A DNA stretch of 63,186 nt, filler included, from Platydemus manokwari (taxonomy: Eukaryota), in the NCBI GenBank assembly GCA_037951405.1. It is 6 parts of 6 records of this genome, joined end to end, with 100 filler letters (N's around TTAATTAATTAA, not from the genome) between each part and the next. Parts side by side here need not be neighbours in the genome. Positions count along the whole stretch, not along the records: positions 53,083 to 63,186 come from JBBMOY011168769.1; 5 more parts are not named here. One strand, given 5' to 3'. The position numbers and the translations under genes are program-made. Each line of letters begins with the position of its first letter. The stretch's first letter is position 1. The notes under the pieces were generated by a model. The model ran no database searches. It was not told where the DNA came from and saw nothing but the letters and a program-made list of their open reading frames with translations. Shown here in pieces: positions 1-63,186 of the stretch.

Positions 1-1968
1 TGTAATAAGTCTGCCTTTGGAGAGGAGTTTCGGTAAATACGGAATTACCTCTACCGTTAGGAGAAAAAAATGTTGCATCTAAAAAGCAACTCTTAGAACA
101 AGACTGAGGGATGACTGGCTCACAAGGACTAGAATAGATCGAATATATTGGGATTCAAGACTGGAATATTCTCTCACGAACTCCGAGCTAACGGAGAGCC
201 GGCAAAACCCAACGATGGTTTTGACCAAACACATTTGCCAAAGAATTTTTTACAGGAAAAAACATATGCTTCTCACCTTAATAACCAGCATCAGAAAACT
301 AACTTCTCGACCAAAAAATCTTATTATGGTAAAGATAATATCCACCACGGTAACGCCAAATCTGATCGTATTGTGTAATCAATTACCTCATAACGTCCCG
401 TTGAGTCGGACTTTTCAAAAAAACCCCGAAAATGTGCCCAAATTTTGTATTCGAAACAAATATATCCCGTTACAACATACTTGGGATAAAAACCCCAAAA
501 ATGCATCCAGATAAACACAACGCATCTACGAAAACCCAAACCAAACAAAGACCTGACTAAGCAAATCTACACAAACGACAAACAGCCAAGAGTATAAACC
601 CATCGATCATGCCCAACAAGGGCCAAAACTCCAAATTATACTCAATAAGACCCAAAACACACAAACTCACAGGACAATATACTCGACCTCTCAAACCTAA
701 ATGGCACCACCTCATACAAAGTCATCAAATATAGAAAAACAAGAACAACCTTAAGCCTGTTCTCAAGACTCATAAACTTCATTGAATCCTTCTCTTGCCA
801 ATGTAATAATTGCACCAAACTGAAAAGAGAAAGCTAAAACTAGATTCGTCCAGACACACTGACTTCAAAAAGAGAAAAATGCACTAAAAAGCACAAAATA
901 TATCGCAAACATAAGAAAATAAATTCTATGGTAGACCAACGGCTCTGCAAATGCGGACAATGTTCATCTAAATACAGAAGAACATTTAAATCACTTGGAA
1001 TATTTAAAAAAAATCACTCTTCCATTTAAAGGAACATCTTGCATCACCATGAAGAGCACCTGAAGGAACATTGAATTCAATACTGCATTCAGTGCTCTAC
1101 AATATATCAAGTGAAAGTGCATTGAATGTACCACACTATTCAATACCAAAATATACTCAATTATATAAGCCAATCAACTATCATAACAACAAACAATCAG
1201 TTCAAACTCAATTGAGAAATCAAACAAACCTTGTGAAATCAAATTTCTACCAGCCATTGAAGACCGGACACACCTGCCATGACACACCGGACACACCGTG
1301 CACTTGACACATGCTCTTGAAACAACTGTCTCCAAAGGCACAAGGAAGACTATAAATAATCTAGGCATCATGGAACAAATTCTACAAACTCTTTCTACCG
1401 ACCAAACTGGACCTAAAAGGCAGTGATCAAAATCAGTGAACTAAAACGACCAACACATCATCATTGTTACAACAGAAGAAATCGAATCACCACCCATTGT
1501 AATTGAACTCAAGACAAGCAGAAGACAAGAAAATAAACCTGAAATTCCAGATCCACTCCAAATCGACCACGACATAGATGATATCATCCTGAGACAAACC
1601 ATTGACGGATCAATGTCAACTCCTTACATGCTATCTGACTCACATGAAGAAACAAGTACAACAGAACACCAACCAATTACAACCAGAACTCAAACAAACC
1701 ATCATCAAGGTCAAATCAAACTCACTTAATACCTATCAAAATTGTACGGAGGAGCAAGTCATACACCAGCCTACATGACCTTGATTGATGATAAAAATGC
1801 CTAGTGCAATGTGTCTGAAAATATATCGTTTCCCATTCTCGAACACAACGATAGTTCCGAAACATTTTAATTAGACGCACAACACCGATCTAAACTGAGA
1901 ATTTACAGTAAAATGTTACTGTGGATGCATTAGTCCAGCCATCAGCATCAAATATCACATCGACCACA
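1..1968 (+). mobile_element. Decayed coding-like element of unknown family (probably retroelement or virus derived) abutting the ACE gene
   Basis: Strong A/C strand bias and higher GC than the flanks, like the Gypsy relic at 56-60 kb. Frames are interrupted by stops. Two in-frame CxCxxC motifs at 796-813 and 946-963. ACE homology ends abruptly at about 1969. Confidence 0.4.
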
Positions 1969-3270
1969 AAGATGTTTAGGAGTTTTGAAAGATAAAGCGA
2001 TTGTATCTCTGATCGATTCGAGAAATCCTGAATTAGCTGGTCCCATTTCGTGATGAATTGTTGTAAAATATTTCTCAATATTTTTGGTACACATTTTAAT
2101 TCGAAAATCTTCACCGTTTGAAAAATCATGTGCAGAACCGTGACAATCGACGATAAGGCATGGAGGTTATTTCAAGACACTACGTTCCCAAAAATTGTCA
2201 GTCATTCTATACATTCCAATCGATTCATAGAATTGTTCTGATAGTTTGAACATTTGTTTGACAGATAATTTTGCTAGATTATCATTTATTTCTTGTTGAT
2301 AATCATTGGTTTGTTTGATTCCACTACAATGTTTGATAATTGGAAATATATTAGTCCATTGTTGTCCCCAAACATCTCCTAATAAATGTGCAGGTATTGG
2401 TCCATTACTATCAAATCGTCCGGGATAATGTTTCACAAGACAATATCTCACATAACCATGTAATTCTTTATAAAGTGGTAAAATACTTTCATAAAGATTC
2501 ATCACAGTATCTTTAAAATCTTTATCATCGAAATCATTATCAACAATAAATGAAGCAGCATCACTGTAACCATTTTCTTTTGCTCCAATATTTTCCAGAA
2601 TCATTTTATCAATGAATAAATGTCTGAATTGAGCTCCAGTAACATTTCTCCAACTAGTCCAATATCCTGACAATTTATCATAATCTCTTTCAGATTGAAA
2701 CACTTGGATAATCTCGGTTTCACCAGGTTGAAGACAAGTTTTGAAACATGGTCGAGCATTATTATATATAAAAGATATATTATTTGTAATTTCGACAATT
2801 TTCCGAGAAATAGATTCATTCTTGCTTTCAATTGTCGGAGATAGCATTTGAAATTTCCTTCTGATTTCTGGATTTTGAAATGATTTCCATTTAAATCTTC
2901 CAATTTTATCTCGAAACCTTTTTTCAATTTTAATAGATTTAATTTTATATTCATTCAATAATTGTAAATTCTTGTTGTTAATATTCGTTAAATATTGATA
3001 TTCAAGATTTCCTAAACGATTCATATTTCGAATCGAAATTTCGTTGATTTCATTCAACCATTTTTGAGCACACTTTTCATTCGAATATTCATCACAAACT
3101 TCAGGATAATCTTCTAAAGGTGTTAATTGGAAATAACTATCGAATATGTTTGATATTTTATCATCATTAAAAATATTCTGATCTATAACTTCTAATATTT
3201 CTGATTTTATCCATTTCAGATGAATGAAGATTAACAAAATCCATAAAAGTAGTTGCAAATTCAACTTCAT
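1948..3270 (-). pseudogene. ACE: Angiotensin-converting enzyme (peptidase M2) family gene, intronless, disrupted in the catalytic half
   Basis: Signal peptide, W..WR..TG and PIPAHLLGDVWGQQW in ORF 3270-2167. Past the TAA at 2167-2169 the same frame continues PPCLIVDCHGSAHDFSNGEDFRIKMCT...IHHEMG|PANSGFLESIRDTIALSFKTPKHL and ends at TGA 1948-1950. The second His of HEMGH is missing. Confidence 0.9.
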
Positions 3271-6200
3271 AATTAAAAATCCGATGATGAGAGCAGACTA
3301 CATTTATATTCAATGCTTAAGATATGCACAGACATATTTCATTGATACGATACTAAATTTATGTACGCAGTTCATATACAACTTGTTTTTAACAGTTAAC
3401 GGTTTCTAACATTAACCAGTTACTATCAATCTTAAAATCGATAAAAAATACTGACATCTATTCATTACAAAAACTGAATATATAAGTCAATATAAATTTT
3501 AAACTCAGTTAATTTGTATTCGATACTTTTAAAATTATTTCATTTGACCGTTAATAATTTCACAAGTAATTTTTAATAACAGATATAAATACCTTTAATA
3601 AATACCTTTATGCTACAAAAATTTGAATAGTTTTGATTTCAAGAGATTATTTAATATTTTGACATTTGTGATTATGAAAAAATTATTAATCGATTTTCTA
3701 ATTAATCGGCCTAGGAAGCTTATGAGGGATATAATAACTTGGTACTTACATTTCGTTCTGTTTTCTATCCAACTACGAGTTGTAAAAAATTGGAATTAAG
3801 TAGCTGTGAGATCAAAACAGCAAGCAGTCAATTTTAGGTTGAGTTGTGATTTTTTTCCGATCACAGTATAAAGAAGTATGAAACTATTCTATCGATTTAT
3901 AATATTATCAAATACAGCCTTGTTTTATCATTACAAAGTAAACAGATATTTATAATCTTTAGAAAAGAATTGAAAATTTTAATTGATTTCGACTAAATAG
4001 ATTCGCAAAGTAATTCTCATAAACAGAAAATTTCTGTTCTTAATTTTTTTATTTGATACTCTCAATACTATAGGCACAATAAAGTTGATCTTCAACAAGA
4101 AAATGCATTAAGAAATAAATAGTGAAAAAATATTCTGAGGAAATTTAAGTACTCAAAAATTTAAACACCTCATTACGATTAATAGATTATTACTTTTAAT
4201 AGAATTTTTGAGCTCAAAAATAAGTAAAATAAATGTAAATATAAATCAAATGAAAGTAAAAAGCAAAATAGGAGATAATAAATAATAATGTCCAGAAATA
4301 AATAATAAATGCAAGAAATAAAGTAGAATTACCATAAAATTATGAATAACATTTAAAATATAATAATTATTGTTAAGGTTAAAATCGATTAAATAGTTCA
4401 TAAATAATAAAGGTTGAACTTAAAAATTAATTTAAAATGGAAAATACTAATTTTCAACTATTACCGGAAATTAGAATAAATAAATAGTATGTTCATATTA
4501 TAATAAGTTTGAACAACAGCGTGTACACAGAAGAGATGAGTGTCAATCAAAATAAGTATATAAAGAACGAGATAACTCGCAATTTCAGGTACTGAAATGT
4601 AAGTTGATTGTTTTAAAAGTATTCTACCTTATGACAACTTTAAATGCTAATACTATATATATAGTATTATGAGATAAAGATTTCAGTAGAAGTACAGGTG
4701 CACGGTCTTAATTTTATCAATGTAACAGTATCTGAGCCTGTAAATGTATAGTGTAATTAAAATATATCTTAATCAAAAAGACGTATTTATTTGTATTTAG
4801 TGTGCACCGGAATTAGAAATATGCACCTAATGAATCCAATCAAAGCTTGGTAATTTGAAAGTCTGTGATCGGCCATCGAGATGTGTGTTATCTAATGGTC
4901 TGTATTTCCTTGCCTGTCTCATTTGTAGATTTTAAGCAAGGTGTATGAATGATTTCACACAAACTCCACAGGACATAAACACCCATACCGTTAGCACTCT
5001 TTAGAAAGCCTATTCACACTCACTTCGTAAAGTCTATCCGTCAGGTTTTCATGAACACATAAAGTTAAGTGAATTTATAATTATAATTGCAATTTGTAAG
5101 AATTCTAAAAAAAATTAGTAAGTGTTAGGTGTAATTTCTCCGTGATATTTTCCAGTCAATGGTTGGACCGGAATATTTTTAATTATTCAAAAGTATTATA
5201 TGTCGAATGAAACCTCCTAAACAATAATTTTCTAAATATTTTTCAAAATTTTACAACAAAGTTCCACAACTACAGTATCAGTTACATATTTTTAAGTTAT
5301 TTTAATACAATGGGCTCAATGTATGTTTACGAAACCATCTGTAAATGCTGAACATATAAATATGATATAAAGTAGTATGATATTAAATATTGCAAAGAAG
5401 GCCAAAGATTTTCAGCAAACTCAGTATTCTAAATTTGTAACGAGAAAACATGTGATAAAGCTTCTAACAAATGCAGAATAACAATGTACAATGTAAAATC
5501 ATTTTTACCGATCGTGACATAAAAAATATAACAATCTCGTTATTCAACAAATCATTTGTGTTGTTGCATGCATATATGTATAACTCTTTATATATATTAA
5601 TGAATATAATTGATTGATGGCAACTTAGTATCGGAACTCGTTGGACGAATATATAACATAGTATGATTCTGAAATTAGAAAGTTGTATCAATCAACTAAA
5701 AATTTTAAAAAAAAACCTTTTTAACGTGATTTTCTAATTCAATTGCCGGTAAAAATGATTTTCTTTCCAAATTCACTGGAGCAGAACCATTGGTCAAGAA
5801 ACTACTTTCAACCAACCATTCATCAATCTTTGATTGGTAGTTTATGTTTTGAACGCCAAACGATGGTTGAACAGTCATTCGATTCATTGGAGCCACTGAA
5901 TGATTCACAAAATTTAACGTAGCGTATTTTGGGTCAAATCGATTTGAGAATTGTCTTTCAACAAATATTGTGGAAAATGATTGAAATAAATTTCATACAA
6001 TATCGTGGAATAAGTAAATGTTATTTTTCTCAAACTATGGAACTCATAAAACTGATTCAGGACATCACAATAAAGCATTTCGAAGTTATTAATCCAAATC
6101 TACTCAATGCACTGAAACATCAGCTTATTTTTAGAGAGTACCTCGTTTACTAGTTGATACAATAAATAGTGTTGGTTGATTGAACGTGTAAATGAAATAT

Positions 6201-6686
6201 TATATCGATTATATCTATGTTGACAGTGCTTTTGATCACTGATAATACTTATAAATATTGATTTTATGCCCGTATTGTGAGATATTTTAAATGAATTAAA
6301 TTTTTAATTCTAATTTTATATAAAATCATATTTATAGAAAATTAAACTTATTTGTTTAAATATTTGTATCTAAATAGATTTTTGTTGTCTCGACTTTTCA
6401 GTTCGTTTTTAATATGTGATTTTTAAAATAGTGGCGGCTAACACATAAAACTCACAATATTTCTGCATATTCCGTAATATAATAATCATCATAATAATAT
6501 AATAATCATAATATATTATTAAAGTGAACATAGATATAAGGCGTGGCGAATATCGTAGAGATTTTCTGTCTAGAAATTTAAATCCCACAGACGATTAAAT
6601 GAAAGTTATCTAATATAAATAAATGTAGAGTTAGAAAATACTCTAATAGTTAATCAATAGTTACTCAACAATTAATCAAAGAATAC

Positions 6687-7460
6687 CTTCCATTGGATAT
6701 TTCTGAAAGCCCTGATGCTTTTTGTGGTGTGTTAAATGTTGATTTGGAATGAATGAAGGAGGTGGCTTATGTGTGTAATTTGCTATGTGCTTTCTTGTAT
6801 CTGATTATAAACGATTACTAATAATCATCTCAACTATGGGAATTGATTTACCTTTCGAATTTCTATCGGGTTTCTTCCGAAATTTCTTAGCTCTTTCCAT
6901 CATCCACAGAGCGCTATTTGGATGTTCAAATCCCCTATTAAATCCCAAATTGAATATCTAGTCAACAGTTTGATACAATATCTACAATACCATTCTTTCA
7001 TAATGTCCATCTCTTTTCTGCTTAAACCAGAAGTAGAATTCGAACGACATGTGGAATAATTTCCTTGGATAACCAATTCTTCGTTATCAGACTCGACTAA
7101 TCTTTTAATTGATGCTTCTGTGAATGAATTTATTGTTTAATTTATTTAATAAGTTTCATAACTATACGTGTTGTTGAATTATTTTCTGTTACATCTTTTG
7201 TCATAATCCAAGCATTCGAGGGCATTGGAGGCGATTGCAAATTTTTCCAGTTTTGCAATAATTCGGTCTAATAACCATTGATTATAACTATTCTATTAAA
7301 AACAATCTCAACTGACCTCATCGAATTCAGTTAGATCAACAAAACCTAATTCATCAAAACTTTTTTCACAATCATATTTGAACTGGGAAATAATGGATTT
7401 ATACCATTTTCTGATTTTGTAGCCTTTCCAAGAAGCCTTAAACCATAATTATTACTACTA
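6687..7460 (-). CDS. Internal exons of a multi-exon gene, product unknown (further exons probably at about 5705-6100)
   Basis: Six GT-AG exons splice in frame across introns of about 50-57 nt: ...LLGKATKSEN|GFVDLTEFDE|TELLQNWKNLQSPPMPSNAWIMTK...|...MDIMKEW|GFEHPNSALWMMERAKKFRKKPDRNSK|DTRKHIANYTHKPPP... Confidence 0.65.
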
Positions 7461-7798
7461 CATCTTATTTTCACAGGAAAATTAACTATAATATTCATAT
7501 TAAAAAAATATGGAATAACGAGTTTATCACGAAATGAATAAAACCAGCAAAAAATATGGATTTTCATTGAACTATTAATTAAAAATCACAAGCTTTAAAA
7601 TCATAGAAAAAGTCTCATAAAAAAATAATTAAATAGGATTGTAAAATCAAGAGGAAATATATCGAAAACAGAACACAACCGAAGATAAAGTGACACGTAA
7701 GATTAATAATAAAATTACTGACTGGATTATTGAGTGGGTGCAAATAACAGCCAAAAATAAGTGGTTATACATTTAAAAATATAACAATGTTATAAAAA

Positions 7799-7799
<1 letters not shown>

Positions 7800-7840
<41 letters not shown>
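7800..7840. repeat. (TTA)n microsatellite
   Basis: About 13 TTA units read directly. Confidence 0.9.
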
Positions 7841-8029
7841 TAAAATTAAATGAAATTTGAAAAGTTTTAAAATCAGATTTTTATAAAATAATTGTAATTA
7901 CATTATCATTTGATGTCGTGACTTGTCAGTTCGTTTTCGATGCATTTTTATTAAATAGCAACGGCATTCTTAAAATGAAATAATAATGCTCATTATATTG
8001 GAACTAATGATATAAAGAAAAAGACAATG

Positions 8030-10250
8030 ATATTTAGGGTCCACTGTGAGAGAAATGTCTGTAACAAACCGATAAATGAATTATTTGATGATTGATTCGA
8101 GTTAAAAGGACTATAATATCGGTATATCGACTGACCATTCATAGGAATTGTAGGTTGTTCAACTAGCAAACTCTCATAATCTTTATAAGCATTATTAAGG
8201 TTATCAATATNNNNNNNNNNNNNNNNNNNNNNNNNNNNNNNNNNNNNNNNNNNNNNNNNNNNNNNNNNNNNNNNNNNNNNNNNNNNNNNNNNNNNNNNNN
8301 NNNNNNNNNNNNNNNNNNNNNNNNNNNNNNNNNNNNNNNNNNNNNNNNTTACACATTATTTATCAACAAAAGTAATACATTAAATCACCTGAATTCTGAT
8401 AGCTGACATTATTTGCAAGGGAGTATATACAACTTTTTCAAATCTGAATAATCGATAAAAATACACTCAAAAAATTAAAGAATATCTCAAACAATGTTGG
8501 TTTTGATTGAATTTGAAAGAGAAAGTCGTTCATCCAAGACAAAAATTCTTCGGTTGCCTCACGAGTACATCGATAATAATGATATTGATGTTTGTGAACT
8601 AGTTCAATATTTGATGATGAACTAAAATGTATTAAAATATAAATAATTATAGAATATTCAAGAAAGATATGGTTGGTAAATGACTAGAATTATCCAATAA
8701 TGACAACAAATAATTGTTAAAACCGTTTAAATTTAATACAAATAGCTTCAACAGAAAAAATCGTTAGGTAGTCAATTACTTTAATGTATTCTTTAATTTA
8801 AGAGTCTTTTGACGAATATTATCGGTAAAATCGAAGCAAGAACTGGCAAATTCACCATCAGGGCAAGGTATTGGAATATTTGCGTGTGAAAATTCTTGAG
8901 CGTCAATGATTTTGTTATTTTTGGCTCTAAAAGTAATACATAAATCTTAAAATTAGTAAAAATTTTAAAAAAGTATTATAACCATATATTAAAAATAAGA
9001 AGCCCATTTCACATAAATTTATTTAATGAATTAATATTTTTTTTAAATTTAAGAGAAAATGATACTATTTTATCCCATGATCCAATTGAGGTTTCCTAAA
9101 GTTAGTATCTGTTATGTTCAAAAGAATTAAACAATAATTCTCCACTTTTCACAATTCCGCACACAGACGGACACCAAGAAACAAACATACATAATAACCA
9201 ATCATAACTACATTAAAGAAAATACAAATTAACCAATTACCATCCTCAAAATTTCAAATATTGAAATCAGTTTTCGTAAACAAAAATGTAGGATATAGAC
9301 ATGAATGACGAATGAAAACTAATCAGAAATTAAAGCGTACAAATTTATGACTAAATAAAGTGAAATTCTTTACTATTTTAGAGCATAGAAACGATCAAAA
9401 TTTAAAGAAACTTCTTGATCGGTAGTTATTTTGTGTTATTTCAAACAAACTTTTATTAATTATATTTTTATTTTTAAACGTCTTTGATAACTAAGAGACC
9501 AATCTCAGAATTTGAAATCACTGAATTCAAGTTAGAGTTCACCAATAAGATTGGAACACACATTAACAAGATTAGATGAAATTCCAAACACACTTAATAG
9601 TCATGGAAAGCTATCAAAATTAATTCTCTCATTCTCAATTTTCACACATCACACCGGCGAAAAATAAACACTTTTACATTTCTTTTTGTCACACCAGTTT
9701 CCCTATTGACAATAATTGATTTATACTAGTAAATAAATAAATAATCTGATATTATAATTTACAAAAGTTTTCGATAAATATCAAATAGATTCAGATTCAT
9801 AAATTTTGATAAAAATTTTTACAAAATGATAAAATTATTCAACATGAAAAAATCATTTTTAGAAAATATCAAAACGAAAACCTGATTTTATAAATGTCTA
9901 CATCAACATTATCTTTCATGTTGACACAAGCAAGAAGTGGACAATTTCGAAACGATTCTTCATAATTCTCAGAATCTAAAATAAAAGATTATCAATCATC
10001 TGAACAAAATTCGTGTCTTGATTCAATAAAAATAAATGGTTCTCTTGGATCCAAGAAATATTATAATATATGATATTATCTACGAAATTCGGCATAGATA
10101 ATAAAATAACAGGAAAATATGTAAATAAAACCAGAACCTTCATTAAAAAATTTTAAGTTTTCTTAACTAAAATAGATACATACGTATTCGGTAATGTTAA
10201 TGAGGGTTTACTTATTGAATCACTATCTGACATGGCCTAGAATAGTACCA
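8030..10250 (-). CDS. Cluster of short exons, hypothetical protein, possibly LRR/IQ-containing; may be the 5' part of the gene at 6687-7460
   Basis: AG/GT-bounded coding-like blocks such as FRNCPLLACVNMKDN, AKNNKIIDAQEFSHANIPIPCPDGEF and FEKVVYTPLQIMSAIRIQ (IQ-like start). Exon chain not fully resolved; N gap at 8211-8348. Confidence 0.4.
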
Positions 10251-10662
10251 ATTAATAATCCGTTTATTGACAAATTCGAACACGGCCATCTCAGTGGCAG
10301 TCATTATCACGTTGAAATGTGCTATAATCATATTTTAGATTCACATCATCTTATTCCTCGTATTTTTTTTATTAATTTTATAATATTAATAATTAATATT
10401 ATTATCGTTATGACTCTTAATACATTATTTTTTTAATCATTATTTCTTTCTATTTGTGTTGATTTTATGAGACATTAATGACTAAATAATATTTTCAATA
10501 GCCCGTTGATTGTGAATGCTTGTTGTATTTTAAATAAGAAATTCCTAGATGAAAATGCCTCGAATTTTATATAAAGTATTTTTTGTTTTTTTGGTACTAT
10601 ACGGTTATCGCTGTACATATTTTTAATCTTTTTAAATTCATTATTGATTTCTTTATCTTTAT

Positions 10663-10762
10663 NNNNNNNNNNNNNNNNNNNNNNNNNNNNNNNNNNNNNN
10701 NNNNNNTTAATTAATTAANNNNNNNNNNNNNNNNNNNNNNNNNNNNNNNNNNNNNNNNNNNN
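10663..10762. other. Artificial contig spacer N44-TTAATTAATTAA-N44 (also at 22674-22773, 34370-34469, 43714-43813, 52983-53082)
   Basis: Identical 100-nt structure five times; the palindromic 12-mer gives stops in all six frames. Confidence 0.95.
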
Positions 10763-11031
10763 AACCATTGCTAATAACAATTGAAACTTGTAGCTCTACA
10801 TATAGAAAATACTATAAAAACGAAGTCATTGTTGATTTATATATATATAATTTAATAAATTACATTTATTTTAATTTCCTACTTGTTTAAATCTTTAACT
10901 AAAATTTAAATCGTGTAGCTTAATTTTAAATTGCATATTTTGTTAAATTAAGTTTTATTTAAGTTTTATTTGTTCTCTTTAACTTTATATTAATGTAATA
11001 TGGCTATTCTAATTTAAATTTATTGTAGGTA

Positions 11032-11889
11032 ATGGTTTCAGACTCAACAAAAATTTCCGTACTCGGTATAGTAGCTGGATTATCACCACTTTTCTCAATC
11101 TTTTTTCTAAGATTAATCGAATATGATCATTATTTCACTTTGATTGGATTGTCACTATTCGGTGTTTCATTATCTTATTTTTACATGATATTCAGTTATC
11201 CAGATAATCCTGAATTCAACAAAATGAATTTTATGAGTGCATTTTCTTTGGGATTCATTGCAACATTAGCAATTTTATTAACGATTAATAATCCATTTCA
11301 TTTCATTTTTGGTGTTTATATTATTCAGTTGTGCTTTTTTCATTGGTCAGAATTTTTTATAACTTCTATCAATAACCCCGGTGGCCTAAAAATTGATTTC
11401 TATATGTTAAATCATTCACGAGAATATAAAATTGCTCTTTTGTTAAGTCTCTTAGAATATTGGATTGAAAAGACTTATTTTCCGATGTTTTTTGTCAATT
11501 TCCGATGGCTCACATATATTGGATTAACAATGAGTATTTCGGGAGAAGTTTTGCGCAAAATTTCACTTTGGACTGCGGGTAAAAATTTCAACCATTATGT
11601 TGAAATTCAAAAACGTGCCGATCATGTTTTGGTTCGAAATGGTGTTTACAATTGGTTTCGGCATCCCTCATACGTGGGATGGTTTTATTTCAGTGTTGGA
11701 ACTCAGATTTCTTTGCTAAATCCAATATGCTTCGTTGGTTATACGATTGCTTCGTGGATGTTTTTTAGTGAACGGATTTATGAAGAGGAAAAATCTTTGA
11801 TACGATTTTTCGGTAAGGACTATATTGACTATCAGAATGAAGTTGGAACTGGATTGCCTTTCATTGAAGGTTATCTGATTGGGAAATAA
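11032..11889 (+). CDS. ICMT: Protein-S-isoprenylcysteine O-methyltransferase, single coding exon
   Basis: 285-aa multi-TM ORF with FFHWSEF, LNHSREY, AGKNFNH, HVLVRNGVYNWFRHPSYVGWF, RIYEEEKSLIRFFG..Y..Y...V.TGLPFI. AATAAA overlaps the stop. Confidence 0.95.
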   Translation: MVSDSTKISVLGIVAGLSPLFSIFFLRLIEYDHYFTLIGLSLFGVSLSYFYMIFSYPDNPEFNKMNFMSAFSLGFIATLAILLTINNPFHFIFGVYIIQLCFFHWSEFFITSINNPGGLKIDFYMLNHSREYKIALLLSLLEYWIEKTYFPMFFVNFRWLTYIGLTMSISGEVLRKISLWTAGKNFNHYVEIQKRADHVLVRNGVYNWFRHPSYVGWFYFSVGTQISLLNPICFVGYTIASWMFFSERIYEEEKSLIRFFGKDYIDYQNEVGTGLPFIEGYLIGK

Positions 11890-12122
11890 AAGTCAACGAT
11901 ACATGATTTCTATCACTAGTTTACAAGTATAATAACCGTGAAAAATGCCTTTATCGTGCTCATTAGTATTCACCAATGTTATTTTTATAATATACTGCTT
12001 ATCACATTGTTGTATTTTTCAATTTAAAATTTTCGAAATTTAATTATAAAATCGTTTTGTTTGAATAATCATCAAAGTGGCAGATTTTGAATTACTATTA
12101 GCATTTATCTTTGTAATTTTAG

Positions 12123-12767
12123 GCTGTTACTCTTCACTCCAGTCTTGGTGATATTAAGATTGAACTTTTTTGTTCAGAAACTCCTTTAGCTTCAGAGGTG
12201 ACTTTTTAGAATTGTTTTTCCTATTTGTTACATATTGATTCAGAATTTTTTAGCTCTTTGTGCATCGAACTATTATGATAATTGTATTTTCCACAGAAAC
12301 ATCAAAGGATTTATCATTCAAACTGGTGATCCCACAGGAACGGGAAAAGGAGGTCAAAGTATTTGGAAGAAGCCTTTTAAAGATGAATTTCACGAAAATC
12401 TTAGGGTACATGTTTGATGCGATTGATATGATTACCGTGTTGATATCGATTGTATTTGCAGCACAGCACTCGTGGTATTGTGTCAATGGCCAATTCTGGC
12501 AGTAATCTTAACCAATCACAATTCTTTATCACTTATTCCAAACAATCTATGCTTGATATGAAATATACCGTATTTGGCAAGTCCGATAATTTATGCTTAT
12601 GTTAAATGGATAGCAATTTGTGTTGTAGAGTAATTGATGGGTTTGAAGTACTTGACGAGATGGAGAAAGTGCCGGTTCAAGAGAAAAGCAACAAACCATT
12701 GCACGACATCAAGATTAATTCGATATCGATTCATGCCAATCCTTTTGCAGATGGATCGGTCGAATGA
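12123..12767 (+). CDS. PPIL3: Cyclophilin-type PPIase-like 3; exons 12123-12197, 12244-12405, 12462-12580, 12629-12767; initiator ATG not contiguous
   Basis: Spliced translation [17 protein letters not shown]...[35 protein letters not shown]...[11 protein letters not shown]...SQFFITY...[14 protein letters not shown]...IHANPFA. Introns of 46, 56 and 48 nt. Confidence 0.93.
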
Positions 12768-12851
12768 AGCAAAATCGCGTTCATAAAATTATCAATGTAA
12801 AAATAAATTTTCAAATCAATATCGTTTATTTGTATTTTAAATAATCGATTC

Positions 12852-13989
12852 TTATCTTGATTCGATCTTCGATGGTTGGTTGACAGAAATTTCTTTGACG
12901 TGTCCATATTTGTTAACTAAATAATTCTTCAGTTAAACAAAATCAAATATCGATTTAATTTGTACCTTCACCAGTCGTGTAGAAATCGTTCATCTCATTT
13001 ATCAGGCTTTTTTCGCAGTTGGCCATGATATCATCTTCTGATGGCGGATATCTCGCACATCTCTCGCCAATTTTCCTTTGTATCTGGAATCTTTCCGGAA
13101 ATGATGTTCGATCGTCTTCTCGCTTGGTGCGGTGATTAAATATCAAATGTTGGGCTTTTTGTTTGTTTAATGTCAAAGATGGTTCAGCAGCCAGCTCATG
13201 AATGCTGAGATTGTTTTTAATGGTTACCGCTGCTGTCGATCTAGCATGGAGGGGTAATCCTTGTTGATAGAGCGAGTCATTGAATGCATTCAAATCCATT
13301 TCCGAAATGATTTCGCTATGCAAAGTATTAAATGATCACTAGTTTAATCGTGCTTTATAATAATATAATGATGGCTTGTTTTGATTTATATTGTAAAATC
13401 ATCAAAATATTGATTATTTAATAATTGTATTTTTCATTATTAATTGAATCATAATTGCATGATGTATCTCGATTGATCACAAGAGTATTCAAAAAGCTGC
13501 TAACATCAATTTTAAAAAATTAAAATGTTGTCAGTGCCATTTTACAAATGATTAAAATATAATCAAAACCAACCCGCTACTAGTTAACAGCTGATAAATA
13601 TGTCTGAGTAGTAACACTGCTGCTCCTTCTTTCATATAGATTGTTCCATAAATAAAATTTTGAGGTACAGTCAATTTATATTTCTTGATAAACTGAAATG
13701 TCGTAGATAATAAAAAAAAATTGTAGATAAAAAACTAACATTTTCAATCAAATACCAATTTTTCATTTTCGACTCTATAGATTGTCCATTGTTAAAAAGT
13801 GTACTAGTTAATTCTTTTGGATAATATTTGTTGAATATTTCACCCACAATTATCCCATTTGAAATATCCCTATATAACTAAAATTAAAATATTGAATGAA
13901 AACTTTGCAAACCATTTGGGGTTTTGAATTTTTTTTGAGAGGTCTAAACATTGTAACCATTTTATGACTTCTCTGGGTAAATTTAACAT
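12852..13989 (-). CDS. SPATA4: Spermatogenesis-associated protein 4 (CH-like domain), five exons
   Basis: MLNLPREVIKWLQCLDLS...WDISNGIIVGEIF..YYP...FNNGQS...KMKNW...FIYGTIYMKEG...IYQLLT, then FNDSLYQQGLPLHARSTAAVTIKNNL, matching the SPATA4 pattern. Last exon ends in TAA at 12852. Convergent with PPIL3. Confidence 0.85.
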
Positions 13990-16900
13990 TTCGCTATTAA
14001 TCTAACCTAGCAACAGTTAGTTAAACAAAGATTGAATAAATTATTAAAATCGAGAAATAATTTTATTAAATATTAATTCCACCTTAATTAATATTTTACT
14101 TTTTTGTTCAATCTTTCCAATTATTATCTTATACGTTTAAATAAAATTATTTATTACAAGTTAACTGAAGTCTTTAAATACAATTCTCACTGAAATTATA
14201 TTGAACTTAATTGTTTAAGAAATAAGTATTTTGAGAATTCCATAAAAGTTTCTTAGAATTACTTCATTGAAATGAATATACTTAAAAAATTAATATGCAT
14301 ACAAATATATTTATCATAAATACAAGAATATCTCTAACAAAAAATTAATTAACATAAGTGTTTGACTAGGCTATGTTATCGATAACATAAGAGCTTTCTA
14401 TACTTCAATTATTTAAAAAATATATATTTTTAAGAACAAATCACACTAAAAACGATATCTTTTAAGACATAAATAGTTGCTGAATTATGTATAAATTAGC
14501 AGCTGGAATAGTCCTGCTTGATGAAATTCAACTTGTTCACTTTTGTCAGGATATCATTTCTATCAAATAGTTCTCAATTTAACACATCAATCTTCTTAAA
14601 TTTTATCTGAGACCTCTTATAATCAACTTGTATTAAGTCGTAAAAATTCCATCATCTTCTTAAATGATTACCACACTTACACTCAGATTGGTGTGCCATA
14701 ATTATTACCGATGGAATTATTCAATTGTTATTACTGCATTTGATTTTTAATTGATTTTATTATTCTGCTTGATTTATTTTGTTCGTCACTATTTTCAACA
14801 ACTTATATAAAATTGATTTAATAATTTATTAATATTTATTTTATTTGTAATCATTTTCACAGATTGATAATTACATAATCTATATAATAGTCTAGTAATT
14901 TGTTCATCATATTTTCAAATTTTAAATTTTATTTTTATTTGGATATTATCTTATTATTCAACATCATAGTCTTGTTTGGAGGTCAATGGTGCCCCCAGAA
15001 AATTGTTCTTCATAGAAAGAAAACTTTACTGAAAGAGTGATCATCAAACTTATAACTTGTAATTCGATAATGAAACCAGCACTTCAAGAAAGGTTCAAAG
15101 TCTCATGCGGATCTTGAAATTCCTGCAAACATTATACAAAAATGAAGAATTAATCGATAGGCTTATCAATGGCAACACTGGGATACCTAAATACTACACT
15201 TGTTTGACTTCAATTCAAATTCCGATCCAAGTCATTGGCCTATTGTACATAATTTTTTTCATAATAATTCTACTAACAAATAATTTTATATATGATTATG
15301 AGATATTATGTTATTGATGATGTAAATAGTTGGACAAATAATGGGAGTAGATTAGGGAGTTGAATACAATTGTTAACGGTATCACTGGGAACAAAATATG
15401 ATGCTCTGACAAGTCATTGATAAGTACACCGACATTATGTACGGAATCATATACACTAAAATAAGAGACTTCCAAAATGGTAACGTAAGTGACCACTTTG
15501 ATAGCTTTGCCTTATGTACAGTCATGTGCAAGACCTATATTCATGTTTAAATTTGATATTTTAAAAAAAGGAAGAGCTGCAAATATGCAACGGACACTGG
15601 AGAATCACGATAATAGATATCAGTAAAGGTAAAAAATTTTCACAGTACAAATAGTGAAGGAATTAAACACAAAATCCTGGAAATCAGCTGATGAAAGTTA
15701 TAAGAACTCAAAGAATATATAAAATTTAAATAGTGAGATTATTTACCAATTTGCAATCTATTAGAGTAACGCCACAAAAATATTAATAGTTTAAACTGCA
15801 GTAATTCCAAGAAAAATATTCATCGAAAAATTTATTGATCAGATAAGTGTAAAGTGGAATAATTCAAATGAATATTATTACATGATATATACCACTAGTT
15901 GCTTGAGTAAAATTAGTTGATTGCCGTCGACTGATTTCTACCTGTTTTCTATAGTTTTCAAAAAATCAATTTAATATTGTCCTGGGGAAAACCAGGCTTA
16001 AAAACTATAGAATCAAAATCATTTTTACTGACTTTAAAATTAGATAAGATTCTCCTAATTCGTGGAGGTCTCGAACCCGAACTTTTTATTTTTTCCTATT
16101 TGTTTTTTAGACTGAACACTGGAGCTAGTCGATTTGTACCTTGGCCTAATCGTTGATACTCTGCCCAGCTCTGCTCGAGGAATTGTTTTCTATTGAAAGT
16201 GGTATAAACAGTGGAGATACAGAAGCCAACACTTTGCTTCCTGGATGAGCGAGGAATAACTCTTGTTTTAGTAATAAAGTTTTGCATTCTGAAAGTTATA
16301 TAAATAAAAAAAACAATATTATCGAATCAAGCAGCAATAAAATTAAAAGCAATTAGTAAATCAGAAACTAATCAAGTTATCACAAAAATTAGGTGAAGAA
16401 TGTCAATGAAAGTAAAATGCGTCCATAGAAGAAAATAAGTTAATTTTTATCTGTAATTAAAAAATTTTTTTTATAAAATTAGTCTAATATAAATAAACAC
16501 AGAATTATTAATTAATTTGTTGATGTTGGTTTATATTTTATTATGGTTCGAGAAGGGTTTCGATCACACACTACACCAACAAGAAAATTATATGAAGGAC
16601 TCTGATTTAAATTAATAAATAAGCAGTGCGTACAAATTAGACTGAATGTAACATTGTCAAATTGGTTAAACAAAATTATATCAATAAATTTCTACTCACG
16701 ACATCCACTCAAATGTATATGATCTAATATCAATCAAGACGTTTATGTTTAAATAAATTCAATTTTTGAAATCGAAATAAGATATCGCGCAAAAATGAGA
16801 TAAAATTATTAATCAATGTAAGATGCAATAACTTGGACAATTTTCGAATAATTTTCATTATGTTGTAGATGAAAAAATATAATTACTGATAAGTATCAAC

Positions 16901-17469
16901 CACTTCTCCGTTCTCCGTCCTACAACTACTAATTCAGTATATTTCGCAGGAAAATCAATGTTCGCTGGAAATTCCAAATAATGATCGCTACAATCAAAGT
17001 TGTTTTGATATGATTAGCAGTAGATGTGATTCCAACGGGTATCCTTAATGAAAGTCTTTGTGTTAAGAAAATACAAGTTAAACTTTGTACTCTGTTTAGA
17101 GACATTGAAGAAACTGAGTGTACCAGAAGACTAAAAGTTTAAAGTTTTATAGAAAACTAACAAAAATGAAATTGATTAATAATAAACCACATATTTTAGG
17201 CTCCTAAGAAATTCATTTTCAAAAACATAACATTCTTACAACTAATGAAACTTAATTACTTTTGTTTTTTTTGCAACTAATCTTTTTGACATTCATTGTA
17301 TTATGTATCATAGTATAAATATAAAAATTGGGATGTTATTAAACAATTTGGCTTTTACCCAATGTTAATGTAATGATTTTTCACTCATTATTTAATAGTA
17401 AAATTTATTCTTAATCATATTTTAATAAAATTTTTACATAAAATTTAATTTTAGTTTAAAAAGAAAAAA

Positions 17470-18030
17470 ACATGTCCAACAACCTGTATATATTATGAAT
17501 CCTGGTATCATAGACATAAAAAAAATAAGAAATATCATTTTAAATATCAAATTTCTGTTTCCATTGTGATTATTACTTTTAGAGTTACTGAACTATAATT
17601 GCGATACAAAATAAGAATCAATTGTTTCAATCCTTCAACAACTTTAATACCATGTTTCGACACCTGCAACTATATTTGGACTCTTCAAAATGACCTTATC
17701 CATTTCCATGAGGCTGTTTTGACCTACAGTTATTTTTCTATACCTTGCTATTTTGCCTTGGCGTGAAATCTACAAACTTTGTATCTTGATAAATAATTTC
17801 AAATTCTCAGTTATATTTTGATAAAACTTTTTAAAAATTTGTGATTGCTGATTTGCTTAAGAAGATTATTTGATAATACACTTTTTGTGTGCATTAATAT
17901 ACCACAGATAAATAATATTTAGAATATCAAAAAGGAACAATCTCGAATTGTTGTAACAAGTTCCTATTCGAATTCCGAAAATTCTATTACATTTAAGGTA
18001 TCTCCACCTGTACGAGTTATTTGATTTGGA
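17470..18030 (-). mobile_element. Heavily decayed Merlin/IS1595-like transposase remnant (tentative)
   Basis: Fragments SYRWRYLKC, IRIGT, IIYLW and a C-terminal H.N.I..L.D-like stretch occur in Merlin order; many stops and frameshifts. Confidence 0.35.
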
Positions 18031-18497
18031 CGAAATCTTCATTATATTACCGCATTATTCTCATAATTCCTGAAAGTTTTTATAATATAACTCTCAAAAC
18101 CTTGGCATCGTTCAAATTACATCTAATGTTAAGAGTCCTCACTAATTTTCAATTAATTGCATTTTGATCTACTTTGATTAGTTTTTCAGATAATTGATTT
18201 TTAGTTTATTTTAAAGTTTCAGTGTATTTAATACTTGATTTCAAACCACTAAAATTCTTTTTAATTATTTAAATTAAAAACTCAAAATGTTTTTAATGAA
18301 TAATATTAAATAAACTATATAGATTATTTGAAATACATTTTATAAATTAAATTTTTTTTAGAACTTAACTTTAGCTAAAAATTTTATTAAAACCATTTTA
18401 ACACTAATTTTGAAAAATGAAAAATAAGGCTTTAATTTTATAGTTTGTTTAAATAATAATTTTAAGTCAAAATTTTTTATTATTTTTAACTTTTTAT

Positions 18498-21400
18498 ATG
18501 AGCTTTAAAACTGATTTTCCATCTATATTACCAGATTTTATTACACCCAGAAATTGCATATATTTCTTGATATCCAGAGAATATATTGAGCATGAATCAA
18601 ATATAAAAGTTTTGCTTGATGAAGAGGCACAATTTACGTTTGGTCTATTTCTCTTCAAAGCCATCAAGGTTGAATAAATAACGTCAATCTTGAAATTACT
18701 TTTTTCTTCATAGGATTCTACGATCGATCTATTTAAATATCTAAAAGAAAATGATAATGCTTTTAAGAAAAAATTAAATTTTCTAGTTATTAAGAAGTTA
18801 ATAAAATTTAATTAATGAATTTAATTAACTAATTCTGTTCTTTTTTCTTTAGGATCGAGTCAATCGTCAACAGTTTAAATGATTTTATTTCCTATTTTGA
18901 TATTTTAGAACTTGTTAATGGTAATGTGTTAAGTTCATTTCATGAACATGGTGATGTTATCGGCAATGAAAGCCGAGGGAAAATTTGTAAATATAGTTTA
19001 GTTGGTAAATTTTATCAATCTTTTTGGGTTGTGTTTTTATTTTAAATAAGGAGCGTTTATGAAAAAATTCTGTCTCGCATTCCAATCATTATCAATGGAA
19101 AAGATTGTTATGTTTATCGAGGGGTTTCGACAACTTCTCGAATCACACGATATTCTTCCTCGATCAAATAAAAAGTAAATTTTTTTACCTCCGAAAATCA
19201 ATCAAATTGATTCCGTCAATCATTTTTCCAGACTTAGCAAGTCAAGTGATTTAATGTTTAAACGATCGATGACATTGAAACAGGAACGTTTGAGTGAAGA
19301 TCAAGTTCGTTGGTCATTGGAAAATATGCATAAAGAAATCGAGAACGTTCTCTATTCGCCCGCCAATAAGAGTAACTGCCGACCCGTTAATGAATTGCGT
19401 CGCGACCTAGCTAAATACAAACAAATGTATCCCGATATTTCGGAATCTTTCTTCCTCGACAATCTGTTGATGATGCACAAGAAGGATTTCGCAGTGATCG
19501 AAAATGATGTCCAAATGAATTATCCAGCTAAATTTCTCAGTGCCGACGAGTCAGGGAATAAAGATCTCTTCTCTCTGCACGATTCCAATAAAGATAACAA
19601 CAAGAAGCTCATTCTATTTAAAAACAGCCAAATTCGTCAGAAACTTAGTGAGGTCAGCCTGAATAGCGCGATAACGTTTTCATCGATGGGTTTCAAGTAA
19701 GTATTTCTGTTTATATTATTGGTATTGATGTTGATGGGTTTGGTATTGATGGTATTTGAGTTGATAGGGTGGCATTTTGGGTTATGTTGATTCCATAGGG
19801 ATTGATATTGATGGTATTGTGGTGGATATTGATGTTATCGAGGTTACTATTGATGGTATTGGGGTTGATGTTGATGTTAATAAGGTTATTATTAATGGTA
19901 TTAGGGTTGATATCGATGTTAACGAGATTATTATTAATGGTATTGGGGTTGATATCGATGTTAACGAGGTTATTATTAATGGTATTGGGTTTGATATCGA
20001 TGTTAACGAGGTTATTAGTGATGGTATTGGGGTTGATATCGAAGTTAACGAGGTTATTATTGATGGTATTGGGGTTGATGTTAATAAGGTTATTATTAAT
20101 GGTATTGGGGTTGATATCGATGTTAACTAGGTTATTATTAATGGTATTGGGTTTGATATCGATGTTAACTAGGTTATTATTAATGGTATTGGGGTTGATA
20201 TCGATGTTAACTAGGTTATTATTGATGGTATTGGGGTTGATATCGATGTTAACGAGGTTACTATTGATGGTATTGGGGTTGATATCGATGTTAACTAGGT
20301 TATTATTAATGGTATTGGGGTTGATATCGATGTTAACTAGGTTATTATTGATAGTATTAGTTATGATTTTGAAGTCATTGATGTTTATCAGTGTAGAACT
20401 ACATTTATCGCCACTGTTCTACGTCAATATCGATTTATGCTTGTTAGTATCGATGGCTCCATGATGATTGTTGAAAGCTGGCACTTATTGATTGGTACCG
20501 CATATCAATACAAGTTGTTGAAATGATTATTTGTGTAAAATTGTGAGCAAGTATTGCGTATCAAAGTGACTAGCTGGGATTGTTGTTATATGGGTATTGC
20601 AGGTATCGCGGTATCGTCAAGCCTATATTATCAACATCATCGATATTCACAACCAAATGATATCACAATCAATAATTATTATCACATATTATTTCCAGGG
20701 ATGAAGCGTTGCTCCACTACAAAGATGCAATGTTTAATGCTAAATTGTCGAGGAAATCAGATTTGATTGCAGAAGTTGGCGTAGGTTTTTCTAGATTTGT
20801 CCTTTTATCATTTCGGGGGGGTGGTTTTGAGAGGATTGAAGTGATAAATATTGCGCGATCATCAATATATATCGCTTGTCATCTCATTTTCTCATCTTAC
20901 GGGGATAATATTCGATAATCGATCAGTATTGACATCGATATTTAGAGTGTTGGGAACTCACTGATGCCAATCAATGATAATCCAAATGGGGCATTCTATT
21001 CATTGATCAATGGCAACATGAATGATGTAAGCGACACGTGGTTGTTAATTATTGATTATTTTATCACCATAATTACAGAAAACAGCTCTGGGAAATATTC
21101 GAGACTTCCTCTTGTTATCTTTGCATAGCAACCGCAACAGTTTGCAAGAGTACGATAATTGATTGATTGAATTTGTTGCTATTGGTTACGTGTATGTGTG
21201 TGTAATGATTTTTGTTATTCAGATTGTTGCTGCACTATTTCAGCTCCCCTGCTCCACAGAGAAGAGAAATCACACCGATTTGTCTCATTTATTTGTCAAT
21301 CCTTTTTAGATCATTTGGATTTGAGTGAGTGTTGCCATGGATATTTGATAGATGTATTTGATCAATTTATTTATGATTTACAGGGCCATGGCCAATACTT

Positions 21401-22542
21401 ATCTCATGATTGCAGCCTGCACCGAGTCGTTAAAGCACACCAAAAATCATCATGATGTGCTAGTAGAGGTGTTTTCACAACTGATTTCCAATTATTCCAC
21501 CACGGTAATCTTTATGATTGATTAATGTATTGGATTTAATCGATATTTATCAGCTGGTATTTTTAATCAATACCTGCTCTTACTTTATTGAAACAATATC
21601 ACCATGGTTATTGATGTATCAAATTAAATCAGTGATTGTTACAGTATTGTTATCGATATCTATTATCTCAATAAATCAATAATTATTACAGTATTGTCAT
21701 CAATATCTATTATCTCATAAATCAATAATTATTACAGTATTGTCATCAATATATATTATCTCAATAAATCAATAATTATTACAGTATTGCCATCAATATA
21801 TATTATCTCAATAAATCGATAATTATTATTTTATTACCAAATCGCTGTAAGTACTCTCGTGATATTAATTGCTTTATAAATATGAGGTCACTATTTTAAT
21901 TTTGTTATTTTTCATTGTGATGCGATAAGTATCGCGTGATTGCTGATTTGATAATCAATAAATTAATTATTTACCGATATCTCACCTTATAGGGACGATT
22001 TGAGAAAGCATTCAACTTTTTCAAGGTCTTAGAAACGGTCGGCGAAGGCGTTCTCTGTTCGAATAATCAGCTGCAATCCAGTTTGCTCCAATCTTTATTT
22101 AGCCATTCCTTGATGCGATTGGATTTCTCACGAGCAAATCGATGCTTGGAGAAATTGCAGCAAGTATCACTCGCGGAGTACGGATTGAGGTATCACAGTA
22201 TTGGAGATGTTGGGTATTGATTATTGATTGTTCTCGTTGCCAAACAGGAAGGTGCAGATCTTATTCGTAGAGGATAACAATGCAGCAGCAATCAGACTCG
22301 GTAATCACATCATCTCATTCGCTGTCAAGAAGCGCGAATTTCTCGTTTTTAATCACGTGAGTATCAGCAATGGATGCCCAACAATGTCATCTCTAATAGC
22401 CCATCACAAATCGAGCGGCATTGTCGACCACTTGAACGAAAAAGCGTTTCTCAACGATTTACCATCTCTCGATGATAACAGCAGTCAGAATTGGGGCAGT
22501 CGGGATTGGGCGATCTATGAGTGTCGATGTCGTTGGTTGATG
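18498..22542 (+). CDS. ANAPC5: Anaphase-promoting complex subunit 5, divergent, 3' end missing at the spacer
   Basis: ATG 18498. Spliced blocks DFITPRN, KYSLVGAFMKKFCLAFQSLSMEKI, LRRDLAKYKQMYPDISESFFL, VSLNSAITFSSMGFK|DEALLHYKDAMFNAK and EYGLR|KVQILF parallel the APC5 motifs VTP, SVVGLFLR..ILAY.KLSF, P.FAEAHYL, AALNLA.LH.RFG and YRKA. Confidence 0.75.
19790..20350. repeat. 42-bp minisatellite, about 13 units, in an ANAPC5 intron
   Basis: Unit GATATCGATGTTAAC(G/T)AGGTTATTATTAATGGTATTGGGGTT; gives the 14-aa periodic ORFs in the track. Confidence 0.92.
21627..21825. repeat. About 47-bp tandem repeat, about 4 units, intronic
   Basis: Unit AATCAATAATTATTACAGTATTGTCATCAATAT(A/C)TATTATCTCAATA. Confidence 0.85.
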
Positions 22543-23070
22543 GTGAGATTAGTTTATTATTATTATTATATTAATTATTAATCAATCAATAAATCAATTA
22601 TAATTAATAAATAAAGTTTATTATAATTAATTAACAATAATCATTAAATAAAATCAATAATTAATCAATAAATNNNNNNNNNNNNNNNNNNNNNNNNNNN
22701 NNNNNNNNNNNNNNNNNTTAATTAATTAANNNNNNNNNNNNNNNNNNNNNNNNNNNNNNNNNNNNNNNNNNNNTTTAATGTGGGACAACAGAATATTATT
22801 AGTAGTATTATTATTAGGAGGATTATTATTATGATTATTATTATTATTGTTATAATAATAATTATTGTTATTATTATTATGGTTATTATCAATTACAATC
22901 CGTATAATTACAATTACTTTTTATTATTGTTCTTAATTTAAGACAACGATATGCTCAGATGATTTATAAAATCTTTATCAACGTAACATGACTGCTATCA
23001 TTTATGCCAACATATTCTCAAATTCTGACACCAGCTCTATTTAATCTATAATTTATTATTTTATTTTAAG

Positions 23071-26000
23071 CAATGTGTCAGACAGCATCAATGATTTACT
23101 ATCCGCTTGTGCAAGCACATTGCCGTTGACGCAACAATTGTGTGAAAGTTCTCAAAGACAATTGGAATCGTTGAAAACAAGCTTGTTGGCCGAACCACCG
23201 ACTTTACCTCTAAACAATCTGTCATATAATCAATGCATGAAATCGGTGGATGAAATGTGTCAAGTAAAAATCCCATTTGTGAACATGAAACAATTGTAAT
23301 GTTTTTCTAGGAGTTAACCAATCAAATGAAACGCATTCCAATATCGTGTAAAACCGGTGACTCGAATGAGTTTTGTTCTGCAGTTCAGCAGTTGACATGT
23401 TTGACTATGGAAATGATGAAAGCCGCTACTCAAGCCAACTACACACTTGGTGTTATTCAATCCAATACAACACCTTCAGCTGCCATGTCAGTGCAGAATC
23501 AATTGATGGATTCATTGATACAGCATTCAGAGATCATTTCTAATAACTGTGCTAGTATAGCATCAAATGATGATTCAAATATATCGGTAAATAATAATAA
23601 TAATAATAATAATGATAATAATAAAATAATTTAATAAAAATAATAATAATAATAATAACCTCTAAAAACACAACAGATTATTGTAACCATTTCAAATTTG
23701 CTGTGATTATCATTATTTTTCCGTAGTATCGGGATCTTGCCAATGGCATTAAAACTAGAGCCGCCAGTGTTTGTCAACTGGTCAAAGATTTGATCAATAA
23801 TTCCAATGATGTTGATCATCAAAATAAATTACTGGAAGCCGGTAAAAGAGTTGCAGAAGCCACTGCTAATTTAATCAAGACCATAAACAGTGGTCCACGA
23901 TCAAGTACCAGCCAAACGGACTCATGGACAGTTGCATGCGGTTCAGTGGCTAACAGCGTAGAAGAATTATTACAGGTTTCGAAAAACAAACCAGCCAATG
24001 AATTAGAGGCTGCTATCATCACTGAGCAAGGACGAAATGTATGATGTTTTCAGAAGCTTTCATAAATATTTATCATTCATATAGGCACAGAAAGCACTTC
24101 ATGAAGCTTCGGTCGAAATGATTGAAGGTTCATGTTCTTTGTTAAGAGCTGCCGGTGCATTAGTAAGAGATGCAAAGAGCATTCCAGCCAATCAAGCATT
24201 CATAATCAATCAGAAAACATACGATAATTCACTGAATCGATTGAATAACGTTGTCAAATATTCAGCTCCCGGCCAACGGGAATTTATAGAAATGGAGGAA
24301 GAGCTGAAGCAACTGTTGCGAAATTTAGATCGAGCCAATATGGAGTCTTATACGATGAATAAATCATCTAAAATGACCCATCGAGCCGGTGATACACTTA
24401 ATAGTGATATCCAACGGATGCAGTTGTCCATGAAGCAATTGAAAAACAACATACCACCCATTGAACAGGTTTTGACAAACCCCAGCCAATTGGAATATCT
24501 AGGACGGGTTATTATGCAAGCTAACAGTTATCTGGCACCAATAGCAGAAGTATTTATCATTTAAATATCAATTATTAATTATAAATTTTGATTATTTTTA
24601 GAGTGCAAACAATCTCGCTTTGTCTCTGCCACACAGTCGCGACCGCGGAGAAATCGTTGAATTGACGAAAACCGTTCTGGAAGCATTTTTAGCAATGGTA
24701 CAAGAAAGTGAATCGATTTCTACCAGCAATAATTATCAGGTATCTCTTATTATTAATATAATAATATAATATTATAATATAAATATTAACAATAATAATG
24801 ATAATAACATTGTAAATTAGGAAACTGAGGAGTATATATCATCATTGAAAATTGGCTGTGAAGATCTGACAAAGTTTGTAGATGGAATTGCCAGTTGCCA
24901 TGGCACTGTCGAAAATCTGATTTCATCGATCCAACAATCAGTGGCTAGAGTAAATTGATCGAATTTATTGTGGTTGAATTTACTGATATTATGTTTGCTA
25001 TAATAGATCAACGATACTTGCAATGCCAATGCAGCCGATGTAGCATCAGCTCATACATTGATCGTGAACAGTGTCAAATCGATAACCGATTCTTTAAATG
25101 AAATATCTATTAGTAAAGAAGTCGGTGGCAATCGATTATTAAAGAAAGAATCCACAAAAAGACTCAAACCCAATGAAAACAGTCAAGTTCTCGTTCAAAA
25201 GAAAACTACCGATCTATTGAATCCGTTTAAAAAGCTCGTACAAGACTATGACAATCTGGTTACGGCAATCACTCAAATTATCAATGCTCGTCTCTCATCG
25301 GAACAAGATGATAATGATAAGCTGAAGAAATGCGTTGTGGCTATTGGACAGTCTTGTATGGATCTGATCAGATATGATCAAACGGAATTCACCAGCCAAG
25401 TTAGAAATCGTTTGGGTGATCTGATGTTTGCTTTGCAATCCACTTCAAAAGGAACCCAATGTTGTATCGCAGCTGCAAATAAAGTGAATCAGATGGTGGC
25501 TGATTTGGACACAGCCATTCTTTTTGCCAGTTCTGGAACATTGACTCTGTCTTTCGGCGGTACTGAAGACAGTCAAATCAAATCTGGATCAGTTCCACAG
25601 ATCAAAGAAGAGATATTCAAAATAACAAAAGCTTTGGTATCGGATCTCCAGAAAATGGTGTGTTTGTTTAAATGATGTATTATCGATCGTATTTCAAAAT
25701 TGTATTTGTTTTACTAGGTCACATCAGTTGACGGAAAACAAGAAAATTTAGCAATGGCTACCGACAATGCCGTTCGTCGAGCCGATCAGCTTTGCACTGC
25801 CGTCAAGAACAGTGCCTTAACAATTGGCGCCAATCCCGGAATGTTAGGATTCTTAGAAATGAACGATGAATGTATCAGTGCTCAGACATTGTTATTGAAT
25901 GCAGTTCGTGATGTAGCAGTAGCACTTGTGGACTTTTTCAATTGCACCAAGATGAATGTCACCACTAGTTCTGATAAAGATCGTGACAGGTAAGCCGTTC

Positions 26001-29000
26001 GTACAAATACGGTATTATTCACAGCAATTGATTGGATTTTTATAATTCGATTCTATTAGTAAATAAACTCGCCAATTTGTAAATAATAGAAAAGTTAATT
26101 TTAGAAAAATCAATAAAATCAGAAATCAACCCTTTTAAAAAATTATAAGTATGTATATTCAGTGGTACTTCTACTTACGAAATTAATTCGTTCTGGATGT
26201 CGTTTCGGAACGTGAACATTTCGTAAGTAAAGCCTATTTTTCCTGCTAAATGCCCTAATCGGTTCCAAGCCTCCAAAATCCAAACATAACTCTTTCATAA
26301 ATTAGAAAAATACGAGAAATACATGTTAAAATTGGATTTCTGCACAATAAGCATAAAAATGATAGTTATACGTAGGGTAAATAATGACCAAAGAATAATG
26401 AATTAAAATTTTAGCAGTTAAGCTCTTGTTTTAAGTGCTGTTGTCATTGCCTTTCGCTTTCTTCGACTCGGATTCACTATCAACAATGGATTTTGCCTGA
26501 CGTTTTATAAAGAACTGGTCCAAGGGCGTTTGGTTTTGTCGGCTTTTAACAATGTTTCGAAAATGTGCAAGGCAAACATCATCATAGTGAGAGATAGCCC
26601 GACTAGTGGACAGTTTTTCTGGGTGATGATGACAGAATAATTGCTGCCTTCTCGTCATCACTGAAATCCTCTTTCTACTTTTCTATTATCTCGTGCTTGG
26701 TTTGTATGGACAAAACATCTCTCTTCTTCCCGCCACTTTTCCCATCACTTTCTTGGGATCTTTAGTTAATAAAAGTGTAACAGAATTTAAATCTTGATTA
26801 AGATCTGAAAACTCAACTATTTTAAACAAAATTAAGTATTTTGAAGTTTTTAACTTTCGCATCGTGAAATTTTTCTAACCAGAGGTAATATTTTTCCGAG
26901 GGCGCGTTTCTTAACTTGAAAATTTCGTGTGTAAAGCCTTAAATAAACAAATCGATAAATACCACCAAATCAATAAATATGTCGGTAAATGAATCGACTG
27001 AAATTGACGGTTAATTCAATAAGATCCGGAAAATCTGTATTAATTATAACAATAAGCTAAATAATTAGTTGGAAGATCACGAATTATGATAAAAACGGAT
27101 ATGTAGGTCCAGAAATTTATAAAAAAAATTTATCAAGCTATATAAAACAATAATTATTCCATAATACATTTTTCGTTCAACAGAAGTCAGTAGTTTGAAG
27201 TCTCTTTGTTCTTGTAATTCGATTATGAATTCCATCAAACACCATTATATATCTAAGTGTAACACACAGATGAACTTTAGCATTTCGTAATGTAGACATC
27301 ACGTTTGTAGAAAACATTGAATTTTACACCCGTGTTTATGCTGTATCTCTTTCCGGATTATTTCTGTTTACCAAATCGTCATAAAAATAGATATTCGATT
27401 CGGTGTTTTGCGTTCAAGCTTCGTGAAAATAAATTTTTACAATTTACACTCAATTGGAAATCAATTATAGATTATTGATTAAAATCTTCATGATAAAATA
27501 TCTTGAAAAAAAATTAAAGATAAACAAAACAATCACGAATATGAAAGGAATAAATTAATGAACGATATTTATTGATAAAATAAAATTACCGATCTCATTT
27601 GACAGAAAAAAATTGTCTGTAATGTTTTCTCCAATCAAATTCAAAGTTTAGCCATCAGCAATTTGAGTGGTTTATCAATTGGACTCATAATGTCGATTAC
27701 CATTGATTGAACAACCTTGATTAACTGTTAGGAAGGGATAAGATCAAATCAAGATTGTTTGCAGTGATATGATTAAGGAATTGTGATGCGAAAATTATAA
27801 TTTTAATAATAACGCCATGCATCTTACTAAAGATCTCAAACGTATGTTAAAATATTAGTAATAGGTGACGATGTAATATATTTCATATTGATAATTGAGA
27901 TTTGACCACACTTTCGATGATCTACGAAAATTCACATTTTATTATTTATTAATTATTTTATCACAATAATATCTCTGTCACAGGGGGAATTTGAGGAACA
28001 GCCTCGAAACCATGGTCAAGAGTGTCGATGGTTTGATCAAGAGCGTTAAAAGTTTAGAAGATTCAGGATTTAGAGGCACTCGTGCATTGGAAGCCGGACT
28101 GGAAGCAATGAGGAAAGAATATCGTGCTCTGGATGCTTGGAATCCTGATGGAGACACCATACCAAATAATAATAACGAAGGTATCGTGTGATTTATAAAT
28201 CAATATAAATGATTTCAACGAACATTTCTCTCATCAGATGGCGAATTTTCACAAGTAGATATTGCAAATATCGCACAACCATCGGCAGACAAGGTGTATT
28301 CCATAGAGAATTTAGTCCTCATGACAAAACCCTTGGTTTTGGCATCACAAAAAGCTATGGCGGCAGTTCAGACATTCAAGCAGGAAGATGTAAGATTTTT
28401 ATTATTTTATATTTTGTTTTGCAGTTATTTTAATTATATTCGAAATAATATAATTATCATGATTTATTAAAATAATTACTGCAATGCTAGCTTTAAATGG
28501 AGAACGTTAAAAATTTGAATTCATTAATCAGTGTCTGAAATAATCAACCAATCAAATCTCTACTAAATTTCTCATCTATTGGGTTCGTTGTAGAGTCAAT
28601 AACTGTACCTTATCAACAAGATTCTCGTGTGTTGTGCACCTATATATTGCACGGCCAAATTAACTCTGTTACCGTGGTTACTATTAACCTAGATTATAAT
28701 TATTAATTTTAAATTTAAATAAATTATTATTAGAATTAATAAAAAAACAGTATTATAAAATATCGTACAATTATATTGTTACAGATATTGATGGCTGCCA
28801 ATGTCGGTCGTAAAGCCGTCCATGATTTTGCCCACCATTTGAGAGTGACTATTGAAATGAAATTGAAAGAAGAAAGTGCAAAACCGGCCAGAATTTTCAC
28901 TGAAAAGATTCATCTGTCTTCTGATCCAGATCGGAGATCAAGTGAATCCGTTAAAGACAATTCAGTCAAGATAATCGAACACGGCAAAGGTGCTGTCAAG

Positions 29001-31299
29001 GCACTAATCGAAATGTATGAAAATCTCAATAAAAGCGTATCCGAAGGCAAAAAAAGTGAATCACATAAAATGCAAATGACCCTCGCCTCAAGGCGAATTG
29101 CTCATTCAATTCACGAGGTCACAGATTCAGCCAGTCAACTAAAGAGTAACGATCGATGAACCTTCTTGAGCACATAAATTGAATTATATTATTACAGACA
29201 TTGATTTAGTCGATCAAACTGACTCCAATGACTCAGCAAATATTGCAGAAGAAGAATTGTTAGAAGCAGCCAGTCAAATCGAAATGGCAGCGAAAAAACT
29301 GTCTCTACTAAAACCAAGAAAATCAATAAAGGTAAAAATCAATTTGAATTTTTTTATTAACACCTACACATAATGAGTAACTTTTGATTCTTGCACTACT
29401 AGCATTCATCGCTTCTATGTGGGTGTGTGTGCACGTGTAGCACCGTGTAACATTGATAAATGTGTGTGTACAAAATTTGGCTGACATTGTGCAACGAATA
29501 ACGATTGCAACAAGCATAAGCACTTTTATACTATTATTGTGACTACCACGATTGATTTGTAATTATTCATTCTACTAATGGAGGAGAGAGGGTTGAAGGG
29601 TGTGTGTGTGTAGAGTCTACAATAATCATTATTGGGACGGGGATATATCATTATTAATCATGTCTGCGATTCAAGACCACTGATTAACAAAAATAAATCT
29701 CATTTCAATAATGCGACGTGTGATAAGATAAATGGATTTTTCAGTTGTATATGAGATCGGCTGGGCAAATCGAATTTTGGATATTACCATCTTAAAATTG
29801 AGTCTAGTATTAGACAATATATGCTCTGCCATTCATTAAATTGAACTGAGATTTTTGATATCATTCCATTCGGTGATGGCTTTTTCGTGATATTTTTCTG
29901 GTATTTGATTCAATTTACTTTGCTGATTTTTTCCCAAGTTTTGTTTTAAATTTTTGTTTTGAAATGATATATATTTTTTAATCAATCGAGAAGATCGATT
30001 GGTTCTTAAAGAACTAGTGGTTTTTACAATCGCAATAAAACATTTTATTTATCTCCATGGTGTTATCAGGATCATATTGTGATCAAAACAGCTATATTTA
30101 GTGCGATAATACCTGCCTAATTTTACAAATTTCGAATAAATTTGATTTCATTTATCTGGGTACAAATAAATAAAACTGAGGTGATTAAAATTAAAAAAGC
30201 GTATTTTTCTATTCAGAAAGACTCCGGTGAAGAGTACACGTTCGATAGTCAAATTCTTAAGGCTTGTGGCTCTATTGTCAGTGCCACATCACACTTGGTG
30301 AAGATGGCTACTCGATCTCAACAGGAACTGGTAGCATTAGGTCGGTTGAAACCAAGTGAAAATGTTTCCGATCAACGCGAAACCCAATGGAGTCATGGAT
30401 TAATATCTGCAGTAAGATGAATTTTCATTTATGTATTACACCGTATTGCTTTGATCCTATAAATCGATCTCGATGTGAAATGGGACGAATTTACTTTGCC
30501 ATGGAATGGTTGACTGGATTTTTAATTCTTAAGAATATTTGGTGGTAATTTAAGCAAATAAAACAACAAATGAAAGCTTCTACTATTTTATAGTAAATAA
30601 ATGAGGATGGCTGAGTCGATATCATAGAGATAAAATCGATTTTAAAAAAGCTTGAAGAGCAATTTTTGGTAAAAAAACAAGGTCATTTTTAAAAAAAATA
30701 AATATTTGAGTTTTACGATTGGAAATCGAAATCTGTGAGAAATATGGAATGATAGAATGGAGGACTTCCGTATTTTAAACCATAAATGAAAAAACATTTA
30801 TTTTCAGGCCAGATTGGTTGCAGCAGCAACGGAAAATTTGAGTGACAGTGCCAAAGCAGTTATGCAAGGTAAAAGTGGAATGGAACGATTGATATCAGCA
30901 TCGAAACAAGTGGCGGCAGGCACCGCTCATTTATTATTAGCTTGTCAAGTCAAATCCGATGCAGATTCTAAAAGCAATCAAAATCTACAAGCAGCTGGAG
31001 CGGCAGTAAAACGAGCGACAGAAGCGCTGGTGAAAGAAGCATTGGAATGCAAGGACGTTCAAGACACTTCGGTTAGCTATTCATATGAAGGATCGAGTAA
31101 AAGTATGGTTAATTCCATGCGAAATGTGAGTGTTGCCTATTATGAAATGATCGTGTTTATTAAATGATTCCAGGTCATTCAAGCTCAGGCTGACATTGTA
31201 GCCAAAGAAAAGGAGCTGGAAATGCTTCGTAACAAATACCAAACAATTCGCCAAGAGCAAATCTCTACACACCCCGACCTTTTTAACAATGACAATTAA
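23071..31299 (+). CDS. TLN: Talin, rod R7-R13 plus dimerisation helix; FERM head and R1-R6 absent from this contig
   Basis: APGQREF...LRNLDRA (R9), GTQCCIAAANKV..MVADLDTAILFASSGTL (R11), GTRALEA, AEEELLEAASQIEMAAKKLSLLKPR, I/LWEQ motifs QWSHGLISA and ERLISASKQVAAGTAHLLLACQVK, and last exon IQAQADIVAKEKELE ending in TAA at 31299. Confidence 0.95.
26160..26940 (-). mobile_element. Internally deleted Tigger/pogo element in a talin intron
   Basis: Terminus CAGTGGTACTTCTACTTACGAAATTAATTCGTTC. ORF 26661-26431 HPEK...HFRNIVKSRQNQTPLDQFF resembles the TIGD1/Tigger C-terminus. Confidence 0.7.
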
Positions 31300-31499
31300 A
31301 TTTATTGAAAGATTGTATAGATGATTTGTTTGCGTCATGATGGAATCGTTTTGGATGTATGGATTCTCATTAATATATTTTGATTTTTGAGGGTTTTCTT
31401 ATTAATAATTAACGGACAATGTCGGAAGTCATTTCGTTATTAAAATGAAATTGATTAATAGAGACAACTGAGTAGTATTTCATTCCCTCTTCACCTGAA

Positions 31500-32620
31500 A
31501 CCTAAAGGCAGGGCTTAATTTCATCGCTTTGCTTCTTACCAACAACATCGCATCATCACTACTGCTTTACCTCATTAATCTTTCCTGGACTGGAATCTTT
31601 CAACTGATGCCATGGTATCGAATTTCTTTTTTTCTGGTTCTTTCGAATCTGTCTCTGAATTGTTGCCTAGGATATTCGCCCTGGGATTTTTTCTCGGCTT
31701 GTCTTTTGAATCTCATCTTTTCGAGATAGAAATCGCACTACACATATCTGATTACTTACGCTGACCCTTATGCACTCATAAGTTAGCTCATTGATATGAT
31801 TTTTATATTGCACAACTGTTCTCAGTATTATGAACGAGTTGGATTCATTACATGTTGCGAAGACATATGCACAGAATTCAACTTCATATATGAATAAAAA
31901 ATTTGACTTTTGTTGTGCCCAGCTTTTGAGATGGAGGAAGAATGCTCTCGGTCAGCTTATTTGTACGGTTTCACTGGTCGAGAGAAAATTCTTCTGCTGA
32001 GTTTTTGAGATTTAAAAAGAAATTCACTCAGGTATCTATAGTGATCCTCTATACGTAGCTGTGGAACAACTGTTTTGTAAATTGTAGCTTCATGTCTCCT
32101 GTTGCCTGGTACTTTGATGTTTTATAGGTTGCCTACATTTTGCAGGTTTGAAGTGTGTTGTGTTGCTATGGCTATGCTTGTAGTGTCTTGACTAGGGATA
32201 AACATACGCAAGCATTTTGATTTTCTGTCCAACTAGCATGAGTCCGCGATTGAGTCCATCTATTTGTACAAGTAGGGGCTGGTTGCGATGTTAAAGAGGA
32301 GCATGTATATAGAGCAACACTTCTTCACTCCTCGTGTTATTGATATTTCTTTTTGTTATGCATATGAATGCTGTGTTACATTTGTTGTATAATAACTTGA
32401 TGAGTTTGACTGCCGTTCTGTGTGATTCCAGTTTTTCTTAATGTTAATAAATTGGAATGCTTCTTCAATATCTAGGAATATTATGTGTGTGTTCGACTTC
32501 TCTTTATGGTACCTTTCTAGCATTGCTCTCAGGGGGAGGTTATGCTCAGTTGGTTCGAGACATTTCTGAAAGGGGTGCAGTAATTTATATTAGTCTGTCC
32601 ATCGCATTGGTTGCTTGTAA
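31500..32620 (-). mobile_element. Decayed non-LTR retrotransposon RT (R2/NeSL-like)
   Basis: Reverse-strand fragments IFLDIEEAF, ITRGVKKCCSIYMLLFNIA, KIKMLAYV, FKPAKC, YRYL and LPPSQKL occur in RT order with frameshifts. Confidence 0.75.
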
Positions 32621-33420
32621 AACATTGTTGTGTAGACTTCATGGGAACAGTCTAATAAAGATATTGATCGCCATCACCTCACTTTATTGTAATGCCCACG
32701 TTTCATTATTTATATAATCACGATTGTATCGTGGTTAGACCATTCTAAGGATATAGTTTTTGTTTCTATGGAGAATTTGTGTATATATTTAGTCAATATA
32801 TTAACCCTAATAATAGCAATAAAGATTATAGTAGCATCAATATCAATGATCTTAAGAATAACAACAATTTGCATATCAATATCAACTCTTTGTTACAGAT
32901 ATATTGTTCCTTTATTAAGCCATTCGCTCTGAAATGATTTTCAAATAAATTCCACTTGTTTCAATGGATTCGTTTCCGGTATTATCGCTAGATTGCTGTT
33001 TCATGAAATCATCTTTATTTGATCTACAGCTGATATATTGTTCTATCAATCACAATTTTCTTAATTTTTGTTAAACAGCTAGGATGCTTGTTTATATTTT
33101 ACAGATTTATTTTTAGAGTTTTGTGGGATTGGATTCGAATTTGTTTACAGAATTTCGATTTGGAAACGAGAAGTACATGGCAACAATTTTCGGAAAAAAC
33201 ACGATGTTGATATTTGGACTGTAAAATCTGGAGTCGGTAAAAAGCTGTATATTAATAAGCTGACATCCTACGTGAAAATCTACTGGCTATTTAAATGTGT
33301 TTGTCAGTGGTTTGTTTTAAACCACTCATCGAAATAAATATTCCTAAATTTTGATCTTAAAGAAAAATAATTGTTATTACGCTATGACCGATATACACGA
33401 GTAATATCAATGATCTAAAC

Positions 33421-34097
33421 CAGTGGGCCTCACGCTTTTTTTGTTGCGGCATCTAGAAACTAAAATAAAAATAATTAAGTAAATTTTTATAAAAATTTTT
33501 TTCAATATCAAAAAATTAAAATATATTTGATAATAGCAACGATTTTGCATATTCCTGCATAAAACATCAAAACTTGGTTCTATTTCGGTGATGGCTGGTC
33601 TCAGTGCTAATTCCAGATCTTTAAAATTCGATCGATATTTTGTTTTAATATGAGTTAGTACCGAAAATGATTTTCCACACTAACTACAGCCAAAAAGAAG
33701 AGAAAATGTGTCTAGTTCCGATAATAGGGGATATTCTGTTTTTACACTAACCCAAAAGAAGCTTAAGTTATTTTTTGAAAAATTTACTTTCAATCTCAAA
33801 TCACTGGAGAGTTTGGAAAAAATTTCTAGAGCTTTAAGTGAGAGGTGATTCATTTTTTCTTAGATGCTCTTGTTGAGACTGCTTTTAGCATGAAGAAAAA
33901 ATGTCCTGTTATGTCGTCTAATAATATCAATAAAATAAAAGAATAATCGTATTAAAAATTATTTAAAATTTGACTTCTCATATTTAAAGAATATTTTCTT
34001 ATGATTTTTTACTATAACTTTGAAATTTCTCGCTACCCCAAAAAAATCTTTCGTGACCCACTGGTGGGCAGTGCCACCCACCTTTTGAAGAACAATG
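33421..34097 (-). mobile_element. Non-autonomous hAT (Buster/Charlie-type) element with dimerisation-domain remnant
   Basis: Ends CAGTGGGCCTCA...TGAAGAACAATG. Internal FWVSVKTEYP...FSVLTHIKTKYRSNFKDLELALRPAITEIEP. TSD degenerate. Confidence 0.8.
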
Positions 34098-34469
34098 ACC
34101 TAGGGTATGAATAAAAAATTAATTCCGTTTAATAAAATTATAAATAAATTATTATTAAAAAAACAAGGCTTTTTGAGAAAGCAAGAAAAAAGTCTATTTA
34201 GTTAGAATTCGCTCTTTGAAATGTTTTGCTTATTTATATGCTCATTATTATTTCTGTTTTATGTTGCATTCATTCGATATAAATGTGCCCTCGATTATGA
34301 AAGTGGTATAAGTCATATATTTCTTGTTTGGAGATATTAAGGGATTTGCATGTTAAAGAATTAAAAAATNNNNNNNNNNNNNNNNNNNNNNNNNNNNNNN
34401 NNNNNNNNNNNNNTTAATTAATTAANNNNNNNNNNNNNNNNNNNNNNNNNNNNNNNNNNNNNNNNNNNN

Positions 34470-36780
34470 TTTCACCGATTGATGGATTTGTGTTACGAAG
34501 CCTTGTAGAAGAAACAAAGCAAAGTGAATCAGAGATAATTCTCTTTTTCAGCGGACAATCGGAGTTTAAAACACGAAATGCTTGAACAATGCATTGAGTT
34601 TGGTATTCATCAATCAATCCAGTAAGTCCGACACCACAATTTACTATCGATGAATAAAGATATCAGTTTTCAGCTGATTTGGTAAATAAAGTAAATGTTT
34701 CATGTAAGCTTGTATTTTACTACTTTTTCATTCAGTGAAGAAATTTTGATTTCTCTGCTTCTAAACGCATATACAAGTCCAGAGTGCAAGAAAATTCTAT
34801 GCGATTTAAGCTTTTGCCAATCCCATAAATCAGAATTGACTATTTTACCAAGATCAATTACAAGTTTGTTCAAAATCACGTAAGAAGATTGGTCATTTTA
34901 TCGCTTACAAGAACACCAAGATACAATTAAAATTCTTTAGTCAACAATCTTTTAATATTTACATAATTAATAGATATTATAACATCAGTACTTTCGTGTG
35001 GCAAACTTATGATGGTACATTTATCTGGGCGGTATTGTAAATCAGCCCATTCAGTTACCTCAACAGCTTTATCGATTAGTCTTTAGAGATCAGGAGTATT
35101 ATTGGCAATCAAAGAAATAGCATCAACGTAAGCTAGAACCTTAACAGAGCTAATTCCTTCTGAGAAATTGGGAACTGATAAAAATTCAATGGCTTCAAGT
35201 ACTGGGTTAATTGTCAAAGCAAACAGAGTCATCGGTATAGGACAGCCCTGTTTCACTCCTCTTCGAATAGGGAAGTCCGGTGTAGTAATAGGTCCACAAA
35301 CATAAAATGAACTTATGTCAGTGTAGAACAATTCAAGAGTATCGATGAAAGAGTCATTTATACCTATAAACCGCAGAAGACCCCATAGATATTTATGTAA
35401 GACACTAGGAAAGGCGTTTGCAATGTCAAGCCAAGCAACATAAATTGACAAGAGTCGAGTGTATTTTGAATGTTCAAAAGCAGCATTAAGAATAGGGTTG
35501 TGTTCAATACAACCCTCATATTTAGAGCCGCCTTTTTGACCCCTGTTGAGGAAGTTATTATTTTTAATCCAATGCTCTAGTCTTCTAGTCAAGATTGACG
35601 AAAAAATCTTGTATGAAGTTGATAAAAGAGCTATTGTTGTTTATGTTTTTATACTGGCCATCTTTATCTGGTTTTGGAATTAGAGTTGACATAAATTTTC
35701 GCCAATTTTTTGGAGGTTTATGAGTCGAAATGACTTTATTAAAAAGGTGAGTTAAAAGGATATCTTCAGGGTCTAGAAGTGAAAGGTCACGGTATGTGAT
35801 TTTGTCACTGCCAGGTGAGGTATTACCTGCGGATTTAAAAATAGAAAGAACTTCCCTCGGATTAATGGGTTCTAACTCTAATTTATCAATGACAGTTTTG
35901 CAATACCCATTATTATAATCCCATATGGTTGAGTTGGGTTTTTCATGAGAAAAACAATCAATTATATCATCAATAGATGGTCTAGAGTTGATTTTGTCAT
36001 CATTAACAATATCATTAACAATGTACTCATATTTCTTAAAAAATTCATTTTCTTGTTGCTGTCCCTGGTTTTTTTTATTGAATCCTGTCCTTACTCCTAA
36101 ATATGGTTTATTCCAAATATCGTTTCGGTTTTGTATTTTTTCCGGTAAGCAGCTAAAAATTTCATTCAATATTTCATTTGGGTCGGAATTCTCGACTTTT
36201 TCAATATTTCACGGGATTTTTCAATTCTGCTTTTTAAACTAAGGTAATTTTTACTCATTCTTTAAATAATTTTGGAATATTTTTGGTCTTTATTCTCCAT
36301 AACATTGTCGGCGTTTAACAGACTATCAGAGCCATCCATATTATTTAAGTAATTGAATATAATGTCAAAATTGATATTCAAAAGTGGCAGATTTTTTATA
36401 TAATTAAGTATATATCCACATAAAAGAATATTTGAGAAAATCCCAGAACGGCGAGTTTCATATTCTTCATATTGAACAACGACGAAAGATTCTTTCAAGC
36501 CCCGTAGTTCTAAAATGGAATTGGTGATCGTTTGATCCAAAGATATAAATCGATCATTACAAATTGAAGTTGTCAGATTTAGAACAAAGACAACACTTTG
36601 GGCAAAGTTACGAACTAGTCAACTTGATCATAAATGGTGTCTACTGTTATAGGCATAAATTGTCAATTTTGAGGTTCTTCCGTGTTGTGCATCAATGCCC
36701 TTTTCGTAGCTCGTCGAGTTCTATTGGATATTGGCGAACGAACAATTATTTTCCTCTCACTTTTTCTGACTTTACTATTT
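34470..36780 (-). mobile_element. Frameshifted non-LTR retrotransposon (R2/NeSL-like RT), cut by the spacer
   Basis: SPGSDKITY, LIPK, QKGG...GCIEHN, VAWLDIANAFPSV, RGVKQGCP, LAYVDAI, YRPDKC; Cys-rich N-terminal remnant near 36600. Confidence 0.88.
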
Positions 36781-39261
36781 AATAGTGCAAAACGAATCAA
36801 GGCAATCATTACAGAAGCTTAAACTGTTTTGATTATGGCTTAGACTCTTTATTGGTTTTTCATTTTGACACGAGTTGCAAGCACNNNNNNNNNNNNNNNN
36901 NNNNNNNNNNNNNNNNNNNNNNNNNNNNNNNNNNNNNNNNNNNNNNNNNNNNNNNNNNNNNNNNNNNNNNNNNNNNNNNNNNNNNNNNNNNNNNNNNNNN
37001 NNNNNNNNNNNNNNNNNNNNNNNNNNNCTATTATCAATTATTATTATTATTGTAGAAATATTATTGTTGAATCATTATTCAAAACAACTGGAAACATTAA
37101 TTGAGTTCAATAAATAATATTTAATGTGAGATGAAATTATTTTAATAATTTTTTTAATATTGATTGCTTGGTTTATCATTGAAATTATCTCTGATTAAGA
37201 GCGGTTTATAATTTTTTTCAATTTATATCATCACACACACACACACAAACACACGCACACACATTTCCAGGATTATGATACAAATAGAGATTATATATTT
37301 CTCAGTGGTGATTTGTTATGAAAATGTTATTGAAAACATTTATCAAAAATTTTCTCATTTACTGCATAATATTAAATAAAGAATAAGGCATTGAATTGTT
37401 GATAGTAAGAAGAATGAAACAATGTGGTAATCCTTCATTCAAATTCATAGCATACATAAATCTATATACAAACATATTATATCCTATTGATGAACTTCGA
37501 GAAATGTTTGCCCATAATAGGCTATATAAAATAGCCTAACTATTGGCAAATTTCTCTCATCTACTATATTTACCTGGATGGCTTATATTGGATCAATTAT
37601 CAGTCGTAGAGGTTGGATATGGTGATGACTCATCAATTTGATCGATGCTTCTCTAGTTTAGTTATTTCTCCAAATATCATTGTAGGGTTGGTAATCCAAT
37701 TCAATCAAAATATTTTCTCCATGTTTTCAGAAATTTTGATGCACTTATGAAACCAAGAGAAACAATTTCAAATCGGAAATTATAAAAATTCTCTAATAAT
37801 ATATTAATTTATTGTTTTCTAATTCCACTTTCATATTTCTGTATCCAATCATTTTATCATTAAGTAGACCGTAAAGTCTTTTATATATTTATGACTTTGA
37901 TTTTCTATAAAATACTTGATGTCCACATTTTAATCCCACATATGGTCTCCTTATATCATTTACTATTTTCACGAATTCCATCAGTTCAAAGTGAGATCAT
38001 TACTTATTCTTAAATTTATGATTCCACCAATTTAATCTTTTCCAAAGTTTTAATTATTTAATAACTGGTTGATATAATGACTGAAAACAGCGAATCTCGA
38101 ACAATAATTTCGTACAAGACAATCGAGATAATAAAAAAATATTTCATTTAAATATTTTCTTGGAGCTCTATCGCCCGGTTTTTTTTTTTACTTTAAATTG
38201 AGTTATTGACCTTTGTAAAAAGACATTTACTATTCCAAAAATTTTTTTTTCTTTATTTTCTTTTTTTTCTTGTTTATTTTTTCTGGTCAATTGAAATTAT
38301 CGACAGCAGAATAACTAGTGTTCGAGCCTCTGAAACTTCATTTATTCTCCGACATCTATGATGTGTTAAAATGTGGAGAAAATTGTCTCTCGCATCTTAT
38401 AAAATCCTACTTTCAAGAGAAATACAATCTCATATGAGGCAACACTGATTCTAAGTAAATGATGATTGATACACGATTTCACTTAGATGATAATAACAAT
38501 AATAGACAGAAGACTGTTAAATTTATGGTAAAAAATGTCTTTTAACACAAAACGTAGGAATCTAACGATGTTATTAGAGGTTTCAAAAAAGAGCAACAGC
38601 TGGTAGAAAATAAAATTAAAAGTCAATACGCCGATAAGCACAAAAGCTAAGTACAGAAGCACACAGTCACACAGGCACACACAGACACACACATATAAAT
38701 ACTTTAAAGTCATTATTTGGTTATTGGTTTGAATTCCGGTTAATCCTATTTGTATTAACTCAGGCTTGGGTAATTAAGTAGGTTTGACTCCTTAGACATA
38801 ATTTCATACCAGTAGCAATATAGATGTGAATGTTTCCAACAATAATCTCCTCTAAAGACATACCATTGTTGATTTGAATCAAATGATAAAGTAAAAGCAC
38901 GGAGATGTATTTGTATTCCAAGAATTCAAGTCCTACTAAATTTAAATTTCTTGTTTATGAAAATGTGAGTTACCAGTTTTCAATTACCCCTTGGTTATCG
39001 CGATCAAGTACTTGTAGTCACACCAAAATAACGCTCTGAACAAAATCTTAATCAGATGATTTTTGTCAGCTGCAACTACTTCATAAAATATGAATTGAAA
39101 ATTACTCGAATAAAGGCAATCCCCCCGAAAAATGTTAAACAGAAATATACACACAAATTAAATCGATAATGGCTTGATTATTTTTTTTGTCAATATCAAT
39201 ATATTTTCCATTTAAGATGTTAATTGATCATAAAACGATCATAATTTCGATTGGTTTAAAT

Positions 39262-39554
39262 CAATGGTCTTCACACTTTTTCTGTTGCGAGCCACCTTAT
39301 GAGTCCAAATTTTTTCGCGACTCCTCGAGACTAAAATAAAAAAGTAGATTTTGCATATACTGACATAAAACATCAAATCTTGGTTCTATTTCGGTGATAG
39401 CTGGTCTCAGTGCTAATTTCAGATCTTTAAAATTCGATCGATATTTTGTCTTAATATAAAAGTCAGTGTCGAAAAATGAAATTTCTCGCGACTCCCAAAA
39501 AGTTTTTCCCGACTCAATGGTGGGTCGCGTCTCCCCACATTTAGAAGAACACTG
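39262..39554 (-). mobile_element. hAT/Buster MITE-like deletion derivative of the 33.4-kb family
   Basis: TIRs CAATGGTCTTC...GAAGAACACTG. Perfect 8-bp TSD GTTTAAAT at 39254-39261 and 39555-39562. Shares the IKTKYRSNFKDL...EIEP segment with 33540-33650. Confidence 0.9.
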
Positions 39555-53789: not shown

Positions 53790-54400
53790 ATTTTTCAGGA
53801 CAAGGATAAGAAAGTTCAGAAACATAAGTAGTCCGACTCAAAGAAAAACCCTTCAACAATAGAATGCGCCAAATCTGCTACCGGAAAAACCACGGAACGC
53901 GAGATTGCAAAGCGTCAACAGACGTAAACGAAGAAAAGATAAAGTGTCAAAAATACGGATTGGACAACCATAAAACAAGTAAATGCACCAGAACAGGCCT
54001 AAAATGCAACTATTGCGGTAAAAATGGATATCTTCAGGCAATACGTTGAACAAAAGTTAACTCTTCCAAACGAGAAGGGGTCAGTCAGCAAGGGAAAATT
54101 AAATGTTATAGATGCGGTCGGTTTGGACACGTGAGCCGAAGCTGCCCACAAAATGAAAGAGAAAAACCTACTCAAGTGATAGTAGCATACGAAAATGCAC
54201 CTCAACCGAACTTAACTCGATTGCAACAGCTCGAAAACGAATATTTATAAGAAAAAAGACGGGTAAATAGATTCTGAGCACCCGTAAAGATAAGGCTATC
54301 TGCACGAATCGAAACCAAAGGAAACACGTAGATATACATAGCCTCATAATGGATAAAAACAAGAATAGTGAAGAAAAACAAAAGGAGAACGAAACTCACT
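53790..54400 (+). mobile_element. LTR-retrotransposon gag remnant with four zinc knuckles
   Basis: CQICYRKNHGTRDC (frameshifted), CQKYGLDNHKTSKC, CNYCGKNGY and an intact CYRCGRFGHVSRSC at 54104-54145. Confidence 0.8.
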
Positions 54401-56332
54401 TTTGGGCGGCCACCTCATTGATCAGTATTTCCTGCAAGGCATATCAATAGTATGATTACTTCCAATGAGCATCTTTCGAGCTCGCAGTGGATAATGATAT
54501 AACTGCAAAGCTATCATGTGAAGACCGTGAAGCCTACAAGACGTATTTCAGAAATTATTCGACTGACCAACTGAAACATCCCCAGATACGCCATCTGAAT
54601 TAAGCCTATATACGGATCAGGCTAGTAATTGCAGCGGAGAACCCTCACTCTAAGGGAGCCACCAGCACCAGTAACAATCAGCTTGACAATACTTATCAAC
54701 ACTAAGAAATTTCCAGTAGACATGTTCGAGGACCGATTGAAAACAACCGTTGACATCAAGAATGACCTAAATTTATTACCCAGAATCGATCTCAATAGTG
54801 ATCAGTTTGCATGTGTAAACAATTCACCTGGTGGGGTTTTATGAAGAGAGAATTGGCAAATGAAATTAAATTAAAATTCTGGTGTTATAGGATAACAATT
54901 AATATCACTTATCGATTAAATTGAAGCTATAAATATAAGATTAGGTTGCGATTTTGTTCCCAGCAGAATCTGCTCTTATCAGATACATATGAAGTGTTCG
55001 AATCACTCTCTTATACTACTTATAATAGTTAAAATATAAATAGTCAGGTGAAATATAAACTTATCCTGAAAAATATGAAAATAAATTATTAAATAAATGA
55101 ATACAATAAAGTAAGTTTATTAACAATATAAATCTAATTTTGTAATATACTAAAGGTACAATTTCTATCGCTGACGGTTAGTAGATAGGAGAACAGTCGG
55201 ATGTGCCCAACTAGTTGGCAAGACACCCCTGTGGTTAAAATAGAAGGTGGGAGATAATAAGTAGAACCTAGTAAATTTAGAAGAACCTAAAGCTATCGAG
55301 ATAGCTGTGGGTGCATAATGAAAACATAAAATTTTACTTATCATGTTGCTGAAAATACACAGTAATTGATTCCTGATATGCTTCTAAGAACTGATTCGCG
55401 TAAATGTTTCCCAAATAATTACTATACAATAATAGATGCGTTTGAATTCTTCTTCAACTAAAAGTTTCATTTTCATCTCTGGAATAATAATATTTGAATT
55501 GTGCGTTTAAAATTTTAAAAATTAACTGAAAGTAATCGCGTATGATAAAGTGCAATCACACTGAATTTGCTTGCTCATAATGGTGTGTTAATATTTTGTC
55601 TTCCTTTGTTTCTAAATTTAGAATCTCTCTAGACATCATGTCTAAATTTAGCAATAGCCTACTGTTTTTAGATACTTGAGTTGCTAAATTGACCTACACT
55701 ATTTTAGTACTGACGAAGTTACTAAAAATAAATTTTAAAATAATTTCTTGCTCTTGACCTTGGATTCTATCTGGGTGGCGTTGAGGTCATTTAAACAAAA
55801 GAATTTGTTATAGAAAAACAAAATTTTTGTTTAATTTATTTTTAAATAATTCTATATGAAAATTTTTGAATTTTTTCATTTTATTTAATCTAAGAATTTT
55901 TAAAATTTGATTTTTTATGTTTTTAATATTCTTTTTATTCTTATATATTTATTATTGTATCCTAGTTTAATAGTGTTGGGTAAGGTCGGATTCCACAAAT
56001 AACCTCAAAATATCTTCATTAAGGGCATTCCTGTAACCCCACAATATTTAGTTTATCGCCTGGGGCAGACAATGAAACGATGAGAACCTCATACTATATA
56101 GCTCCATTGCCAGTGAACAACAATGTATAGCACCACCATCGGTGGAAAGCAACCAGCATAGAAAAAAACAGGGCGACTACCGATATACTCTAAAAAACTC
56201 AACAAAACGAACCACAACTGGATACAATCTTCATGGAAACAAGTAGATAGAGAAAATCAACGAATTCTTACGGACAAGCAGAATCCAAACCAAAGGAGAT
56301 GAACGAAATATGATAAAACACAAAGCATAGTA

Positions 56333-57730
56333 ATGGGTTGGTTAGTAGGATTCAAACTACTCCTCATAGTCGGCTTAATCAGAAAAGCATCATTACTCAC
56401 GGCGTATGACTGCCAAAACTCTAAACTCTCCAATATATATTCGTAAAAAATGGAGGTCTGATTACCCCATGTATTTGGCATTGAAGACTACACTGTAGAG
56501 TTAAGAGAATATAAAGGGACATTCAATAGGGCCACGAGTAAAATGATGCAATATCCAGGTTGCTCACCAAGACATCACATTTGCAAGGTAGACAATCTAC
56601 GCTGCTGTACAAGGTCAAGCCAAGCTACTGTGCAGTTTCATTCCTACTGAGAGTACCATTTATACCACTTCAAGCAATATGGGACACATCGGAAAAGGAA
56701 AGTCTCGTAAACAAGACTAAGCAGAAAATTGGAGGAACACAATGTCAAAAAAATTGAATTACCAATCTTATTAATGTCAGCACATAGGCACGAAGCAATC
56801 TCTTTCATCCGGAAAAAAATAACGGGGTATCTGTGGAGTACTAATGTATAAGACAAATTACCAAGGTTTCTACCTCAGAAAAAAGGCCACAGATGCAGGA
56901 GTCACAAAAGCGATATTAAGCCCGCATCCTATCTCAATAATAAAATAGATTATGCCTATCATAAACTCCAATCTCAGATGCTGGAGATATATCAGGAGAC
57001 AATTTGGGAAATTGCAAACAAGACCGAGAAATTTTGAGAAATCGGCATGCCATAGCCCTCAAAAACCAAGATTTGGTTACACCCATCCTAATGGAAAACT
57101 GTAGATATGGAGATTTATCGGAGAAGCCTGATATAGCTAAGAATGTGAAGCTGTACAAGTCAAACTAGGAGAAGGACAGGCATGCACTCGTGAATTTGAA
57201 GTAATCTACCGGAATCAGATAAGATATATGTAACCTTTTACGCATATATTACTGCCACAAGACAGTCCGGCTACAAGTGGCAGAGTGCAACCTACTTTAA
57301 AAAACAAACGAACAATGCGTGTCAATATCAAACAGAAGGCCATCCAGAGATCTTGTACAACTGCTGGATTTGAATATCATCAAGGGCAATATCAAATTTT
57401 ATCCAAAGGAAGTTATAGAAAAAAGGGAATTTACACACCAAAGGATATGGAAGAGGCAAGAAGAGCCTTGGTGTTCCCTCAATTCAGAAATAGAGGCATA
57501 TCAGAAATCATACATACAATCTATGCAGATGGAAATTCAAAACCAAATTGTGATAACGTGTTCTGTGCACATCACTTTGCTTCGATAGCGATAAACGTTG
57601 CTCAACGAATTTGGGGAAGATTTGCCGATTTCCGTATATTCATTGTCAGATGTACACGAATATTTGTTATCGTAATCAACATGAAAAAGGTAATTCATCA
57701 GATAATGATGATATACCAAGACATCGTGAT
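56333..57730 (+). pseudogene. Decayed env-like class III fusion glycoprotein (chuvirus G / gB-like type)
   Basis: Signal peptide plus LLTAYDC; CKQDREILRNRHAIA; IGEA.Y..ECEAVQV......CTREFEVIY.....Y..PFTHIL; GIYTPKDMEEARRALVFP; IWGRFADF followed by a hydrophobic segment. Confidence 0.75.
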
Positions 57731-57949
57731 CTGCGTTCACCAAAGGGAGCGCAGTCATCAAGAGTGGAACACATCCCGCTATCTACATTCAATTCAACTA
57801 TGGCAATTCATCAGGGCCAGAAGCTAAAAACTATCCCTTTCATGACTTGAAGCAACTCCCAGACAGATATGACGCAACGGGAGAAGAAAAAATCATCAGT
57901 AAGACAAAGTTTACTAGACACAACTCAATACCGGAAAAATCAGATAGGT

Positions 57950-59410
57950 TTTACCGAGTATAATCAAATGGCCACCTCAGTTAATGACGATCAGGCTTAA
58001 TAGACATCATATCAGAGCATTAATTTTTTATGGGCGGATACAACGATTGGCAACCCGTGTATGTTAAATCACAATGAATTGAACAGTTTTCAAAGCACGG
58101 ACATAACGATTACAGGCATCAGGGGAGAAATCGTAAGACCCAGAAGTATATTACCATGAAAATCCAATTCGCGAACAACATAATTACTGTGATGGTGCGG
58201 GTATGCGAGGAATGTTCTTTCGATTGTATCATTGGTAGACATCATGAAACAATTAAAAGGGGTCGTGCATGAATGCGCAACAAGAAAACCTATCCAAATC
58301 ACCAGAGATCATCGTAAAATAATCGATATGTACAGATTGACGATGATCTAGTAATTGAACCTCGCACTGAAATTATTTGTTTCGGGCACACCAGTAAGAC
58401 AGATGACACTGACGTAGTGTTCGAGCCAAATGAACAATTCATGGACCAAAGCGGTATGTCCATCGGAGCATGCGTCGCAACTATTTAAGAGGGAAAAATT
58501 CCGATAAAAATAGTAAATTCGTTCAAACAACTCCTTTGTATATATGCCGATGCGAAAATAGGGGAAGTCACAGAATACGCACTGATATCGCAAGAAGTGA
58601 CTACTAAATTGTATGGACCACTACTAGCATAAAGTTCGGATATTACTATACAATAATGTGATAGAACCACAGTGCTGCTGAATAAATACGAACAGGCATC
58701 CGCCAAACATGAATATGACCTCGGAAGGTGTAATTTATTACAACACAAGATCGAACTAATCAATCCGCACCCCATCTATCAAAGAACTTTGCAAGTACTA
58801 GTAATCATGGAGACGGAAATAAACGGAAAATAGATGAATTATTGGAACAAGGACGCATCAGACCCTGTAATTCATCATTGCGTTCACCCATAATCATGAT
58901 GAAAAAGAAAGGCGGAGCGATGCGAATGTGCATAGACAACAGTAAGGTGAACGAACGTTCCTACTGTCTCTTATTCATGAAATGGTCAATCGCGTTACAG
59001 GGGCAGATCTGTTCTCAACCTAGAATTCACAAATTAGATCTAATAATCTCCAGATGGAAGAGAAATTCATTCCTATCACGGCATTCACGGAAGGAAAGGG
59101 CTTATTCATATACACCGTCATACCATCTGGGCTCACTGGAGCTTCCGCAACCTTCCAGAGAGCGATGAATCTGATGGTGATGGATGTCTAGCATGCTATA
59201 TTGTATATTGATGATGTCATAATCCACTTGGTATGAAGAACATCTGGTGGACATCGAAAACGTATTAAAAAGGTAACTATGACTTAGGTGAAATTAAAAC
59301 TCACCAAATGCTAGTGAGCACAAAAATATGTCAAGAGCTTGGACATGTTGTATTGGGACAAGAAATCAATCTGGATAGAGCACACATTATAAAAGTAGAA
59401 CTCTATCTCC
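57950..59410 (+). mobile_element. Ty3/Gypsy pol remnant (protease, linker, RT); no RNase H or integrase seen after it
   Basis: DLGRCNLLQHKIEL, IRPCNSSLRSPIIMMKKKGGAMRMCID, ITAF, PSGLTGASATFQRAM, YIDDVII at 59204 and LGHVV; stops and frameshifts. Confidence 0.9.
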
Positions 59411-60497
59411 ACTTTTCGAGTTATCCAGAATTAAGTAAAAATTATTAGAGTTATCTATCAGGAGCTCCACGAGAAATGGATTAATTCATCCATCAGCATA
59501 ACCAATCGACCTAATCGAGAAATTGAAGCTGAAAATTATCAGTCAGCCTCATATCAGTCAGCTGAATTGCCTAAACCAAGTCCCGCAGTAACTCAGAAAT
59601 TCAAGGAAATTCCATGGGCACAACCCAATTGACAATCTACGATTCAGAAGATGACATATTCACAATGTTTGCACCTGATGAAAAAGTCGGCCTCATCACA
59701 GAAATGAATGATTATCACCCGAAGTAACCGATTCAAAAGAATACAGCCGCAAGCAACACTCTCAGTAATAGGGAACCAAGGAGCAACGTAATGGTAACAG
59801 AACCGAGGAAAACTGTCGGTAAAACTAGTAGTACCAATCATGACATTGTCAGTCAGTGAAGTTTTCAAGACACTTAAAAATAGTATAACCGGACATGAGA
59901 CACATCATAGTACACCACGAATGAAATCAAAGGTGGAACTGAAAAGGAAATCAACAGTATAATTCAAAGACCTTCGCAGGATCCCAAAAAACTAAAACAT
60001 TATCTCAGAAAACAATGGTACCAAAGGTCATCGCCAAGATCATCAGAGAAAATGACAAAGAATGGAGCGTAACAGGAGTGCAGTATACTAAAAAACGCAC
60101 CAAAGAGAAACTATTCTAAAAAATATGCAAATCCGAGATTGAAGACGGAAACAGTGGGTCTCACTCAGGGGGCGAAGAGGACGTTGTAGATCTCACCGGA
60201 CTCATAGAAGGAGCCAAGGAAGGAGACAGTTCGTTAAATAGGCAAAGGCGATCCTAATGACAGCTATTGTCATTTTTCTTCAGAATCATATACGTGATCA
60301 ATCTTCTGTCTCTTGCTATTATGTAAAATGTTCTCATATTTTACGTATGTAAATAATTGTTTTAATTTTATTGTATGATAATCAACTATAATATTATGTA
60401 AAGTGTTGTGCCCTACCGTCTAAACTTTTTAAATTTCTAAACTTTTTAAACTCTCTAAATCTTCCAAGCCTTAATTAATTTTCAAGGCAAAAATTCC

Positions 60498-60514
60498 AAA
60501 GAAGGAAGATATGT
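60498..60514 (+). promoter_or_regulatory. Possible polypurine tract and start of a 3' LTR
   Basis: AAAGAAGGAAGA, TA, then TGT, downstream of the retroelement body. No matching second LTR found. Confidence 0.35.
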
Positions 60515-61764
60515 TTGATATATTCAACCCACATCCCAACCCACATTAATAATATGAATAATCAACCCTTGAAATTAATTCTGAAATTTTAAAAAATTGC
60601 GTTTACAGGGTAATTTAAAATTTTAATTCGCGTCACCATGGTGATTTAATATATTGCTAAGACGAAAGCATTAGTAAAATTGAATCACTATGGAATATTA
60701 ATATTCACTATGGGAGAAAAATAAAATTACAGAAAATTAGTAATCACTCCCACAAAATTCTGGGTATACAAACCAGCCCAAAATTCACAAAAGGCGTATA
60801 CGATTCTATACAAAATTTGACCATAAATTTGCAACAGATTTTCATCTTCGCTCAGTACGCGAATAGTATTCTACTCAGTCAAATATTGGGACAATCTTCA
60901 CACAAACGGAAATTTCTTCAATTATCTTCATCAATATTTGGGATGTTCCTCATTCATCAAGCTTTGGGATCTCATCATCCAATGGTCGGAGTATGATTGG
61001 TATTCACTAGATATATTGAGCAAATTCAAAGTGTTTTTAATTCATTTAACTTTCCGATAATATTATGCCCATGGTAAATTTTATTAATTTTCAATCGATC
61101 ATCTTCTTGCAAAGCTCGATGAGATTTGCAACATCTAAATTCATTTCCTAAATTTATTGTCCGAAGCAGGCGCATCTAGTTCCCTAAGTTGGTTGTTCAT
61201 TTTCTTCAGGGCACGACACTAATATCTTTTAACATTCTAGAATCATACATTTGATAATTTTATATTATAATAAAAGTATTAGTATCATTGCCTCATTATT
61301 TTATTGGTCTATCATTATTTTATTATCCGAATTATACACACAAAATATTATTCTGATTGTAACCAGAACCATTTTTCTAATTTTAATTATATCAGATAGT
61401 TCAGAGTTTAAATTAGTTGAATTATCTTAAATATGTCACACCAAATACCACTTAGCAACAGGTTAGTAGGAATCCATCAGAATAATCAAACTAACTTATT
61501 AAAGGGATGTAAGAAAATTTACTATATTTACTTATATTATCAAATATATAAATTATTATAAAATTTCGTCGAGTGAAAAATACACAGAAATTTATATTAA
61601 TATATTTAGAATGTTGAGGCCCAACTCAACTTATAATCAATCTAACTCTGCTCTTCTAGGTCTGCAGTGCAATTGCCAAAAGCTCAAAGTGTTTAAACAA
61701 GTACATTTTAGTTGTTTTTAATGGTACAACCATTTCATGTTTCCTAATACATGATGCAAATAAC

Positions 61765-62570
61765 TACAATCAACATGTTCAATATGAACTCTGTTTAATA
61801 TGAACATAGTATAATGTGAATATTTAAGTAAAAATTATTGGAAATCATATGGTTTTCATAGGAAATTATGTTTTATAACACGAACACTGTTTATTTTTGA
61901 ACAAGGAACAAAAAAATACTGCAAAGAAAATCAATAAATTATACAATTATTGTTTAATTATTTAATTTTAACTATCTTTCATGAACATGAAAAAAACAAA
62001 TACAAAATGAAAGAAAAAATTTAAGTATTGAAGAGAAACCGAAATTGTTAAAATTATTCGATGAAAATAAAGGCTGTTCTCAAAGCTTTCTTTCATCAAA
62101 ATATAATCTTTCATTGGGCCATATAAATAATCTAATAAAATCTAAGGACTTCATTTTAAATTCAAACTTGAATACCTAACAAAAACGAAAAACGCATTCA
62201 CGTGGTGGATATCAAGTTTATACCATCTTATATGAATGGTTTCATATTCAGAGAACAAGAAATATCAGTATCAGTAGTGATAAACTACAACAAAAAGCAT
62301 TAGAATTAGCAAATCACTTAAGAATTCATGATTTTAAGGCATCAAATGGTTGGCTTAATTCTTTTCTTTTCAGGCATATGATATCATCGAAGAGAATTAT
62401 TGGGGAATCTAAAGCATGGAATAGTGTAAAACCTGCGACTATTTCTAATTGTTTTCCAAAGTTTTTCGAAAATGCATATGTTAAAGAAGTGAACACTGAA
62501 TGTGGTGATTTTCTATGTTTTAAAATTAATTCAAAATTTGACGAAAATATATTAGTTTACGATATTTAGT
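61765..62570 (+). mobile_element. Tigger-like element with CENP-B HTH domains and the DDE domain deleted
   Basis: RKNLSIEEK, LYEWF...R..NISIS...LQQKALELA......FKASNGWL..F..RH.I....I.GES joined directly to AWNSVKPATISNCF; TIR-like start TACAATCAAC. Confidence 0.85.
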
Positions 62571-63186
62571 CTAAGAAGAATTAATAAAAAATGACAAAAT
62601 AATAACAACTTAAATATATTTTAAGTGATCTCTAACGAGTTATTTTAAATCATAGGAAGAGTATTATTTAACTTCAAGTAATTATGATAAAAAACAAGGA
62701 TAATATTCAAATGGTTGATTGTCTACAAACAAATCTCTCTATCAAAATTATTCAAAGCTCATTTATTTCATCTTGATAACTTTTTTAATTATTAGAAAAA
62801 ATATAAAGTCATAAATTTAAAGTTTTAGTAAAATTTGTATTTCTCCAGATGAAAACCAAGCGCAAAAATATCATTTTGGTTCAATTTTTCATTGGTAATC
62901 TCAAATACAGAGATCTTATTCCTGATTCATCCATTAAGAACCAAAATTAAAGTGGCAATAAAAATTTCACAGTAATATAACGATAAATTTTAACGGTGCT
63001 GTTTTGTTTTAATAATCAATAATAACTAAGATCTATCTTTATTCAAAAACAATAGTAACGGTTGCAATGATCACTCTTCATAGTTATGGGTTATTTCAAA
63101 TGACATCACAGATAAGTTGTCTGATTGATTACAATCGTCTTCGTCTCCGTGAGTCGAATCTTTGATCTCAGATTTCATAGACGAAC

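Follow-up and report, generated by a model that had tools for sequence, protein, structure and literature searches.

A PPIL3 gene lacking a genome-encoded start codon behind ICMT in the flatworm Platydemus manokwari: a probable spliced-leader AUG in an old gene pair

How can a conserved protein be translated from a gene whose first exon contains no start codon? This question is raised by a pair of genes of Platydemus manokwari (GCA_037951405.1), in which the PPIL3 reading frame, located directly behind ICMT on the same strand, begins at codon 2. The window, i.e., the whole stretch of DNA that was analysed (63,186 nucleotides, filler included), contains this pair within the AT-rich piece 10763-22673 (29.5% G+C); all features given below by their coordinates lie on the plus strand, unless the minus strand is named. 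The preliminary description of the locus proposed a dicistronic unit resolved by a spliced leader (SL) that adds an initiator AUG, with a start codon spliced in cis as the alternative. Our comparative analysis suggests that the AUG of PPIL3 is very probably supplied by the SL. The complete statement, which combines an SL-supplied AUG with polycistronic transcription of ICMT and PPIL3, is held with distinctly lower confidence, somewhat better than even.

The upstream gene is a single-exon ORF of 285 aa (11032-11889) encoding ICMT (protein-S-isoprenylcysteine O-methyltransferase). The ORF product matches the ICMT domain of Pfam (PF04140, E=1.5e-28), is 65% identical to P0001, 60% identical to P0002, and about 50% identical to animal ICMTs, and a protein search returned 208 homologues, every named one of which is an ICMT; we identify the ORF as ICMT on the basis of this domain and the full-length similarity to animal ICMT. 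On its 5' side, a pyrimidine-rich tract followed by AG (11013-11028) forms a putative (trans-)splice acceptor, the acceptor-like ttattgtag ending at 11028. As previously described, this acceptor is one codon ahead of the ICMT ATG and in frame with it (AG-GTA-ATG), such that a leader ending in AUG would read AUG GUA AUG; also as described, GTTTCA follows directly 3' of the ICMT ATG (11032-11034). The AG-NNN-ATG spacing was found in all three clade members with a complete ICMT 5' end, namely the window and the metagenomic relatives L001 and L002.

The downstream gene was refined to a model of four exons separated by GT-AG introns of 46, 56, and 48 nt. Exon A (12123-12197) comprises codons 2-26 and has no start codon; it opens with GCT GTT ACT (A V T L H) after ...gtaattttag, the end of a pyrimidine tract and AG acceptor (12108-12122) that abuts codon 2. 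Exon B (12244-12405), exon C (12462-12580, ending in phase 2), and exon D (12629-12767, with the stop codon TGA at 12765-12767) all match the cyclophilin-type PPIase domain (Pfam Pro_isomerase, PF00160), with E=1.4e-14 for exon B and E=1e-11 for exon C. We note that the domain and homology searches were run exon by exon. The tblastn search of exon A against relatives gave 72-84% identity, exon B is 94% identical to L001 and to a further metagenomic relative, L007, and the exon B+C region of a relative is 67-78% identical to named PPIL3 proteins. From these similarities we identify the four-exon gene as PPIL3 (cyclophilin-like peptidyl-prolyl isomerase 3). A sequence scan revealed AATAAA at 12802-12807, the likely PPIL3 poly(A) signal, and the ORF that follows it (12955-13323) runs on the minus strand; thus, the same-strand pair ends at PPIL3.

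The preliminary description placed the start of PPIL3 homology at codon 2, immediately after an in-frame TAG, and this is what we found: TAG occupies 12120-12122, with the junction tttag/GCT at 12122/12123. The genome encodes no in-frame Met ahead of exon C, in which the first one lies at approximately residue 88 of the genome-encoded protein; therefore, no genomic AUG can translate exons A and B. The lack of a genomic AUG and the adjacent TAG would also be expected if PPIL3 were not translated from exon A at all, being a decaying copy or a gene with a non-AUG start or a downstream Met. We consider this explanation extremely improbable, given that none of the four exons is disrupted, that the introns are of the GT-AG type and a stop codon is present, that the same structure is common to all relatives, and that initiation at the exon C Met would cost more than half of the cyclophilin domain. 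The pattern of substitutions argues against it as well. Between the window and L002, exon A differs at 4 first, 0 second, and 18 third codon positions, with 14 synonymous versus 4 nonsynonymous codon changes; this strong excess of third-position and synonymous changes across species indicates that exon A is subject to purifying selection in the stated frame.

The lack of a genomic AUG is found beyond the window. The two closest ICMT protein relatives led to contigs L001 (JGI sample 3300031718, 30% G+C) and L002 (a Logan assembly, 47% G+C), both with PPIL3 directly behind ICMT, and a metagenome scan added L007 with the same layout. In a maximum-likelihood tree of ICMT, the window, L001, and L002 form a group (support 100/100), which is sister to the cestodes and trematodes, i.e., Neodermata (99/91), and the best named PPIL3 matches of L002 are from Schistocephalus, Spirometra, and Schistosoma. 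The tree and these matches together place the window in a flatworm outside the parasitic Neodermata. The order of ICMT followed by PPIL3 exon A on one strand is found in L001, L007, and L002, in the schistosomatids S. rodhaini, S. mansoni, T. szidati, and H. americana, and in Spirometra and E. multilocularis. The comparison of gene order in relatives called for by the preliminary description thus shows that this order is kept in trematodes and cestodes, too, and we conclude that the pairing of ICMT with PPIL3 on one strand is old and has been conserved. For Paragonimus, no exon A was found within 3.3 kb after ICMT.

The splice junction is kept along with the gene order. A pyrimidine tract and AG directly precede PPIL3 codon 2 in all four members of the window clade, and the junction between AG and codon 2 was found in L001, L007, L002, S. 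mansoni, S. rodhaini, Spirometra, and E. multilocularis. In the four neodermatans of this list, exon A starts as AG/GC[AG] GT[ATG], which encodes A V; T. szidati and H. americana were compared for gene order, and the bases before exon A were read in the other neodermatans. Seven loci, which represent six species, were scanned upstream from codon 2 to the nearest stop codon, and none contains an in-frame ATG in this interval (0/7); with the junction of E. multilocularis, the pattern extends to eight related loci. Because all related loci examined retain the junction, the pattern is not due to chance, and the conserved junction combined with the coding constraint implies that exon A is translated in the stated frame across the phylum. 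At the level of sequence, a genomic AUG thus appears to be missing from every sampled lineage that keeps the split PPIL3.

Where, then, does the AUG come from? Placing AUG before exon A restores the N-terminus Met-Ala-Val-Thr-Leu-His, and full-length PPIL3 proteins from transcripts and from other phyla start with M-[AS]-VTLH (P0121, P0136); a Schistocephalus PPIL3 protein in a sequence database (UniRef) starts with MAVTLH. The flatworm SLs reported so far all end in ATG (PMC12582326, PMC7346339), in agreement with the premise of the preliminary description. As outlined in PMC9851317 and PMC12582326, the 3'-terminal AUG of flatworm SLs has been recognised as an initiator methionine since 2006, and PMC9851317, citing Cheng 2006, refers to more than 40 S. 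mansoni cDNAs that require the SL AUG. PPIL3 of the window shares with this class an in-frame acceptor that abuts the first conserved codon, with no genomic AUG, and the recovery of the conserved N-terminus only by addition of an AUG; it differs from the cDNA cases in that it is described here from genome sequence.

We infer that an SL is added to PPIL3 in P. manokwari, with a terminal AUG that we assume from its presence throughout the phylum. The SL would be trans-spliced to the acceptor at 12122/12123 to give the PPIL3 mRNA, and its terminal AUG would act as the initiator of Met-Ala-Val-Thr-Leu-His, the universal PPIL3 N-terminus. ICMT would probably receive the SL as well, at 11028/11029, again with the leader AUG in frame. 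The proposal that an added AUG opens both ORFs accordingly stands as far as the reading frame is concerned, at both acceptors. An Rfam scan of the piece 10763-22673 was empty and detected no SL RNA gene in it, and the MBE 2025 supplements contain no mention of ICMT or PPIL3.

Macrostomum lignano, a free-living flatworm like the window species, bears on the source of the AUG. It has one SL ending in ATG, its intercistronic distances are typically about 100 bp, and the threshold used for its operons is 1 kb (PMC8629364). Its PPIL3 differs from that of the window in being intronless, with a genome-encoded ATG, and in having no ICMT linkage within 10 kb. The 10 nt before codon 2 of this gene are the last 10 nt of the M. 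lignano SL (15 of the last 16 nt match), when compared to the 35-nt SL sequence as printed in PMC8629364, such that an SL tail lies ahead of codon 2 and the leader AUG is joined directly to GCA GTC. Among random 18-mers drawn from the locus, a fraction of 4e-5 agrees with the SL tail at no fewer than 15 of 18 positions. The Macrostomum PPIL3 thus resembles a retrocopy of an SL-AUG mRNA.

The same observation weighs on the main competing source of the AUG, namely, a start codon provided in cis by the ICMT ATG followed by GTTTCA (11032-11034), used as a 3-nt exon, or by an exon further upstream, with ICMT nested in intron 1 of PPIL3. The ICMT ATG is followed by GT in the window and likewise in T. 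szidati, H. americana, E. multilocularis, and Spirometra. For T. szidati and H. americana, public PPIL3 models of 161 aa contain precisely such an exon of 3 nt, formed by the ICMT ATG, and in the S. rodhaini model the first exon of ICMT is joined in frame to exon A. In addition, flatworm acceptors are often common to cis- and trans-splicing (PMC12582326). However, the Val at position 2 of ICMT that brings in the GT may be merely ancestral, and the donor is missing in L001 (ATG TTA), L002 (ATG ATT), and S. mansoni and S. rodhaini (ATG GGT), where the junction before codon 2 is still kept; with no GT at these four loci, the ICMT ATG followed by GT is not a general solution. Nor is there a conserved ATG followed by GT in the spacers: as the preliminary description had noted for the 233 nt back to the ICMT stop codon, the spacer of the window contains three ATGs, none of which is followed by GT. 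The cis route would further require an intron of 1088 nt, compared to the 46-56 nt of the other PPIL3 introns, and the Macrostomum retrocopy carries the SL tail at codon 2, rather than an ICMT-derived exon. Taken together, these comparisons make a cis origin of the PPIL3 AUG improbable. The cis alternative of the preliminary description thus has a potential donor in the window and is modelled in two schistosomatids, but it does not extend to the family of loci; cis-splicing may occur as a side product in some species, P. manokwari included.

For SL addition at PPIL3, published S. mansoni tables offer a further line of evidence. Smp_080150, the S. mansoni PPIL3, has 29,955.5 SL-trapping counts and is listed within the dicistron Smp_165320-Smp_080150 (PMC5832876, Table S3), and the neighbouring interval Smp_080130-Smp_165320 is flagged as a polycistron (PMC3254664, Table S2). 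These tables give no acceptor coordinates, and the SL counts may belong to the acceptor of exon A, at about 20849982 of NC_031498.1, or to that of exon B; the counts are support, not proof, for SL addition at exon A. The S. mansoni cluster is the orthologous neighbourhood of the pair, in which ICMT (P0241) immediately precedes PPIL3 exon A on the same strand. We considered, and rejected, the identification of Smp_165320 as ICMT, given that its coordinates place it inside the PPIL3 intron. Smp_165320 is a single-exon MTPAP-like gene of 452 aa, located between PPIL3 exons A and B on the same strand; judging by these coordinates, the published S. mansoni "dicistron" is really a nested arrangement. 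The same MTPAP-like nesting was found in S. rodhaini, T. szidati, H. americana, Spirometra, and E. multilocularis. L088, a Logan contig from another flatworm, contains the end of exon A, a retained intron with an MTPAP-like ORF, and exons B-D joined, and looks like a partly processed multi-gene RNA. In this respect the window differs from S. mansoni and the other Neodermata: the MTPAP-like gene was sought in the piece that contains the pair and was not found, and PPIL3 intron 1 is a plain intron of only 46 nt.

Genes of this structure are poorly served by public annotation. Neodermatan PPIL3 models are mostly 143 aa long, and those that were read begin with a Met located within exon A. The v5 model of S. 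mansoni PPIL3 is without exon A and starts at an intronic ATG, as does the RefSeq model; the S. rodhaini model is a chimera of ICMT exon 1 and PPIL3; the PPIL3 of S. haematobium bears the name of a GPN-loop GTPase 2 variant; and the Macrostomum model is marked as partial.

If the AUG is supplied by the SL, a second question is whether PPIL3 is transcribed together with ICMT or from a promoter of its own. The spacer between the ICMT stop codon and the PPIL3 acceptor (11890-12122) is 233 nt long, and those of relatives are 282, 269, 214, 574, and 335 nt long. A same-strand spacer of this size falls within the operon criterion of at most 300 bp used in PMC12582326; other thresholds are at most 200 bp (PMC5832876) and at most 1 kb for M. 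lignano (PMC8629364). Neither AATAAA nor ATTAAA was found in the spacer (11890-12122). Alignment with L001 and L007 revealed conserved non-coding blocks at 11945-11992 (ATGCCTTT..TGCTCATT and TTATTTTTATAATA), i.e., ATGCCTT..TGCTCAT and TTATTTTT[AG]TAATA, which are kept in all three sequences. A second element, the 9-mer TTGTTTAAA, is located at 10883-10891, 137 nt upstream of the ICMT acceptor, and is the exception in a clade comparison of the region upstream of ICMT that otherwise showed no alignable conservation. A copy of it with one mismatch (TTGTTTGAA) lies at 12057-12065, 57 nt before the PPIL3 acceptor, and exact copies occupy the corresponding place upstream of PPIL3 in L001 (1303) and L007 (644). 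Altogether, TTGTTTAAA is present exactly and on the plus strand in five of the seven 5' flanks of ICMT and PPIL3 in the window clade, a number reached in 1 of 300 dinucleotide shuffles. Two further candidates in the spacer were rejected. A conserved small ORF (11945-12043, 32 aa, with a similar start in L001) was dismissed because L007 has a stop at its third codon and the indels of the blocks are not multiples of 3; a conserved RNA structure was dismissed at -2.2 kcal/mol.

The blocks and TTGTTTAAA could be 3'-end signals, trans-splicing signals, or TATA-like pieces of a promoter. If the last applies, the SL would still provide the AUG, and PPIL3 would have its own compact promoter in the spacer, with a short outron replaced by the leader and no operon. 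The conservation of the spacer blocks in the window, L001, and L007, including the TATA-like TTATTTTTATAATA, is in line with such a promoter, and so is the presence of TTGTTTAAA upstream of both the ICMT and the PPIL3 acceptors in those five flanks, which is expected if each gene has a similar control element of its own; moreover, SL-trans-spliced genes of flatworms are mostly monocistronic (PMC5832876). These motifs, however, could equally be signals of 3'-end formation or trans-splicing, the length of the spacer is inside published operon thresholds, and the S. mansoni cluster is tabulated as polycistronic. In addition, the two genes are linked on one strand in free-living flatworms, trematodes, and cestodes alike, which would be difficult to account for if they had neither a transcript nor regulation in common. 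On balance, we regard a separate PPIL3 promoter as rather unlikely, and polycistronic transcription of the pair as moderately probable.

Under polycistronic transcription, ICMT and PPIL3 would most likely be transcribed as one precursor, which would be split by ICMT 3'-end formation and SL addition to PPIL3, as in an operon of the flatworm type. The single precursor RNA is something we infer from the layout of the locus. L007, from JGI Ga0247628, contains the 3' half of ICMT, the spacer, and PPIL3, with two introns absent, and may be a polycistronic RNA; intron loss is possible in this case, because L007 is only 72-80% identical to L001. Operons of the SL2 type in C. elegans share with the window a short same-strand spacer and a downstream leader acceptor near the coding start. 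In nematodes, the leaders have no terminal AUG and hence provide no start codon. A further difference from C. elegans is that flatworms have no specialised operon leader (PMC12582326, PMC3254664). For the dicistronic SL-resolved unit of the preliminary description, the distance and the deep conservation of the pair thus fit the proposal, whereas the conserved motifs of the spacer are compatible with a promoter between the two genes.

Initiation at an SL-derived AUG is already established, as are operons in flatworms, and the S. mansoni counterpart of the pair is already present in tables of polycistrons. What is new is the retention of the junction between AG and codon 2 in every sampled flatworm lineage with a split PPIL3, together with an SL-derived ATG fixed in the Macrostomum genome, as a retrocopy, and a gene nested within PPIL3 in Neodermata. 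A tentative evolutionary scenario, to which we assign clearly less than even probability, is that the dependence of PPIL3 on the leader AUG and its place behind ICMT date from the ancestor of the window clade and Neodermata, with the AUG dependence going back, maybe, to the split from Macrostomum. The derived states would then be the dicistron in the window clade, the nested MTPAP-like gene in Neodermata, and the SL-capturing retrocopy in Macrostomum.

If this ancestral reading is true, the locus would be among the oldest conserved SL-dependent gene arrangements in animals, and flatworm intercistronic processing would have its first candidate cis-signals in TTGTTTAAA and the ATGCCTT/TGCTCAT blocks. 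The annotation of flatworm genomes goes systematically wrong for genes that have no genomic start codon; the public models of PPIL3 comprise truncated ones (143 aa), chimeras with ICMT or GPN2, and partial ones. With its tiny introns and no nested gene, the window locus is a clean, compact test case, useful for the study of SL-AUG initiation in a free-living flatworm, of conserved gene pairs as true operons, and of intercistronic cis-signals.

The public PPIL3 gene models of blood flukes treat the 5' end of the coding sequence in several ways. The models of Trichobilharzia szidati (L091:10001-10003) and Heterobilharzia americana (L092:6001-6003) use the start codon of ICMT as a first coding exon of 3 nt, ATG|GT, the Schistosoma rodhaini model joins ICMT exon 1 to PPIL3, and the S. 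haematobium PPIL3 carries the name "GPN-loop GTPase 2, variant 4". All four probably reflect ways in which annotation got round the absence of an AUG. In the v5 PPIL3 model of S. mansoni, exon A is missing. In this species, the single-exon MTPAP-like gene Smp_165320 (452 aa; L087:7926-9284, i.e., NC_031498.1 20848206-20849564) lies within the intron between PPIL3 exons A and B, on the same strand; this arrangement is found in trematodes and cestodes (L003, L086, L091, L092 and L093, as well as L087). The pair Smp_165320-Smp_080150, published as a "dicistron", is an MTPAP-like gene nested in PPIL3.

In the Logan contig L088 (positions 1-2155; SRR22936562), the final 30 nt of PPIL3 exon A are followed by a GT donor, a retained intron carrying an MTPAP-like ORF of 504 aa, exons B-D, which are already joined, and AATAAA. 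This contig has the appearance of a multi-gene RNA, from a parasitic flatworm, whose processing was incomplete. In Echinococcus multilocularis (L093:6655-15319, LN902841.1), ICMT, PPIL3 with an MTPAP-like gene inside it, and a gene for a GPN-loop GTPase follow each other on one strand, with ICMT/PPIL3 and PPIL3/GPN spacers of 335 and 165 nt, respectively. The GPN gene is also found downstream of PPIL3 in S. rodhaini, S. mansoni, T. szidati, and Spirometra. The window differs here: the next ORF after PPIL3 (12955-13323, 122 aa) lies on the - strand and runs towards PPIL3. Neither Pfam nor the related loci gave a match to this ORF. Further along the same piece there are two tandem repeats, at 19806-20358 (unit 42 nt, 13.3 copies, 90% match) and 21625-21828 (unit 47 nt, 4.4 copies, 93% match). 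The 42-nt repeat has two open frames on the + strand (ORFs 19777-20130 and 19802-20464), and the ORF upstream of it (19254-19700) has no Pfam match.

In five of the seven flanks, the + strand carries the motif TTGTTTAAA at a distance of 37-142 nt upstream of the ICMT or PPIL3 acceptor, a number of flanks reached by one of 300 shuffles. The sites are 10883-10891 and 12057-12065 in the window, the latter being the spacer copy, with one mismatch, and L001:131-139, L001:1303-1311, L002:75-83, and L007:644-652 in the metagenomic contigs of its relatives. The ICMT-PPIL3 spacer also contains conserved blocks (window 11945-11992; L001:1185-1240; L007:536-600), ATGCCTT..TGCTCAT and TTATTTTT[AG]TAATA. 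An ORF was ruled out for these blocks, which are non-coding, and no conserved fold was found in them. Two introns of L001, between exons A/B and B/C, are absent from L007 (748-1293), and the sole intron left in its PPIL3 is 57 nt long, in frame and stop-free. Because sibling samples yield mRNA-sized ICMT contigs without introns, L007 may itself be an RNA contig covering both ICMT and PPIL3.

In Macrostomum lignano, PPIL3 has no introns (L005, NIVC01000380.1; L004, NIVC01000084.1), and the public model is flagged as partial, beginning at codon 2. At 9984-10000 in both, the genomic PPIL3 ATG is preceded by sequence matching the 3' end of this species' spliced leader, with an exact run of 10 nt and identity at 15 of the last 16 positions. 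The gene has the appearance of a retrocopied mRNA that had been SL-trans-spliced, whereby the AUG of the leader would have become fixed in the genome.

Follow-up and report, generated by a model that had tools for sequence, protein, structure and literature searches.

A decayed gB-type env beside a Ty3/Gypsy reverse transcriptase: very probably a dead GAG-ENV-POL retrotransposon copy, probably in a flatworm

A broken env-like sequence lies beside a Ty3/Gypsy reverse transcriptase (RT) in the DNA analysed here, and this raises the question whether the env and the RT belong to one element and whether such an element is new. We conclude that the locus is very probably a dead genomic copy of a GAG-ENV-POL-type Ty3/Gypsy LTR retrotransposon, probably in a flatworm.

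The whole stretch of 63,186 nucleotides, called the window here, consists of contigs of about 9-12 kb of AT-rich animal DNA, which are joined by five identical 100-base linkers (an N run, TTAATTAATTAA and an N run) at 10663-10762, 22674-22773, 34370-34469, 43714-43813 and 52983-53082. Since these linkers are artificial, neighbours across them may not be true neighbours. The env relic sits in the last contig (53083-63186), which is free of gaps. The features of the locus are as follows.

53870..54280, + strand: Gag remnant with degenerate CCHC zinc knuckles, the best at 54104 (Pfam zf-CCHC, E 6.6e-6; blastx to env-bearing polyproteins)
54280..54880, + strand: stretch between Gag and Env with element-like composition (GC and skew as in 53770-54880)
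54900..56030, no strand assigned: AT-rich interrupting stretch of about 1.1 kb (GC and skew contrast with both sides)
56333..56443, + strand: env N-terminus, a hydrophobic stretch that most likely serves as an internal signal, with AYDC behind it (same alignment position in all 8 relatives tested; motif positions)
56444..56479, + strand: break, containing two stops and the point where about 120 codons over the domain I hairpins were deleted (alignments to relatives; mapped on the model of the relative P0009)
56480..57730, + strand: remaining class III env, with the end of domains I-II, the central helix, the C-terminal ectodomain, the membrane-proximal region and a decayed transmembrane anchor (identity to P0003, P0004 and P0183; PF24664)
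58097..58320, + strand: retropepsin protease, C-terminal half only (alignment with P0003 residues 1124-1197; tblastn with P0020 residues 306-443, E 1.4e-5)
58330..58700, + strand: protease-RT linker (20-33% identity to the same linker in 12 of 12 RT-bearing relatives)
58700..59400, + strand: broken Ty3/Gypsy RT with YIDD kept at 59204 (Pfam RVT_1, E 5.3e-8; solved-structure matches)
59400..60260, + strand: A-rich stretch with element-like composition

The env relic and its surroundings

An earlier note on this DNA had listed a series of env motifs, and each was found in the order given there, on the + strand between 56333 and 57710. The leader starts at 56333, AYDC at 56402, C..REIL at 57013, AIA at 57049, GE..Y..C at 57120, CT.E at 57183, P.T.IL at 57234, GIYT at 57426, L.FP at 57468 and W..F..F at 57612; the hydrophobic segment ends at about 57710. 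The leader had been taken for a signal peptide. A hydrophobic leader is present at 56333, but it is most likely an internal signal sequence, since the relatives carry the same stretch inside a polyprotein. The earlier note had seen an open frame only for the C-terminal third; the longest env ORF is a C-terminal piece of 197 codons.

In a frameshift-aware alignment to the natural relative P0004, the region 56478-57730 scored 477, whereas 25 triplet shuffles gave 33.6 +/- 3.4 (maximum 42) and the reverse complement 45. The match is therefore far above chance. The relic is 31-32% identical to P0003, P0004 and P0183 over 409-454 aligned positions; for the nearest full-length relatives the identity is 31-33%, and to the fragment P0002 it is 50% over 90 residues. 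Pfam PF24664 (viral fusion glycoprotein) matched 57114-57824 with 51.4 bits (cut-off 27, E 6e-14) when the C-terminal frame was read with X at three stops, and the bare ORF 57234-57824 with E 3e-7.

The fold was assessed with P0009, a natural relative of 748 amino acids with a complete env, whose folded model reached pLDDT 75.6 and pTM 0.48. The best match was E 2.9e-40 (TM 0.49) to chuvirus-like glycoproteins and E 6.4e-14 to herpesvirus (HSV) gB, and in a wide PDB structural search all 50 listed rows were gB (Z 10.4, rmsd 8.8, 407 aligned). The identity in these structural matches was mostly 15-22% to chuvirus-like G and 9-14% to gB. A model of the relic's own 237-aa fragment was weak (pTM 0.39); its top matches were chuvirus-like glycoproteins (E 2e-4, TM about 0.2), and a wide PDB structural search with this weak model was uninformative, returning generic long helices only (best Z 6.9). 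A PDB sequence search with the env fragment gave zero matches at E <= 10. The earlier note had claimed a chuvirus/gB-type class III fusogen and proposed a profile and structure check. This check came out in favour of the claim, with PF24664 above its cut-off on the relic and a fold match to chuvirus G and gB via P0009, and the assignment of the env to the chuvirus-like, gB-type class III fusogens is supported.

The env is heavily damaged. In the relic 26 codons separate AYDC from (I/V)EDY; in the 9 of 16 relatives where the pattern was found, the distance is 146-149 residues, and thus about 120 codons were lost. The absent region corresponds approximately to residues 165-295 of the P0009 model, which are long beta hairpins early in the ectodomain. 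The fusion-loop positions of gB agree with a location in domain I. Because this part maps to the domain I hairpins of the P0009 model, and because the fusion loops of gB-type errantiviruses are located in domain I (PMC13524379), the relic would be without its predicted fusion-loop region. Alignments with three guides gave 6-8 frameshifts and 3-7 stops each, varying with guide and span, and at least five stops overall. The stops at 57129, 57138 and 57231 were common to all three alignments, and those at 56444 and 56459 were seen in both alignments that reach the env N-terminus. The relic has neither a whole ectodomain with its fusion loops nor an undamaged anchor, but the domain I deletion, frameshifts and stops. 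Judged by its reading frames, the env is a relic and not a working fusogen.

The Gag remnant matched the knuckle region of env-bearing polyproteins by blastx (P0177, E 5.6e-8; P0179, E 4.8e-6). Upstream of the knuckles neither a capsid domain nor a 5' LTR was found. The Gag piece lies 2.2 kb away from the env, and 1.1 kb of this distance is foreign-looking DNA. The two element stretches, 53770-54880 (AT skew +0.30) and 56040-60260, both have a GC of 0.39 and a strong A excess on the + strand, with an AT skew of +0.24 to +0.30 across both. Between them, 54900-56030 has a GC of 0.27 and an AT skew of -0.03, and the right flank is likewise at GC 0.27 and unskewed. Pfam matches were absent from all six frames of 54900-56030, and by its composition this stretch is probably a later insertion into the element. 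In 54280-54880 no Pfam match was found in two frames, the relatives did not score above shuffles and a 33-aa piece was without an Atlas match; this part is probably a decayed accessory region.

The env ends at about 57720 and the protease homology begins at about 58097, which places the env within 2 kb of pol as in a GAG-ENV-POL element. An intact catalytic motif was not found in the protease remnant 58097-58320. A dUTPase-like domain has its position between protease and RT in the planarian element Burro (PMC6431247). For the RT, the best solved matches were 4ol8 (E 1e-8) and the Ty3 Gag-Pol 7q5b (E 5e-8), in agreement with the Gypsy-type RT that had been claimed beside the env and with its RVT_1 match. 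Linker and RT together are 38.7% identical to P0183, and the RT is 38-43% identical to the RTs of PR-RT-RH(-IN) polyproteins. The pol piece contains 5-10 frameshifts and 6-8 stops (two guides), and the RT homology stops at 59400, at the start of the thumb. No Pfam match was observed in 59400-60260, where the RH, IN and C-terminal regions of 7 relatives were not above shuffles. Searches for RNase H and integrase in 59390-60300 and across the whole window found neither, and no long direct repeat that could represent an LTR pair was found in 53083-63186. Taken together, the order is Gag knuckles, env, protease and Gypsy RT over a visible span of about 6.5 kb; a Gypsy-type RT and a Gag with a CCHC knuckle upstream of pol are present as in Ty3/Gypsy elements, and PR precedes RT, with RH and IN missing. 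The position of the env is corrected here to upstream of protease and RT, not downstream.

Elsewhere in the window the following features were annotated.

2167-3297, - strand: angiotensin-converting enzyme (ACE; E 3e-67)
11029-11889, + strand: ICMT (E 1.5e-28)
24085-31167, + strand: talin-like exons (weak, E 0.036)
35083-36208, - strand: RT fragment (RVT_1, E 1e-10), presumably LINE-like by its motifs
52256-52771, - strand: DDE_1 endonuclease fragment (Pfam)
62180-62569, + strand: Tc5 DNA-binding domain (Pfam)

The ICMT has 42-56% identity to its best named relatives and 60-65% to two others; in a tree of 30 rows (27 named, no nematode) it groups with Spirometra, the sole flatworm, at 98/93, where long-branch attraction is possible. 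Together with the motif likeness of the env to a Schmidtea element (see below), this makes a flatworm host likely, probably a planarian. The region 1-2000 is A-rich (GC 0.37) and retroelement-like and adjoins the ACE gene; Pfam found only the ACE edge there, and no match to the relatives was obtained. A tandem array with 21- and 42-base spacing, in which frames stay open on both strands, occupies 19680-20496. A decayed fragment without a Pfam match lies at 53083-53760 and 48780-48857, a 78-base part being repeated with 81% identity; we take the motifs of 53083-53760 to resemble a Polinton-type DNA polymerase B.

Relatives of the env and its linkage to the RT

A HMMER search of 1.84 billion representatives gave 54 matches at E <= 0.001, and a word-index search for longer relatives with the 197-aa ORF gave none among 152 candidates. 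Pfam was run on 18 of the 54 relatives and placed a retropepsin directly after PF24664 in 10, with RT and RNase H also present in 3 and integrase in 2. When the P0003 env was searched among proteins of 1444-4598 aa, 13 matches were obtained, 11 of them new. The env stands before the protease in all 11 of these further long relatives and is followed by RT-RH-IN in 9. The full PR-RT-RH-IN order was seen in 11 of the 29 relatives scanned with Pfam, and Retrotrans_gag or Ty3_capsid in 3 of the 29; RT_RNaseH and Integrase_H2C2 were also present. Peptidase_A17, DUF1758 and DUF1759, which we take to be markers of BEL/Pao elements, were found in none of the 29.

Each of the best relatives is one open Gag-Env-Pol polyprotein (P0003, P0010, P0177-P0183, P0185 and P0186), in which the link between env and pol is covalent, and the window is collinear with the relatives from env through RT. 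At the threshold used, a hydrophobic segment before (A/G)(Y/F)DC was detected in 7 of 17 relatives, and by eye in others, and a second one after the ectodomain in 14 of 17. Several polyproteins (P0004, P0010, P0011, P0177, P0178 and P0180-P0182) contain at least three retropepsin-like D(T/S)G motifs, located around the env and after the integrase; multiple retropepsin copies per relative were confirmed by Pfam for several. A helical region with a Bcl-2-like motif lies just upstream of the env in P0009, P0004 and P0176 (Pfam E 0.00096 for P0009). In the window, a candidate Bcl-2-like or accessory domain upstream of the env had best scores of 44 and 42 versus shuffle maxima of 35 and 49 and was rejected, given 19 queries.

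P0003 is labelled as coming from a Flavobacteriaceae genome bin, and 37 loci with Gypsy pol likewise sit in bacterial genome bins. The Gypsy pol in these bins (P0003, L001-L037) is most likely eukaryotic contamination. A search with the P0003 DNA in bacterial and archaeal genome contigs found no relative.

The linkage was tested with RTs from 12 relatives that had been found through their env alone. The window RT scored 322-373 against these 12 env-bearing RTs; with 26 Gypsy RTs whose loci gave no env match, the scores were 75-262. These 26 derive from the 37 loci with Gypsy pol, of which one was left out and 26 of the remaining 36 had an RT of at least 170 aa; the tree was computed without one near-duplicate. 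None of the 37 loci gave an env match at E <= 0.001 when searched with 32 env queries; they are mostly short contigs whose env may lie beyond the fetched DNA. The env relic scored 259-477 against 22 envs of long or polyprotein relatives and 112-181 against 17 stand-alone glycoproteins, for which the viral status is not shown in each case. Quick trees of RT and env, as the earlier note had proposed, were computed without bootstrap and have long window branches (1.48 for RT, 1.89 for env); the RT groups with the 12 env-bearing RTs (SH-aLRT 99) and the relic with the 22 envs (SH-aLRT 95). The frames of the window row in the RT tree were guided by P0003, a bias of which the pairwise scores are free. 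Since every one of the 12 env-bearing RTs gives the window RT a higher score than any of the 26 others, and since this RT also groups with the 12, env and pol appear to belong to one element.

Proposed pathway of the living element and rival explanations

In the living element, synthesis of one polyprotein would take place at the ER. Its hydrophobic segment ahead of AYDC would act as an internal signal that threads the fusogen into the lumen, and signal peptidase would free the fusogen N-terminus. The anchor after the ectodomain would bring the chain back into the cytosol, and there the retropepsin would release RT, RNase H and integrase. Because hydrophobic segments flank the ectodomain in the relatives, one frame could supply the internal signal, the fusogen in the lumen, the anchor and the pol in the cytosol. 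The trimeric class III protein would then let particles fuse into other cells. The window copy, as far as its DNA tells, is incapable of these steps, having lost the predicted fusion-loop region, the frames, RNase H, integrase and the LTRs, and appears to be decaying neutrally.

Alternatively, a chuvirus glycoprotein gene could have been reverse-transcribed as a non-retroviral EVE and have come to lie inside an ordinary Gypsy fragment by chance or template switching. The fold and Pfam matches to chuvirus-like glycoproteins fit such an event, as does the finding that arthropod chuvirus insertions are often flanked by Gypsy fragments (PMC10084718). However, the env is much closer to the polyprotein envs than to the stand-alone glycoproteins, its spacing to the protease is like that of the relatives, and env, Gag knuckle and RT each indicate the same lineage; the frames scanned in 53083-61402 showed no viral N or L domain. 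The agreement of env and RT already appears to refute such an insertion largely, and we consider it extremely improbable. That a BEL/Pao (Anakin-like) element, nested with a Gypsy one, supplied the env has next to no probability. The assumed BEL/Pao marker domains are lacking in all 29 relatives, which have Gypsy-type Gag, RT_RNaseH and Integrase_H2C2 instead, and the best solved matches of the RT are to Ty3 (the tree was without a BEL/Pao reference RT), even though a related glycoprotein is reported from BEL/Pao elements of mosquitoes (PMC7642597; cited in PMC13524379).

It was also considered that the animal carries an intact element, whose breaks in the window would be errors made in assembling or sequencing a collapsed repeat, or that the env was domesticated by the host. 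The assembly is fragmented, as the string of contigs of about 10 kb with artificial linkers indicates. Nevertheless, the many point stops, the 120-codon deletion, the 1.1-kb insertion and the loss of RH-IN speak against an intact element, and host genes on other contigs keep long frames (ACE 376 codons, ICMT 286 codons). Domestication is countered by the longest env ORF, which is only the C-terminal piece of 197 codons. We regard both variants as highly improbable. The Ty3/Gypsy context that the earlier note had claimed, against BEL/Pao or a free viral insertion, is upheld by the Ty3-like RT, the collinear relatives and the RT and env trees, and we retain the reading of the locus as a dead GAG-ENV-POL copy.

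For the lineage, the questions are whether it forms infectious particles and how a lone gB-type protein would enter cells; the entry mechanism of gB-type elements was called unknown in PMC13524379. Among the 11 relatives with an integrase, at least two hydrophobic segments follow the integrase in 9, one in 1 and none in 1. A post-integrase membrane protein is predicted in P0003, P0177-P0182, P0185 and P0186, and the region between its hydrophobic segments is highly variable; in P0003 it contains weak fibronectin type III look-alikes (scores 0.89-0.92, low recognition). The post-integrase C-terminal region was sought in the window and was absent there, and is known from the relatives only. By analogy with gH/gL for herpes gB, the lineage might encode a two-protein entry apparatus in one polyprotein, consisting of the class III fusogen and a type I membrane protein after the integrase that binds the target cell. 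We regard this as possible but rather doubtful. If true, it would answer the entry question left by PMC13524379. No mention of a second membrane protein was found in the available part of PMC13524379, whose figures may show it, or of the planarian literature.

Comparison with known systems

The earlier note implied that the locus marks a new enveloped Gypsy lineage with a class III fusogen, but elements of this kind are already published (PMC13524379, PMC6431247). Env of the gB type occurs on Ty3/Gypsy elements across animal phyla about as frequently as the F-type and has been likened to the Chuviridae glycoproteins; GAG-ENV-POL is given as the order in Nematoda, Bryozoa and Platyhelminthes, and nine flatworm elements are listed, six of them from Schmidtea (PMC13524379). 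In the planarian element Burro, an in-frame env with gag before and pol after it was described in 2019, with decayed copies in Dugesia japonica (PMC6431247). The words Burro, polyprotein, in-frame, single ORF and fused are absent from PMC13524379. Since an env between gag and pol has already been described in flatworm genomes, the locus, although real, is not new: it belongs, in decayed form, to a kind of element that is already published. The fusogen had also been called independently acquired, which is true only insofar as fusogens of the gB type and the F type are not related to each other. As one more dead copy, the locus alone matters little, yet with an env identity of 31-33% it shows that the lineage contains divergent subfamilies.

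The closest likeness is to the GAG-ENV-POL gB-type errantiviruses Smed_errantivirus_1-6 (Chary and Hayashi, PMC13524379), which have in common with the window a Ty3/Gypsy RT, a gB-type env between gag and pol and a probable flatworm host. In 56480-56563, 17 of 28 positions are identical, by eye, to the domain I-II row of Smed_errantivirus_4 (PMC13524379 supplement). The Smed errantiviruses are intact and present in 1-215 copies, whereas the window copy is broken, deleted and truncated; the two are likened by description and this by-eye motif only. The Platyhelminth C1a cysteine-bridge region is largely deleted in the window, the motif likeness being by eye only. PMC13524379 includes elements by their intact ORFs with full RT and integrase, and the window copy, which lacks these, is a decayed relic of the lineage.

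Burro/GYPSM1 (Arkhipova and Yushenova, PMC6431247) resembles the locus in its env in frame between gag and pol, its matches to mononegavirus glycoproteins, its CCHC knuckles and its PR-RT linker. It is a giant of more than 25 kb with Bcl-2, BIR, MATH or ankyrin domains, whereas the window copy is about 6.5 kb without LTRs; the two were compared by description only. None of these four domains was detected in the decayed window copy, but Burro-like extras occur in the relatives, with the weak Bcl-2 match upstream of the env in P0009 (E 0.00096) and ankyrin repeats in P0176. The Burro env was tied to gypsy Env by HHpred (PMC6431247), whereas the fold of P0009, the relative of the window env, is class III.

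Anakin and related BEL/Pao elements (Dezordi et al., PMC7642597) carry a glycoprotein of the same family, but with a BEL/Pao pol and in mosquito hosts. In arthropods, Gypsy fragments were found near chuvirus glycoproteins with no clear capture (PMC10084718). The Jingchuvirales G (PF24664) has the AYDC and GIYT motifs in common with this type of env in the alignments. Jingchuvirales G and herpesvirus gB have the same class III fold as P0009, but each is the product of a free gene, whereas the env described here is of a type embedded in a retroelement polyprotein.
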